DNA from: an uncultured Clostridia bacterium
Lineage (GTDB): Bacteria; Bacillota; Clostridia; TANB77; CAG-465
DNA length: 64,000 nucleotides
Assembly (NCBI GenBank): GCA_944388585.1
Contig: CALXJI010000005.1
Span: 96,012 to 160,011, forward strand
Direction of reading: 5' to 3'
The translations under genes were made by a program, and so were the position numbers. Below are positions 1 to 64,000 of this stretch, piece after piece (within the stretch, counting starts at the first letter, position 1; each line of letters starts with the position of its first letter). The notes under the pieces were generated by a model that saw only the letters and a program-made list of their open reading frames with translations, did not search any database and was not told the origin of the DNA.

Positions 1-1113
1 AAGATCTATTGTATTTATTTTTTTTATCTTTTTATTATTTAGTTTTACAGATATTATAGATAAAATATAAATAAATACTGTAAATAATAAAAGTATACAT
101 ATAAACATACCATAATCCGACTTAAGAATTATTTCTAACTTATACTTTAATATAAAATTTATAATTTGATTAATTAATATTGCTATAATAACAGATATTG
201 CAATTGATATTCCAATTATAGCAAGAATTCTATATTTCATTATTATATATATATCTTTTACTTTATATCCAATAGCCTTAAAAATCGCAATATCCATAGT
301 TTCATCATTAATAATATTAGAAATTATAATGCTTACTGATACATAATTAAATACAACAGCTAAAACTAATATTACTATTACTAATAAAGAAGCTATATTG
401 TATAATTTTATATCTGCTTGGCCACTAATATTGCTCAGATTTGCACTACAATCAAATTTATTTCTTAGTTCATCTATAACCAAGTCAACATTTTTATAAT
501 CGTCTACAATTGCAGTAATATAAGTTTGCGTTTCTATTTTTTTATTAACACTTACAATATAATTTTTTAAAGCTTCGTTAATATATAAATATCCCCTATT
601 TCCTTCCTGTATCCCGACAATATTTGCTGTAACAGTAATATTATTTAATTTTAGTGTTACTTCTTTTCCTAAATAATCTGATAAATCTACACGAGTATTG
701 GTTCTATCATACACAAAATTTGGTATTATTATCTGATAATTATCCTCATCGTCAAACAGATTTCCTTTATTAACATTTTGAATTTCTTCATTCATACAAT
801 AACCTACAGAAAAGTAATAATTATCTTCCATAGTAATACTTATTCCAGAATTAATTCCTTTATATGCAACATCAATATACTCTAGATTATTTATTTCATC
901 CATTTTAGAATCAGAAAATTCATAATCACTACTTACAAACAATACCCTATTTGCAATATTATTTTTAATCTTATTTTCTAAAACATCATTTAATAATGTC
1001 ATACAATAGACAATAGATAGTATAAAACCAAAAGTTATAGATATAGAAATAATGTATAATATTAACTTATTTCTTTTAAAAAAGTTTTTATATGCAGGTT
1101 CAAATAATCTCAT
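1..1113 (-). CDS. ABC transporter permease, FtsX-like (second permease; start ATG at 1111-1113 with upstream AGGTGA RBS; C-terminus runs off window)
   Basis: Reverse-strand translation from 1113 gives MRLFEPAYKNFFKRNKLILYIISISITFGF... with an N-terminal TM helix, a large extracytoplasmic domain and C-terminal ...DIAIFKAIGYK... helices typical of the FtsX/MacB family. Not in the ORF track because it is truncated by the window edge. Confidence 0.6.
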   Translation of the reverse strand, partial: MRLFEPAYKNFFKRNKLILYIISISITFGFILSIVYCMTLLNDVLENKIKNNIANRVLFVSSDYEFSDSKMDEINNLEYIDVAYKGINSGISITMEDNYYFSVGYCMNEEIQNVNKGNLFDDEDNYQIIIPNFVYDRTNTRVDLSDYLGKEVTLKLNNITVTANIVGIQEGNRGYLYINEALKNYIVSVNKKIETQTYITAIVDDYKNVDLVIDELRNKFDCSANLSNISGQADIKLYNIASLLVIVILVLAVVFNYVSVSIIISNIINDETMDIAIFKAIGYKVKDIYIIMKYRILAIIGISIAISVIIAILINQIINFILKYKLEIILKSDYGMFICILLLFTVFIYILSIISVKLNNKKIKKINTIDL

Positions 1114-1121
1114 ATAATCAC

Positions 1122-2390
1122 CTAACCTTCTTTATTTAGTGATAAAGGTGTTTTCTTGAATATTCCTTTTCCACCTAAATAACTTGCAATTGTCGGTATT
1201 AATATTGAAAAAATTAAAGCAACAATGCATACCCAAACATTTAAATTAACATTAAGTCTATCAAAATCTATATTTTTATTAAAAATAAATATTTTAATAA
1301 GATATATTGAAATAATAGAAATAATTAATCCTATTAAATATGCTCTTATTCCTATAATCAAATTTTCAAAAAGTAATATAGTCTTAATATTTTTGTTCTT
1401 ATACCCAATTGCTTTAAGTATTCCTATTTCATACTTTCTGTCATCAATTGCTTTTATACTTGATGTAGTAATACTAGATAAAACAATTATCATTAACACA
1501 GATAATACGATTGCTGTAACTACATTTATTATAACTACTATATACGTATTTACGGTACTTCTAACTATACATCTATAACCTAATTCCTCTACTTTTTCCA
1601 TTGTATTATTCAAATTCAAAGAATTATCTACATAAGCTATTATCTGCTCATCAGGACCTGAATAAATCACATTAGGATTTAAAACTGTATTTTCTTCGAC
1701 ATTCTTATTTATTTTAATTACATCTTCAAAAGAAACAAACAAATTATCTTCAAAAGGATATTCATCTACATCATATATTCCTATCACCTCAAACTCTTCT
1801 GTAAAAGTTTCTTTTCTAATACGTTCACCATTGCTCTCATCATATGAAAAATAATATATATTAATTTTCTTACCTAAAAAATCTTCACCATTTATGTACG
1901 CTTCTCTATCATATACTTGTTCTTTATTTTGCGAATATTTTCCATAATATATTTTATTTGGAATTAGACATACATTTGTCTCACCATTTTCTATATTTCT
2001 TCCTTGCATAACACTAGGCTGAATATTAACATCAGCTCCTTTAAAACTCAACCTCATATTTTCTTCATACTCATCAAAAAAATCACTATAAATAGTAGTC
2101 ATAGTTCTTTCTTCTTTTTCTGGAATTACTTTTGCTATATGATCTATCTCTTTAATGCTATTTATAATATCTTCTTGTTTTTCTTCAGGTACACCAAGTA
2201 CTACAATTGATCTATATGCTATATTATTTACCAATGCTCTATTCATATAATTACTTAAACATATATTAAAACTAATAACTAAAAGGCAAATAATAACAGA
2301 AATTGCTATTAGTATCGTATTAGAAATAACACCTTTTTTTCTTCTACTAAGATTCTTGTTTGCTAAAAATATATAATCTTTTATTTTCAT
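1122..2390 (-). CDS. ABC transporter permease, FtsX/MacB-like
   Basis: N-terminal TM helix, a periplasmic-like domain and a C-terminal 3-TM bundle (GILKAIGYKNKNI motif). Confidence 0.75.
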   Translation of the reverse strand: MKIKDYIFLANKNLSRRKKGVISNTILIAISVIICLLVISFNICLSNYMNRALVNNIAYRSIVVLGVPEEKQEDIINSIKEIDHIAKVIPEKEERTMTTIYSDFFDEYEENMRLSFKGADVNIQPSVMQGRNIENGETNVCLIPNKIYYGKYSQNKEQVYDREAYINGEDFLGKKINIYYFSYDESNGERIRKETFTEEFEVIGIYDVDEYPFEDNLFVSFEDVIKINKNVEENTVLNPNVIYSGPDEQIIAYVDNSLNLNNTMEKVEELGYRCIVRSTVNTYIVVIINVVTAIVLSVLMIIVLSSITTSSIKAIDDRKYEIGILKAIGYKNKNIKTILLFENLIIGIRAYLIGLIISIISIYLIKIFIFNKNIDFDRLNVNLNVWVCIVALIFSILIPTIASYLGGKGIFKKTPLSLNKEG

Positions 2391-2392
2391 AC

Positions 2393-3067
2393 TTACTCAC
2401 TCAACTTTCCTGAATTCATATAAAATACTTTATCTGCATACTTTTTAATATTTTCATTATGACTTACTACTACAACTGCTTTTCCATTATTTGCAAGATC
2501 TCTTAAAGTATTATATACAATTTCTTCATTTTTTACATCTAAGTTTCCTGTAGGCTCATCTGCTAAAATAAAATCAGGATCATTTGCAAGTGCTCTTGCT
2601 ATAGCAATTCTTTGTTGTTCACCTCCAGATAATTCTTTAGGATAATGATTAATCCTATTTTCAAGTCCAAAATTAGTTAAAAGCTTTAATGCTTTTCTTC
2701 TTCTATTGCTACTTTCAATATCTTTATTTATATACATTGGTAACATTACATTTTCAATAGCTGTAAGCTTTGGATTTAAATAAAAAGACTGAAACACAAA
2801 CCCAATCTTTTTTTGTCTTATATCTGCCTTTTCATCCTCTGAAATATTAGAAACATCTTGTCCATCAATATAAAGTTCTCCACTAGTTAAATTATCTAAT
2901 AATCCAAGTATCTGTATTAGCGTACTCTTTCCTGAACCTGAATGTCCCATAATAACATAAAGTTTTCCCATGTCAATTTTTAAATTTACATTATCCATTG
3001 CAGTAATTTTCTCATCTTTAAGACTATACTCCTTAATTCCATTTTTTAAAACTATACTTTTTTCCAT
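2393..3067 (-). CDS. ABC transporter ATP-binding protein (MacB/LolD-like)
   Basis: Walker A GHSGSGKST, ABC signature LSGGEQQRIAIARAL, Walker B ILADEPTGNLD. Confidence 0.9.
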   Translation of the reverse strand: MEKSIVLKNGIKEYSLKDEKITAMDNVNLKIDMGKLYVIMGHSGSGKSTLIQILGLLDNLTSGELYIDGQDVSNISEDEKADIRQKKIGFVFQSFYLNPKLTAIENVMLPMYINKDIESSNRRRKALKLLTNFGLENRINHYPKELSGGEQQRIAIARALANDPDFILADEPTGNLDVKNEEIVYNTLRDLANNGKAVVVVSHNENIKKYADKVFYMNSGKLSE

Positions 3068-3285
3068 ACACAAATCCTTTCCATTATAATATTAAAATTA
3101 TAATTTTATATCTTACACAAATAGAACAAAAATGAACTGTTTTATAATTATTTACTACATAGAAGTATACATTGCTTAACTGAGTATATTTTTTTGATTT
3201 TATACTAACTATTACCGATTAATAACTATTGATTTTATTTTAGCATAATAATTGAAATATATAAATGTTTTAAAAAAAATTTCTC

Positions 3286-4247
3286 TTATAATTTTAAGAG
3301 AAATTTTTCAAACACATATTTTAAATAATCTGTTACATTTGATTTTGATACATTGTTATTTGCTACTATATTACTTTCACCTATTTTTTCATTAGTTGCT
3401 TTATCAAAAATCTCAACTTTTCCAACTACTTGATCTATTTCTATTGGACTACTTAATCCTTCATTATATGTAATCACTTGCTCTGTTTCTATATTTTGAC
3501 CTTTATTTAATAATGAATAAACGTCATTTTCTATTCTTGTTTCTAGTTTATCTTTTACATTTTTACTTACTGTAATTTGATCTAAAATTGTATTTGATGA
3601 ACATATTTTTTTGGTTTCATAAGTAGAGAAGCCATAATCAAGTAATGTTTTTGTTTCTTCTGTTCTAATATCTGATGTTGGAGCTTTCATAACAACACTA
3701 ATAAACGTAGTATCGCCTCTTGTAGCGGTAGCAACTAAATTATATAATGCATTCGATGTATATCCAGTTTTTAATCCTGTTGCTCCATCATAATATCTTA
3801 TAAGCTTATTAGTACTACTAAGTCCAAATTCTCCATTTCTTAAAGTGTCCATCCAAATTGATGTATAATTTAAAATATTAGGATGTTTGGTTATTAATTC
3901 CCTAGACATTATTGCTATATCTTTTGCACTAGTATAATGCCCTTCTTCATCTATTCCATGTGAATTCATAAAATGTGTATTTTCCATACCTAACTCTTCC
4001 GCCTTAGCATTCATCATATTTACAAAATTTTCTTCACTTCCACCAATAAGTTCTGCCATAGCTACTGTTACATCATTTGCTGATACTACACATATAGCTT
4101 TTAGTGCATCATCTATTGTTATTTGTTCTCCTTCTTTAAACCAAATTTGCGAACCTCCCATTTCAGATGCTTTTTTACTACATGTTACAGTATCATCATA
4201 TGAAAGTCCACCATAATCTATTTGCTCCATTATTAAAAGCAATGTCA
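3286..4247 (-). CDS. D-alanyl-D-alanine carboxypeptidase (PBP5/Dac family), 3' part of a gene interrupted by the inserted element
   Basis: Begins mid-domain at (M)KVMTLLLIMEQID and contains the SxN motif (SAN) and the KTG motif (LKTGYT). The N-terminal signal peptide and SxxK motif are found 16 kb away at 20593..20862. Confidence 0.8.
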
Positions 4248-5926
4248 TAACCTTCATTATCGCCAGTCAAAAGACACTTCTTTGGACTATTTTTTTGGGC
4301 TTTTAAAAAGCCCAATTTAAAGTTAATCTCATCTATTTCATCAAATTTAAAATAAATTTGTAGTTTTACATTTTTTCTATTATTATCTATTTTTGTAACT
4401 ATTATCTTATCTACTAATAGTTCTAAATATAAATCTAAGTTTTCTCTTTTACTTAAATCTAACTCATCAACTATAACTTTTTTTAAATTTTCTATATACT
4501 TATCAAAGTTTTTCATTTCTTCTTTTTTTTGCTCGTTTTCTTTAACTTTTTCTTTTAAGTTATTTAATTCTATATTTAATTTGTCATTTCTTTCTTTAAA
4601 CTCTTCATCATCTATATAACCATTTAAGTTAAGATTTAATAACTTTTCTTTTTTATTGCTCACATTTTGCATCTTTTTTTCTAAATTAGTATATTCATTA
4701 TTAATCTTTAAGTCTAAATTATTTTTTTGATATATATTTAATAATTTATTTATTATTTTATTTTTATTCATTTCAAATTTAGAAAATACACTTTTAATAA
4801 TTTCATATAGTTCTTCTTCTAACAAAATTGGACTTGCACAAACTTTTACTCCACCATTATCATATCTAGCACATACCCAAACTGGTCTACATTTTCTTTT
4901 TGGTCCAGCTGACCTAATAAAATTGGTTTGGTGTTCACTACATATTAATTTTCCACTAAATCCATATCTATTAGAAAATTTACTTTTATCTGGATTATTT
5001 TCATAAAATTTTTTACTTCTTTTTTCAAAAATCTCATTAGCTTTATTCCAAAGTTCTTCACTCACAATTGGTGGCACTATACTCTCATCATCACATTTTT
5101 TTACTATCCAATCTTTTCTATCATTTCTTACTTGCTTGGAACTCCTATAATCTAATTTAGAAGTAGTATTTGAACAATAATATCCTTTATATTTAGGATT
5201 AACCAAACATCTTTTTAAATTTGTTGGACTAATACGAGTATTATTACTAGTCTTATATCCATTTTCATATAATATGTGTGATATTTTTTCAAATCCATAC
5301 TTGCCAGTAGCATATAGTTCAAATAGTTTTCTTACAACTTCTGCTTCTTTTTCATCTATAACAAGTTTTCCTTTATCTTTTACATATCCACGAATATTAT
5401 TGTTCCCCAATACTCTATTTTTTTCAACAGACCTTTTAAGACCAAACCTTACTCTTTCTGATAGCTTTCTTACTTCATCTTGTGCTATACTTGCCATTAT
5501 TGCAAGTCTTAATTCTGAGTCTGGTAGTATTGTATTTATGTTATCTGTCTCGAAGTACACTCCCACATTTCTTTCTAAAAGTTCTCTAGTATATTTTATA
5601 CTATCTAAAGTATCACGAGCAAATCTACTTATTTCTTTCGTAAGAATTAAATCAAATTTATCTTTTTTTGAGTCTTCAATCATATTTAAAAAATCTTCTC
5701 TTTTTTTTGTACTAGTTCCACTTATTCCCTCATCAACATATCCTTCAATATATGTCCAATTCGAAACACTTTTGATTTTATTTTCATAGTAAAACTTTTG
5801 ATTTTCTAAAGAATTTAGTTGATTTTCTTTTTCAGACGATACTCTTGCATAAAAAGTAACTCTTAAATTCAAGTCATATATGCTTTTACCTGACATCAAT
5901 TCTTTTCTTAGATTTGCAAAGCTCAT
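4196..5926 (-). CDS. Large serine recombinase (resolvase catalytic domain + recombinase domain + zinc ribbon + coiled coil)
   Basis: N-terminal YARVSSEKENQ catalytic serine motif; DEGISGTS; recombinase domain; Cys-rich zinc ribbon; K/E-rich coiled coil. The last ~16 codons and the stop lie in host dac-derived DNA beyond the GTCAT core. Confidence 0.9.
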   Translation of the reverse strand: MSFANLRKELMSGKSIYDLNLRVTFYARVSSEKENQLNSLENQKFYYENKIKSVSNWTYIEGYVDEGISGTSTKKREDFLNMIEDSKKDKFDLILTKEISRFARDTLDSIKYTRELLERNVGVYFETDNINTILPDSELRLAIMASIAQDEVRKLSERVRFGLKRSVEKNRVLGNNNIRGYVKDKGKLVIDEKEAEVVRKLFELYATGKYGFEKISHILYENGYKTSNNTRISPTNLKRCLVNPKYKGYYCSNTTSKLDYRSSKQVRNDRKDWIVKKCDDESIVPPIVSEELWNKANEIFEKRSKKFYENNPDKSKFSNRYGFSGKLICSEHQTNFIRSAGPKRKCRPVWVCARYDNGGVKVCASPILLEEELYEIIKSVFSKFEMNKNKIINKLLNIYQKNNLDLKINNEYTNLEKKMQNVSNKKEKLLNLNLNGYIDDEEFKERNDKLNIELNNLKEKVKENEQKKEEMKNFDKYIENLKKVIVDELDLSKRENLDLYLELLVDKIIVTKIDNNRKNVKLQIYFKFDEIDEINFKLGFLKAQKNSPKKCLLTGDNEGYDIAFNNGANRLWWTFI

Positions 5927-5949
5927 ATTAATTTTCCTCCAACTTTTGT

Positions 5950-6120
5950 ATAAATTTAACTACTTTTTGAAACTAGACTAAGTTCCTCTAGTATTTTATT
6001 ATTAGCATAAATATACATTTCGTAGGTTATATAATTTTTTTCATATAATCTTCTGTTAATTTTTTCTTCAATTTTCAACTCGTTCTTTTCATCTGTTAAT
6101 ATATTTAATTTATCTTTCAA
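5950..6120 (-). CDS. Small ORF (56 aa, TTG start, RBS AGGAGTGG) immediately upstream of and co-oriented with the recombinase gene; candidate regulator or directionality factor
   Basis: Own translation gives MKDKLNILTDEKNELKIEEKINRRLYEKNYITYEMYIYANNKILEELSLVSKSS. It ends 21 nt before the recombinase RBS GGAGG. Below the ORF-track size cutoff. Confidence 0.3.
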
Positions 6121-6214
6121 TATAACCACTCCTAGTTAAATCTTATTAAAGTTTATTATTTTTATTCTAATATAAAAATTATATTATATATATCCATATA
6201 TAGTTTTTTATTTT

Positions 6215-6305
6215 TGTACATTTTGTACATTGGTCTTATAAGTATTGGTACATAAACATTTGTTGTATTACATACATTTGTATCAATGTACAAATAAAAT
6301 GTACA
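6215..6305. repeat. Cluster of TGTACA hexamer repeats (iterons or operators) directly 3' of the primase-helicase gene
   Basis: TGTACA or GTACA at 6215, 6224, 6247, 6287 and 6300, plus CATACA and GTATCA variants. The reverse-complement arrangement tgtacaaaatgtaca recurs at 20428-20441. Confidence 0.5.
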
Positions 6306-9131
6306 TTAATCACAATTAGGTGGATTAGTTCCATAAGGTTGTAATTCTAAATATGGAACTTTATCTTTTTTTACTGCCCATACTATTTCCGTTTTATCTC
6401 TTGAAGTAGGACCTGGCATTTTCTTTCTAATAGTTGCTCTATCACTACCAACTTTTAAATATCCCTCATCTGATAAATGTTTTTGAAGTCCAGTTTTATT
6501 TATAGGAAATTTTATACCTTGTTGTGCATAAAACTTAGATACTTCATTTAGTACAGTTTCTGGGAAAAAATAATAATAGTTATTGTACTCATCTTTTGTT
6601 TCATCTACAAAACCTATAAGAGTTTTATTTTTATTATCTGTTAAATAAGACTCTTGCCAGTTTCTAACTATATATATTTTTCCGGTATTTTCAAGTTGAC
6701 TTATAGCATTAAAAAACATACTTATAGGTTTATTATCTTGTATTTTTAAAGTTTGCTCATTTGCTACAAAATTTAAAATATCCCAACTTTCTTTAAGTAG
6801 TTTCTCTTTATCTTGTTCGCTTATTATCTCATAAGATATTAGAAAGCTAATAAATAATTCATAAGATATTTGTAAGAAACATATTATTTCCGCGGTTCTC
6901 CCATGTAATAAATTATTTGTAATATCATTTCTATATTTTTCAAATTTATCCTTAGCATTATTTTTAATCTTATCAATGTTTGCTATTAGAACTTTAATAT
7001 ATTGTTTCATTGCATAAGATAATTTGTCTTTATTTCTTTGAAGTATAGTTAGTTTATCTAAATCTATACTATCTTTTTTTAAATCAATAATAAAACATCT
7101 AGCTAAACGGCTTTCTGATACCTCTGGAAATGATTCGCCAGTTACTAAACATAGACCTCGTGCTTTATAAGATTTTCTTAAAGTAACATCTACATTTAAT
7201 CTACCTCTAGCACTTCTGTCGCCATAGATAGCTATAACTTTTTCAAGAGTGTTTTTCATCTTTTTAGCCTCATTTGTTTCTGTACTAGGGTAGTAATCAT
7301 CTAATACTACCAAAGTGTCTGCTAATAAGTTACTTCTAACCTCAATACTATTTATTGTGTCTTTGCAACTGCATACAAAGCTATCTTTATCAAATCTACC
7401 AAAATGACAATTTAATAAAGCCGATAATGAACTCTTTCTACTACCACTTACTCCTACAACTGCAATTAAAAAATCTGGTACAATTCCTAAATCATCTAAT
7501 GATGACACTAAAGGAGCTAGATATGTAAAAGCAAATAATGGTAAGGTTATCTTTTTATCTGCTACATCTAAAATGCTATATGATAGTTGCAAACACTCTT
7601 TCAAATCATATTCTTGATTTGTAAATTCATATCTAACTAAACTATCATCAAGATTAACTTTTATAGTATCATCTCCACCAATATTTCCATTGTTGTACAA
7701 ATATACATACTTATCATTTTGTTTTATAAAACCAGTATGTGTATATACAACTTCTTTCTGCATATTTTTAGATACTATTTGTGTAACTTCACGAAGTTTA
7801 TCCTTATTACTTACTCCTGCATTTACTATTGGCGACATATCCCAAGTATTGTTTATTAACCATTTCATAGAGGTAAAATCTTCAATTTTTACTTCAATTT
7901 CATCTAATACATCACCATTACTCAAAACTGCTTTAATTTTATATACTGCTGATTTCTCTCCATTTCCATTATCATATATAATTACTTTACTTATAATTGG
8001 AACAAAATTAGATATTTTCTCTTTCTTTTCATATAGGCCATCTTCTGCAAAGACATAATTACTATTTTCTAGTAGTTCAATGTCCTTTTGATAATCATTA
8101 GGAATACTAGAGTTAGCTTTCTTTTTAACTTCTTTTTCTTTTACTTTTATTACATCTAGCTTATAAAAAATATCACTTTCATAAGCTATTGCTTTACCAC
8201 CAAAAAACATACTTGCCAAATTTGTTGGCTTAGAATCAGGATAGAATATACTTAGCTTGTCTAACAAATAATTAATAAAGCCTTTTGCTATTTCATAATC
8301 TGTTATTACTTCATTTAGTATATATACTAACCTCATCTTATGTTGTTTCTCGCTATGACTAAAACTATAATATGCAAATGTAGGTAATAGATTTATTTGT
8401 TTACAATAGTCAATAATCTTCTCTATTGTAATATGTCTTTTATCATCAGTAGTAAAATTTACTTTCTTTCCATTTTCTTCAATAGCATTATCTATATCTA
8501 TCATATATAGTTGTTGTCCTTTAAAATTTTCTTTAGCATTACCTTTAATACCTGATGGTATAGTTGTTTTTCCTAAAACAATGTTTTGTTTTATTTCATC
8601 TAGTGTATAGCCCTTAAATTGATTTTCATTAATCCTATTTTTTATACCTCCAACTTCATAACCTTGAGGCTTTGTAGAAAATTCAACTTCATCAAACATA
8701 CAAACTATTTTGTCTATTTTTTCTGCCACACTTACTTTAATAGCATTCTTAGATTTTGAATTATTTTGATTGGACTTCCTTTTAGATGTTGATTTACTAT
8801 ATGTAATATTATCATCTATTTGAAAATCTTTTTTAATAATATCAATAGCTTGTTCTTTAGAAACATTTTTATATCTTGCAACAAAATCTACAATATTTTT
8901 ACCAATAAAATTCTTATCTCCAAAATCACTTATATACTTATCTGATACACTAAAAGATGGGTTGGAATCCTTTCTAAATGGACTACTGTAGGCGATACTA
9001 TCGCCTCTAGCTATACCTTCTCCTAAATAATGTTCTACAACTTCTTTATTATCTAGAATACTACACAATTCTTCTATACTCACTTTTCTACCTCCTTTTA
9101 TTAAAAAGGAAACACACTTGATTTTTCGCAA
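6306..9131 (-). CDS. Replication protein: primase-polymerase (degenerate CHC2 zinc-finger-like N-terminus, DxD prim-pol motif) fused to a P-loop NTPase/helicase-like domain
   Basis: SSPFRKDSNPSFSV resembles the DnaG CHC2 motif CPFHxExTPSFxV but with Cys and His replaced. LYMIDIDNA prim-pol signature. Variant P-loop VVGVSGSRKSS. Size and architecture match Pri-Rep proteins of integrative elements. Confidence 0.55.
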   Translation of the reverse strand: MRKIKCVSFLIKGGRKVSIEELCSILDNKEVVEHYLGEGIARGDSIAYSSPFRKDSNPSFSVSDKYISDFGDKNFIGKNIVDFVARYKNVSKEQAIDIIKKDFQIDDNITYSKSTSKRKSNQNNSKSKNAIKVSVAEKIDKIVCMFDEVEFSTKPQGYEVGGIKNRINENQFKGYTLDEIKQNIVLGKTTIPSGIKGNAKENFKGQQLYMIDIDNAIEENGKKVNFTTDDKRHITIEKIIDYCKQINLLPTFAYYSFSHSEKQHKMRLVYILNEVITDYEIAKGFINYLLDKLSIFYPDSKPTNLASMFFGGKAIAYESDIFYKLDVIKVKEKEVKKKANSSIPNDYQKDIELLENSNYVFAEDGLYEKKEKISNFVPIISKVIIYDNGNGEKSAVYKIKAVLSNGDVLDEIEVKIEDFTSMKWLINNTWDMSPIVNAGVSNKDKLREVTQIVSKNMQKEVVYTHTGFIKQNDKYVYLYNNGNIGGDDTIKVNLDDSLVRYEFTNQEYDLKECLQLSYSILDVADKKITLPLFAFTYLAPLVSSLDDLGIVPDFLIAVVGVSGSRKSSLSALLNCHFGRFDKDSFVCSCKDTINSIEVRSNLLADTLVVLDDYYPSTETNEAKKMKNTLEKVIAIYGDRSARGRLNVDVTLRKSYKARGLCLVTGESFPEVSESRLARCFIIDLKKDSIDLDKLTILQRNKDKLSYAMKQYIKVLIANIDKIKNNAKDKFEKYRNDITNNLLHGRTAEIICFLQISYELFISFLISYEIISEQDKEKLLKESWDILNFVANEQTLKIQDNKPISMFFNAISQLENTGKIYIVRNWQESYLTDNKNKTLIGFVDETKDEYNNYYYFFPETVLNEVSKFYAQQGIKFPINKTGLQKHLSDEGYLKVGSDRATIRKKMPGPTSRDKTEIVWAVKKDKVPYLELQPYGTNPPNCD

Positions 9132-9284
9132 ATCTTATCATATAATATAATAGAAATGTAAAATAAAAGTGCATTTCCATAATTTTTTGAGTTGAAAGAA
9201 TTTTTTAGGGGCCTAATCTATAAAATTCTTTCTATTTTTTATATTATCAAACAAAGGTTTGTTTGTACATATTTCAAGTGATTT

Positions 9285-9881
9285 TTAAACAACAAAGTAA
9301 TCTTCACATTGACTAACATCTATTTCTCCCTCTTCAAGTTTGGCTACTTCTTGAAGTGTTGAAACATCTCCCACAAAATAGAAAATGTTATCTTCAAGTT
9401 GATTAAACTCACTTGAAGGTTGATATATAGTTGATTCTTGGGGAGTTGTAAGCTCCCAAAAACCAACTTTATATGAGTCATCAACTTTTACTCTACCTAT
9501 TTCTCTAAAAGAGTTGTATACCCTACGCATTCCACATCTATTGGAATACTGTAAAACTTCGCCATTCTTTTTAAAATATCCCAAGGAACTAACAATAGTT
9601 CCAGGAGTTATAGAATTGTCGCTATATCCATAGACTATGACTATTTGTCCATTAGCGAACTTCAATTTTAGTCTTGGAAGCTCGTTAGGGCCCATATCTT
9701 TTTTCTCTAGGAATACAGCAATATTTTCTGTAACTCTTACATATCCCTCATCAGTTTTTACTAATAATAGTACATCTTGATTTTGTTGTACTGCTTCAGC
9801 TTTTATTTGCTGAAATCTTTCTATTATAGGCTTATACATGCCTATCACTCCTTTCTTTTTTACAATATACACTTTTTTCAA
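9285..9881 (-). CDS. Hypothetical protein (198 aa)
   Basis: Long ORF with coding-like composition; no recognisable motif. Confidence 0.45.
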   Translation of the reverse strand: MKKVYIVKKKGVIGMYKPIIERFQQIKAEAVQQNQDVLLLVKTDEGYVRVTENIAVFLEKKDMGPNELPRLKLKFANGQIVIVYGYSDNSITPGTIVSSLGYFKKNGEVLQYSNRCGMRRVYNSFREIGRVKVDDSYKVGFWELTTPQESTIYQPSSEFNQLEDNIFYFVGDVSTLQEVAKLEEGEIDVSQCEDYFVV

Positions 9882-10098
9882 TGTGCGACTTACAAGTAGC
9901 TTAAATTGCTATTGTAACTTTTATTATTTCGTAGTATAATATTTATATATTTTTACTACGCATATCACGTGATAAAACAATTATAAGCGACAAAAACCTT
10001 GAAGTCAATGCATTTTCTTTGAATTTGTTAAAGTGTAGGAGTAGTAAAAAATGTTGAAAAAAGTGAATTTTTTTACTACGCAATTTAGGAGGAAAAAG

Positions 10099-11262
10099 AT
10101 GTATATAAATATAATAGATAACAAAACCTATACAAATGATTTAATTATAAGCGAAGTGAAATATGGTACAGCACTTATTGATTTTTTAAATACAGATTTA
10201 ACAGACTATATTACAAAAATCACAGAATTTTCTGGAAAGTTTATTTATGAAAATGAAAATGAAATAAAACCTTATAATGTTGATTATAAAAATAATGATA
10301 TTACTAGTTACCCAAACTGTTTAGATGCATATAGTTACTTATGTAAATATGTTAGATTTATAAGAACAATTAAAAGCAGTTGCAAATATGTTAATCTGCA
10401 TATTAATGAACTAGAAGAAAATTTAAAGGAAGTTGCAAAATATGATATAGATGAATTTAATAAAAGTATTACTAATACTAGTCCTAATATGAACGAAACT
10501 ATACATAGCTATGTTAAATATCTGATAGAATATTTAATACTTTGTCAAAAAGCATTGAAGAAAGCAGTTTATTATATACTTGATGTCAATAACACAAATC
10601 TAAATGATTTATCATTAAACAAAAGACTAGCTTACTTCCAATGTAAAAATGATTTAAGTAACTTACATATTATATTAACATATATGACTGAACAAGAATT
10701 ACTAGATATGATATTTATAAATAATAAAATTAATGTTTCTGATAATACTTTTGTTTTTAAAGAAAAAGATAACCTTATAGGACTCTCAGATAAGCAATTA
10801 CTAAACAGAATAAAAAGCTCTAATGTATCTATTAGTTATAATAAATATTTTAGAACTATAAAAGAACTAGGCATTTTTGAAATTGAACAAATGATTTTGA
10901 ATAAAACACAAGTAAAAAGATGTGAATTTTGTAATAATTACTTTATTTCTAAAGACAAAAAGAAAAAAACTTGTAGTACTATTTGTGGAAAAAAAGTCAA
11001 TTATCAAAAGACTAAGCAAGATGAACTACAAAACTTATATAACAGAACTTTGGAAAGTATGCAAAAAGGTATGAAAAATAATAAAGATAAATACGAACCT
11101 GTAAAAGAATATTTTAAATCGGTATATAATAGTGTAAAGGAAATGAATAAAAATTCTAATGAAATTAAAAAATTTAAAAAAATGTGTGTAGATATAAAAG
11201 CAAAAACACCTAAATATAATTATAGTGTTGATTATTTAAAAAATCTATGGGAAAAGGAATAG
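10099..11262 (+). CDS. Hypothetical protein with C-terminal CxxC...CxxC zinc ribbon (start moved to ATG 10099 after AGGAGG)
   Basis: CEFCNNYF...CSTICGKK near the C-terminus. The only long plus-strand gene in this part of the element. Confidence 0.5.
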   Translation: MYINIIDNKTYTNDLIISEVKYGTALIDFLNTDLTDYITKITEFSGKFIYENENEIKPYNVDYKNNDITSYPNCLDAYSYLCKYVRFIRTIKSSCKYVNLHINELEENLKEVAKYDIDEFNKSITNTSPNMNETIHSYVKYLIEYLILCQKALKKAVYYILDVNNTNLNDLSLNKRLAYFQCKNDLSNLHIILTYMTEQELLDMIFINNKINVSDNTFVFKEKDNLIGLSDKQLLNRIKSSNVSISYNKYFRTIKELGIFEIEQMILNKTQVKRCEFCNNYFISKDKKKKTCSTICGKKVNYQKTKQDELQNLYNRTLESMQKGMKNNKDKYEPVKEYFKSVYNSVKEMNKNSNEIKKFKKMCVDIKAKTPKYNYSVDYLKNLWEKE

Positions 11263-11314
11263 TGGTATGACTATTCCTTTTTATACCGTATGTCAAAACT
11301 AATCATTTTTCCAA

Positions 11315-12016
11315 CTAATTTTTTCCACAATTTTTTTGTTCTAAGAGTTGCACAACAATGTCTGGATATGAATTTTGCATTTGAATAATACTACTATATT
11401 GAAGTTCAACCATTTCAAATTTTTTTGAATCTTCTATTTGTTCACCAAATACTAATTTGTATATTTTAATTATAATATTATGAGCATAATCTAATAAAAT
11501 AGGAATTTCATTATATGCAGGTATTTCATCAGCTTTAAAACTTTTTATTCCCAAATCATAAGATTTATCCAAATGTGCAACATTTTTATCCCTCAAGGTT
11601 TTAAGATTATCTAAAGCTTTCATATTTTCCAATTTTTCTAATTCAGATTTAGCATATTTTATTATTTCTGAATTTTTTTTATTAAGAAGTTTATTACATT
11701 GAACACAATTTAACATATAAAATACTGTAATTGAATCATTACTAGAGTCATTATCATAAATTTTAGCTAATTTCATAAATAAAGAGTATTGTAATCCATC
11801 AATGACAGAACAATAGTACTCTTTATATTTAGGCATTTTACTAAAATCCATACACATTCTATCAAATAATAAATATTGTGATTTAGCAAAAAAAATCTCT
11901 CTATATAGCAAGTCAACTCTCTTTTTAAACTTGTCTATTTCACATTTTTGAATTTTTGTTTTAGTTTCTTCCATAATACTCACGCCGAATTTATATATTC
12001 GACAGCCTCCTCTCAT
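11315..12016 (-). CDS. Hypothetical protein with a HEPN-like Rx4-6H motif (RDKNVAH); possible Abi-like cargo
   Basis: Predominantly alpha-helical; RDKNVAHLDK fits the HEPN catalytic motif. Start ambiguous (M1 or the internal MEETKTK). Confidence 0.35.
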   Translation of the reverse strand: MRGGCRIYKFGVSIMEETKTKIQKCEIDKFKKRVDLLYREIFFAKSQYLLFDRMCMDFSKMPKYKEYYCSVIDGLQYSLFMKLAKIYDNDSSNDSITVFYMLNCVQCNKLLNKKNSEIIKYAKSELEKLENMKALDNLKTLRDKNVAHLDKSYDLGIKSFKADEIPAYNEIPILLDYAHNIIIKIYKLVFGEQIEDSKKFEMVELQYSSIIQMQNSYPDIVVQLLEQKNCGKN

Positions 12017-12366
12017 TTTTGGTTATATTTTACCATATTATATTTTTTTGAACAACTTTTTACAAAAATAAAAAATATATATAACAATAGTTAAAAAATA
12101 AGTGTTACTGTTTTTATCTTATAACTAGGTAAGATAGCAACACATTTTTTTATATCATATTTTATTTTTCCAATTGGATTTAAAAATCATACTCAATGTA
12201 TCACATTAGAAATTCTGATTTATTCAAAGAAAATGTGTTATTTGTTTATATTTCAATACTTAGAAAGCATTTTATAAAAATAACTTTTAGTAAATGTAAT
12301 AAAAAATATGTACGAATTACATTCAATGTATTATAATGTATAAAAATTTAAGGAGATGTATGTAGT

Positions 12367-12936
12367 ATGAATTTAGTAGAACCAATTAGAGATTTGAACA
12401 AAATCGAAGAAATGAAAAAAGTATTATTAGAACAAGGAAAAGGCAAAAGAAATTATCTTATTTTCAAAGTAGGTATAAATATTGGTATAAGGGTATCAGA
12501 TATTATAAAGCTTAAAGTAAGTGATATTAGATATGAAAATGGTACTATGCGAGATGACATTACAATTATAGAAAAGAAAACAAATAAAAAGAAGACATTT
12601 AGATTTAATATCGAATTAAAAAAAGAACTAGAAGATTACACTAAACAAATGCAACAATATGAGTATATTTTTAAAAGTAGGAAAGGAGCTAATCAACCTC
12701 TTACGCGCACGCAAGTATATAGATTTCTTAATGATGCAGCAAAAATGGTTGGTATCACTGATAGTATAGGAACTCACACTATGAGAAAGACCTTTGGTTT
12801 CCACAACTATAAAAAATATGCTGATGTTGCTATGTTGCAAACAATATTTAATCATAGTAGCCCTAGTATCACACTTCGATATATAGGTATATCACAAGAT
12901 GAAATCAACAATATGTATGATGACTTTTGCTTATAA
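12367..12936 (+). CDS. Short tyrosine recombinase, FimB/FimE-like (catalytic domain only, 189 aa)
   Basis: KRNYLIFKVGINIGIRVSDIIKLKVSDI parallels FimB ARNYCLTLLCFIHGFRASEICRLRISDI. HxxR box in GTHTMRKTFG. His and Tyr in FNHSSPSITLRY. Confidence 0.8.
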   Translation: MNLVEPIRDLNKIEEMKKVLLEQGKGKRNYLIFKVGINIGIRVSDIIKLKVSDIRYENGTMRDDITIIEKKTNKKKTFRFNIELKKELEDYTKQMQQYEYIFKSRKGANQPLTRTQVYRFLNDAAKMVGITDSIGTHTMRKTFGFHNYKKYADVAMLQTIFNHSSPSITLRYIGISQDEINNMYDDFCL

Positions 12937-12967
12937 GTTAATATAATTTTATATCTTAATAATAAAA
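12930..12967 (+). repeat. 38-bp repeat copy A (cttataagttaatataattttatatcttaataataaaa), followed directly by aaaagtgtctt (12964-12974), which matches the element end-arm motif
   Basis: Near-identical (3 mismatches) to 20232..20269. The 18-bp core taatataatttaatatct also occurs at 17781..17798. Confidence 0.6.
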
Positions 12968-13011
12968 GTGTCTTAAAATATAAATATGAATATCACTTTT
13001 AGACAAATTAG

Positions 13012-13055
13012 TCAAAAAATGAGAGTAGTACCATAGTATTACTCTCATTTATTCT
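13012..13055. terminator. Bidirectional rho-independent terminator between convergent genes
   Basis: aatgagagta - 12-nt loop - tactctcatt, a perfect 10-bp stem flanked by A-run and T-run. Confidence 0.6.
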
Positions 13056-13066
13056 ATGTAATAAGC

Positions 13067-13603
13067 TTAAAAATTTGATGAATTTAAGCGATTTATCACA
13101 TTTTCTTTTTTTATATCTACAACCTCTTTATAAGTAATTCCATCAGCATTAGGTGCAAATCCATAATAAAACTTACTTCCATACAATTTTTTTAGTGTTT
13201 GATTTGTTGTAGTACATTCTACAATATAAATTCCATTTACCTCTTCAATTGTTTTAACTGTAAGTTCATTCTCTCTACACTCTTCTCCTAAATACTGTCT
13301 TGCATGATTCTCTGCCCAATATCTATTTTCTTGTAATGGAGTAGGAAAGAAAATAGGTTGCACAATAAATTTCCAACCACAAAATATAAAAATAATAACT
13401 ATAATTATATAAATAATTAATCCTTTTGTACTTGAATTATTTGTCACATTATTATTATTATTATCTTCTTCAACATTGAGTTTATTTTCAACATTTTGTT
13501 CAACATTACTATTATTTTCTTCATTTTTACTTATAGTTTGTCCACACTTATCACAAAATTTACTATCATCATCAATTTGACTTCCACAATTTTTACAATA
13601 CAT
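13067..13603 (-). CDS. Zinc-ribbon (CxxC...CxxC) membrane-anchored hypothetical protein
   Basis: MYCKNCGSQIDDDSKFCDKCG N-terminus, an Asn-rich linker, one TM helix and a C-terminal globular domain. Confidence 0.5.
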   Translation of the reverse strand: MYCKNCGSQIDDDSKFCDKCGQTISKNEENNSNVEQNVENKLNVEEDNNNNNVTNNSSTKGLIIYIIIVIIFIFCGWKFIVQPIFFPTPLQENRYWAENHARQYLGEECRENELTVKTIEEVNGIYIVECTTTNQTLKKLYGSKFYYGFAPNADGITYKEVVDIKKENVINRLNSSNF

Positions 13604-13620
13604 AACCTTTCAACCCCTTT

Positions 13621-14655
13621 TTAATTTTTATATTCTTTATTTTCAATAAATAAGTCTAATATTCTTTCTAATTCTTCCATTAGATTTAATAAATCACTAA
13701 CTTTATATTCTTCACTTAATTTTATCTTTGCTAAAATCATTGACTCATTAGCTTGTCTTTTATTAAATTTTTCAAACTTTATATTACTTTTATTTGAAAA
13801 ATATTTTTCTATTTTATCTTGTAATTTATTTCTTTCATCTTCATTATATTTTAAATTACCATTTTCTTTATTTTCAAAGCGACCTCTAATTCTTAATTCA
13901 TATTTACTTTTATTTATATTTGTTTCAAGATATAAATAATCTAAGAAGTAATTCTTATCTAATCCTCTTATATACCAAGTATAAAATACACTACCTCTAA
14001 CTCTACCAACACCACATTTATTTATTTCATTTTTTTCACTATGACTACAATATACATTTGGTAATTCATATTGTAGATATTGTTCCATACTAATTTCTTT
14101 CAATGAAAACTTTTTAATATTCTTACACTTATATTCTATCAAACTTAAATAATTGTAATAATCAATGTAAATATCATTTTTTATATGATAATTTTCCATT
14201 ATTTCAAGCATAAACTTTCTATCAATTAATACATCTACATCAATTTGATTTGGTTCATAAAACATCTTATAATATGTAGTTATTATATTTTCTTCCTTTA
14301 TTCCTTTATTAATTAATTTATTTTTATATTTGTTTATTTGATTACTATGTTCTGAAGTTAGTTTCTTATCTTCAATTATAATGTATATTGTTTCATTATT
14401 TTCATTTTCAAAACTTATTAAAACATCTATATTTTTATCTTGTTTTAATATTTTTACATTATTATAATCATTGAACTTTAAATTTCTTTTAGTGTTTTTC
14501 TTATTATACTTTTCTATAATTTTATCTAAAAACTTTTTTGATACTTCATACAATTCTGAATTTTCTTCTTTGTGATTAATCCACTCTACCAACCAACAAA
14601 TAAAAGCATCTTGACTAAGCTCCTTAGTCGCATATTTGAATATGTTATTTTCCAT
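13621..14655 (-). CDS. Hypothetical protein, candidate PD-(D/E)xK nuclease fold
   Basis: NIDVLISF ... IYIIIEDKKLTSEHSNQ gives a D...ExK arrangement. RBS GGAGG at 14662-14668. Confidence 0.35.
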   Translation of the reverse strand: MENNIFKYATKELSQDAFICWLVEWINHKEENSELYEVSKKFLDKIIEKYNKKNTKRNLKFNDYNNVKILKQDKNIDVLISFENENNETIYIIIEDKKLTSEHSNQINKYKNKLINKGIKEENIITTYYKMFYEPNQIDVDVLIDRKFMLEIMENYHIKNDIYIDYYNYLSLIEYKCKNIKKFSLKEISMEQYLQYELPNVYCSHSEKNEINKCGVGRVRGSVFYTWYIRGLDKNYFLDYLYLETNINKSKYELRIRGRFENKENGNLKYNEDERNKLQDKIEKYFSNKSNIKFEKFNKRQANESMILAKIKLSEEYKVSDLLNLMEELERILDLFIENKEYKN

Positions 14656-14675
14656 ATAAAAACCTCCTCATATTA

Positions 14676-14692
14676 TATGACAATATGTCATA
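14676..14692. promoter_or_regulatory. Palindromic operator candidate TATGACA-ata-TGTCATA in the divergent promoter region
   Basis: 7-bp perfect inverted arms between the RBS of 13621..14655 and the XRE gene. Confidence 0.4.
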
Positions 14693-14763
14693 CTAATTAT
14701 ACCAATTTTCAACTTTTTTTACAACCCTTTTATTGTTATAATTTAATAAAAGGAGTAGATAGA

Positions 14764-15132
14764 GTGGATAAAATAAAGAAAAACAAAGAAATTTCACCCA
14801 AAAAGAATTTACAAAAAATTAGGGAAGATAATCATTACTCACAAAGAAAAGTCGCTGAAGATAATAATACTTATCAAGAAGTTATATCTAGGTTAGAGTC
14901 TGGAACTAGGACTTCAAATATTGAGTTTATAATGCAATTAGCTAACTATTTTCATTGCTCTACAGACTATCTTTTAGATTTAACAAATGACCCAACTCCA
15001 ATATCTATTTTATCTTCTAAAAGTGATTTAAGCGAAAAAGAAAAGTATATTTTAAGAGAATATAATTCTTTAAGTGATGATAACAAACTAAGATTAGAAG
15101 GCATATTAATTGCATTAAAAAGCATACAATAG
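14764..15132 (+). CDS. XRE-family helix-turn-helix transcriptional regulator (GTG start after AAGGAG)
   Basis: LQKIREDNHYSQRKVAEDNNTYQEVISRLESGTRTSNIEFIMQLANYFHCSTDYLL is a classic HTH_3. The upstream part of the track ORF overlaps the convergent gene and lacks an RBS. Confidence 0.7.
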   Translation: MDKIKKNKEISPKKNLQKIREDNHYSQRKVAEDNNTYQEVISRLESGTRTSNIEFIMQLANYFHCSTDYLLDLTNDPTPISILSSKSDLSEKEKYILREYNSLSDDNKLRLEGILIALKSIQ

Positions 15133-15249
15133 TGTAATAATACTTTTGTATGCTTCTTTTTTCTCCTTTATATCTTAAATTAACTTTCTACTAATAGATA
15201 TAAATTTATATAACTAAGTATAGAAAGTTCTTCTAAATAAAACCTCATT

Positions 15250-15600
15250 TCAATGGTTATTATTTAATTTTATAAAGTTATCAAAAAATATCTTAAACAC
15301 TTTTTCATTATCTATCTCATAAAAGTAATCTATAAAATCATATTCCTTATTATAACTATCTTTCTTAAATATACCAACAATATTTATAGCGAAAAAACCA
15401 CTATGTGTGTTAAAAAATTCTTTTACTACTTTTTCTTTTATATCTCCAATAATACATAAGAATAGTGGAGGTATATTATAGTTTAAATCTTTAAGTTCAT
15501 CACTATATACAATTTTTACATTATCATTTAAAACTATATCTTTTATTATTTCTTTACCAAATACTCCTAATGGAATTACCACTATATCTTGAATTTTCAT
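15250..15600 (-). CDS. Hypothetical protein (116 aa), 4-bp overlap with the upstream gene
   Basis: ATGA overlap coupling with 15597..15974. Confidence 0.45.
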   Translation of the reverse strand: MKIQDIVVIPLGVFGKEIIKDIVLNDNVKIVYSDELKDLNYNIPPLFLCIIGDIKEKVVKEFFNTHSGFFAINIVGIFKKDSYNKEYDFIDYFYEIDNEKVFKIFFDNFIKLNNNH

Positions 15601-15974
15601 CTCTCCTTTTTTATTTCATAAACAATAAATTTTACATTAAGTACAATACTAATACCCTCTAATATTCTAAATGTTTCATTATTTGTTCTTTCCTTAAATC
15701 TATTATTGTTTTTAATTTTAGATAGGTTAATTATTACTATACTATTATTAAAGTTTTTTAGTTCTTTTATTAAGTTATCTAATTTATATGTAGTAAAATA
15801 TTCAACATTATCTTTACCATAAAATATATCATCATCTTTATATAACAATACTTTTGAAGTAGGTAGGTTAAATTCTTTTCTTATAATATCTACATCTTTC
15901 TTTTCCTTATCAAATATTTCCATTTTATATATACTTTCCTTTTTAATTCCTACATCTAACAAAAATAACCCCAT
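15597..15974 (-). CDS. Hypothetical protein (125 aa)
   Basis: Operon partner downstream of the HTH-WYL-like gene. Confidence 0.45.
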   Translation of the reverse strand: MGLFLLDVGIKKESIYKMEIFDKEKKDVDIIRKEFNLPTSKVLLYKDDDIFYGKDNVEYFTTYKLDNLIKELKNFNNSIVIINLSKIKNNNRFKERTNNETFRILEGISIVLNVKFIVYEIKKER

Positions 15975-16071
15975 AATGAGCCTCCAAACTTATTTATTTA
16001 GAGTATATCATTTTGAAGTTATTTTGTATATGAATTTTATACTATGAATTTTTCGCTGGTCTAAAAATGTA

Positions 16072-16761
16072 TTACTTATTTTTTTCTTCATCTAAAAACT
16101 CACACTCTTCATCTAAAATTTTTATATCTTTCATACTACTTAATAAAATTCCAATATTATTATTGAGTGTATTATTTGTTCCTATAACTATATAATTAAA
16201 AGGTGTAAGTACTTTAAATTTCCTATACACAATATATTGTGGAGAGTATATAATATTCTTTCCATTATGTATAAATTGTATCTTTTTCTTTTCTTCTATT
16301 GCTTGTGAAACTATTTCTAAACTATTTACTAATTCCCAATTCTTTGTTTTTTGTTCTTTCATTTTTGCTATATTTGATTTTAGTTTTTCTCTATCAAATA
16401 TATTAATTTGTTTTTCTAATTTATTTACCAAAAGATTTGATGTTTCTTCATTTATATCATTAGCTAACTTTATTTGATTTATAATCATAATAATTTCTCC
16501 TAATGTGAAGTCTATATCTATATTTTTAATATAATAATAACCTTTGCGATTATCATTATATGTAGATATATCATAACCAAACTTTTCTATAAGTAAGTTT
16601 ATATTTCTTCTTATAGTTCTACTATCTATATTTACATCATAATCTTTCTTTATCAATTCTTTTATATCATTACAACTTAATATGTGTTCATCATCACTAT
16701 ATTTTTTTAGTGTATTCAACACATATAGTATATTTCCTTTATTTTCATTTCCTTTTTCCAA
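16072..16761 (-). CDS. Putative transcriptional regulator, N-terminal HTH (HTH_11-like) plus C-terminal WYL-like domain (BrxR/CapW-like architecture)
   Basis: ILYVLNTLKKYSDDEHILSCNDIKELIKKDYDVNIDSRTIRRNINLLIEKFGYDI fits the DeoR/HTH_11 pattern. C-terminal IQFIHNGKNIIYSPQYIVYRKFKVLTPFNYIVIG is WYL-like. Confidence 0.4.
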   Translation of the reverse strand: MEKGNENKGNILYVLNTLKKYSDDEHILSCNDIKELIKKDYDVNIDSRTIRRNINLLIEKFGYDISTYNDNRKGYYYIKNIDIDFTLGEIIMIINQIKLANDINEETSNLLVNKLEKQINIFDREKLKSNIAKMKEQKTKNWELVNSLEIVSQAIEEKKKIQFIHNGKNIIYSPQYIVYRKFKVLTPFNYIVIGTNNTLNNNIGILLSSMKDIKILDEECEFLDEEKNK

Positions 16762-16827
16762 TTAAACCACCTTTCTATATTATACAAAATTAGTTTGTAA
16801 ATCACAAGTAACAAGAGTAACACTTAT

Positions 16828-17061
16828 TTATAACATACCTTTTCTATTTAAAGTTCTTACAATTTCACTTCCTAAACCTGTTCTTAAAGTTTTAAATATA
16901 GAATTAAAATATATACTCTCTTTTCTATATTTGGTATAGATATAGTCATTACAATTACTCTTATGAGTTTCAATATATAGTTTTATTCTCTTTTGAATTT
17001 CACTATTTTGTGGAATATTACTTAGTATTATTTCTACAATATCTAAATCATCTTCTCTCAT
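16828..17061 (-). CDS. Hypothetical protein (77 aa)
   Basis: 4-bp overlap with the upstream ORF. Confidence 0.4.
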   Translation of the reverse strand: MREDDLDIVEIILSNIPQNSEIQKRIKLYIETHKSNCNDYIYTKYRKESIYFNSIFKTLRTGLGSEIVRTLNRKGML

Positions 17062-17387
17062 AGTAGTCTCCTTTTTAAATCAAATCTTTCCATATACTTC
17101 TTTATTTTTTCTTCACTTAAAGATATAGTCTCTCCATTTTCTTGACCTACCACTAAAAAATCTCCAACTATAATATCTCCAAATTCATATAAAACTAAAT
17201 TAGGAGATAGACTTAATAATTTACCCTCATCATTTATAATAATATCTACATCATCTTCTAACTCTACAATATCTATTAGACCACCTACATACTTTTGTAG
17301 AGTAGATAGGTTATTTTCTATCTCTATTACTTTTGGTTGTTCAAACACTTTTACTAAAATACATCTTAATTTTTCCTTTTTACTCAT
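17058..17387 (-). CDS. Hypothetical protein (109 aa)
   Basis: RBS-preceded ORF; first gene after a 465-bp repeat-rich intergenic region. Confidence 0.4.
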   Translation of the reverse strand: MSKKEKLRCILVKVFEQPKVIEIENNLSTLQKYVGGLIDIVELEDDVDIIINDEGKLLSLSPNLVLYEFGDIIVGDFLVVGQENGETISLSEEKIKKYMERFDLKRRLL

Positions 17388-17853
17388 TTTTTATCTTCCT
17401 TTATCATAAATTTAAACTTTTTATTCCATTGATTCCATATTAAACCTAGATTAAATTTTATATCTTTTTATATTAGTTATATATCTTTAATACAAAAGTT
17501 TCTTTAAATTAAACCTAGATTATCACTTTTGAAAAACAATTAAAATATGGTATTAATACTAAAAAATGACCCACATAGAGTCTATCTCTATATGAGTCTA
17601 TCTACTAAAATATACAACAAACTAAAATCTACTACCACTATAAACACCACCTTTAAACTTAAAACTAAACCTCTTATCTTAGTATAATTTTAAATTGTGA
17701 TTTTTCAAAAGTACATACTTTTTCTTTAAGTTTTAGAAAGTTTTAAGTGGGTGTCCATTTAAAGAACTTTACCTATTAAGTAATATAATTTAATATCTAT
17801 AAGTAGAAAGTTCCTTAGGATTAAATCTGGAATTAGTGGGTTATATTTAAAGT

Positions 17854-18045
17854 TTAATTCTCTCCTTTATTGTATTGGAATAAATATCTACTTTTTATAA
17901 ATTCATCTAAATCATCTTCTCTAATCATAAAACCTTTACCCATATAGATAGCTTTTAGTTTCTGCTCTGCAATATAACTTCTTATAGTGTGAGGTGTTAC
18001 TTTTAAAATGTCTGCTACTTCTTTTACTTTGTAAATATTAGTCAT
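17854..18045 (-). CDS. Excisionase-family / MerR-like HTH DNA-binding protein (63 aa)
   Basis: VKEVADILKVTPHTIRSYIAEQKLKAIYMGKGFMIREDDLDEF matches the excisionase-family DNA-binding pattern. Confidence 0.6.
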   Translation of the reverse strand: MTNIYKVKEVADILKVTPHTIRSYIAEQKLKAIYMGKGFMIREDDLDEFIKSRYLFQYNKGEN

Positions 18046-18121
18046 TGTGTTATCACTCCTTTTATTTAGATATACTTAATATATATCTTTCATATAAATA
18101 TATAGAAAGTGTGATAAAATC

Positions 18122-19696
18122 TTATTTTTTATATAGTTTAGATAATACAATAACCTTTTTATTAAGGTATAAAGAATAAGTCTTTTTCTCTTTTTGATAA
18201 GATAGAATAGAGGAGATAGTTTTATTATTAAGAGAAATATATTTTATACCAATTTTAGATAAGTCTTTAATAAGTTGAGTATCTTTATTAAGATGTCTCC
18301 TTACAAACTTCTCAGTACCATTTAAAATATTATTATAAGATAATCCATTGTTTTTTCTTTCTTCATTTAAAACTCTTAGAGAAGTAATTAAATCTTCAAT
18401 AGTAATATAACCATACTTTTGTAAATCAGTGTTATTAGATAAAATAGTGTATATATATTCAATAGTTTTAATATCTCTATTTTTATATTTATTCTCTAAA
18501 TTACTATTTCTATATATTAGTTGAGAAGAAGTGTTACCCGTGTTCCTTGTAAGTAGTGAGTAAGTTATATTTTTATAATAATTTAATAAGTCCTTAGATA
18601 TAAAGTCTATATTTATAAAATCTTCTTTTAATAAATATGGAATAATTAGAGTAGTAGGTCTTTGTTTAGATTTAAAATAGTTAGTATTATTTTTTACACT
18701 ATCTAATCTTTTAAATATATTTAGTAAGTAGAGTATTTTTATTTTCTTACTATAACCTCTAATTTCTCTAAATATATCTTTTATAGATAGAGTAAGTAGT
18801 ATATTATCTTCTATTATTAAGTAATTATTAGGAGTATGTAAATAATTATATTTTAGTTCTTTTATTATAGGTATAAAATCTATCTTTTCTAAGAGTAGTT
18901 TAAAATTACTATTTTGTTTTAGACTAGTTAGTTTGTTTATTACTTCTAGATTATTTATTATAGTTCTATGTACTATATATCTATCATAAGAAGATATTAT
19001 TCTATCTATATTAGTAGGAGAAAATGCACTTTTTTTAGTATATTTTTTTACATTACTAAAAGTAACTCTATTATTACTCTCTCTAACTATAGAAGTATTT
19101 TTTTTAGTTAGAGTTTTAACATTATTAAATAATAAATAATCACAATACCTACAACCAAACCATTTATCTATATTTTTATTACTATCTTTTTTTATAACAC
19201 TATCTATTATGTACTTATTCATCTTTTGTAAATATCTAGTGTCTTTCTCATATTGTTGGTTAATCTTTACAATATGTTGCAGTTTAAGTAACTCATTAGA
19301 AGAATAAACCACAGTATATTGTTTATTATCTCTATGTTTTATATTATCTAAGTGTGATACTAATTCTAAATTACAAAGTCTATTATCTAATTTATCTTTA
19401 TTAATGTGATTTACCTCATAATCTTTATCTAATAATTCCTTTAATTTAACATCATACCTACTATAAAATTCTATTATTACTCTTTGTAGAGTAGTTACAA
19501 CATTATCTAATTTTCTTAGAACTAAATAATCATTTTCATTTACTCTTACATTGTGTAGTTCCATTATATTTAACAAATATCTAATCAAACTACTATCATT
19601 ATCAATTTTTCCTGAAACACTATTATTTATCATATTATAAATTAAGGTTGTTGTTTCATCATAATACAATAAAAGTGTCATATTATCTTTTATCAT
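18122..19696 (-). CDS. Hypothetical protein (524 aa), N/K/Y/I-rich
   Basis: Long uninterrupted ORF. Its DNA is conspicuously rich in TAG, AGTAG and TTAG on the non-coding strand, unlike flanking genes. Confidence 0.45.
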   Translation of the reverse strand: MIKDNMTLLLYYDETTTLIYNMINNSVSGKIDNDSSLIRYLLNIMELHNVRVNENDYLVLRKLDNVVTTLQRVIIEFYSRYDVKLKELLDKDYEVNHINKDKLDNRLCNLELVSHLDNIKHRDNKQYTVVYSSNELLKLQHIVKINQQYEKDTRYLQKMNKYIIDSVIKKDSNKNIDKWFGCRYCDYLLFNNVKTLTKKNTSIVRESNNRVTFSNVKKYTKKSAFSPTNIDRIISSYDRYIVHRTIINNLEVINKLTSLKQNSNFKLLLEKIDFIPIIKELKYNYLHTPNNYLIIEDNILLTLSIKDIFREIRGYSKKIKILYLLNIFKRLDSVKNNTNYFKSKQRPTTLIIPYLLKEDFINIDFISKDLLNYYKNITYSLLTRNTGNTSSQLIYRNSNLENKYKNRDIKTIEYIYTILSNNTDLQKYGYITIEDLITSLRVLNEERKNNGLSYNNILNGTEKFVRRHLNKDTQLIKDLSKIGIKYISLNNKTISSILSYQKEKKTYSLYLNKKVIVLSKLYKK

Positions 19697-19802
19697 AGTA
19701 ATTAACTCCTTTACTTAAAATAAACTAAAAGTATATACACTTTCTAAGTAAATATATATAATTACTATCAAAAAATTAATAAAATGACACTTTTTAAATT
19801 GT

Positions 19803-20120
19803 TTAATCTTCCTTATTCTTATTATTTTCAAATACTTCACACATTAGAGTAATGCCGGTAGTAAGTCCATCTCTAAAATATAAGTTATCCATAAAAGAAT
19901 TTCTTGCATTAGACATATCCATATAATCTTTTACACAATTTAGTATATTATCATAATCCTTTTTATCTATTGTGTCTTTTAAATACTTATATCTTTTTTC
20001 TAATTTTTCTCCAAATTCATTATAATCTTTTCTTTCATATTTAGTCATCGAAGGTAACCTGCCCTCTAATACATCAAATAGTTGTTGTAAAATTTTTTGT
20101 TCTTCAACTCCATTTTCCAT
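19803..20120 (-). CDS. Hypothetical protein (105 aa)
   Basis: First gene of the long minus-strand operon inside the element's right end. Confidence 0.45.
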   Translation of the reverse strand: MENGVEEQKILQQLFDVLEGRLPSMTKYERKDYNEFGEKLEKRYKYLKDTIDKKDYDNILNCVKDYMDMSNARNSFMDNLYFRDGLTTGITLMCEVFENNKNKED

Positions 20121-20231
20121 AATGTAAATTCTCCTTTCTATGAGGTAAATTATATATAGTTGGAATAGAGAAGTACATATTTTTTCTACATTTTATAAAA
20201 TTGATTCCACATTTAATTGTGGAGTATTTTA

Positions 20232-20269
20232 CTTATAAAATAATATAATTTAATATCTTAATAATAAAA
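20232..20269 (+). repeat. 38-bp repeat copy B (cttataaaataatataatttaatatcttaataataaaa)
   Basis: Direct repeat of 12930..12967. Confidence 0.6.
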
Positions 20270-20349
20270 ATTAACTAGAATTAAACCTCATTAACTCTAG
20301 TTATATTTTTAATTAAATATTTGTATATAAATTTATAAGAAAATATTTG

Positions 20350-20441
20350 TGTACATTAAAATACATTAGTTGTACAAATATATGTATATTAGATTTTATT
20401 TATTTTTATATAGTTTGAAGTTACTTAGTACAAAATGTACA
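20350..20441. repeat. Second cluster of TGTACA hexamers, in the promoter region of the 19803..20120 operon
   Basis: TGTACA at 20350, 20371 and 20436, GTACA at 20428. gtacaaaatgtaca is the reverse complement of tgtacattttgtac at 6215-6229. Confidence 0.5.
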
Positions 20442-20485
20442 AAAAAATTTATATATTATTTTATATTAATATATATAAAAAAAAG

Positions 20486-20543
20486 AACAGTATTTCTACT
20501 ATTCTAAAATTTTACGTATACATATACTGTGTAGAATACTGTT
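20486..20543. terminator. Long inverted repeat (aacagtatttctac ... gtagaatactgtt, 13-14-bp arms, 31-nt spacer) followed by a T-run, just inside the element's right end
   Basis: Read directly from sequence. The hairpin is flanked by an A-run and a T-run, so it can act in both directions. Confidence 0.4.
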
Positions 20544-20592
20544 TTTTGGTCATTTCTTCTATTCTTTCTTCTCTCAAAATCAAAAGTGTCTT

Positions 20593-20862
20593 TTAATAGG
20601 TCATTACTTTAGTAACTGATGCTGGTAACATATGTTCATTTTCATTATTTGCATATAGTATTTTCCCTGTAGTAGGTTCCATTAAAATCTGAGAATAAGA
20701 CTCAAAAGTAAAAGACGGATTTGCAACAGTTGAAATACTACTTTCAATTCCCTCATTTTTTACTTTATATAAATACCCTACTCCCAAAATATAATTACAA
20801 TTTATTACATTTATCAATAACATACAAACTATTATTTTAAAAAACTTATTCACATATTCCAC
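20593..20862 (-). CDS. D-alanyl-D-alanine carboxypeptidase, 5' part (signal peptide plus SxxK active-site motif), truncated by the element
   Basis: Signal-peptide-like N-terminus. Ends ...MLPASVTKVMTY*; the active-site SVTK is followed immediately by the junction. Confidence 0.8.
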   Translation of the reverse strand: MEYVNKFFKIIVCMLLINVINCNYILGVGYLYKVKNEGIESSISTVANPSFTFESYSQILMEPTTGKILYANNENEHMLPASVTKVMTY

Positions 20863-20966
20863 CTCAATACAGTTTATTACTTTATTAGGTAAAATATTAT
20901 TAATTTGAACATATTAATATTTTAACAAATAAAAAAGCACTTCATGTTTGACGTGCTCTTTTTTAA

Positions 20967-21206
20967 TTATCTTTCCTTTTTTAATTTATTACCATAAACT
21001 TCAATTACAAATTTTATAGTTTCTTCATTTCCAGAATAAATTTCATCTCTTTGTTTTGTATAAAGTTCATTTCTTTTATTTAGTTCTTTAATTATTTTCT
21101 CATCTGTTTCTCTTTCAAGTGCAAATAAATTATCTGCTATCATCTCTGCTATTATCTCAATTGCAACATCTGTGTTCATTAATTTGTTATTAAACATAAT
21201 TATCAC
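20967..21206 (-). CDS. Hypothetical small protein (79 aa)
   Basis: ORF with helical, charged sequence. Confidence 0.4.
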   Translation of the reverse strand: MIIMFNNKLMNTDVAIEIIAEMIADNLFALERETDEKIIKELNKRNELYTKQRDEIYSGNEETIKFVIEVYGNKLKKER

Positions 21207-21341
21207 CTCTTTATTAAATATATCATATATTATATCATATTAAAAAAATATGTATTTACATATATTATCTACATTAATTTTAAATTATTTTTACTAAAGT
21301 GTACTTTTATTAATTTAAATTAATTATATAATAATTACTAA

Positions 21342-21578
21342 TTAATCTGACTCTACATCATTGAATAAATTATCTGCAAAAAACTCAGATAAAGTTAAAT
21401 TAAAGACTTCACATATATGAAGTAACGTATCTAATTTTAATAATTTGGTTTTCCCGTTAAGAAACGTAGTTATAGTCGAACATGGTATGCCTGATTCTTT
21501 GCAAACATACCATATGTTTACGTCATGCTCTTTTAAAAGATTATTTACTTTTAGTCTAATAGCATCCGATAGTTGCAT
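21342..21578 (-). CDS. XRE-family HTH transcriptional regulator (78 aa)
   Basis: IWYVCKESGIPCSTITTFLNGKTKLLKLDTLLHICEVFNLTLSEFF. Confidence 0.7.
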   Translation of the reverse strand: MQLSDAIRLKVNNLLKEHDVNIWYVCKESGIPCSTITTFLNGKTKLLKLDTLLHICEVFNLTLSEFFADNLFNDVESD

Positions 21579-21740
21579 AACTACGCTCCTTTCAAAATTA
21601 GTATAACAAATTTTAATGTTTTACTACTTGGGCGAATTGAAGTGATCTGCATTTTACTTCAATTTACCCAAGTAGCTTTTTTGTGACTTATGTTATAATT
21701 ATTGGTAAATATTTTAATAATATTTATTAAGGAGGATTTT

Positions 21741-21884
21741 ATGTACGGAAAAATAGATGATATTTTAAAGAAAAAATACGATGAAATTGTAATTCCACCA
21801 GATATATTCGATTTTGATAAAATATTTAAAAAATATAATGAACTTTATAAAAATAAAAGAAGAAATAAAAAAAGAAAAAATTAA
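21741..21884 (+). CDS. Small basic-tailed hypothetical protein (47 aa; ATG after GGAGGA)
   Basis: RBS ggagga 5 nt upstream; C-terminal KNKRRNKKRKN. Confidence 0.3.
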   Translation: MYGKIDDILKKKYDEIVIPPDIFDFDKIFKKYNELYKNKRRNKKRKN

Positions 21885-22120
21885 TTATTATTTTTGCTAT
21901 TAATATATAGCATTATTTTTTAAATATAAAAAATATAAAAATGAATATAAAATTGATATATAAAATTTAATAAGATAATTTAAATATAATTTGATAAAAT
22001 AAATCTGAATTGGTGTTAAGTTAGAAAACAATATTAGTAAAAATATATATCTTCCTTTTATTTAATATACTAAACTCTTTATTGAAAATCAACAATATAC
22101 TAATAATAATTCTTATACAA

Positions 22121-22149
22121 AAAAAGAATGCTAAAAAGCATTCTTTTTT
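22121..22149. terminator. Bidirectional terminator hairpin overlapping the last codons of 22131..22676
   Basis: aagaatgct - aaaa - agcattctt flanked by A-run and T-run. Confidence 0.55.
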
Positions 22150-22676
22150 AATTTCTCTTCTACACTATATTCATTGAAATAATCCATTTTTCCTTTAAAA
22201 AATTCATCATTAAGTTTAATAAATTGTACATCTTTATAAAAAGCAGCCTTTTTGCAAAAGCTTCTATCCATAGTAAGTGAATTAACAGGATCAATTATAT
22301 AGCAATTCTCAGCCATTACAATATACGTTAATATCCTTTCTCCTTCATTTCCTCTAGACAATAAATAAATATTAGCCTTTATATTTAATAAATCCAATAT
22401 ATATTTTATAGTCCTTGCTACTCCTAAAGATGTTGCTTTTTTCTCAATAAGAGCAGAATACATAGAATTATACTCATCATTTATTTGATCTTCATAGACT
22501 AGTGTATCAACAGCAGTATCTACAAAAGAGATTGTCGCTTTCATATAGTTTTCTAATGCAGATGAAATTTCTCTAGGGTCGCTACTATATTTTTTTATTA
22601 ATTCTATTATCCCTTTTAAAACCAAATTTAATTGATATTCTTCTGCTTCTTTTTGGTTTAATTCTTTTCCAGACAT
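22131..22676 (-). CDS. Hypothetical protein, paralog family member 1 (181 aa)
   Basis: Shares the A-x-S/C-x-G-V-A-x-x-I-x-x-L-L core with 23520..24266 and 24276..24926. Confidence 0.5.
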   Translation of the reverse strand: MSGKELNQKEAEEYQLNLVLKGIIELIKKYSSDPREISSALENYMKATISFVDTAVDTLVYEDQINDEYNSMYSALIEKKATSLGVARTIKYILDLLNIKANIYLLSRGNEGERILTYIVMAENCYIIDPVNSLTMDRSFCKKAAFYKDVQFIKLNDEFFKGKMDYFNEYSVEEKLKKNAF

Positions 22677-22752
22677 ATATTTTTCCTCCTTTAAATTTAA
22701 AGTTAGTTAATATTTTTAGCTTTATGTATTATATCATTTTTTGTACTTTATG

Positions 22753-23517
22753 TCAACTATTCAAAATATAGTTTGTAGCAATCTTAATTACTTCTTCTAA
22801 TTCTCCAGGTTTTTTAAATCTATGATCAGCACCTTTTACCATATATAATTTGACATTTTTACTAAATTTCTTTTGAAACTTTATAGAATCTTCTATAGGT
22901 GCCATATCATCCAAAGTTCCATGAATTATCAATATATTATCTTTTTTATTATATACTTTAAATAAATCATTTTTAGTCAATTCCTCATAATATTCTTTTG
23001 TAATTATAATATTGCGTTCAAAACCTAATATACACTTTTCTTTTTTCAAAAATTCATTTAATGGTATTTTTAAAATATTTTCTTCAAATATTTTTCTCAT
23101 ATTTAATGCTGGACATCTTAAAACTATTGAATTATATATTTTAGTGCCCTCGTTAATTTTCAATAATACTACATATGCTCCATAACTTGTAGCAAAAAAT
23201 CCTACTTCTATATTATTAAATTTCTCTTCAATATAATTTTCAACATCATTTATATCACTTATACAATTTTCTACTTTATAATTATACCCATTCGTATTAC
23301 TTATTCCATGCCCTGGAAAATCAAATGTAATAACTCCTATATTATAATTTGTCAGTGATTTTGCTAAATTAATTATAGCTGAGCTTTTCTTATCTCCTCC
23401 AAATCCATGACATGCTATTATAATTTTTCTAACATTTCTATCATCTGGAAGATACAAATCACAAAAAATTTTGTATAATTTTTTAGATGAAACTATATTA
23501 ATTTCTTCCTTAATCAT
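22753..23517 (-). CDS. Alpha/beta-fold hydrolase
   Basis: HGFGGDK, nucleophile elbow GFFATSYGA, and HGTLDD...ADHRF. Confidence 0.7.
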   Translation of the reverse strand: MIKEEINIVSSKKLYKIFCDLYLPDDRNVRKIIIACHGFGGDKKSSAIINLAKSLTNYNIGVITFDFPGHGISNTNGYNYKVENCISDINDVENYIEEKFNNIEVGFFATSYGAYVVLLKINEGTKIYNSIVLRCPALNMRKIFEENILKIPLNEFLKKEKCILGFERNIIITKEYYEELTKNDLFKVYNKKDNILIIHGTLDDMAPIEDSIKFQKKFSKNVKLYMVKGADHRFKKPGELEEVIKIATNYILNS

Positions 23518-23519
23518 AA

Positions 23520-24266
23520 TTATACCTCCTTAATGTCTTTTTGAATATCATCTAAATTTGTTACAAGATTATATTCTTCATCAATTTTCTTCATATCAAG
23601 ATCTATAATATTAGATGTTTGCTCTCCTAGTCCATTTTTACCAACCTTATTTTCTATAAATTCATCAGGATTTTTTTCAACTATATATACCTTTTTTCTC
23701 ATATATTCCTCAAAATCTTCTCCCTTTCTCTCTCTATTAGCTTGACGCTCTGGATCTAAAACTACTTTATGCTCTTTTCCATCTTCTGATTTATAATTTG
23801 CAACTGTCAAATAATGAAAAAAAGGTTTTAATCTTTTTTGCCCTGTCTCTAATTCATAATGAGTATCTGGCAATGCTGCTAAATGTGTTTCTGTATCTAT
23901 GCCATTTACTTCTAATAGAAGTCTTGTAGCCTCACTAAATCCTACACATATAGCTTCTTTTTCAAAAAAAGCAGAAAATGCTGTCCTATATCTTAACTGA
24001 CTATTTTCAATTTGAAGATTCTGCTTCATTGCATCAAAATATGTTTTATTAAGCGATACATTTTCTTTCATATATCTATTCACATTATTTATTTTTTCGA
24101 CATCTGAAAATTCTTCTTTACTATTATTTACAACTTTAGAATAATCTAACAAATAGTCTTTAAGTATTTCAAGCATATCCATATTATAAAATTCCTCACC
24201 ATGTAAATCATCACCTATTACTTTTCTCATAGCTTTTTCAACAATCTCTTCATGATCTATACTCAT
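23520..24266 (-). CDS. Hypothetical protein, paralog family member 2 (248 aa), retains Cys in the shared core (AICVGFSEA...LLEV...H)
   Basis: YRTAFSAFFEKEAICVGFSEATRLLLEVNGIDTETH; possible transglutaminase-like/papain-like Cys-His arrangement. Confidence 0.45.
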   Translation of the reverse strand: MSIDHEEIVEKAMRKVIGDDLHGEEFYNMDMLEILKDYLLDYSKVVNNSKEEFSDVEKINNVNRYMKENVSLNKTYFDAMKQNLQIENSQLRYRTAFSAFFEKEAICVGFSEATRLLLEVNGIDTETHLAALPDTHYELETGQKRLKPFFHYLTVANYKSEDGKEHKVVLDPERQANRERKGEDFEEYMRKKVYIVEKNPDEFIENKVGKNGLGEQTSNIIDLDMKKIDEEYNLVTNLDDIQKDIKEV

Positions 24267-24275
24267 AATATCCTC

Positions 24276-24926
24276 CTAAACTTCAAATAATTTACATATG
24301 TTATCTTTTCCATTAACAAATTTAATATTTTCTTTATTTAATAATTCTTTTGCATTTATACCATATCCATTCGGAAAAACTTTATTTTCAAAAAAGCTAT
24401 TATTTGGTAAAATATATGTTGCTTTATTTAAAATTTCATTATAATCCCACATATTTCTATTACAAGATTGTTCAAGTAGTGGAGCTATAACAAAATATTT
24501 ATTATTATTATTTTTTACTACTACAGCATAATTTAATATTTTATTATCTAAAGTGTATAGTATTGTTTTATTTTCTATATTTTCTACTTCTAAAAGTATA
24601 GATATTGCTTCTGCCACTCCAACAGACATAGCTTCTCTTTTTACAAAAGCAGCATATGCAGTTCTATATATCATCTCATCTTCATCAAATTCTAAATCAT
24701 CTCCATATTCATACTCACCATATTGTGCTCTTTCTTTAACAGTAGATAAAATATAATTATTTATTCTTTTTACTTTTTCTTCAATATTTTGATAATCGAA
24801 ATTCTTGTTTTCATACAAGCTACAAATAATAGAACTTACAATCCTATTTATACTTTCTGTATGCACTCTATCTAGATACATAGGATCTTTTGATATTTTA
24901 TCTACAATTTGAAAATATTTATTCAT
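24276..24926 (-). CDS. Hypothetical protein, paralog family member 3 (216 aa), Cys replaced by Ser in the shared core
   Basis: YRTAYAAFVKREAMSVGVAEAISILLEVENIEN. Confidence 0.45.
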   Translation of the reverse strand: MNKYFQIVDKISKDPMYLDRVHTESINRIVSSIICSLYENKNFDYQNIEEKVKRINNYILSTVKERAQYGEYEYGDDLEFDEDEMIYRTAYAAFVKREAMSVGVAEAISILLEVENIENKTILYTLDNKILNYAVVVKNNNNKYFVIAPLLEQSCNRNMWDYNEILNKATYILPNNSFFENKVFPNGYGINAKELLNKENIKFVNGKDNICKLFEV

Positions 24927-25038
24927 ACAATCACCTTATTTCAATTATAATATATATTCTAAAATTAAACCATACGTTTGAAAACTATTATACATTTTTT
25001 TTACTTTTCTACATATTAATATTATAAAGGAGGTAATT

Positions 25039-26286
25039 ATGAATCCATTTGATTTTTGTAGTCCAATAACAAATCAAAAATATTATAATTGGAAAAATAT
25101 ATATCCAATGCCATATGATAAAAATACTACTAGCCCTTATACAAAAGCTAGAGTAATACTTATGAACGGATGTGAAACAGAGCAAGTTTTCTTTCTACAT
25201 CAGTTTAGTAGAAATTGTTCAGATAATGATTTAAGAAGAGAAATTGCAAAATTAAGAAGAATTGAACAACAACAGCAAAAACTAGTACAATGTCTAAAAC
25301 CAATTAATGAAAATATATTAGAAGAAACAATAATATATGAACTACTTGCTGTAGATCTAACTGCTAGACTTGCAAAATGCGAACCAGATGTATATGTAAA
25401 ACAGGCACTAGATTTTGCATTACTAGAAGATTTTGACCATTTATATAGATATTCAAATCTTATGAAACTTGAATATGGAAAAAATGCAGAATATTTAGTA
25501 GGAAGATATACTGAAATAATGCCAGCAAGACCTACAATTTCACATCATAGACACCCAGTTGATACAATAAGACGTGCAACAAATTCAGAAGCCTCAAATA
25601 TTACTAAGTTACATTGCAATATTATAACTGCTGCGGAACAACAAACCATGAATTTTTATATGAATGTATGTAACTTATATCCTTCTGATTTGGGAAGAAG
25701 ATTATATCAAGAAATTGGAATGGTCGAAGAAGATCACGTAACGCATTATGGAAGTTTATTAAATACAAATATGACTTATTTAGAAAATTTAGTTATGCAT
25801 ATGTACACAGCATGCTATTTATATTATTCTTGCCTACAAGATGAAGATAATCAACAAGCAAAATGTGTTTGGAAAGAGTGTTTTTATCAAGAAGTGGCAA
25901 ACTTAAAAAAATCTGCTGATTTACTAGAAAAATACGAAAATAAACATTGGTCTTGCGTAATTGCAGATGGTGCTTTTCCAGGACTACTAACACTTGGCCC
26001 TAATGTAGAATATATAAGAGATGTAATAAAAAATACTGTTACAAATACAACTTTAAAAGAAGATTATTGTCCTGTAAATCTTATGCCTTTAGATAGTAAC
26101 TTCTTTGAATATCAAGCAATTGTAAATTCAGATATTGAATGTGTACCAAGTCACAACGTTATATGTAAAACAATAAATAAATTTAGTGCAGATTATAGAT
26201 ACGAAAAATCTCCAAATCCAATACCTGATCTTCAAACAAGAAATGTAGATAATGTGACACTAGGAAGAGTTCCAAACTCAAAATAA
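25039..26286 (+). CDS. Ferritin-like diiron-carboxylate superfamily protein (415 aa), function unknown
   Basis: Two E...ExxH motifs: ELLAVD...LLEDFDH and AAEQQ...MVEEDHVTH. RBS GGAGG. Confidence 0.5.
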   Translation: MNPFDFCSPITNQKYYNWKNIYPMPYDKNTTSPYTKARVILMNGCETEQVFFLHQFSRNCSDNDLRREIAKLRRIEQQQQKLVQCLKPINENILEETIIYELLAVDLTARLAKCEPDVYVKQALDFALLEDFDHLYRYSNLMKLEYGKNAEYLVGRYTEIMPARPTISHHRHPVDTIRRATNSEASNITKLHCNIITAAEQQTMNFYMNVCNLYPSDLGRRLYQEIGMVEEDHVTHYGSLLNTNMTYLENLVMHMYTACYLYYSCLQDEDNQQAKCVWKECFYQEVANLKKSADLLEKYENKHWSCVIADGAFPGLLTLGPNVEYIRDVIKNTVTNTTLKEDYCPVNLMPLDSNFFEYQAIVNSDIECVPSHNVICKTINKFSADYRYEKSPNPIPDLQTRNVDNVTLGRVPNSK

Positions 26287-26312
26287 AGCTCCCCATTTGG
26301 GGAGTTTTTTTG
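26287..26312 (+). terminator. Rho-independent terminator
   Basis: agctcccc-attt-ggggag followed by ttttttt. Confidence 0.7.
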
Positions 26313-26320
26313 GATTTATT

Positions 26321-27007
26321 TTAATTAAAAACTAAGCTTAAATTATTATATGGAATTTCTACTTCAAATATTCCAGCTACATATGGTGCTACTGTATATG
26401 AATTAAAGATAATAACAAAAGAATCTTTGGTAAATATAAAATTTTTATAATTATCTAGATCTTTTTGTAATCCGTTTTCTAACCACTCTTCATTTGAATA
26501 TTGTTTTATATTAGTATCATCTTTTAACTTATTATAGCATTCTGAATAAAATAAATCTAAAATATCATTATTTTTTTGTTTTAAATAATCTATATCTATT
26601 ATAGTGTCTTCTATGAAGCTTACTGTAAATATTTCTTCTATATCATGACTTATTCCAACATTACTTTTTATAATAAATTTAAAACTTTTATAATCTTTAT
26701 ATTCATATTCTTCAAACGAAATTTCTAATTTTTTCTTATCTGTTGTAAAACTTGCATTTTCAAATTTACTTTTATAATAATCTATTTTTTTTATAATAGT
26801 GTTATTTACATTCTGATATTCTGTTACTGGATAAAATATATTTATTTTTTTATTATCGTCTTCTATACTTATATTCTCTATTTTATATTCTTCAGAATTA
26901 TTTATAACATCTTTTACTTCTACTGTATCTGTATTAATAGTTACAATTTTTGATGATGCTATTATTACTAAGCATAATAAAAGAGCAAGTAATCTTTTAT
27001 GATTCAT
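26321..27007 (-). CDS. Exported hypothetical protein (signal peptide)
   Basis: MNHKRLLALLLCLVIIASS signal sequence. Confidence 0.5.
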   Translation of the reverse strand: MNHKRLLALLLCLVIIASSKIVTINTDTVEVKDVINNSEEYKIENISIEDDNKKINIFYPVTEYQNVNNTIIKKIDYYKSKFENASFTTDKKKLEISFEEYEYKDYKSFKFIIKSNVGISHDIEEIFTVSFIEDTIIDIDYLKQKNNDILDLFYSECYNKLKDDTNIKQYSNEEWLENGLQKDLDNYKNFIFTKDSFVIIFNSYTVAPYVAGIFEVEIPYNNLSLVFN

Positions 27008-27053
27008 ATTATCACCTAAAACATTATATGCTCTTATTTGTTATTTTATTATA

Positions 27054-27461
27054 TTATTTCTCATCAAAATCAAAAGGCACACTTAAAAAAAATTTTACTT
27101 TTTGATTTATCTCTAATCCATCAATATAACATATTATATCTATATCTTTACACATATCCACAATATACTGTAAACACACTCCACAAGGAATAAGTGTTTT
27201 ATCAAATTCTTTACTATCTTTACTTTTACCTACAACTGCAATTGCAATAAAATCTTTATCACCATGAGATATAGCGTTTTGTATAGCATTTCTTTCAGCA
27301 CAAACTGACAAATTTGGAATTTTAGTGTCTTCTACATTAACTCCAATATAAACAGTTCCACTTTTAGCAAGTAATGCAGCACCAACCATATATCCAGTAG
27401 TAGGTGAATATGCATTTTTGCATGCATTTTTTGCAATATTTATTAAATCTTCTTGTTTCAT
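27054..27461 (-). CDS. cdd: Cytidine deaminase
   Basis: CAERNAIQNAI and PCGVCLQYI zinc-binding motifs. Confidence 0.85.
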   Translation of the reverse strand: MKQEDLINIAKNACKNAYSPTTGYMVGAALLAKSGTVYIGVNVEDTKIPNLSVCAERNAIQNAISHGDKDFIAIAVVGKSKDSKEFDKTLIPCGVCLQYIVDMCKDIDIICYIDGLEINQKVKFFLSVPFDFDEK

Positions 27462-27462
27462 A

Positions 27463-28257
27463 TTAGTTCCTCCATATATTTATATAATTTATTATATCAG
27501 GTCCTATTAATACTATTTGATAAACTATTAAGACTAATATAATACCTAAAAGCGCACTATAAACCATATTTATTTTTCTAGCTTTAGTATTTGATACTTT
27601 CATTCCAAATATCATAAAACTTAAAATTGCACATATAGCAGCGACAATAAAACTTTTTGTTATTATACATGCATATGTACTAAGTCCAAAAGCTAAAGCT
27701 ATCTTAAGACTAGGACCAGTATGTGCATAGTCATTTCCTTTTCCTAAAAGCCCCTTTAATATTACTACTAATATTGCGATCATAAACACTATAGTAAGTA
27801 ATATATGTGTTCTTGAAGCAAAAATAGAAGAAATAAGTGCTGTAGTTGCATTTGTAAGCTTGTCTGCAAATAAAAAATATGCAACTATTACAGATATAGT
27901 AGATGATATTAATACACCACCAGCAGCAATATCTTTAGCAGCTTTTGCTCTATCATCATATTTATCCGTAACTAAATCAACTATATATTCAGCAACAGAA
28001 TTCATCATTTCAGAAAAAATAACAAAACCTATTGTCAAACATAAGCACACAAATTCTACTTTATTAAATCCAAGTACGATACTTGCAAGGAGCACACATA
28101 TTGCTATAAAATAGTCGATTCTTAAATTTCTTTCTGTTTTAAAAGCTCGTATTATACCATCTATGGAATGCCCTAAAGCTGTAGCAAAATTTTTATTTTT
28201 TACATTCTTTAGCTTTTCTAAATTTTTTTCTTTTTCTTGTTGGTTATTATTATCCAT
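27463..28257 (-). CDS. dgkA: Diacylglycerol/undecaprenol kinase DgkA domain fused to an extra C-terminal polytopic membrane domain
   Basis: N-terminal ~120 aa is DgkA-like (ALGHSIDGIIRAF...). About 140 additional hydrophobic residues follow. Sits between ybeY and cdd as in Bacillus. Confidence 0.65.
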   Translation of the reverse strand: MDNNNQQEKEKNLEKLKNVKNKNFATALGHSIDGIIRAFKTERNLRIDYFIAICVLLASIVLGFNKVEFVCLCLTIGFVIFSEMMNSVAEYIVDLVTDKYDDRAKAAKDIAAGGVLISSTISVIVAYFLFADKLTNATTALISSIFASRTHILLTIVFMIAILVVILKGLLGKGNDYAHTGPSLKIALAFGLSTYACIITKSFIVAAICAILSFMIFGMKVSNTKARKINMVYSALLGIILVLIVYQIVLIGPDIINYINIWRN

Positions 28258-28762
28258 CTATTCTTCCAACTCCTATTTTCTCTAGAATTTTCTCTTCTAA
28301 AGATCTCATTTGTTCTTTTTCCTGTTTAATTTCATGATCATATCCCAACAAATGACATACGCCATGTGTTATCATATAAAGCATCTCTCTTAATATACCA
28401 GTATTATATTCTTGAGCATGCTCTTGCAAAATATCTATGCAAAGAATTATATCTCCAAGTTCCATTTCTTTTACCTTTTTATCTTCATCTAAGTTACAAA
28501 AATTATTTATTTCTTCTCTTGAAAAAATTGGAAAAGATAATACATCTGTAGGTCTATCTACATTTCTATACTCCTTATTAATTTTATGTATTTCTTCTTT
28601 ACTTACGGCACTTATAGATATAGAAACATTTTCATCTTTTATTTTTTTTTCATCTAAAGCAATACTAACAATAACTTCTATATCTTTTGTTATATCCTTT
28701 TTACACTTTTCTTTTATGTATCTTACAAGCTCTTCATCTAAATCTACATTTATTTTATTCAT
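28250..28762 (-). CDS. ybeY: Endoribonuclease YbeY (rRNA maturation factor)
   Basis: HGVCHLLGYDH metal-binding motif. Confidence 0.85.
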   Translation of the reverse strand: MNKINVDLDEELVRYIKEKCKKDITKDIEVIVSIALDEKKIKDENVSISISAVSKEEIHKINKEYRNVDRPTDVLSFPIFSREEINNFCNLDEDKKVKEMELGDIILCIDILQEHAQEYNTGILREMLYMITHGVCHLLGYDHEIKQEKEQMRSLEEKILEKIGVGRIDG

Positions 28763-28763
28763 C

Positions 28764-29948
28764 TTAAGTCCTTTCTCTAAAATATCCTACTTCTTCTAAT
28801 ATATTTATTTCAAATTTAATATTTATTTTATTATTATCCTCTTGTTCAATTACAAGATTCTTATCTAGCAGTTCACCATTTTTAGTATTAGGAAGAATCT
28901 CATCTTTTATATAATTTTCACAATCTATGTTTGCTCTTTCTAATATTTGATCTTTAGTCAACAATTTATCTTTTAAATTATATATATCAAATCTATATAA
29001 AATAAAAGATATATTGTTTCCAAATAAATTTATATCTTTACTATTTTTTATTATATCATAATTTAATGATTTATCCAAATAGTTTATATAATTTTCTTTA
29101 TCATTTATGCCTATTCCTATACTATATTTACTTTTTCCAGTATATTCCTTTTCTTGTACATTATAATAGTATTGATTTTTATATTCATACTGTGTCTTTA
29201 ACATTACTGTTCCTTTTGCTGTTACATCTTTAGTTTCTAAAAATTCACTATATATTTTTCCTTCTATAAGAATTCGTCCTTCTTCAACATATTCTCCTAC
29301 ATTTAAAATTGATGTTCCATTTTCAACAGTAATTTTTTCTATTATTCCACTTTTATTTGCTATTATATCTCCTATTGAATTTTCATTTATTGCTGAATCT
29401 GGAAGTTTTGTTTTTTCAACTATCTTTACATGAGCATGTGTACCGTCTATTTCAATACCTGCCCAAGCTATATCTGATAAATTTACTCTTAATGAATTTA
29501 TTATCTTTTTTGTCTTAATTCCTATTTTATTTTTTCCTACATATAAACCAGACTCTTTTAAAGCATCATATATTTTCTCTTGACTAATATATGTATTGCC
29601 ACTTATATCAATGTCCCATATGAATGTAGTTGAAACAATACTTATTAATATAAACACTAGAATAAGTAAAAAAGCAAGCCTTCTTTTTCTATATTTAAAA
29701 AATTTAAAATATAATCCTTTTTTAGATATTATTTTAATATTGCATTTTGTTTTTCTAGCAATAACTTTTAATTTTTTAAAATCTTTTAATGCAATATTAA
29801 ATCTAACAATACCATTAACTATATTTTTAATATTCCATATTTTTATATTATTTATTTTACACAAATTTATAAATCTTTCTGTAAAAAAACCTTGTATTTC
29901 CACTTCAACTGTTCCATTTATTCTTTTTATACCATCTTCTAGTTCCAT
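28764..29948 (-). CDS. yqfD: Sporulation protein YqfD (stage IV)
   Basis: YqfD-family architecture (N-terminal domain, TM helix, C-terminal domain) and synteny with yqfC-ybeY. Confidence 0.8.
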   Translation of the reverse strand: MELEDGIKRINGTVEVEIQGFFTERFINLCKINNIKIWNIKNIVNGIVRFNIALKDFKKLKVIARKTKCNIKIISKKGLYFKFFKYRKRRLAFLLILVFILISIVSTTFIWDIDISGNTYISQEKIYDALKESGLYVGKNKIGIKTKKIINSLRVNLSDIAWAGIEIDGTHAHVKIVEKTKLPDSAINENSIGDIIANKSGIIEKITVENGTSILNVGEYVEEGRILIEGKIYSEFLETKDVTAKGTVMLKTQYEYKNQYYYNVQEKEYTGKSKYSIGIGINDKENYINYLDKSLNYDIIKNSKDINLFGNNISFILYRFDIYNLKDKLLTKDQILERANIDCENYIKDEILPNTKNGELLDKNLVIEQEDNNKINIKFEINILEEVGYFRERT

Positions 29949-29955
29949 AATCCCC

Positions 29956-30285
29956 CTATCTACTTATATATCCTATGTTAGTAATATTTCCTGATATAAG
30001 TAACTCATTATCATTTATTTCATTTATATTTAAATTTCTACCATCTATAATTATATAAATATTCTTAGTTTGAACTTTTATATAATTATCATAATAATCT
30101 ACAATATTATTACTTCCTTCTATTAATATTTCTGTATTTTCTATCATCGTAATTTTTGCATAATCATAAACTAATTCATCTGGAAGGTTTAATTTTTCTA
30201 AGAATTTCTCTTTAGCAACTGAAACTTTATTTTTAAAATTAATTTTTTTTAGCAGTTTTTTTCCTTCTTTTCTATCTATTCCCAA
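29956..30285 (-). CDS. yqfC: Sporulation protein YqfC
   Basis: Small YqfC-family protein immediately upstream of yqfD. Confidence 0.75.
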   Translation of the reverse strand: MGIDRKEGKKLLKKINFKNKVSVAKEKFLEKLNLPDELVYDYAKITMIENTEILIEGSNNIVDYYDNYIKVQTKNIYIIIDGRNLNINEINDNELLISGNITNIGYISR

Positions 30286-30451
30286 AAAATATCACTCCCT
30301 TTTTAATTATATTTTATTATTATAATTTTATTCTAAAGTTATATATATATGATTATTTTTTATGTTATACATTATACTTAAATAATTGGAAAATATTGAC
30401 AAATTTTCAAAAATGTAGTACTATAATACTATTGATTTTTGGAGGTTAACA

Positions 30452-31126
30452 ATGTTAAAAATTGCACTTTGTGATGATAATTTAGATTCAATCCAATTAG
30501 TAAAAAAATTAATTGAATCACAATTAATAGAACAGAATGTTAATGCAGAAATTAGTATTGTAACAGATGATCAAGAAAAAATTGAAGAGCTAATTAAAAA
30601 TAAAAAAATAGATATTCTAATATTAGATGTAGAATTTAAAAACAATGCTTTAAACGGCATAGAATTTGCAAAAAAGCTAAGAAAATTTAATAAAGAATTC
30701 TATTTAATATTTTTATCTGCACACCAAAGATTTTTATATCCAGCTCTTGTTACTAAAATATTTGATTATTTAATAAAGCCTGTTAATATAGATACTATAA
30801 GTGATCTTGTTTCAAGAATAAAAGAAGAGTTTTCAGATGATAATAGTATATTTATAAAAATAAATAAATGGTATTCTATTAAATCTGATGAAATAATATA
30901 TATGGAAAAAAGTATTAATAAAACTAATATTATTACAACTAAAGGTGTAGTTTCATGTACAAAAACACTTGAAAAAATGCAAGAGTCATTACCTAAAAAT
31001 TTTATACGCTGCCATAGATCATTTATAGTAAATAAAAATAAAATAATTTCCATAGATAAAAAGAAAAAACAACTATATCTAGGAAATGATATATACTGTC
31101 CTATAAATGATAAATTTAATATATAA
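30452..31126 (+). CDS. LytTR-family response regulator (receiver + LytTR DNA-binding domain), no adjacent histidine kinase
   Basis: ILILDVEF phospho-acceptor Asp; LytTR C-terminus CHRSFIVNKNKI. Confidence 0.8.
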   Translation: MLKIALCDDNLDSIQLVKKLIESQLIEQNVNAEISIVTDDQEKIEELIKNKKIDILILDVEFKNNALNGIEFAKKLRKFNKEFYLIFLSAHQRFLYPALVTKIFDYLIKPVNIDTISDLVSRIKEEFSDDNSIFIKINKWYSIKSDEIIYMEKSINKTNIITTKGVVSCTKTLEKMQESLPKNFIRCHRSFIVNKNKIISIDKKKKQLYLGNDIYCPINDKFNI

Positions 31127-31133
31127 TATAAAA

Positions 31134-31162
31134 AAAGCTTGAAATTAATCAAGCTTTTTTAA
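31134..31162. terminator. Bidirectional terminator
   Basis: aagcttga-aattaa-tcaagctt followed by tttttt. Confidence 0.65.
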
Positions 31163-31671
31163 AATATTATAACTTCATTAGTCATACCTTTTTTATTTTT
31201 TGTATTTAAAAAGCGACCTTTTGTTCCTCTTGGCATATCTTCAAAAGAATTATACTTTACTACTTCAAATTTATAGTCTATTAATTTAGGTTTGTTGTCT
31301 ATTAATACCAATTCTTTCATTAAAATTTTTTGGTCTTTAATATAACTAATAGGTTTATTATATAAAGCTATTATAGTTGACGGTGTGCTTGTTATACATC
31401 TTGGTACTATAAATTCATTTTCAACAGTCATTATGCATCTTGCACCAATATTTTTTTCTAATTTTTCATAAGCAAATGCCTTTATTACCTCTTCTTTTCC
31501 TAACCATACGTTATACCCAAAATGATGAATCCTTCTTATAGTCAAAAATTTTTCAAAAGTTCCTAAATAATTTTCTTTTACCACTACACATAGCTTAGCG
31601 GTATTCCATAATATACTATCATCTCCTCCATAATAGTAATCAATAATATGCGGTAAAATCATACGCAACAC
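31159..31671 (-). CDS. Hypothetical protein (170 aa)
   Basis: ORF with RBS; no recognisable motif. Confidence 0.5.
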   Translation of the reverse strand: MLRMILPHIIDYYYGGDDSILWNTAKLCVVVKENYLGTFEKFLTIRRIHHFGYNVWLGKEEVIKAFAYEKLEKNIGARCIMTVENEFIVPRCITSTPSTIIALYNKPISYIKDQKILMKELVLIDNKPKLIDYKFEVVKYNSFEDMPRGTKGRFLNTKNKKGMTNEVIIF

Positions 31672-31799
31672 CCTCCTTTTTTATTAAAAAAATTTTTTTA
31701 TTAAAACGATGATGACATTATAGCACTTTTTGCCGAAAAAGTCAAATTATGTAAACGCAAAAATAGCTTAGAAAACTTTCTAAGCTATTTTTTAGTTAA

Positions 31800-33413
31800 T
31801 TATTGTTGTTTTTGAAGAATTTGTTTGCCGTCAAATCCATAAAATCCTGTTGTAAGTTCTACTACACTTACTGTCTCATCCCTATTAATATATTCTGATA
31901 ATGGATATGCATATGTTTGCTTTCCACTTTTAACACTATATACATTTACATTATCACCATCTTGTATACCTATATACTTTTCATTATAAAATACTTTTGT
32001 GCCATTAACTTTATCTAATTTTATATTTCCTTCGAAATCAACAACGGAAACCTTTAAATTCTTAGTATCTTCAATAGTTAGATAATAATCATTTGCTAAT
32101 ACATTATCTTCTGTTCCTAAAGCTATTAATTGCTCATTTCCTAAAACTAGACTTCTTGCTAAGTTTCCAGATTCGTCATATTTACCTATTAATAACCCTG
32201 ATCCTTTTTGTGTATATTCATTTACATCAGTAATTATTTGTTTTCCATTAAAGTTAAATACTTCATATTTATTTGTATCTTCAATTGAATTTAAAACTAG
32301 AAATTGTAAATTATTTGTACTAGCACCATTAAATTCATATCCTTCTATAACTTTTTCTTTTTTATTTTCATTTATTATTTTTACCCCATTATTTTCATTT
32401 ATTATAAAATAAACATTTCCTTCAATATCTTGAACAGGGTTAATCTTTGATTCACTTTCTAAAATTTGCTTAAAATCTGAATCATAAACAGTATATTTAT
32501 ATTCTCTTGTTCCTGATGTAACATTTTTTTGCTCTAATACAACATACTTTTTAAAGTATACTCTTACGTCAGCAGAATAATCAGCTGAAGTATCAATTTC
32601 TGTTTTTAATTTTGTATTTTTATCATAAAAGCTTATTTTTCCTTCTTCTTTTAGTATATTATATGAAAAGTTAACATCTTGCTTATCTGCAAACAGCTCT
32701 TCTCCAGTTACTAAATTAAAATATCTTTTTACTCCATCTACAGATATATATATTACTGTGTCATACTCACTATTAAATTTATTTGAATAAGATATACTAT
32801 GTAATGCACTCTCAGTCTCCATTATTGTTTTTCCTTGTTCATTTATAAAATAATATTTATTTTCTTTTTGACACTCAAATACTACTTCTGTTGCTTCTTG
32901 AACAGTTGTTATAGAAATATAGTCATATTCTGGATTTATTATTATTTTACCATCATAATTTATAACACCATACTTTCCATCCTTTTCTACTTTGTAGTAT
33001 TTTCCTCCAACAACTTGGACATAGCTATCATATTCTCCAAAATTAACTATACTTTTATTGTTTTTATTTATTAATGCCATTTGTGTAACAGTATTATCTT
33101 CTTCACTTAATTTTGATACACATGTAACATCATAATAAAAATCATCCATTGAAGTATAACCCTCATATGTTTTTGTGTTTCCATCTAAATCAACAAAAGT
33201 ATATGTATTATCTGTTACATTAATTAATTTTTGGTATCCTATTAATTCATTTTCATTACCATTTGATTTGAAACAATTTCTAACAATTAATACTATAGCA
33301 ACAATTACTACTATTAAAATAAATAACCTAACTATTGGTCTTCTTAATATCTTTTTTAGAGTAATGTTACTTTTTTTATCTGTATTATTTTTTGAAGTTC
33401 CATTTCTATCCAT
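31800..33413 (-). CDS. Membrane-anchored WG-repeat (KxYGxI..DGK.II.P.YD.I) protein
   Basis: N-terminal TM helix; repeated GKYGVINYDGKIIINPEYDYI-type units. Confidence 0.6.
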   Translation of the reverse strand: MDRNGTSKNNTDKKSNITLKKILRRPIVRLFILIVVIVAIVLIVRNCFKSNGNENELIGYQKLINVTDNTYTFVDLDGNTKTYEGYTSMDDFYYDVTCVSKLSEEDNTVTQMALINKNNKSIVNFGEYDSYVQVVGGKYYKVEKDGKYGVINYDGKIIINPEYDYISITTVQEATEVVFECQKENKYYFINEQGKTIMETESALHSISYSNKFNSEYDTVIYISVDGVKRYFNLVTGEELFADKQDVNFSYNILKEEGKISFYDKNTKLKTEIDTSADYSADVRVYFKKYVVLEQKNVTSGTREYKYTVYDSDFKQILESESKINPVQDIEGNVYFIINENNGVKIINENKKEKVIEGYEFNGASTNNLQFLVLNSIEDTNKYEVFNFNGKQIITDVNEYTQKGSGLLIGKYDESGNLARSLVLGNEQLIALGTEDNVLANDYYLTIEDTKNLKVSVVDFEGNIKLDKVNGTKVFYNEKYIGIQDGDNVNVYSVKSGKQTYAYPLSEYINRDETVSVVELTTGFYGFDGKQILQKQQ

Positions 33414-33503
33414 TTTCTACCTCTTTTCTATTATAAATTACATGTATATCGTACACTATTTTCTATATTTTGTCAATATTTTTCAATTATACACATATTA
33501 TAT

Positions 33504-34112
33504 TTAAATTTGTACTTTTATTCCATATAAATCATATCTATATACTAAAAAGCTTCTACTAATTTCATTTTCTATTTTAAATGTTATATTTCTAGTAATA
33601 CTTTCATCTTTTTTTAATTTTAAAGATATAAAATCATCATTATACTGTGGAAAATATGTTTTATTATTCTCCTCATCATATATAAAGAAGTCATAAGTTG
33701 ATAAACTTACATTATCCTCTAAAGCTTTAAAAGTAATATTTGCTATATAATTATTTTCTTTACTTATACTATTTATTTTAACTTCTAGTACATTATTTAT
33801 ATTTATATTATCTCCCATACTAAAACAATCATAAGTATCTATAACACTATTGCTAAACATATTCTTATTATTTGTATTATCATTATAACTAAAATATGTA
33901 TATACTCCTATAATAGTAGACACTATTATAGCTACTATAGACACAACAACAGAAATAATATATATTTCACCTTTTTTAAAGTTATTTTTATTTTTTAAGT
34001 TATATTTACTTAAAATTATAGTAATAATTGCTAAGATTATAGAAATAATAAAACCAAAATATGGTATAAAAGATGAAATAAAAGAAAGTATCGCTAAGAT
34101 AAATTCTATCAT
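33504..34112 (-). CDS. Membrane hypothetical protein (two N-terminal TM helices plus a beta-rich domain)
   Basis: Hydrophobic N-terminus followed by a soluble domain. Confidence 0.5.
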   Translation of the reverse strand: MIEFILAILSFISSFIPYFGFIISIILAIITIILSKYNLKNKNNFKKGEIYIISVVVSIVAIIVSTIIGVYTYFSYNDNTNNKNMFSNSVIDTYDCFSMGDNININNVLEVKINSISKENNYIANITFKALEDNVSLSTYDFFIYDEENNKTYFPQYNDDFISLKLKKDESITRNITFKIENEISRSFLVYRYDLYGIKVQI

Positions 34113-34133
34113 ACACTTCCTCCTAAACTTATT

Positions 34134-34454
34134 TTATACTTTATAATCACAAAACTCATTTAAATTATCTAGCATCCATACTATTTGTTGCTTTATTGTA
34201 AATTTCTCTGAATAAAGAATATACTTCATATCAGATATTTCTTTAGAAAACAAAACATTATACTTTTCTTCAATCTTTATAATATAATCATAAAAATACA
34301 AATTTTTATCTATTTTTACCTTTTTATATTTTAGCATCTTTCTAAATAATCTCTTATATTGATCTTCCATTATTTCTAAAGCCTTTTGATAATTTTTATT
34401 TTTTGTTGAATTTTGTATTTTTCTTTCAATTCTTTTTATATTCATACATATCAC
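34134..34454 (-). CDS. Hypothetical protein (106 aa)
   Basis: ORF only. Confidence 0.4.
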   Translation of the reverse strand: MICMNIKRIERKIQNSTKNKNYQKALEIMEDQYKRLFRKMLKYKKVKIDKNLYFYDYIIKIEEKYNVLFSKEISDMKYILYSEKFTIKQQIVWMLDNLNEFCDYKV

Positions 34455-34604
34455 AAAACTAATATATCATAAATATAATATTTAATCAATAACTAAAATA
34501 ATAAAATAAATTTGTTACTTTATATTATATTATTTAACACAAAATCATTTTTCATATAATATAAAAAAAACTTCATATATTCTATATGAAGTTTTTTAAT
34601 TTAT

Positions 34605-35528
34605 TTATGCTTTTTTCTGCTTTTTCTCATTCTTATTCTTTTTATTAAATATTCTATCTAGTGAATACCATAAATTTGAAGCTATAAATATTGACGAGAA
34701 AGTTCCTTCAGTAATACCTATAACTAGAGGTATTGAGAATTGTTTTAAAGTCTCTTGATTGTATATTAAAGAAAATACAAGAACTACTCCAATTGCAGCT
34801 ATTGTTGTAAGAGAAGTCATAATTGTTCTATGCATTGTCTGATTTATACTATCATTAATAACAGCCTTTTTATCTGATGATTTTGTAATTAACTTACTAT
34901 TTTCTCTTATTCTATCATAAACTATTATAGTATCGTTTATTGAATATCCAATTATTGTCAAAATGACTGCTACAAATGTTCCATTTATAGGAAATTTAAA
35001 TATTCCATATACTGCAAATATAAATAATACATCAAATAATAAAGCAAGTACCGCAGATATTGCTGCTATATATCCTAATGTTTTAAATCTAATAGCTACA
35101 TATACTAATATTAAAATTACTGACACTACAACTGCAATTATAGCTGAATTTAATAAATCTTGTCCATAAGATGCTTGTACATTTTTTACAGTTGCCTCTC
35201 CCATATTTGTATACCTTTCTTGTAAAGCTGAAACTATATTATCTGACATTTCTTCAGATATAGTTTCAGTAGTAATACTTACAGAATTATTACCAATACT
35301 TGATGTTTGTATTTCTGGAACAAGACCTAATACTTCCTCTACAATGTTACTTACATCATTGTTTTTATACTCTTCATTTAAGTCTACTTGTATTCTTGTG
35401 CCACCTTTAAAATCTATATCAAATTTATACCCTGTAACTATTCCAAAAATTATTCCACAAATAACTATTATTAAAGAGATAGCAAATATAATGTTTTTAT
35501 GTTTTAAATAATCAAAATTAAAATTCAT
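34605..35528 (-). CDS. secF: Protein translocase subunit SecF
   Basis: SecF topology and conserved motifs; adjacent to secD. Confidence 0.85.
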   Translation of the reverse strand: MNFNFDYLKHKNIIFAISLIIVICGIIFGIVTGYKFDIDFKGGTRIQVDLNEEYKNNDVSNIVEEVLGLVPEIQTSSIGNNSVSITTETISEEMSDNIVSALQERYTNMGEATVKNVQASYGQDLLNSAIIAVVVSVILILVYVAIRFKTLGYIAAISAVLALLFDVLFIFAVYGIFKFPINGTFVAVILTIIGYSINDTIIVYDRIRENSKLITKSSDKKAVINDSINQTMHRTIMTSLTTIAAIGVVLVFSLIYNQETLKQFSIPLVIGITEGTFSSIFIASNLWYSLDRIFNKKNKNEKKQKKA

Positions 35529-35529
35529 A

Positions 35530-36825
35530 TTATTCTACCTCCTTTTTTAGTCCAAATAATCTTGTGCTCTTACCTGCTAGAGGCATAAATTGTTTTAATA
35601 TAAATTTAGTTACTACAACTGCTGTAAATAAACTTAAAATAACACCTAGTGCAAGTACTATTCCAAATCCTTTTACCATACCTGAACCTAATAAATATAA
35701 TACTAGTGCAACTATTATAGTTGTTATATTACCGTCTATAATTGTTGTCATAGCATTTTTAAAGCTTTTGTCAAAAGCTTTTTTATATGCAAGTTTTTTT
35801 GAAAGTTCTTCTTTTAATCTTTCATATATTATTACATTAGCATCAACTGCCATACCTATAGATAAAATTAAACCTGCTATTCCAGATAAAGTCATTGTAG
35901 TACCAGTATTAGCAATAATTAATAATAATAAAGATATATATATTACTAAAGCTATTGTTGAAACAATACCTGGTAATCTATATTTTATAATCATTATTAA
36001 GCAAACTAATATAAGTGCAACTGCTCCTGCTTTTACACTAACTTGTAAAGCTTGTTGGCCTACATATGGTCCTATATATTCTTTATTTACTACATTTAAA
36101 TTAAATGGTAAACTTCCTGAGTCTATAAGCATAGCATACTCTTCTGCTGTTGCTTTCTTTTCTGCATATGTTCCTTCTCCAACTGTTATAATAGCAGTTG
36201 AAGAGTCAATCTTAGAATTTACCAAAGGTGAAGCTATACATTCTTCATCTAAATATATTGGCATTTCTTTTCCAACTAATTCTTCTGTAGCTTCAGCAAA
36301 TTTTGTTGCTCCTTCTTGACTAAATGTTAAGATAACATGTGGTGTACCTATTCCTGTGCTATCCACTGCATCATCACTATATTGTGCTGACTCAATATCG
36401 TCACCTTCTAAAAGTACATTTCCATCTGAATCTCTAAATTGAATAACTGCTGTTTGATCTAATCCTTCTACAGCTGCTAAGGGATCTACTGATGTATCAC
36501 TAGTATCTGCTGGTATTTCAACATTAATTTGATTTGTATTTGTGTCAAGTCTAATAATATAATCATAGATGTTCTTAGCTTCTAATCTGTTCTGAATAAC
36601 TGCTTTAGATTTTTCTAAATCTGATTGTGTAATTTCTTCTCCATCTTCTGACTCAGCCTGATATACTATAGAAACGCCTCCACTTATATCAAGCCCAGTT
36701 TTTATATCTCTTATTCCTTTTACAATAGTTGTATCCCCAACTTTGATTCCAAATATTGCAAGATATGCTAAGAGTATCATTATAACTAAAGAAATTACTA
36801 TTTTTAAAATATTACCTTTCTTCAA
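35530..36825 (-). CDS. secD: Protein translocase subunit SecD
   Basis: SecD periplasmic domain plus 6-TM C-terminus. Confidence 0.85.
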   Translation of the reverse strand: MKKGNILKIVISLVIMILLAYLAIFGIKVGDTTIVKGIRDIKTGLDISGGVSIVYQAESEDGEEITQSDLEKSKAVIQNRLEAKNIYDYIIRLDTNTNQINVEIPADTSDTSVDPLAAVEGLDQTAVIQFRDSDGNVLLEGDDIESAQYSDDAVDSTGIGTPHVILTFSQEGATKFAEATEELVGKEMPIYLDEECIASPLVNSKIDSSTAIITVGEGTYAEKKATAEEYAMLIDSGSLPFNLNVVNKEYIGPYVGQQALQVSVKAGAVALILVCLIMIIKYRLPGIVSTIALVIYISLLLLIIANTGTTMTLSGIAGLILSIGMAVDANVIIYERLKEELSKKLAYKKAFDKSFKNAMTTIIDGNITTIIVALVLYLLGSGMVKGFGIVLALGVILSLFTAVVVTKFILKQFMPLAGKSTRLFGLKKEVE

Positions 36826-36952
36826 TTAAATCCCTCCTATAACAATAGTTATTATACTATTTTTAAATATTATAGTCAATATTGCATAATAAATGCATTA
36901 CTAAAAAATGATAAAATCCTGCTTAATTTTTATATTAAACAGGATTCTTTCA

Positions 36953-37564
36953 CTAATTATTTTCTTCCTTAACAGGATTATTATCTTCTACCACCTTATC
37001 TTTAATAGTTATATCTTTTCCTTTATATATGATCTTTTCTATCTCATCATAATGCTTTTGAGTATCTTTAATAGCATATAGTACAGTTGCACTTCCATAA
37101 GCTTTATCTGCATTGGTATATATAATTATTATACCGTAACCTATTATTCTATCAATTATTGATCTTCTAATTTCAACTTCTCTTATATTTATATAATCAA
37201 TTGTTTTTCTAGTTTGATTTAAAAAACTATTTTGCGAAATCATACAATCTTCATAAAATTTGTAGCTCATACCTTTGTATTCAAAAATTTGAAAAATAAT
37301 TCTTGCTATAAACAATATAATTGTAACAACTATTACAATTATCATCACTCCGCTACATACATTATATATTGTATTTATCATTTCATTATTAAAACCTAAA
37401 ATGTAAGATTTAACAAATAATAATATAATTTTTATAGCAATAGCTAGAATTATAGACATTAAAGCAGATCTAATTTTTCTGCCTGTTGGCATAGTAAGCT
37501 CATATATAAAATTAAAAGTAGGCTTTAATTCATACAAAACTTCTCCCTTATCTTCCATATACAT
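36953..37564 (-). CDS. Membrane protein with bacterial PH-like (YdbS/YdbT-type) domain
   Basis: Two TM helices followed by a bPH-like C-terminal segment. Confidence 0.45.
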   Translation of the reverse strand: MYMEDKGEVLYELKPTFNFIYELTMPTGRKIRSALMSIILAIAIKIILLFVKSYILGFNNEMINTIYNVCSGVMIIVIVVTIILFIARIIFQIFEYKGMSYKFYEDCMISQNSFLNQTRKTIDYINIREVEIRRSIIDRIIGYGIIIIYTNADKAYGSATVLYAIKDTQKHYDEIEKIIYKGKDITIKDKVVEDNNPVKEENN

Positions 37565-37602
37565 ACCTCCAAATATAAAAAATAATATTATTTATATTAT
37601 AA

Positions 37603-38301
37603 TTAATTTTTTATAATTGTTCCAATTTTTTCTCCGCTTACTGCTTTTCTTATAGAATTTTCTTCATTAAGTGCAAATACAAGTATAGGAATATTATTTT
37701 CCATGCATAAAGTAATAGCAGTAGCATCCATAACTCCAAGCTTTTCATTTATTGATTGCATATATGTTATTTTATCATATTTTATTGCATCATCATATTT
37801 TTTAGGATCTTTATTATATACACCATCAACGTTTTTTGCAAGTAGAATTACCTCAGAATCCATTTCTACTGCTCTTAATGCTGCAGCTGAATCTGTTGTA
37901 AAATATGGACTTCCTGTTCCACATGCAAATATAACAATTCTTCCTTTTTCTAAATGTCTTACTGCTTTTCTTCTTATATAAGGCTCTGCTATCTGTTTCA
38001 TTTCAATTGCTGTTTGCACTCTTGTTTGTACTCCTTTTGATTCAAGCATTTCTTGTAACGCTAATGCGTTTAGGGTTGTAGCAAGCATTCCCATGTAGTC
38101 TGATGTTGTTCTTTTTATATAATTACCACCATATTTTCCTCTCCAAAAATTTCCTGCACCAATTACAACTGCAACTTCTACTCCATCTCTATTTAAATCT
38201 ACTAGCTGATCTGCCACTCTTTCCAATTTACTACTTTCTATTCCTCTTCCATCATCTTGTCCAATAGCTTCTCCGCTTAATTTAACTAATATTCTTTTAT
38301 A
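37603..38301 (-). CDS. pyrH: UMP kinase
   Basis: [14 protein letters not shown]-terminus after GGAGGA RBS. Confidence 0.9.
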
Positions 38302-38395
38302 CATTTCCATCCTCCATTTTTTCAATTATATTGATTATATCATTTAATAAATTTGATGTCAATTAAAAAAAAATACTCGATAAACGAGTATTTTT

Positions 38396-39043
38396 TTAAC
38401 CATTGATTTGTTTCATAACTTCTTCAGCAAAGTTTTCTTCTTTTTTCTCGATTCCTTCGCCTCTTTCATATCTAACAAATCTTCTTATTACTATATTTTC
38501 TCCAATTTTTGATATTAATTCTGTTAAAAGTTGTCCAACTGTTTTATCTGGATCTTTAACAAAAGGTTGATCTAATAGACAAATTTCAGAATAAAACTTA
38601 TCCATTCTACCTTCTACAATTTTTTCAACAATAGCTTCCGGTTTTCCTTCACTTAAAGCTTTTTGCTTTTGTGCTTCTTTTTCTGCATTTACAATTGAAG
38701 CAGGTACATCCTCACGTTTTACATATTGAGGAGCAGCAGCTGCTATATGCATAGCTATATCTTTAACAAATTGCTTAAATTCATCATTTGTAGCAACAAA
38801 ATCTGTTTCAGAGTTAACCTCAACTAACGCACCATATTTTCCATTGTGAATATATGCTTCAACTAGTCCTTCTGCAGCAACTCTTCCAGCTTTTTTAGCT
38901 GCTTTTGCCATTCCTTTTTCCTTTAAAAGTTGTATTGCTTTTTCCATATCTCCTTCTGCTTGTGTAAGGATTTTTTTGCAGTCCATTATTCCTGCACCTG
39001 TTCTATCTCTTAATTCTTTAACTTGCTCGGCTGTTATTGCCAT
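38396..39043 (-). CDS. tsf: Elongation factor Ts (short form)
   Basis: [26 protein letters not shown]. Confidence 0.9.
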
Positions 39044-39068
39044 TTAAAGCACCTCCTATATATTAATA

Positions 39069-39932
39069 TTATTCTTGTTCTTGATTTTCGTTATTTTCTT
39101 CTTTAACTTCAGCTTCTTCTTTCTTAGCATCCTTTTTTGCGTAATTTCTTCTATTGTTTTGTTTTGGTTTTCTTTCTATTTTATCAACGCCTTCTTTTTC
39201 AACTAATTCTTGCATAGTTTCAATTTCATCGTCTTCAATAGTTGTTAAATTACCTTCTTTAGCTTCATTTACAGCGTCAGCTATTTTACCAGCAATTAAG
39301 CTTACTGATCTTACTGCATCATCATTACCAGGAATTACAAAATCTACATCTTCTGGATTACAATTTGAGTCAATTAATCCAATTGTAGGTATACCTAATT
39401 TTCTAGCTTCCTTAGTACAAATATATTCTTTTTTAGAATCTGCTAAAAATATTAATGATGGAAGTTTTTCCATATTTTTAATACCACCTAAGTTTGTATT
39501 TAAAATATTCATTTCTTTTCTTAAATTAATAACTTCTTTTTTTGGTAAAACATCAAATGTTCCATCAGCTTCCATTTTTTCTAATTCATTAAGTCTAGCT
39601 ATTCTTTTTTTAATAGTAGCAAAGTTAGTTAATGTACCACCTAACCATCTGCTATTGATATAAAACATTCCACATTTTTCTGCTTCTTGTTTTATTGTTT
39701 CTTGGATTTGTTTCTTTGTTCCTACAAATAAAACTAATCCTCCTTCTGCTACAACTTTTTTAGTTTCATTGTAAGCTTCTTGTAATTTCTTTAAAGTTTT
39801 TTGTAAATCTAAAATATATATTCCATTTCTAGCTGTGAATATATATGGAGCCATTCTAGGATCCCATCTTTTTGTTTGGTGTCCAAAATGTACACCAGCT
39901 TCTAGTAATGATTTCATTGGTATAATTGCCAT
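39069..39932 (-). CDS. rpsB: 30S ribosomal protein S2 with charged C-terminal extension
   Basis: Conserved S2 core; K/E-rich tail. Confidence 0.9.
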
Positions 39933-40135
39933 TTAAAAATTCCTCCTTCTTCTTATCCCTCCATAATTATCTTAGCTTTATTTATCCACATTTATGGCAG
40001 AAGTATAAAGCTCCAATTATGTGTGTATTTGTATGTCTACTAGATATAACATACAGCGTTTTTATTATAACATAAATATAGCTTTTATGCAATATTTTAT
40101 GTAAAAAAATAAAAAGAATAAATGAGAAAACTCAC

Positions 40136-41950
40136 TTATTCTTTAAATATAGCTTCAAATTCATCTCCAGTTATTTTTTCTTTTTCAATTAACAATTTAG
40201 CAACTTTATGTAATTTTTCAATATTTTCCTTTAATATAGTTTCTGCTGTTCTATATGCACTCAATACTATATCTCTTATTTCAATATCTATTTGTGAAGC
40301 TGTATTTTCACTATAGTCTCTATTATGTGTTGTCATATCTTTTCCTAAAAAGACTTCTTCTTCTGATCCACCAAAACATATAGGTCCTAGTTTTTCTGAC
40401 ATACCATATTTTGTAACCATTTCTCTAGCTATTTTAGTTGCTCTTTCAATATCATTTGAGGCACCTGTACTTATATCATCAAGTACTAATTGTTCTGCTA
40501 CTCTTCCTCCTAACAAAGATACGATATGTTCTTTCATTTCAGATTTTGAAGCATAGCTTTTATCTTCATTAGGTTTATACATAGTATATCCGCCAGCCAT
40601 TCCTCTTGGAATTATAGATATCTCATGTATATCATCATGTGTTGGTAAAAATCTTGCAACAACTGCGTGACCTGCTTCATGATAAGCTGTAAGCTTTCTT
40701 TCTTTATCACTAATAACTTTACTTTTCTTTTCAGGTCCCATCATTACCTTTACTAATGCTTCTTCAACATCATTTATATCAATTGTCTTTTTATCTTTTC
40801 TCGCTGCAAGCAATGCAGATTCATTAATCATATTTTCTAGATCAGCACCGCTAAAGCCTGCAGTATTTTTAGCTATTACTTTAAAATCAATACCAGCAAC
40901 AAATGGTTTATTTTTAGCATGTAACTTTAATATTTCTTCTCTTGCTTTAACATCTGGCTGACCAACAACAATTTGTCTGTCAAATCTACCAGGTCTTAAT
41001 AAAGCAGGATCCAATATATCTGGTCTATTTGTTGCAGCCATTACTATAATACTTTCATGTGTTGCAAATCCATCCATTTCAACAAGTAATTGGTTTAAAG
41101 TCTGCTCTCTTTCATCATGACCACCACCAAGGCCTGCACCTCTATGACGACCAACAGCATCAATTTCATCTATAAATATAATACATGGTGAATTTGCTTT
41201 TGCCTCTTTAAACATATCTCTTACACGAGAAGCACCCACACCAACAAACATTTCAACAAAGTCTGATCCACTTATACTAAAGAATGGAACATTTGCCTCA
41301 CCTGCAACAGCCTTTGCAAGTAATGTTTTACCAGTACCAGGTCCACCAACAAGTAATATACCTTTTGGTATTCTTGCACCCATGTCTATATATTTTTTAG
41401 GATTTTTTAAAAATTCTACTTCTTCTTTTAACTCTTCTTTTTCTTCATCAAGTCCTGCAACATCATTAAATGTTATTTTTTTAGGTGAATTTTTATCTAT
41501 CTTTTGAGCTCTGCTTCTACCAAAATCCATTGCTTTATTATTGCTATCATTTGTTCTACGCAATGCATACATTAATATAAATAATGTACCTAATAGCAAT
41601 AATATATTTGGAATATATGGAGCTAATGCTTCCATAACTGTCTCTTGTGCAACGGTAAGTTCAAATTCACCACCTGCTACTCTATCTTGTACAACCTCAA
41701 TAAAAGTCGTAGAAGATGGGATATCTACAATTCTTGTTACATCTTCTTCATCCTTTAATATTACATTAGCAGTCATTCTATCTGTACTTAATTGAATACT
41801 AGATACAGCTTGCTCATCTATTTTTTGCATTAATTCTGTATATGACATCTCTCTTGTCTGGTTAGTATCAAGTAATGTTATAGCATAAATTGCAAGAGCT
41901 ATTAACACTATATATATTGCTAACGTTCTAAAAGCACTTTTCTTATTCAT
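40136..41950 (-). CDS. ftsH: ATP-dependent zinc metalloprotease FtsH
   Basis: Walker A GPPGTGKT, second region of homology, HEAGH zinc motif. Start at MNKKS after GGGGG RBS. Confidence 0.9.
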
Positions 41951-42947
41951 GTTTTCCCCCTTCATTATATATAACAGCATTATTTTTCTTTATTATCTCT
42001 ATTTTAAATTTATTACCAATTATATACATCTTACCTTTAATATTATTTTGTAGTAAATTCAAAATATCTAATATATGGATACTTTCTATTCCATCTAAAT
42101 TAGATATACTTCTCTCTATTATTTTTCTTATTATTCTCTTTTTTATACTATTATGTTCATCCATAAATAAAGAAAAATTGAATATAATACTAGAGTTATC
42201 CTCTTTTATAATAATTTTTTGTAATATATTATTACAATAATTGTCTATAAAATCATTATCCTCTTTTAATATTTCTCTCATTCTACTTATATTTGTAATA
42301 AAGTTAGGATTAAGTTTTTCTAAAAAAGGAATTAAAGTTAATCTTATCTTATTTCTAAGATAAATTTCTTCTTCATTTGTTTTATCAAAACAAGGATTTA
42401 ACTCTAGTTCCTTATTATATAATAAAATATCCTTTTTTTCAATAGTAAGAAGAGGTCTTATAATGTTGTTAAATTTAAAATCCATACCTGTAAGCCCCTT
42501 AAGCCCAGTTCCTCTTACAATATTTAAAAGTATTGTTTCCACATTATCATTTAAATTGTGAGCAACAGCAATACTATCTGCATTTTCTTTTTTTCTTACC
42601 TCTTCAAAAAAATCATATCTTATACTTCTACCACATGCTTCTTCAGACATTTTTCTTTCCTTAGATAAAGCAGGTACATCCGCCTTTAAATAATAAAAAG
42701 GAATATTTCTAACTTTGCAAAATTTTTCAACATATACCTTTTCTTGTTCAGATTCTTCTCTAATACCATGATTTACATGTGCAACTACTACTTTAAATTT
42801 CAATTTATCTTTTAACTTAAATAAAGAATCAAGTAGACACATTGAATCTGGTCCACCTGATACTGCAACTACTATTTTATCATCTTTTTTTATTAAATTA
42901 TTATTAATTATATTATCTTGAACAATATTTATAATATCTTCTACCAT
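41943..42947 (-). CDS. tilS: tRNA(Ile)-lysidine synthetase
   Basis: PP-loop SGGPDS. Start set to MVEDII, 1 nt after the dnaB stop. Confidence 0.8.
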
Positions 42948-42948
42948 A

Positions 42949-44286
42949 CTATTCATTTCCTTTATATAAATTAGCAAATTTTGTATATTTACCCATCCAA
43001 GCAAGTTCTACTGTTCCTGTTTCTCCATTTCTATTTTTAGCAATTATTACTTCTGCTATATTCTTTTTTTCTGTTTCTTTATCATAATAATCTTCTCTAT
43101 GTAAAAACATTACTATATCAGCATCCTGCTCTATAGAACCTGATTCACGAAGATCACTAAGCATAGGTCTATGATCTGCTCTAGATTCTGTAGCACGGCT
43201 TAACTGTGAAAGAGCAATAACTGGAACATCAAGCTCTTTTGCCAAGATTTTTAATGATCTAGAAATTTCAGATATCTCTTGCTGTCTTGATGCATTATTT
43301 GTTCTTGACTCCATTAATTGTAAGTAATCTATTATAATTAATCCTACATTTTTTTCAAGTTTTGCTTTTCTACATTTAGCTCTAATTTCAGATGAGCTTA
43401 AAGCTGGCGTATCATCTATATAGATAGGAATATCAGATAATCTTCCACTAGCCTCACCAAGTTTTAACCACTCATCTGAATCTAAATTTGCATTATTAAG
43501 CTTCATACTATCTATTTCACTTTCACTACTTAATATTCTTTTTACTAATTGCTCTTTTGACATCTCTAAGCTAAATATCATAACAGGAACTTTATCATGC
43601 ATTGCAACAAAAGATGCTATGTTTAATACAAATGCTGATTTTCCCATTGCAGGACGTGCTGCAACTATAATTAAATCCGAATTATTAAGTCCTGATATTT
43701 TTTCATCTAAATCTATAAATCCTGATTCTATACCAGATAATCTACTTTTATTTTGATACATTTTCTCTATAGAATCAAATGCATCAACAAGTATTTCTTT
43801 CATGCTTGCATAACCTTTGCTATTTCTATTTTGTACTAAATCAAAAATACCTTTTTCTGATTGTTCTATTATAGAATCAAGCTCTTCAGTTTGAGAATAT
43901 CCAGTCTTTATGATATCATTTGCAACTCTTATTAAATTTCTTAATGTAGATTTTTCTTCAACTATTTTTACATAGTTTTCAATATTTGATGTTGTAGGTA
44001 CATTATCTATTAAAGTAGCAAGATTTTGAGTTCCACCGATTCTTTCTAAAGTTCCTCTAAGTCTTAATTGTTCTGTTACAGTTATCATATCTATTTCTTT
44101 ACCAATAGAATATATATCCATCATTGCTGAGTATATTTCTCTATTATCTTCTCTATAAAAATCTTCTGGTTTTAATACTTCTACTGCTGCTTGTACTGCA
44201 TCCCTAGATACTAGCATTGAACCAAGTACTGCTTGTTCTGCTAATGTATCGTTAGGTTGAACTTTATTTACTACTTCACCTTCCAT
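42949..44286 (-). CDS. dnaB: Replicative DNA helicase (DnaB family)
   Basis: DnaB N-terminal domain plus RecA-like domain with Walker A AARPAMGKS. Confidence 0.9.
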   Translation of the reverse strand: MEGEVVNKVQPNDTLAEQAVLGSMLVSRDAVQAAVEVLKPEDFYREDNREIYSAMMDIYSIGKEIDMITVTEQLRLRGTLERIGGTQNLATLIDNVPTTSNIENYVKIVEEKSTLRNLIRVANDIIKTGYSQTEELDSIIEQSEKGIFDLVQNRNSKGYASMKEILVDAFDSIEKMYQNKSRLSGIESGFIDLDEKISGLNNSDLIIVAARPAMGKSAFVLNIASFVAMHDKVPVMIFSLEMSKEQLVKRILSSESEIDSMKLNNANLDSDEWLKLGEASGRLSDIPIYIDDTPALSSSEIRAKCRKAKLEKNVGLIIIDYLQLMESRTNNASRQQEISEISRSLKILAKELDVPVIALSQLSRATESRADHRPMLSDLRESGSIEQDADIVMFLHREDYYDKETEKKNIAEVIIAKNRNGETGTVELAWMGKYTKFANLYKGNE

Positions 44287-44295
44287 TGTCTACAC

Positions 44296-44742
44296 CTACA
44301 TTCCTACAACATTAATTTTTAATTTTGCTATTACTCCTTCATATAATTTTACATTTACACTATAAGTGCCTAAACTTTTAATTTGATCTTTTATTATAAT
44401 TTTCTTTTTATTAACATCAATATTGAATTTATCTTTTATAGCTTGTGCTATGTCCTTTTCTGTAACACTTCCATAAAGTCTACTTCCTTCACCGACTTTA
44501 TGTCTAAATTCAATAAAACCTTTTTCTAATATTTCTTTATTTTTATTCGCCTCTTCTGTTTCTGTTTTCTTTTTGAATTTTTGTGAGTCTATTTTACCTT
44601 TTGCTTCATTTATATTTTTTCCATCAGCAACTGATGCAAGTTTTTTTGGAAGTAAAAAATTTCTTGCATACCCTTCGCTAACTTCAACAATTTGTAGCTT
44701 TTTTCCTAGCCCCTTTACATCTTGATTTAATACTACCTTCAT
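44296..44742 (-). CDS. rplI: 50S ribosomal protein L9
   Basis: MKVVLNQDVKGLGKK. Confidence 0.9.
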   Translation of the reverse strand: MKVVLNQDVKGLGKKLQIVEVSEGYARNFLLPKKLASVADGKNINEAKGKIDSQKFKKKTETEEANKNKEILEKGFIEFRHKVGEGSRLYGSVTEKDIAQAIKDKFNIDVNKKKIIIKDQIKSLGTYSVNVKLYEGVIAKLKINVVGM

Positions 44743-44752
44743 ATTAACCTCC

Positions 44753-46723
44753 TTATTGTGCTAAATATGATTCTATACTATCTATCAACTTCTCTTTTGC
44801 TTCTTGTAAGCTAACACCTGCTATTTGCGCACCCGCAAAAGTTAGATGTCCGCCACCTCCAATTTTTTCTAATATAGTTTGAACATTGATATCTCCCATA
44901 GATCTACCAGATATCATTACAACATCATCTACTTTACATAGCACAAATGATGCTTGTATTCCAGATATAGATAGCATTTCATCTGCTGCTTGTGCTGCTA
45001 TAATTGGCATATCATTATATGTTTCATCTGACATAGAAATAGCAATTTTCTTATGTAAAAACTCCGCATTTTTAACAATATTTACTTTTGCTATATATGT
45101 ATTAAAATCATTTTGAAATAAATATTTTACCTCTGTAACATCTATTCCAAATTTTTTCAAATATGCGGCAACTTCAAAAGTTCTAACTCCAGTCTTAAAC
45201 ATAAAGTTTTTAGTATCTACTACAATACCAGCATACATGCATTCTGCTTCATCAGATGTAATGTCTATCCCATCTATATACATAAGTAACTCTGCAACTA
45301 ATTCAGATGCAGAAGATGCATAAATTTCGTGATATGTTAAAACTGCATTATCTATAAATTCCGGTCCACGTCTATGATGATCTATAATTACAACTTTTTC
45401 TATATCATCTAATATATTAGGATCAACTAAATATGACCTTTTATGTGTATCTACAACAAATAACAAAGCATTTGTAAAATCATCATTTTTTATTTGAGAG
45501 TATGTTTTAAATACCTCCTCATATTGCTCACTCTGCTTTATTTTCTCTATAACACCTTCTGTACTTGCATTACATTTATTATCTACTATAATATTTACTT
45601 GTTTATTTAAAAATTTAGCTATTTTAGCTATACCTATTGCTGAGCCAATACAATCAATATCTGAATTTCTATGTCCCATTACATATACTTTTTCAGATTT
45701 TTCTATTAGCTCCTTAATTGCTTGTGCCATAGTTCTTGCTTTAACTTTACTTGTTTTTTCAAGTCCCAAATTTGAACCACCAAAAAAGTCATATTTTTTA
45801 TCTTTTTTTACTACAGCTTGATCTCCGCCTCTTCCTAAAGCAATATCTAAGGCTGAACTTCCAGCATTATATCTTTCCTCTAAAGTATCTTCATTATATG
45901 AAATACCTAAAGAAACTGTAATAGGAAGCTTTGTAATTTTAGTTACATTTCTTACTCTCTCTAATATATCAAATGAATTTTGCTCCATCTTATCTATATA
46001 TTTCTTCTCTATAAATATAGCATATTTATCTTTATCAAGTCTTGCAAGAACACCTTTGTTTTCTCTTGCCCAACTTCTAATTTCTTTAGTTAGAGCAGAT
46101 GTAACTTCAGCTTTTTGAATTTCATCTAAGCCTTGAAGTGTTTCTTCATAATTATCTATAAATAAAATTCCTATAGCTACTCTTGTATCTTCTAATGCCT
46201 TTTTTAAGTTATTTTCATATGTTTTATCCAAAAAAGAAACTAACATACAATTAAAGTTTTCAAATTGTATATTATTGCATATAGCATTATATATATATCC
46301 GCTTCCAAGCTCTTCAATAACACTTGAAGTTGGACTTTTTTTCTTTAAAGATTCAAGTTTTAGTGCTACTTTTTCTATATATTCATCTGGTAAAAGATGT
46401 TCTGAAACATTATTCTTCCATATAATATCTCCTTGCATGCTAACAATCGCCATAGGTATATCTATAAGATCTAATGTCTCTTTAAAAATAGAATCTACAT
46501 TTTTAGATATTTCACCTAATTTATATTTTTTATCTTTTAGCTCTTTTATACACATTAAAATAGCAATTATACATAGTGCTAGTATAATAAAAATATCAAT
46601 ATATAAAGTAATAGGTATCATAATAGATATAAAAGCTGCACATATTATTAGTATTGATATAATAACAATTCGTGCAGAAAAAGACTTAAAAAAATTAGAT
46701 CTATTTTCTCTATCCTTACTCAT
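44753..46723 (-). CDS. gdpP: c-di-AMP phosphodiesterase GdpP (TM + PAS-like + degenerate GGDEF + DHH/DHHA1)
   Basis: DHH motifs (VMGHRNSDIDCIGSA, DHHR); conserved position upstream of rplI. Confidence 0.8.
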   Translation of the reverse strand: MSKDRENRSNFFKSFSARIVIISILIICAAFISIMIPITLYIDIFIILALCIIAILMCIKELKDKKYKLGEISKNVDSIFKETLDLIDIPMAIVSMQGDIIWKNNVSEHLLPDEYIEKVALKLESLKKKSPTSSVIEELGSGYIYNAICNNIQFENFNCMLVSFLDKTYENNLKKALEDTRVAIGILFIDNYEETLQGLDEIQKAEVTSALTKEIRSWARENKGVLARLDKDKYAIFIEKKYIDKMEQNSFDILERVRNVTKITKLPITVSLGISYNEDTLEERYNAGSSALDIALGRGGDQAVVKKDKKYDFFGGSNLGLEKTSKVKARTMAQAIKELIEKSEKVYVMGHRNSDIDCIGSAIGIAKIAKFLNKQVNIIVDNKCNASTEGVIEKIKQSEQYEEVFKTYSQIKNDDFTNALLFVVDTHKRSYLVDPNILDDIEKVVIIDHHRRGPEFIDNAVLTYHEIYASSASELVAELLMYIDGIDITSDEAECMYAGIVVDTKNFMFKTGVRTFEVAAYLKKFGIDVTEVKYLFQNDFNTYIAKVNIVKNAEFLHKKIAISMSDETYNDMPIIAAQAADEMLSISGIQASFVLCKVDDVVMISGRSMGDINVQTILEKIGGGGHLTFAGAQIAGVSLQEAKEKLIDSIESYLAQ

Positions 46724-46886
46724 AAATGAAACTTCCTCTTTTCTTGTAATTTTCCTATATTTTACTATTTTTATGTAAAAATGTCAAGTAAACATAAAAT
46801 TTTAACATACATATATGACGCTTTTTTATTAGCTTATGAATAGAAAAAGGAAAATATAATATTATCATTATATTTTCCTTACATTT

Positions 46887-47669
46887 TTATACTGTTACCT
46901 TTTCAGATAGTCTAATCCTATCTGCAATCATAGCTATAAATTCTGAATTAGTTGGTTTACCTTTATTGGAATTTACTGTGTATCCAAATATTTTTTCATG
47001 CATTTCAATTTGTCCTCTATTCCAAGCTACTTCTATAGCATGTCTAATAGCTCTTTCAACCCTTGATGGCGTTGTATTGAATTTCTCGGATAAAGTAGGA
47101 TACAAAGTTTTAGTAATAGAATTTATTATATCTTCATCGTTTACTGCCAACATAATAGCTTCTCTGATATACTGATACCCTTTAATGTGTGCAGGAACAC
47201 CAACATCATGTATCATTTGAGTTACTCTTACCTCAAGAGGTAAACTTTTATTACCATATGCTACCATATACTCTTCTTTTACTTCATCTTTTTCTTTTAA
47301 AATATCTCTAACTCTATCGATTAATGTTATCATATCAAAAGGTTTTACCACATAATAAGTAGCTCCAAGAGAAATTGCTTTTTGTGTAACCTTTTCTTGT
47401 CCTATTGCTGACATGATTACAATAAGAGGTTTTTCCATTCCTACTTCATCAGATAATTCTTCAAGCACTGTTAATCCATCTTTTTCAGGCATTACAACAT
47501 CTAGTAACAAAACATCTGGCTTAGACTGTTTTATAGCACTTATTGCATTTGTTCCATCATATAATGGATCTAATGCAACCATATCTTTTTGAGAGTTGAT
47601 GTACATATTTATTAATTTTACAAATTCTTTATTATCATCAACTACCATTATTTTAGTTTTATTTTCCAT
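46887..47669 (-). CDS. spo0A: Stage 0 sporulation protein A
   Basis: Receiver domain plus Spo0A C-terminal signature [15 protein letters not shown]...[15 protein letters not shown]...[10 protein letters not shown]. Confidence 0.9.
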
Positions 47670-47769
47670 TTTAATTGCTCCATTTCCAGTCTATCCTATA
47701 AAGCATCAATATTATACAATTCTTTTCATTTAAAATCAATAGTTATCATTATTTTTTCAAATCAATTTT

Positions 47770-47776
47770 TGTCGAA
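47770..47776 (+). promoter_or_regulatory. 0A-box-like heptamer TGTCGAA upstream of spo0A
   Basis: Exact Spo0A-box consensus in the spo0A 5' region. Confidence 0.35.
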
Positions 47777-47927
47777 ATTATCATATATTAATTAAAAAAT
47801 ATAAATTTATCTTTTTTCCAATAATTTCCTGTATTATTTTTTTTTAAAAGCACAAATTATTAGTGTAAAGTATATTAAATTTCATTTTATATATGCTTTA
47901 ATACCAAAAAATTGGAGGTGAATTTAA

Positions 47928-48143
47928 ATGGCATCAACAAATAGTAAAATGACAAACAAACAAGCTAAAGCTGCTTTAGACAAATTTAAATATGAAGTAG
48001 CAAATGAAATCGGTGTAAACCTAAAACAAGGTTATAATGGAGATTTAACTTCTAAACAAGCTGGTTCTATAGGTGGTGAAATGGTTAAAAGATTAGTTGC
48101 TAATGCTGCTAACCAAATGCAATCTCAACAACCTAACCAATAA
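47928..48143 (+). CDS. Small acid-soluble spore protein, alpha/beta type
   Basis: KFKYEVANEIGVNL...SKQAGSIGGEMVKRLV signature. Confidence 0.85.
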   Translation: MASTNSKMTNKQAKAALDKFKYEVANEIGVNLKQGYNGDLTSKQAGSIGGEMVKRLVANAANQMQSQQPNQ

Positions 48144-48187
48144 TTATTAAATGAAGATAAAAAAGTGAGCACTGTTGCTCACTTTTG

Positions 48188-50296
48188 TTATTTTAAAAAT
48201 CTACAAATGTTAGTCTCATATACAAGTTCTAATTTATGAAGTGCTCTTGTCATAGATACATATAATAGCTTCATATCTAATCTATTATCATATTTATATA
48301 TTTCATCTTCTACATCTGCTATTATTACAACATCAAATTCAAGTCCTTTTGATAAATACGATGTAAGTAAACATATACCTCCCTCATATTTTTCTTGATC
48401 TTTATATATAATCTCAGATTCAATATTATTTTCTTTTAATTTTTTATTCATATTTACTAATTCTTTTTGATTTTTATAAATTATTGCTATTGATTTAAAA
48501 CCAGCCTCTTTATATTTTTTTACTTGATTAACTATGTAATTTTCTTTATCAGACTTATTTATCTTACTTTTTATAACAGGACCGGCACTTCTTATTACAG
48601 GCAAAGCTTCATCTAAACCTATTTCTTTAGAAATCTTATTTGCCTCATTCATTATCTCTATTGATGTTCTATATGATTTTTTTAATTTTATATACTCTGC
48701 CTCTTTAAAAATATCTTCAAGTATTTCATTAAAATCATCTATTGATTTATATGAATATATTCCTTGTGCAATATCACCAAAAATAGAAAAAGTAGCATTA
48801 CTTATCAACAGTTTCAACATATAAAAAGTAAATTTTCCAAAATCTTGTGCTTCATCCACAACCACTTGTTTATATTTTTTAAATTTTTCATTTCCAAATA
48901 AATAATATTTTATATATAAAAGAGCAGCTATATCTTCATTTTGACATGTCTTTTTCTTTAATAAATACATAGTATCACTTTTTAACTCTATCATATCATC
49001 AAGTGAATTTATAAAATCTATATATATATTTAATACTTTAATCTTATCTATATTTAATAACTTCTTTAATTGTTTTTCAAATCCATTGGAAGTTAGTTCC
49101 TTTAGCATATCAAACTCTTTTTTAATTAAATTTCTCTTTCTATTAACATCTTTTTCATTTTGACATAACGTATCCATAGAATTTTTAATATACTCATAAA
49201 CATCATTGTTATTTTTTAACCTATTTGCAATAACCTTAGATGTCATTTCTAATTTTTGCGATACACAACTTCCATTTACAGTTTTATATACATTTTCTAT
49301 ATCTTCTTTAGATAATACTTGTATATTATTTATAACAAGTCCTTTTGCCGAAATAAAGCCACTTTCTATATCATTTAGATAATTATCTAATAATCTATAA
49401 TAATCCATGCTATTTTTAAATTTCAAATACTTTTTTTCCACACCATTGTCTATAATATCAGATAAATTCTTAGTTACATCTTCAAATAAAATATCTTCAT
49501 CTATAAATTTTTTTGCTAATTCTTCTATTGTAAGTTGTACAGCATTTCCCGCATCTAAATCTGGAAGTACATTAGAAATATAGTTAATAAAAAACTTATT
49601 AGGTCCAATAACCATAAATTGATCTGCTTTATATTTATCTGAATTATTATACATTAAATATGCTATTCTATGAAGTGCAACTGTTGTTTTACCACTTCCT
49701 GCTACTCCTTGAACAACAATATTCTTTTCTATTCCCTTACGTATAATATAATTTTGTTCTCCCTGTATTGATGCTACAATATTTTTCAATCTATTATCTG
49801 CATTTGCACCCAAATACGGCTTTAAAAGTTCATCATCTGATACAGAATCAACATCAAATATATCCGTTACTCTTTTATTTGATATTATTATCTGTCTTTT
49901 TAAGCTCATATCACCTTTTACTATACCTTCTGGTGCAATATATTCTACTCTTCCCAAATTACTATCATAATACAAAGTAGAAATAGGAGCACGCCAATCT
50001 GTAATAACTATATTTCCATCAAGATCTAGTACTCCTATTTTACCTATATATATTTTCTCTTTATTTTGCTTTTTATCATCTTTAAAATCAATTCTTGCAA
50101 AATATGGTCTTTCTTTTATCTTAGCTATATTTGTAATTTTTGTAGCAGTAATGCTCATTAAATTTGAGAGTAATATAGGATTATGAGAATATTTCTTTGG
50201 TAAAGTTAAAAGAACTTGTTCTTCCTCCTTTTTTATAATATCTAACTTTTCTTCAATTTTATTTAATTTTTTATTTTCATATTCTAATTCTTCCAT
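48188..50296 (-). CDS. UvrD/Rep-family DNA helicase (HelD-like)
   Basis: VVQGVAGSGKTTVALHRIAYL Walker A and VVVDEAQD motif II. Confidence 0.75.
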   Translation of the reverse strand: MEELEYENKKLNKIEEKLDIIKKEEEQVLLTLPKKYSHNPILLSNLMSITATKITNIAKIKERPYFARIDFKDDKKQNKEKIYIGKIGVLDLDGNIVITDWRAPISTLYYDSNLGRVEYIAPEGIVKGDMSLKRQIIISNKRVTDIFDVDSVSDDELLKPYLGANADNRLKNIVASIQGEQNYIIRKGIEKNIVVQGVAGSGKTTVALHRIAYLMYNNSDKYKADQFMVIGPNKFFINYISNVLPDLDAGNAVQLTIEELAKKFIDEDILFEDVTKNLSDIIDNGVEKKYLKFKNSMDYYRLLDNYLNDIESGFISAKGLVINNIQVLSKEDIENVYKTVNGSCVSQKLEMTSKVIANRLKNNNDVYEYIKNSMDTLCQNEKDVNRKRNLIKKEFDMLKELTSNGFEKQLKKLLNIDKIKVLNIYIDFINSLDDMIELKSDTMYLLKKKTCQNEDIAALLYIKYYLFGNEKFKKYKQVVVDEAQDFGKFTFYMLKLLISNATFSIFGDIAQGIYSYKSIDDFNEILEDIFKEAEYIKLKKSYRTSIEIMNEANKISKEIGLDEALPVIRSAGPVIKSKINKSDKENYIVNQVKKYKEAGFKSIAIIYKNQKELVNMNKKLKENNIESEIIYKDQEKYEGGICLLTSYLSKGLEFDVVIIADVEDEIYKYDNRLDMKLLYVSMTRALHKLELVYETNICRFLK

Positions 50297-50401
50297 TATA
50301 CCCTCCTTATCACAATGAGTATTATTATAACCTTAATTTATGTAAAATGCAATAGATAAGAAAAAGATTGGTGTTAAATTATAACATCAATCTTTTTTTA
50401 T

Positions 50402-51445
50402 TTAGTATTCGTACCAACTATGTGTCTTTTCATATAAGTCCTCTATTGGAGCAAATGGTGTAGCTTTATTTTTATATAATACATCAATATAATCTTGCTT
50501 TAATTGATAATTTATAACTTTATATTTACCAATATTATCTATACTAGTCAATACAGGTTCATTTTTATAATTATCAATGTCTATACCGTAGTCTACTCCA
50601 TTTACAGAAAATAAATATGCAATTTTCTTTCCATTTATATCAAATACTTTTCCCATATAATATTTATTTTCTACATTCATTCTATCAAATCTTGATTTTT
50701 GAGCTTCTAGATCTTTAAAAATAATCTTCATTTCTTCAATAGTTGAATAATCCAACAGATCATATCTTGTCTTTTTTACAAAATGTTTTGGCTTATTGTA
50801 ATTAACAAAATATTCTTCATTATTAATAACTACTCTCATTGTCTCATTTACTTTGTCAAAAGAAGCATCTACGTCTATAATGGTAAGTAATTTAAATAAT
50901 TTAAAACATTCAACATAAAACTCATTAATAGAATATATTAAATATAATTCCTTATCAACACGTATAACATCTCCTACCGTAATGTTTACTGGCACACCTA
51001 AACTTATTTTATATTCTTCATTTAAATGAGTTTTATTAGTGCAAATAGTTATTCTTCTTTGTATAGCTTTTCTATCTTCAAAATCCAGTGAATATTTTTT
51101 CCTTGAAATATCTGATATAGGAATCTTATACACATATCTAAGACTTAAGTTTGAATCTCCACTTTGCTCATATTTTTTTAAGTTTATATTGTAGTTCATA
51201 AATCTAAAATTTATTGGAAGATCATAGTTACTAATTTTATATGCATAAATGTGATTAAATCCCTTACCTATTACTAAATAGTCTTCATATTTTTGAGCGA
51301 TTTCCAAATTTCTAAAATCAATATCTCCAAGCTGGATTTTAGCAGATATTACATCGCCTTTTTTTAATGAATAAAAAAGTTTCCTTTGCTCTTTTGTAAT
51401 TTTAAAATTTTCTTTAAGTATACCAACACTATTAAGTGTTTTCAT
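50402..51445 (-). CDS. Hypothetical protein, tandem paralog A (347 aa)
   Basis: Homologous throughout to 51618..52691; conserved tail ATPFAPIEDLYEKTHSWYEY. Confidence 0.5.
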   Translation of the reverse strand: MKTLNSVGILKENFKITKEQRKLFYSLKKGDVISAKIQLGDIDFRNLEIAQKYEDYLVIGKGFNHIYAYKISNYDLPINFRFMNYNINLKKYEQSGDSNLSLRYVYKIPISDISRKKYSLDFEDRKAIQRRITICTNKTHLNEEYKISLGVPVNITVGDVIRVDKELYLIYSINEFYVECFKLFKLLTIIDVDASFDKVNETMRVVINNEEYFVNYNKPKHFVKKTRYDLLDYSTIEEMKIIFKDLEAQKSRFDRMNVENKYYMGKVFDINGKKIAYLFSVNGVDYGIDIDNYKNEPVLTSIDNIGKYKVINYQLKQDYIDVLYKNKATPFAPIEDLYEKTHSWYEY

Positions 51446-51573
51446 ACAAACTCCTCCTTTATAATAATTTTTGGTAAAAAATATTTTTGATACACAAATA
51501 TTATACTATATTTATGTAAAATTATCAACGTTCATATAATGTATTTTTCACATTTTATCAATGTATTCAATAT

Positions 51574-51608
51574 ATAAAAAAGATTGATATTAATTAAATA
51601 TCAATCTC
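51574..51608 (-). terminator. Rho-independent terminator after paralog B (agattgatat-taattaa-atatcaatct plus T-run on the minus strand)
   Basis: Perfect 10-bp stem. A related hairpin (aagattggtgtta...taacatcaatctt) follows paralog A at ~50366-50400. Confidence 0.6.
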
Positions 51609-51617
51609 TCAAAAAAC

Positions 51618-52691
51618 TTACTCATCAAAATGTCTATACCAATCATTATATTTCACATATATATCCTCAATAGGAGCAAAGGGTTCAACTTTACTTTTAA
51701 ATAAATTTTCTATATATTCTTTTTTAAAATCTTCATCTATTATATCAAAATTTGCAATTTCACAAAATTCTCTTAAGCTAGGATTTTCTTTAAATTTTTT
51801 AATATCTATCCCATAATCTTTTCCATTTGCTGAAAATAAATATACTATTCTTTCACCGTCTATATCAAACACTGTTCCAATATCATATTTATTTTCAACA
51901 TTTAATCCATCTAATCTTTCTTTTTGATGAATTAAATTTCTCTCAATAACTTCTATTTCTTCTTTTGTAGCAAACTCTAGTAGCGAAAACTTTGGTATTT
52001 TATTAAAATATCTAACTTTTTTATATTCGATATAATATTGGTTTCCGTCTACTATTACTTGCATTATATCATTTATTCTATCAAATACACATTTTCCATT
52101 TACAGATAATTTATATTTTTTATTATAATCGTGCTCCAATAATTTAAAACAAGCTAACGTATGTAGAGTAACAAAATATACTAAATATTTAAAATTATTA
52201 ACAAGTATTACATCTCCTGGAAAAATTTCTAATGGAACATCAAGATCAAACTTAGTATCATTATATGGTCCAGATATTTTTTCTTTACATATAGATAATC
52301 TTCTTTTTATCTGCTTTTGATCTTCTATATCTATTGAAAATTTTTTAGCAGCTATATCACATATTGGAATTTTATATACTTCATCCATGTCTACAAAATA
52401 GTCTCTATCCATTTCTTTATATTTATTTGTTTTTATACAATAATCCATATTGTTAGTCTCACTATCTTTATTGTCACTCAATTTTAAAGCGTATATATTA
52501 TTTAAATCTTTATATATAACTAAATAATTAATATATTGTTTAGCAAAGCTTACATTTTTAAAATCAACTCTAAAATATTGATTTTTTGCCAAGAATATAT
52601 CTCCTCTCTTTAAAGATTTAAAAACATTTTTTTGTTTTTTAGTAATTTTCAGATTTTTACTAATTATGTTTAAATTATCTACAACCTTCAT
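51618..52691 (-). CDS. Hypothetical protein, tandem paralog B (357 aa)
   Basis: Conserved tail VEPFAPIEDIYVKYNDWY; N-terminal KRGDIFLAKNQY segment. Confidence 0.5.
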   Translation of the reverse strand: MKVVDNLNIISKNLKITKKQKNVFKSLKRGDIFLAKNQYFRVDFKNVSFAKQYINYLVIYKDLNNIYALKLSDNKDSETNNMDYCIKTNKYKEMDRDYFVDMDEVYKIPICDIAAKKFSIDIEDQKQIKRRLSICKEKISGPYNDTKFDLDVPLEIFPGDVILVNNFKYLVYFVTLHTLACFKLLEHDYNKKYKLSVNGKCVFDRINDIMQVIVDGNQYYIEYKKVRYFNKIPKFSLLEFATKEEIEVIERNLIHQKERLDGLNVENKYDIGTVFDIDGERIVYLFSANGKDYGIDIKKFKENPSLREFCEIANFDIIDEDFKKEYIENLFKSKVEPFAPIEDIYVKYNDWYRHFDE

Positions 52692-52896
52692 ACATATTCC
52701 TCCTTTTACATTAGTTTTAAGAGTAAAAAATTATTCGCACAAATATTATACCATTTTTATTGCATTAGTCAAGTTTTATGTAAAATCAGATCAATATTAT
52801 TCATATTATGTCTATCATATAACAAAATTTATTTTATTATTATATTGTAATTGACTATTGTAAACGTATATTATATTATATAGGTAGGTGATTAAT

Positions 52897-53346
52897 ATGA
52901 AAAAGAAATGGATATATGCATGCATATTAATATTTTGTATACTAATAATAGTTATACTTGCTATATTATTTAATGCACAAAATATGAAAAATATTCTAGC
53001 TAATGAAGAAAATCAAGTAAATGCTTTATATGAAATTTATGATAATTTTATATCATTAACATTTCCAGAAGCAGATATAAAATTAGATGAATCTGCACTA
53101 AAAAATATTATAACTTCACAAATATTTAATGAAGCTAATCAAGAAAAACTTAAAGAATTGGAAAAAGTAACTGATGATCCAAATTTATACACACTTTCAT
53201 ATAATTATAATGAAGATAAAAAAATTTTAACTCTATATCTAAAAGATGAAAATGGATATCTTCATGCAAATAAAGAATATAAATTGGAAATAAAAGATAA
53301 TACTATTGTTTATACACCATCACAAATAACACAAATAAGTAAATAA
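52897..53346 (+). CDS. Membrane-anchored hypothetical protein (start moved to ATG 52897)
   Basis: MKKKWIYACILIFCILIIVILAILF signal anchor. Confidence 0.45.
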   Translation: MKKKWIYACILIFCILIIVILAILFNAQNMKNILANEENQVNALYEIYDNFISLTFPEADIKLDESALKNIITSQIFNEANQEKLKELEKVTDDPNLYTLSYNYNEDKKILTLYLKDENGYLHANKEYKLEIKDNTIVYTPSQITQISK

Positions 53347-53452
53347 AAAAATTAAGAAAGCTAAATGAATAGCTTTCTTTTTTTATCAAATATTAATATA
53401 GTAAAAAGCATAAAAAAAGATGATACTAATGTATCACCCTTTTTAATCACGT

Positions 53453-54766
53453 TTATCCTAAAAATCCAGAATAATTTCTGCTTACCATTTGTGTCTCTAA
53501 ACTTGTTAACACTTCTAATGAAACACTAACTAAGATTAATATAGAGTTACCACTAAATGATATAGATTGATTTGTAAATGCCTGTAATATAATAGGTAGT
53601 ATGGCAATAAGTGCTAAAAATAATGCACCTGCACTAGTTACCTTTATTAATACAGAATTTATATATTCTGATGTATTTTTACCAGCTCTAATTCCTGGTA
53701 TAAATCCACCATTTTTCTTTAAATTATTTGCAATTTCTACAGGATTTACTATAAACATTGTATAAATAAATGTGAATAGTATAATTAATGCCATATAAAT
53801 TACAGCATATCCTAATAAGTAATACCATGGACTACTTGATGAAGCTGTAAATAGTGTATATACGCCTTTCCAAAATCCTGTTAAGTTATTTACATCTGTA
53901 ACAAGACTTATTATTATACTTGGGAATGACATAAATGACATTGCAAATATAAGTGGCATAACACCTGCCATTGCAAGTTTTATTGGAATATGTGTACTTT
54001 GTCCACCATACATTTTTCTTCCAACAACTCTTTTAGCATAATTTACTGGTATTCTACGTTCAGCTTTTTGAACAAATACAACTCCAGCAATTACAGCAAT
54101 AAGTCCTACCATTAATGCAGCAAAAATTAATATTCCTGTAAATCCACTTCCAGCTATACCTGCAAAAGAACTAATTGTTGTAGGTAATCCTGCTACTATA
54201 CCAAAGAAAACTATCATTGATATACCATTACCTATACCATGCTCAGTTATCTTATCTCCAAGCCATGTAAGTAATGATGTACCAGCCATTAATGAAACTA
54301 TAAATAATATAAATCCTAAAACTTTACCAGCACCATATGTTAGAGGTGTTAATAAATAAGTATTATATGTAAAATATAGTCCTAATCCTTCAATGAAAGC
54401 AAAAGCTATTGTTAAATATTTAGTATATTTTGAAAGCTTCTTTCTTCCTTCTTCGCCTTCTTTAGATAATTTTTCTAAACTTGGTATTACAAATTGTAAT
54501 AAATTTAAAACGATAGATGCAGTAATGTATGGTCCAATAGTCATAGCAAATATAGATAATCTACTAAAAGCTCCACCAGATATTAAGTTTATCATAGCAG
54601 TTAAACCATTAGAACTTGCACCTAACTGCTCATTTAAAGCTATTTTATCTAGACCAGGTATTGTTATAAATGTACCTACTCTAAATAAAACTAAAATTAA
54701 AAATGTAAAAAGTAATTTTTTTCTTATATCTTTAACTGAGAATATGTTTTTTATAGTTTCTAACAT
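53453..54766 (-). CDS. secY: Preprotein translocase SecY
   Basis: 10-TM SecY with conserved motifs; follows rplO. Confidence 0.9.
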   Translation of the reverse strand: MLETIKNIFSVKDIRKKLLFTFLILVLFRVGTFITIPGLDKIALNEQLGASSNGLTAMINLISGGAFSRLSIFAMTIGPYITASIVLNLLQFVIPSLEKLSKEGEEGRKKLSKYTKYLTIAFAFIEGLGLYFTYNTYLLTPLTYGAGKVLGFILFIVSLMAGTSLLTWLGDKITEHGIGNGISMIVFFGIVAGLPTTISSFAGIAGSGFTGILIFAALMVGLIAVIAGVVFVQKAERRIPVNYAKRVVGRKMYGGQSTHIPIKLAMAGVMPLIFAMSFMSFPSIIISLVTDVNNLTGFWKGVYTLFTASSSSPWYYLLGYAVIYMALIILFTFIYTMFIVNPVEIANNLKKNGGFIPGIRAGKNTSEYINSVLIKVTSAGALFLALIAILPIILQAFTNQSISFSGNSILILVSVSLEVLTSLETQMVSRNYSGFLG

Positions 54767-54767
54767 A

Positions 54768-55208
54768 TTACTTCACCTCAGTCTTTCCACCTACAGCTTG
54801 TATTTTTTCTTCAGCAGTTTTTGAAAATTTAGTAGCTACAACAGTAAGTTTTTTTGTAAGAGTTCCATTTCCTAGAACCTTTACACCATCTAGTTCTTTT
54901 CTAATAATACCTTCAGACAATAAAAGTTTAGCATCAACAACAGTACCATCATCAAATCTTTCTAAATCACTTAAATTTACAACTGCATATTCAGTTGCAA
55001 ATCTATTTTTAAATCCTCTCTTTGGGATTCTTCTATATAAAGGTGTTTGTCCACCTTCAAATCCTCTTCTAATGCTACCGCCTGATCTAGCCTTTTGACC
55101 TTTATGTCCTTTTCCAGCTGTTTTTCCAAGACCACTTCCTATTCCTCTACCAACTCTTTTTGAGTTTGTAGTAGCTCCATATGCTGGGCCTAACTCGTGA
55201 ATCTTCAT
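54768..55208 (-). CDS. rplO: 50S ribosomal protein L15
   Basis: Conserved L15 sequence. Confidence 0.9.
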
Positions 55209-55253
55209 TCAAGCTTCCTCCTCTCTTTTCATATTATCGTAATTATTATATCA

Positions 55254-55763
55254 TTATTTAAGTATTTCTTCTACTGTTTTTCCTCTAAGTTTTGCAACTT
55301 CTTCTGGTGTTCTCATAGCTTTTAATGCTTTTATAGTTGCATATACAACATTTCTGCTATTACGAGAGCCAAGAGTTTTAGCTGTTACGTTTTTAACTCC
55401 TGCAAGCTCTAGAACTGGTCTTACTGCACCACCTGCTATTATACCAGTACCTTCAACTGCTGGTTTTAAAATTACTTTAGATGAACCAAAATTAGTTGTA
55501 TATTCATGAGGTAATGTACCATTTACTAGTGATACCTCAACTAAATTTTTCTTAGCATCATCAGTTGCCTTTTTGATAGCTTCTGGAACTTCTGAAGATT
55601 TACCTGTACCAACACCTACGCGACCATTTGAATCACCAACAACTACTAGTACACTAAATCTAAAAGTTCTACCACCTTTAACAACTTTAGCAACTCTACT
55701 TACATTAACAACTTTTTCTTTTAATTCAGTTTTAGTTTCTGCCATTTTTGTTTCTCCTTTCAT
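55254..55763 (-). CDS. rpsE: 30S ribosomal protein S5
   Basis: Conserved S5 sequence. Confidence 0.9.
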
Positions 55764-56122
55764 TAGAATTCTAACCCAGCTTCTCTAGCTGCGTCTGCTA
55801 ATGCTTTAACTTTACCATGGTATAAATAACCATTTCTATCAAAGACAACAGTGTTTATTTTTGCTTCTTTTGCACGTTTTGCGATTAATTTTCCAACTTC
55901 TGTTGCTGCTTCAATATTAGAAGCTTTAGTTTTTACTTCTTTATCTAAAGTTGAAGCTGAACAAATAGTTGATTGTTTTTCATCGTCTATTAATTGTGCA
56001 TATATATTATTTAGACTTTTGTAAACACAAAGTCTTGGTCTCATAGAAGTACCTTGAACTTTAGTTCTTACTCTTTTTTGTCTAATAGCTCTTGTGACAT
56101 TTCTACTTGTCTTATTGATCAT
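55763..56122 (-). CDS. rplR: 50S ribosomal protein L18
   Basis: Conserved L18. Confidence 0.9.
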
Positions 56123-56151
56123 TTTTAGACTCCCTCCTTAAACTTCTAAGA

Positions 56152-56688
56152 TTATTTCTTACCGCCAGCTTTTCCTTCTTTTCTCTTTATTCTTTCGCCA
56201 GCATATTTAATACCTTTTCCTTTATATGGTTCAGGTAATCTCTTTTCTCTAATGTTAGCAGCTACTTGACCAACTAATTGTTTGTCAATACCTTTTACTA
56301 CTATTGTATTTGGGTTAGGTACTTCTAAAGTTATTCCTTCCATTTCTTCAATTTCTACTGGATGAGAATATCCTAAAGTTAGTACAACCTTTTTACCTTG
56401 TTTTTGCGCTCTATATCCTACACCATTTACTTCAAGTGTTTTTTCAAAACCTTGTGTTACACCAATTATCATATTATTTATTAAAGTTCTAGTTAAACCA
56501 TGAATATTTCCGTGTAATTCATTATCTATAGAAACTTTTATTTGATTTCCTTCTTGAGCTATCTTAACACAATCTAAGAATGTATCTGTAAGTGTTCCTT
56601 TAGGTCCTTTTACAGTAACTACATTTCCTTCTATTTTAACTTCAACACCTGCTGGTATTTCGATAGGATTTTTACCTATTCTTGACAT
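56152..56688 (-). CDS. rplF: 50S ribosomal protein L6
   Basis: Conserved L6. Confidence 0.9.
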
Positions 56689-56721
56689 TTTGGTATACCC
56701 TCCTTTATTATCAAATATTTA

Positions 56722-57114
56722 TTACCAAATATATGCTAAAACTTCGCCACCAACATTTTCTTTTCTAGCAGCTTTATCTGTCATTATTCCTTTTGATGTA
56801 GAAATAATAGCTATTCCTAGTCCATTTAAAACTCTAGGTAAATCTTCTACATTTGCATATATTCTAAGACCAGGTTTACTTATTCTTTTTAAACCTTGTA
56901 AAACTTTTGAATTATTTACATATTTTAATGTTATTCTTATTGTTTTGTGATTATCTTCAATTATATCCATTGATTCAACAAAACCTTCAGATACTAAAAT
57001 ATTTGCTATTGCTTCCTTTTCCTTAGAATAAGGAACGTCAACTGTTGCATGTTTTTGTGCGTTAGCATTTCTTATTCTAGTTAACATGTCTGCAATTGGA
57101 TCTGTTGTATTCAT
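56722..57114 (-). CDS. rpsH: 30S ribosomal protein S8
   Basis: Conserved S8. Confidence 0.9.
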
Positions 57115-57133
57115 TTCCTTTATTCCTCCTTTT

Positions 57134-57319
57134 CTACCAGCTTGCTTTTTTTACACCTGGTATATCTCCTTGATATGCTAGTTTTCTAAAGCATAAACGG
57201 CATATTCCATATTTTCTCATGTAAGCATGTGGTCTTCCACATATTTTACATCTATTATAATATCTTGTGCTAAATTTTGGTTCTCTTTTTTGTTTAGCTA
57301 TCATAGATTTTTTTGCCAT
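57134..57319 (-). CDS. rpsZ: 30S ribosomal protein S14 type Z (zinc-binding)
   Basis: [22 protein letters not shown]. Confidence 0.9.
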
Positions 57320-57333
57320 TTTTCAAGTCCTCC

Positions 57334-57873
57334 CTACTTTTCAGCGAATGGTAAACCTAGCATTTCTAATAATGCATAAGCTTCTTCATCAGTTTTTGCA
57401 GTTGTAACAAAAACTATATCCATTCCTCTTACTTTATCAATTTTATCATATTCTATTTCAGGGAATATAATTTGCTCTTTTACTCCCATATTATAGTTTC
57501 CTCTTCCATCAAAAGAATTAGGATTTACACCTTTGAAATCTCTTACACGAGGAAGCGCTACATTGAATAATTTAGTAGCAAAATCATACATTTTTTTATT
57601 TCTTAAAGTTACTTTACATCCAATATTCATACCTTCTCTTAACTTGAAAGCAGCTATTGATTTTTTTGCTTTAGTAACTATTGGTTTTTGTCCAGCTATT
57701 AAAGTTAAATCTCCCATTGCAACATCTAGAGCTTTTGAGTTATCTTTAACATCTGAAACACCCATGTTTATAACGATTTTTTCAAGCTTTGGTACTTCCA
57801 TTATAGATTTGTATCCGAACTTTTCTTTTAATGCTGGAACTACCTCTTTGTTATACTTTTCTTTAAGGTCCAT
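57334..57873 (-). CDS. rplE: 50S ribosomal protein L5
   Basis: Conserved L5. Confidence 0.9.
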
Positions 57874-57891
57874 TTATTTTTTCCCTCCTTA

Positions 57892-58212
57892 CTACTTTAT
57901 TTCATTACAGCTTTTACAGAATCTTGTTTTTGTTCCGTCTTCGTTTATTTTAATACCTAATCTTACACCCTTTTCACATTTATCACAATAAAAGTTTACT
58001 TTTGATACATCAATTGGGCATTCTATCTTTATAATACCAGACTCTTGACCTTGTTTTCTAGCTTTAACATGTTTTGTTCTAACATTTACATCTTTAACAG
58101 TTACTTTACCATTTTTTCTATCAATATCTAGTATTGTACCTTTTTTTCCTTTTTCTGAACCTGTATTTACTATTACAGTATCACCTTTTTTTAATTTTAA
58201 CTTTCTTAACAC
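57892..58212 (-). CDS. rplX: 50S ribosomal protein L24
   Basis: KOW motif KKGDTVIVNTG. Confidence 0.9.
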   Translation of the reverse strand: MLRKLKLKKGDTVIVNTGSEKGKKGTILDIDRKNGKVTVKDVNVRTKHVKARKQGQESGIIKIECPIDVSKVNFYCDKCEKGVRLGIKINEDGTKTRFCKSCNEIK

Positions 58213-58231
58213 TTCTTTTCACCTCCGTATA

Positions 58232-58600
58232 TTAAAGAACTTCTGGTGCTAGAGATAAAATCTTCATGTATTCGTTATCTCTTAGTTCTCTTGCCACTGG
58301 TCCAAAAATACGTGTTCCCCTTGGAGTCTTATCATCTTTAATTAAAACAGCTGCGTTTTCATCAAATCTTATATAAGATCCATCTTCACGTCTAAGACCT
58401 CTTTTACTTCTAACAATAACAGCTTTTACAACATCGCCTTTTTTAACAGCTGAGTTAGGTGCTGCCTTTTTTACAGAAGCTACAATAACGTCTCCAATAT
58501 TTCCCCATTTTCTATATGATCCACCAAGAACTCTAATACACATTAATTCTTTTGCTCCTGTATTGTCTGCAACTTTTAACAATGTTTGTTGTTGTATCAT
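58232..58600 (-). CDS. rplN: 50S ribosomal protein L14
   Basis: [17 protein letters not shown]. Confidence 0.9.
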
Positions 58601-58629
58601 GGATTTAGTCCTCCCTTCAAATTACATTA

Positions 58630-58905
58630 CTATTTAACTTTTTCCACAATTCTTACAAGTCTATATCTTTTATCTTTACTTAGTGGTCTAGTTTCCATTA
58701 CTTCTACAATATCTCCGATATTGCACTCATTATTTTCGTCATGAGCTTTAATTTTTAAAGTATGATTTCTAATTTTTCCATAAAGTGGATCTTTAACTTT
58801 ATCATCAATAGAAACAACGATTGTTTTGTCCATTTTATTACTTACAACTTTACCTTGTTTAGTTTTTCTTAAATTTCTTTCCACGTTCTTATCCTCCTTT
58901 ACCAC
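58630..58905 (-). CDS. rpsQ: 30S ribosomal protein S17
   Basis: Conserved S17. Confidence 0.9.
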
Positions 58906-59105
58906 TAATTACTTTCCTTCTCTGATATTAAAGTATTCACTCTAGCAATTTCTTTTCTTACTAAAGTTAGTTTTTTAGGGTTATCAAGGCCTTTTAGAGA
59001 GTGTTGAAATCTTAATTTAAAAAGCTCGTTTTTTAATGCTTTTAATTCTTTTTGTAATTCTTCAACTGACATATTTTTATATTCATTGATTTTACTAGAT
59101 TTCAT
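58905..59105 (-). CDS. rpmC: 50S ribosomal protein L29
   Basis: Conserved L29. Confidence 0.9.
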
Positions 59106-59533
59106 TATTGTTCTCCTCCTTCTTGATCTTCTCTTTTAACTATTTTACATTTTACAGGAAGTTTATGCATTGCTTTTGTTAAAGCTTCTTTTGAAGTAGC
59201 TTCATCAAGTCCAGCTATTTCAAACATTATTCTTCCTGGCTTTACAGCAGCTACAAAATATTCTGGATTTCCTTTACCAGATCCCATACGTGATTCTGCA
59301 GGGTGTTTAGTAATAGGTTTATCTGGGAATATCTTTATCCAAGATTTACCAACTTTTTTAGTATATCTTGAAATTGTTACTCTCACTGCTTCTATTTGGT
59401 TTGCTGTAATCCAAGCTGGTTCTAATGCTTGTATTCCATACTCACCATCTGTTACTTTAGTACCTCTGTAAGCTTTTCCTTTTAAGATACCTTTTTGTAC
59501 TTTTCTATATTTTGTTCTTTTTGGTGACAACAT
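59105..59533 (-). CDS. rplP: 50S ribosomal protein L16
   Basis: Conserved L16. Confidence 0.9.
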
Positions 59534-59535
59534 TT

Positions 59536-60192
59536 TTAGTTACCTCCTTTTTCAGTTTTTTTTGCAGGAAGTACTTCACCTTTATATATCCAAACTTTAA
59601 CACCTATAATTCCGTATGTAGTTTTTGCTTCAGCAAATCCATAGTCTATATCAGCTCTTAAAGTTTGAAGAGGAATTGTACCTTCATGATAATACTCTGT
59701 TCTTGCTATTTCTGCTCCACCTAGACGACCAGATACAGCAGTCTTAATTCCTAGAGCTCCTGCTTTCATAGTTTTTTGTATTGCTTGTTTCATAGCTTTT
59801 CTAAAAGATATTCTTTTTTCAAGTTGTAAAGCTATGTTTTCTGCAACTAATTGTGCAGCTAAGTCTACATCTTTAACTTCAACAATATTTAAAGATATTT
59901 CTTTTCCTATCTTTTTACTTAATTTATTTTTTATTTCTTCTATAGCTGCTCCGCCTTTACCAATTATCATACCAGGCTTTGCTGCATATATATCTACTAA
60001 AACTTTATTACCTTTTCTGGCAATTTGTAATTTATATATACCAGCTGGTTTTAATAAGTCTTTAAGATATGTACGTATATTATAATCTTCTACTAGATTA
60101 TTAGAGTAATCTTGCTTATTAGCATACCATGTTGAAGACCAGTCTTTAATTATTCCAACTCTAAGTCCGTGTGGACTAACTTTTTGTCCCAT
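59536..60192 (-). CDS. rpsC: 30S ribosomal protein S3
   Basis: Conserved S3 (KH domain). Confidence 0.9.
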
Positions 60193-60207
60193 TATAACTT
60201 ACCTCCT

Positions 60208-60549
60208 TTATGCTTCTTTTAACACAACTGTAATGTGACTAGTTCTTTTTCTTATTCTGTTAGCTCTTCCTTGAGCTCTTGGCATAATTCTTTTCATTGT
60301 AGTTCCTTGGTTAGCATATATTTCTGAAATATATAATTTAGATTCATCCATTTGATTATTATTAACTGCATTAGCCATTGCTGATTTAACTAATTTTGCA
60401 ACCATAGGTGCAGCTGCTTTATTAGTATATTTTAATATTGCTAGTGCTTCTTTTGCATTTTTTCCTCTAATAGTATCAATAACTATTTTTACTTTTCTGG
60501 CACTAATTCTAGCATGACGTAATTCAGCTCTTGCTTGTTTTTCTTCCAT
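60208..60549 (-). CDS. rplV: 50S ribosomal protein L22
   Basis: Conserved L22. Confidence 0.9.
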   Translation of the reverse strand: MEEKQARAELRHARISARKVKIVIDTIRGKNAKEALAILKYTNKAAAPMVAKLVKSAMANAVNNNQMDESKLYISEIYANQGTTMKRIMPRAQGRANRIRKRTSHITVVLKEA

Positions 60550-60579
60550 TTCTTAAGCTCCTCCTTTTTTTAAAGTTTA

Positions 60580-60858
60580 TTAGTTTACTTTAGTCTTTTT
60601 ATCTCCTGCGTGTCCTCTGAATAATCTTGTAGGAGCAAATTCTCCTAACTTATGTCCTACCATTTCTTCTGTTACATATACTGGAACATGTTTTCTACCA
60701 TCATGTACTGCTATAGTGTGACCAATCATTTGAGGATATATAGTAGAGGATCTTGACCAAGTTTTTATAGCTTCTTTTCTATCTTCTTCATTTAATTTTT
60801 CAACCTTTGCTAATAATCTTTCATCGCAATAAGGTCCTTTTTTAAGTGATCTTGACAT
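60580..60858 (-). CDS. rpsS: 30S ribosomal protein S19
   Basis: Conserved S19. Confidence 0.9.
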
Positions 60859-60876
60859 CTTTTATACCTCCATATA

Positions 60877-61710
60877 CTATTTTCTATTTCTTCTCTTAAC
60901 AATATATTTATCTGTTCTATTATTATTTTTTCTTGTTTTATAACCGTGAGCTGGTTTACCCCAAGGAGTACGTGGTCCAGTGTGTCCAACTGGTGCTCTA
61001 CCTTCACCACCACCATGTGGGTGATCAACTGGATTCATAACAGAACCTCTAACTGTAGGTCTTATTCCCATATTTCTTGTTCTACCTGCTTTACCAAGTT
61101 TAACATTTTCAGCTTCTAAGTTACCTACTTGACCTATACATGCTCTACAATCAACACTTATAAGTCTCATTTCTCCAGAAGGCATTCTAATATGTGCATA
61201 TTTTCCTTCTTTTGCCATAAGTTGAGCTGACATACCAGCACTTCTTACAAGTTGTGCACCTTTACCTTTATGTAGTTCTATATTATATATCATAGTACCT
61301 ACTGGTATTGCATCTATTGGCAGACAGTTTCCTGGTTTTATATCTGCTTTATTTGAAGATATAACTTTATCTCCATCTGTAAGTCCTAATGGAGCTATTA
61401 TATATGCTCTTTCTCCATCTTCATATTCTATTAAAGCGATATTTGCAGTTCTGTTTGGATCGTATTCAATACCAATAACAGTTGCTTCCATATCAACTTT
61501 ATTTCTTTTAAAATCAATTACTCTATATTTTCTTCTGCTTCCACCACCATGATGTCTTACAGTAATTTTACCAGAATTGTTTCTACCTGCATTCTTCTTT
61601 AATACAGTTAACAAACTTTTTTCTGGTGTGCTTTTTGTAATCTCATCGTTTGTTAATGTTGTTGTATTTCTAAGTGATGGAGTAACAGGTCTAAATGATT
61701 TTATTCCCAT
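60877..61710 (-). CDS. rplB: 50S ribosomal protein L2
   Basis: Conserved L2. Confidence 0.9.
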
Positions 61711-61723
61711 TTCTTATTCCCTC

Positions 61724-62086
61724 CTAGTTATTTCCAAATGCTGAACTAATTTCTTCTATTTCAGTTTTATATTTTTTATTAACTTTAGTTTCTTTTCCAC
61801 CTTTAGCAAGATATTTTTCATCTGCTGGGTTAGTATCAATACTTACTATAGCTTTTTTCCAAGCTTTTGTTGACCCTTGGTGTACTCCAACTCTTTTAGC
61901 TTTTCCATCATATCTTAAAGTGTTTACTTTTAATACTTTAACTCCAAAAAGCTCTTCAACTGCATTTTTTATTTCTACTTTTGATGAATTTAATGCAACC
62001 TCAAAAGTATATTTTCCATTTGCAATTTCGCTATAACTTTTTTCAGTCATAATAGGCTTAATTATAACGTCTTCTGCATGTTTCAT
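61724..62086 (-). CDS. rplW: 50S ribosomal protein L23 (with ~25-aa C-terminal extension)
   Basis: Conserved L23 core. Confidence 0.85.
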   Translation of the reverse strand: MKHAEDVIIKPIMTEKSYSEIANGKYTFEVALNSSKVEIKNAVEELFGVKVLKVNTLRYDGKAKRVGVHQGSTKAWKKAIVSIDTNPADEKYLAKGGKETKVNKKYKTEIEEISSAFGNN

Positions 62087-62706
62087 TATGCGTACACCTC
62101 CTCTAATTTCTTAACAGCATCTTTAGTAACAACTAATGAATCGTATTTTAATAAATCAAAAATATTCATTGTATTAACTAAAGTAGTTTTAACACCTTCA
62201 ATGTTTCTAGCTGATGCTTGAACATTTAAGTTTTTCTCATCTAACATAACTAAAGCATTATTTACTTTTATATTATCTAATACTTTAAGCATACTTTTTG
62301 TTTTGATTTCATCTAAATTTAATTTATCTAAAACAACTAACTTTCCTTCTTGTAATTTTGAAGTTAATACAGATTTGAATGCAAGTTGTTTTACTTTTTT
62401 AGGAATTGAATATCTATAAGATCTAGGTTTAGGTCCTAATGCAATACCACCCTTGATCCATTGTGGAGCTCTTATACTTCCTTGTCTAGCTCTACCAGTT
62501 CCTTTTTGTTTCCATGGTTTTTTACCACCACCGCTTACTTCTGATCTTGTTTTAGTAGATTGAGTTCCTTGTCTTTGATTTGCTAAATAATTAACTAAAG
62601 CTGTATGAACAACAACATCGTTAACTTCTACACCAAAAACATTTTCGTTTAATTCAATATCTTCTACTTTCTTACCATCCATATTTAAAACGTCAACTTT
62701 TAGCAT
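62086..62706 (-). CDS. rplD: 50S ribosomal protein L4
   Basis: Conserved L4. Confidence 0.9.
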   Translation of the reverse strand: MLKVDVLNMDGKKVEDIELNENVFGVEVNDVVVHTALVNYLANQRQGTQSTKTRSEVSGGGKKPWKQKGTGRARQGSIRAPQWIKGGIALGPKPRSYRYSIPKKVKQLAFKSVLTSKLQEGKLVVLDKLNLDEIKTKSMLKVLDNIKVNNALVMLDEKNLNVQASARNIEGVKTTLVNTMNIFDLLKYDSLVVTKDAVKKLEEVYA

Positions 62707-62725
62707 CTTTTCTCCTCCTTCCTAA

Positions 62726-63352
62726 TTACTTTACACTTTTTCTTACTCTAACAATTGATTTTTTAGCACCTGGAATTGAACCTTTTACTAAAATAACATT
62801 TTTGTCAGTATCAACTTTTACTACATCTAGATTTAAAATTGTAGATGTTTGGCTTCCCATATGTCCTGGTAGTTTTTTACCTTTAAATACTCTACCTGGA
62901 GTTGTTGTAGAACCCATTGAACCTGGTCTTCTGTGATACATAGAACCATGTCCCATTGGTCCTCTATGTTGACCATGTCTTTTAATAACACCTTGGAATC
63001 CTTTACCTTTTGAAGTTCCTTGAACATCTACTTTATCGTTTTGTTCAAAAGCTTCTACAGTGATTTTGTTTCCAACTTCATATTCATCAACATTTTCAAC
63101 TTTAATTTCTTTTAGGTATTTTTGAACTTCAACACCTGCTTTTGCAAATATTCCTTTGTGTGGTTTGTTTGCATTTTTTTCCTTAATATCGCCAAAACTT
63201 ACTACAATAGCATTATATCCATCTTTATCTTGAGTTTTCTTAGCTACTACAGTTAATGGCATAGCTTCAATTGCTGTTACTGGTATAGCTACTCCGTTTT
63301 CTCCGAAGATTTGAGTCATACCAATTTTTTTACCGTAAATCTCTTTTACCAT
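62726..63352 (-). CDS. rplC: 50S ribosomal protein L3
   Basis: Conserved L3. Confidence 0.9.
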
Positions 63353-63456
63353 TTTTATTTCCTCCCTTAATTTTTACTTTACTTCAACCAAATTTTAATA
63401 TCAGGGTTTGTCATTGCCTAAGTTTTAGGATGACCTATTAAAATTTTAGAAGTATA

Positions 63457-63774
63457 TTATAATTTAACTTCGATGTCTACACCTGCTGGCATATCAATTG
63501 ACATTAGAGCATCAACTGTTGCTTGGTTTGGTGATAACACATCAATTACTCTTTTGTGAGTTCTCATTTCAAATTGTTCTCTTGAATCTTTATGTTTGTG
63601 TGGAGAACGTAATATTGTAATGATCTCTTTTTCAGTAGGTAGTGGAATTGGACCTGAAACTTCAGAACCAGTTTTTCTAGCTACTTCAACAATTTTTGAT
63701 GCTGCTTGTTCAAGCACAACATGATCATAAGCTTTAAGTCTTATTCTCATTTTTTTTGTTTGTTCTTTTGACAT
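63457..63774 (-). CDS. rpsJ: 30S ribosomal protein S10
   Basis: [10 protein letters not shown]...VDIEVKL. Confidence 0.9.
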
Positions 63775-64000
63775 ATGTAAAACACTCCTTTTCTATAGTT
63801 TGCCGGTTTGACAAGTTTTACACCACCCCGTGTGTTTCATATTTTACATATATTAAAACCAAATTCTACTACTGTAGCAATTTGGCAAATACACGTTAAT
63901 CTATACTTGCCGCCCGATTTAAAATCAGACATGCTCCATAGAAGTTCCCTACCTCGCTGGGTAGCCACATTCTACTTCAACGCAAATCAACATCAATATT

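Follow-up and report, generated by a model that had tools for sequence, protein, structure and literature searches.

Several groups of enzymes share the transglutaminase-like fold, including the arylamine N-acetyltransferases. Bacillus subtilis Tgl is a small, signal-less spore-coat transglutaminase in a spore former, and LapG is a periplasmic, calcium-dependent protein that is partnered with LapD and LapA. Among the closest described systems are streptococcal proteins. Streptococcus pyogenes TglA (PDB 9crn) and the Streptococcus suis serotype 2 TGase (4xz7) have the same papain-like fold and the same Cys-His-Asp order as the proteins described here, and the S. suis enzyme is described as a virulence-associated transglutaminase (PMC10318531). 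Inactive paralogs with this fold have also been reported; erythrocyte band 4.2 (EPB42) and FBXO21 are kept for binding or scaffold roles (PMC10318531).

We analyzed a four-gene cluster in a 64,000-nucleotide stretch of clostridial DNA (the window). All four genes are encoded by the minus strand, and their coordinates are exactly those of an earlier note on this DNA. The first gene of the operon is copy3 (24276..24926, 216 aa), which is followed by copy2 (23520..24266, 248 aa), an alpha/beta hydrolase of the serine esterase type (22753..23517, 254 aa) that starts 2 nt after the copy2 stop codon, and copy1 (22131..22676, 181 aa). A bidirectional terminator-like hairpin (22120..22149), with a 13-pair stem and then a T-run, overlaps the copy1 stop codon and closes the operon. 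At the other end, the divergent intergenic region (24927..25038) contains the promoter or promoters for copy3-copy2-hydrolase and for the gene of a 415-aa protein; its elements are TTTTCA-17-TAGAAT, TGTATAAT and an AAGGTGA ribosome-binding site. An Rfam scan of 20000-27200 gave nothing above threshold and one sub-threshold Phe_leader match at the 26285 terminator. The operon is a stable part of the chromosome in this clostridial species, which is low in GC and forms spores.

The three copies are paralogous, as the earlier note had held, and their similarity is well beyond chance. BLASTP gave E values of 1.2e-15 for copy2-copy3 (29% identity over 159 aa), 1.3e-9 for copy1-copy3 and 1.2e-5 for copy1-copy2. 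An independent HMM, made from relatives in other organisms only, scored copy2 at 219.6 bits, copy3 at 156.6 and copy1 at 34.4. The similarity is not confined to a single helix; it extends over nearly all of copy3 and, in copy1, over about 150 residues. The literal motif that had been proposed for all three copies fits copy2 and copy3, but copy1 reads YNSMYSALIEKKATSLGVARTIKYILDL, a looser version.

Word-indexed protein searches returned almost nothing beyond the same species, and the wider family was revealed solely by an exhaustive HMMER scan, with 43 representatives at E ≤ 1e-10 and 27 at E ≤ 1e-30. The family carries its own motifs (YRTAY, DPER and NKxGxxGxG). Its members come only from low-GC Firmicutes of the gut and the environment. 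A scan of the GTDB representative genomes found two distant secreted transglutaminase-like proteins only, IMG/VR scanned with the family alignment gave no relative, and a tblastn search with copy2 matched nothing in collections of phages and plasmids. Our search for published work on TglA/9CRN or on this combination of genes found nothing usable. The three genes belong to a small branch of the superfamily of transglutaminase/papain-like cysteine enzymes that has so far had no annotation. They differ from the streptococcal proteins, to which they are about 13% identical, in length (181-248 aa here vs. 360-380 aa), in being cytoplasmic, in falling below the Pfam cut-off, and in having family-specific motifs and an esterase partner.

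The fold of copy2 was modeled with AF2. The model from a 34-sequence alignment (pLDDT 89.7, pTM 0.89) replaced a mediocre one from a 4-sequence alignment (pLDDT 69.7). It has the papain-like arrangement, in which the nucleophile Cys lies at the N-terminus of a helix and the His and Asp lie on the following beta-strands. When the family alignment was compared by hhalign with a bona fide Transglut_core protein (L004:3021-4298, which passes PF01841 at 56.5 bits), the probability was 96.9% (E 1.6e-10) and the Cys, His and Asp were aligned. The fold and this alignment bear out the guess of the earlier note that the core resembles that of transglutaminases or papain. TglA was the sole PDB sequence match, with the catalytic-Cys helix aligned, and band 4.2 was among the fold matches. 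The profile score of copy2 against PF01841 (Transglut_core) was 14.5 bits (E 0.044), which does not reach the gathering cut-off of 23, and copy1 and copy3 gave no match to this profile; 8 of 34 family members matched it at E ≤ 0.01, the best at 7.2e-6.

Only the middle copy had been said to keep the cysteine and a downstream histidine. We found both in copy2 (Cys107 and His151), together with Asp171, and all three residues are invariant in 31 of 31 active-type relatives. With its complete Cys-His-Asp triad and the family motifs, copy2 is probably an active cysteine enzyme.

The same three positions are occupied by Ser, Thr and Asp in copy1 and by Ser, Asn and Ala in copy3, although the triad is conserved in 100% of the 31 active-type relatives. 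The suggestion that these copies are pseudoenzymes is therefore upheld, and both are, judging by their residues, catalytically dead. Copy3 keeps 19 of 34 family-conserved columns and none of the triad. Its homologs found by word-indexed protein search are all at least 98% identical and restricted to this species. A recent tandem duplication of copy2 was considered as the origin of copy3 and rejected, since copy3 is nearer to main-family members of other lineages (P0009, 36%) than to copy2 (29%). The exact copy3 sequence occurs on 218 contigs, a number comparable with the 139 of the core gene yqfD, which speaks for its retention.

Copy1 belongs to a separate small branch. Its orthologs are P0037 (52%), P0050 and P0055, and L001small and L040small join the branch through P0055. 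The complete triad is absent in all six members, and identity between lineages is 29-52%. The copy1 branch, as its sequences indicate, is old, and the triad is lost everywhere it occurs. In four divergent loci (the window, L001, L040 and L045), the small paralog follows the hydrolase.

The loss of the catalytic residues could also be explained if the two Cys-less copies were decaying, functionless duplicates on the way to becoming pseudogenes. No other gene of the block varies as much between strains as copy1 (13/546 nt, pN/pS about 0.5), which is in line with decay; across strain comparisons its pN/pS was 0.2-0.5 on 6-13 substitutions (Nei-Gojobori), which are too few to prove purifying selection. 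However, both reading frames are intact and of full length in every strain examined, on hundreds of contigs. The small branch is too divergent to be young and has kept its position, promoter and leader, and copy3 has retained more than half of the conserved non-catalytic columns. We therefore regard decay as very doubtful.

The identification of the gene between copy2 and copy1 as an alpha/beta hydrolase was correct (Pfam Hydrolase_4, PF12146, 58.3 bits vs. a cut-off of 27). Its closest solved relatives are cinnamoyl, feruloyl and chlorogenate esterases and an MHETase-like enzyme. Lactobacillus johnsonii LJ0536 (PDB 3pf8, E 2.8e-13) and Butyrivibrio Est1E (2wtm, E 8.6e-8), both intracellular esterases, have the size and the Ser-Asp-His arrangement of the hydrolase, and two newer alpha/beta-hydrolase entries score better. 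The identity to the cinnamoyl, feruloyl and chlorogenate esterases is low, and their substrate specificity is not transferable. We know of no such esterase that is paired with a transglutaminase-fold gene.

Here, the pairing is frequent. In 12 other divergent loci, the gene directly after the family gene encodes an ortholog of the hydrolase (39-71% identity). The arrangement is seen in L001, L010-14, L016, L017, L019, L020, L021, L040 and L047. The HGF motif, the Ser of xSxG, the Asp and the His are invariant in 11 aligned orthologs; the triad residues are the Ser of FATS[YF]G, the D of DDxAPI and the H of GADHR. In L045, the hydrolase and the small paralog persist while the active family gene is reduced to a remnant stub, so neither of them strictly needs the active gene. 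About a third of the relatives, those of the conjugative-element type, have no hydrolase, which means that the coupling is not obligatory. The hydrolase is nevertheless the recurrent, conserved genomic partner of the family.

On balance, we are inclined to read the cluster as a module of two cytoplasmic hydrolases, with paralogs as their non-catalytic partners. In this reading, the serine esterase and the cysteine enzyme would act on one cytoplasmic substrate or in one pathway, and their chemistry may be hydrolysis or transfer at an amide or thioester bond and at an ester bond. The dead paralogs may have been retained as non-catalytic binders of the active enzyme or of its substrate, for example as a regulator, an inhibitor or an adaptor. 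Such a role would recall that of EPB42 and FBXO21. However, those proteins are eukaryotic and multidomain and are not encoded beside an active paralog, whereas the dead copies here are small bacterial proteins that share an operon with the active one.

The predicted expression signals of copy1 are strong. A sigma-70 promoter on the minus strand (22728..22756; TTGACA-17-TATAAT with a TG extension) matches the consensus at 12/12 positions, and its -35 element overlaps the stop codon of the hydrolase gene. There are five exact consensus sites in the 64 kb, including this one, vs. 0.13 expected. Equivalent promoters precede the small-paralog gene in L001, L040, L045 and L046, and that of L037 deviates (TTTACT/TGgTATAAT); an exact consensus promoter is thus present in 5 of 6 lineages. 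This predicted promoter is dedicated to copy1. It is followed by a leader (22682..22706, minus strand), CTAACTTTAAATTTAAAGGAGGAAA, which consists of the palindrome CTTTAAATTTAAAG and a strong ribosome-binding site. Between the window, L006, L045 and L037 this leader hardly varies, whereas the identity of the encoded proteins is just 52% and 29%. Expression of the small paralog would probably be constitutive and in excess.

A strong dedicated promoter and ribosome-binding site, kept in five or six lineages, would also suit an antidote. Copy2 could be a harmful protein-modifying enzyme (a protease, deamidase or cross-linker) that the excess small dead paralog neutralizes by mimicry or heterodimerization, with copy3 as a second decoy; by analogy, the two would resemble a toxin-antitoxin or immunity pair. 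The small paralog outlives the decayed active gene in L045, as orphan antidotes do, and relatives occur on conjugative elements. However, the small paralog is absent from most family members (types A and B), the interposed, co-evolving esterase would be left unexplained, and the cluster is fixed in the chromosome rather than mobile. PADLOC at E ≤ 0.1 gave no match for the three paralogs, the hydrolase, the 415-aa protein or three relatives, and PHROGs gave none for the paralogs. On this evidence, we judge an antidote role unlikely.

The relatives in other genomes adjoin aminoacyl-tRNA synthetase genes or sit on conjugative elements, and they are not in sporulation loci. Among their neighbors, enzymes that act on nucleotides or phosphoesters recur (CYTH, NUDIX, PHP twice, MBL, nucleotide pyrophosphatase and RNase_T), and a xanthine/uracil permease was also found. 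In six conjugative-element loci, an array of thymidylate-synthase-like, NTPase_I-T, guanylate-kinase-like and Ham1-like genes stands directly before the family gene. This apparent recurrence would fit a family of small-molecule amidases or acyltransferases, not acting on proteins, that serve nucleotide or small-molecule metabolism or the establishment and anti-defense of mobile elements. The neighbors in the window are not nucleotide enzymes, cdd excepted, and we consider this explanation quite improbable. A bolder proposal can also be made. The transglutaminase-fold enzyme, the esterase and the small dead paralog could be a previously undescribed self-regulating module, in which an ancient pseudoenzyme, in excess owing to its exact consensus promoter and palindromic leader, gates or neutralizes its active paralog, and the family could have been recruited by conjugative elements beside nucleotide-sanitizing genes for a role in conflict or establishment, not in housekeeping. 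This proposal appears doubtful to us.

A leader peptidase of the McjB type, acting on lasso peptides or other RiPPs, was also considered for the family and rejected. No Asn-synthetase-like cyclase, RRE (PqqD-like) protein or precursor peptide was found among the neighbors in the window or those of the relatives.

The earlier note had suggested, as one possibility, a set for the spore coat or for modification of the cell wall. In its full form, this idea would have the set cross-link the coat or modify the wall, with functional ties to dac and the sporulation sigma factors. Some observations agree with it: the sporulation genes YabP/YqfD are near the cluster in the host, the cluster adjoins dac and a DUF3298 protein, and coat enzymes lack signal peptides too. 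However, the promoter of copy1 matches the vegetative-type sigma-70 consensus, and in 24927..25038, upstream of copy3, no -10 element of the CATA type (sigmaE/sigmaK) was found. The surroundings of the relatives, described above, are not those of sporulation genes, and B. subtilis Tgl-type enzymes were absent among the fold matches listed. All four proteins are without signal or transmembrane segments (maximum 19-residue hydropathy ≤1.37, vs. 2.58 for the secreted DUF3298 control), which argues against direct action on the cell wall. The same absence of an export signal, together with the absence of LapD and LapA, separates the window proteins from LapG/BTLCP (PDB 4fgo; putative proteases 3isr and 3kd4). 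The function is probably unrelated to the spore coat or cell wall, and we consider the sporulation-linked set extremely improbable.

The link to dac is not supported either. The gene is indeed interrupted, being split by a 16-kb element, but the five-gene block does not differ between strains that carry the insertion and strains whose dac is intact (403 aa). The idea that the cluster is part of the dac-splitting element was rejected for this reason, and a functional grouping with dac or with XRE regulators has no support. A position between two XRE regulators was not confirmed, as a single HTH protein flanks the cluster (21342-21578, HTH_26); on the opposite side are the DUF3298 gene and cdd, the latter three genes away.

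The analysis defines a compact unannotated branch with an invariant triad, a recurrent esterase partner and an old dead-paralog lineage that has its own conserved, high-strength expression signals. An anonymous cluster of "hypothetical proteins" thus becomes a testable case. To our knowledge, bacterial pseudoenzymes encoded beside their active paralog have seldom been described, and a clear case with so simple a gene arrangement would help in working out how active enzymes are regulated by dead ones. Practical use is limited, since the family is small, is found only in low-GC Firmicutes and has no known phenotype.

The 415-aa protein (25039..26286, plus strand) could be placed in no family. 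It had been called a ferritin-like diiron protein, but Pfam, NCBIfam and PDB sequence searches lent this no support: there was no Pfam match, the only NCBIfam match was FeExpMbfA at E 0.13, and no PDB match fell below E 0.2. When the E...ExxH pairs were read by eye, VEEDH contained one ExxH and LEDFDH was DxxH/ExxxH. Homologs with 37-58% identity occur in Clostridium botulinum group III plasmids, Subdoligranulum, actinomycetes and proteobacteria, where the neighbors differ. Membership of the module was rejected because these homologs occur without any of the cluster genes, and the protein is probably outside the module. The Tistrella homolog adjoins DUF4142 and DUF892 genes.

The earlier note had placed four open reading frames side by side, and all were recovered with exactly matching coordinates on the minus strand: copy1 (22131-22676, 181 aa), an alpha/beta hydrolase (22753-23517, 254 aa), copy2 (23520-24266, 248 aa) and copy3 (24276-24926, 216 aa). 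Terminator-like hairpins were found at either end of the gene block (22120-22149 and 26285-26308). Identity among the three copies was 21-29% in the alignment, and pairwise BLASTP gave E-values of 1.2e-15 (copy2-copy3), 1.3e-9 (copy1-copy3) and 1.2e-5 (copy1-copy2). We then scored the copies with a profile made solely from other organisms' relatives, the window copies being left out, and obtained 219.6 bits for copy2, 156.6 bits for copy3 and 34.4 bits for copy1. In copy3 the profile alignment ran over almost the full length, and in copy1 it took in about 150 residues, far more than one helix. Because of these scores and long alignments, the proposed common ancestry holds: the copies are real paralogs and do not merely share a low-complexity helix. 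The shared motif as first written was found in copy2 and copy3; copy1 has a looser form of it only.

The transglutaminase fold and superfamily are well known. Copy2 scored 14.5 bits against Pfam Transglut_core, below the cut-off of 23, and the best NCBIfam match of copy1 was weak (MAG6410 transglutaminase-related lipoprotein, a Mycoplasma family, E 2.8e-4). Word-indexed searches of 5.8 billion proteins returned almost nothing beyond the own species, bar one 43%-identical protein. Scanning 1.84 billion representatives exhaustively with HMMER revealed a small family, with 183 proteins passing E<=1e-3, 43 passing 1e-10 and 27 passing 1e-30; its members were mostly 210-330 aa long. Among 34 members, Pfam matches at E<=0.01 were to Transglut_core (8/34), DUF553 (2/34) and Peptidase_C39 (2/34). 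Aligned by hhalign with a protein scoring above the PF01841 cut-off (56.5 bits), the family reached 96.9% probability, and copy2 C107, H151 and D171 were paired with the Cys, His and Asp of that protein. The AlphaFold2 model of copy2, with the 34-sequence alignment as input, had a pLDDT of 89.7 and a pTM of 0.89; the top Foldseek matches were unchanged with the better model. In it a helix starts at C107, a strand starts at H151, and D171 comes just after the next strand, a layout that the model predicts to be papain-like. The model and hhalign bear out the earlier guess of a transglutaminase- or papain-like core as to fold and superfamily, and the family is a new, unannotated bacterial subfamily of the transglutaminase-like superfamily. 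TglA was the sole sequence match in the PDB, the alignment running through the catalytic-Cys helix. The structure 4xz7, a streptococcal virulence transglutaminase, is assigned to PF01841 (PMC10318531).

C107, H151 and D171 were 100% conserved in 31 active-type relatives, as were Y76, R94 and G214. Of the 34 columns conserved across the family, copy2 retains 31. Copy3 retains 19, including YRTAY, G109, E112 and the C-terminal NKx..G.G; its triad columns are Ser/Asn/Ala and its DPER motif is gone. Copy1 retains 11, with Ser/Thr/Asp in the triad columns. Thus the suggestion that two copies are degenerate stands: with the triad lost in copy1 and copy3 and kept in copy2, both would be pseudoenzymes. 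Copy3 is nearer to other lineages (36%, relative protein P0009) than to copy2 (29%), and protein searches found no copy3 orthologs outside its own species. Copy1 groups with P0037 (52%), P0050, P0055 and the small ORFs of two other loci, L001 and L040. The triad is incomplete in all six members of this small branch, which is an old pseudoenzyme lineage and not the outcome of fresh decay. Dead transglutaminase-fold paralogs are already known in eukaryotes (PMC10318531).

Hydrolase orthologs (39-71% identity) were found directly 3' of a family gene at loci L001, L010-14, L016, L017, L019, L020, L021, L040 and L047, and in the window only 2 nt separate the copy2 stop from the hydrolase start. The HGF motif, nucleophile Ser, Asp and His were invariant in 11 aligned hydrolases. 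Among solved structures, the window hydrolase is nearest to an MHETase-like enzyme and to cinnamoyl/feruloyl/chlorogenate esterases, which are small and intracellular. This fixed pairing with an esterase is new. Enzyme, hydrolase and small dead paralog follow one another in this order in the window, L001, L040 and L045, the L045 enzyme being a remnant: positions 1-411 of that locus, which comes from a related organism, hold a copy2 ortholog of which only the last few dozen codons are left, with unrelated sequence ahead of them. The L045 hydrolase is still intact, as is the small dead paralog together with its consensus promoter.

An exact TTGAC[AT]-17-TATAAT promoter precedes the small paralog in the window, L001, L040, L045 and L046. 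That of copy1 (22756-22728, minus strand) has the exact consensus plus a TG extension, that of L040 falls within the end of the hydrolase gene, and L037 has a TTTACT/TGgTATAAT variant. The 64-kb window holds five exact sites versus 0.13 expected by chance. The other four lie at 9980-10008, 31717-31745, 36851-36879 and 38334-38362, all on the minus strand, and genes behind such sites are presumably transcribed very strongly. The leader CTAACTTTAAATTTAAAGGAGGAAA, which joins a palindrome to a strong ribosome-binding site, lies upstream of the small-paralog genes (window 22682-22706, minus strand; L045 1220-1245; L037 about 455-480), and its nucleotide sequence is conserved among lineages with only 29-52% protein identity. 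Its pattern, CTAACTTTAAATTTA[AG]AGGAGGAAA, holds the palindrome CTTTAAATTTAAAG and could be an operator or translational control site.

We regard the coupling of family and hydrolase as established, and likewise how old the small branch is, where it sits and which expression signals it has; a pseudoenzyme lineage inside the operon, with a consensus promoter of its own, is also new. The cysteine enzyme and the esterase may act on a common cytoplasmic substrate, the dead paralogs would be kept as non-catalytic partners, and the small one would be made constitutively and abundantly. That enzyme and dead paralog are instead an enzyme and its antidote is a live alternative.

A small-molecule or nucleotide-related role is another live alternative, suggested by the gene neighbourhoods of relatives. 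Frequent neighbours of hydrolase-coupled loci are phosphoester and nucleotide enzymes (CYTH, NUDIX, PHP, MBL, nucleotide pyrophosphatase, RNase_T), and at least one such locus, L010, has housekeeping genes around it, for instance those for aminoacyl-tRNA synthetases; its genome is low in GC. A second locus type is without hydrolase. At six metagenome loci (L018, L022, L023, L024, L027, L028) an array of thymidylate-synthase-like, NTPase_I-T (DUF84), guanylate-kinase-like and Ham1-like genes lies directly 5' of the hydrolase-less family gene. Where array-locus flanks were annotated, conjugative-element genes were seen: TrbL_4, a VirB4/TraG-like ATPase, a topoisomerase and a thioester adhesin at L023, and a serine recombinase at L018. 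Array and family gene look like a nucleotide-modifying or -sanitising cargo operon on mobile elements. Family members had no match in phage/plasmid collections, viral contigs, PADLOC or PHROGs.

The earlier note had also considered a spore-coat or cell-wall set, a reading that received little support. The maximum 19-residue hydropathy of the four proteins was <=1.37, versus 2.58 in a neighbouring DUF3298 protein; by this measure copy1, copy2, copy3 and the hydrolase contain no hydrophobic segments and are predicted to be cytoplasmic. The D-Ala-D-Ala carboxypeptidase gene dac is indeed interrupted, its N-terminal 89 codons (20593-20862) being separated from the remainder (3286-4257; Peptidase_S11 positions 42-239 and PBP5_C) by an element of ~16.35 kb (about 4255-20599). 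On it are encoded a large serine recombinase (4196-5926), an HNH protein and a tyrosine-recombinase fragment, along with AbiU2-like and HTH_17 excisionase-like genes. An imperfect 11-bp repeat (GTCATAACCTT / GTCATTACTTT) borders the element, which resembles the recombinase-bearing intervening elements of sporulation genes. A 77-aa ORF within it (16828-17061) weakly matches the Mycoplasma MMB_0454 family of NCBIfam (E 0.0019). Same-species metagenomic contigs showed both dac states, intact (403 aa) and interrupted, and the block of five genes, running from the 415-aa gene through copy1, was identical in both. Since the block is constant and the contig count of its exact proteins matches that of the core gene yqfD, the cluster is fixed in the chromosome and does not depend on the dac element.

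A single HTH gene (21342-21578) flanks the block, in place of the two XRE regulators described before. The 415-aa protein (25039-26286) had no family or structure match in Pfam, NCBIfam or the PDB. Its homologs (37-58% identity), mostly annotated as hypothetical, occur in C. botulinum group III plasmids, Subdoligranulum, Streptantibioticus, Nonomuraea, Tistrella (adjoining DUF4142 and DUF892 genes) and Pandoraea. We did not count it as a module member because these homologs, which include actinomycete and proteobacterial ones, sit in contexts unrelated to the copy1-copy3 cluster. A small ORF convergent with copy1 (21741-21884, plus strand, 47-60 aa) belongs to no known family; it was called as a gene in every strain examined and has a Lys/Arg-rich tail, KNKRRNKKRKN.
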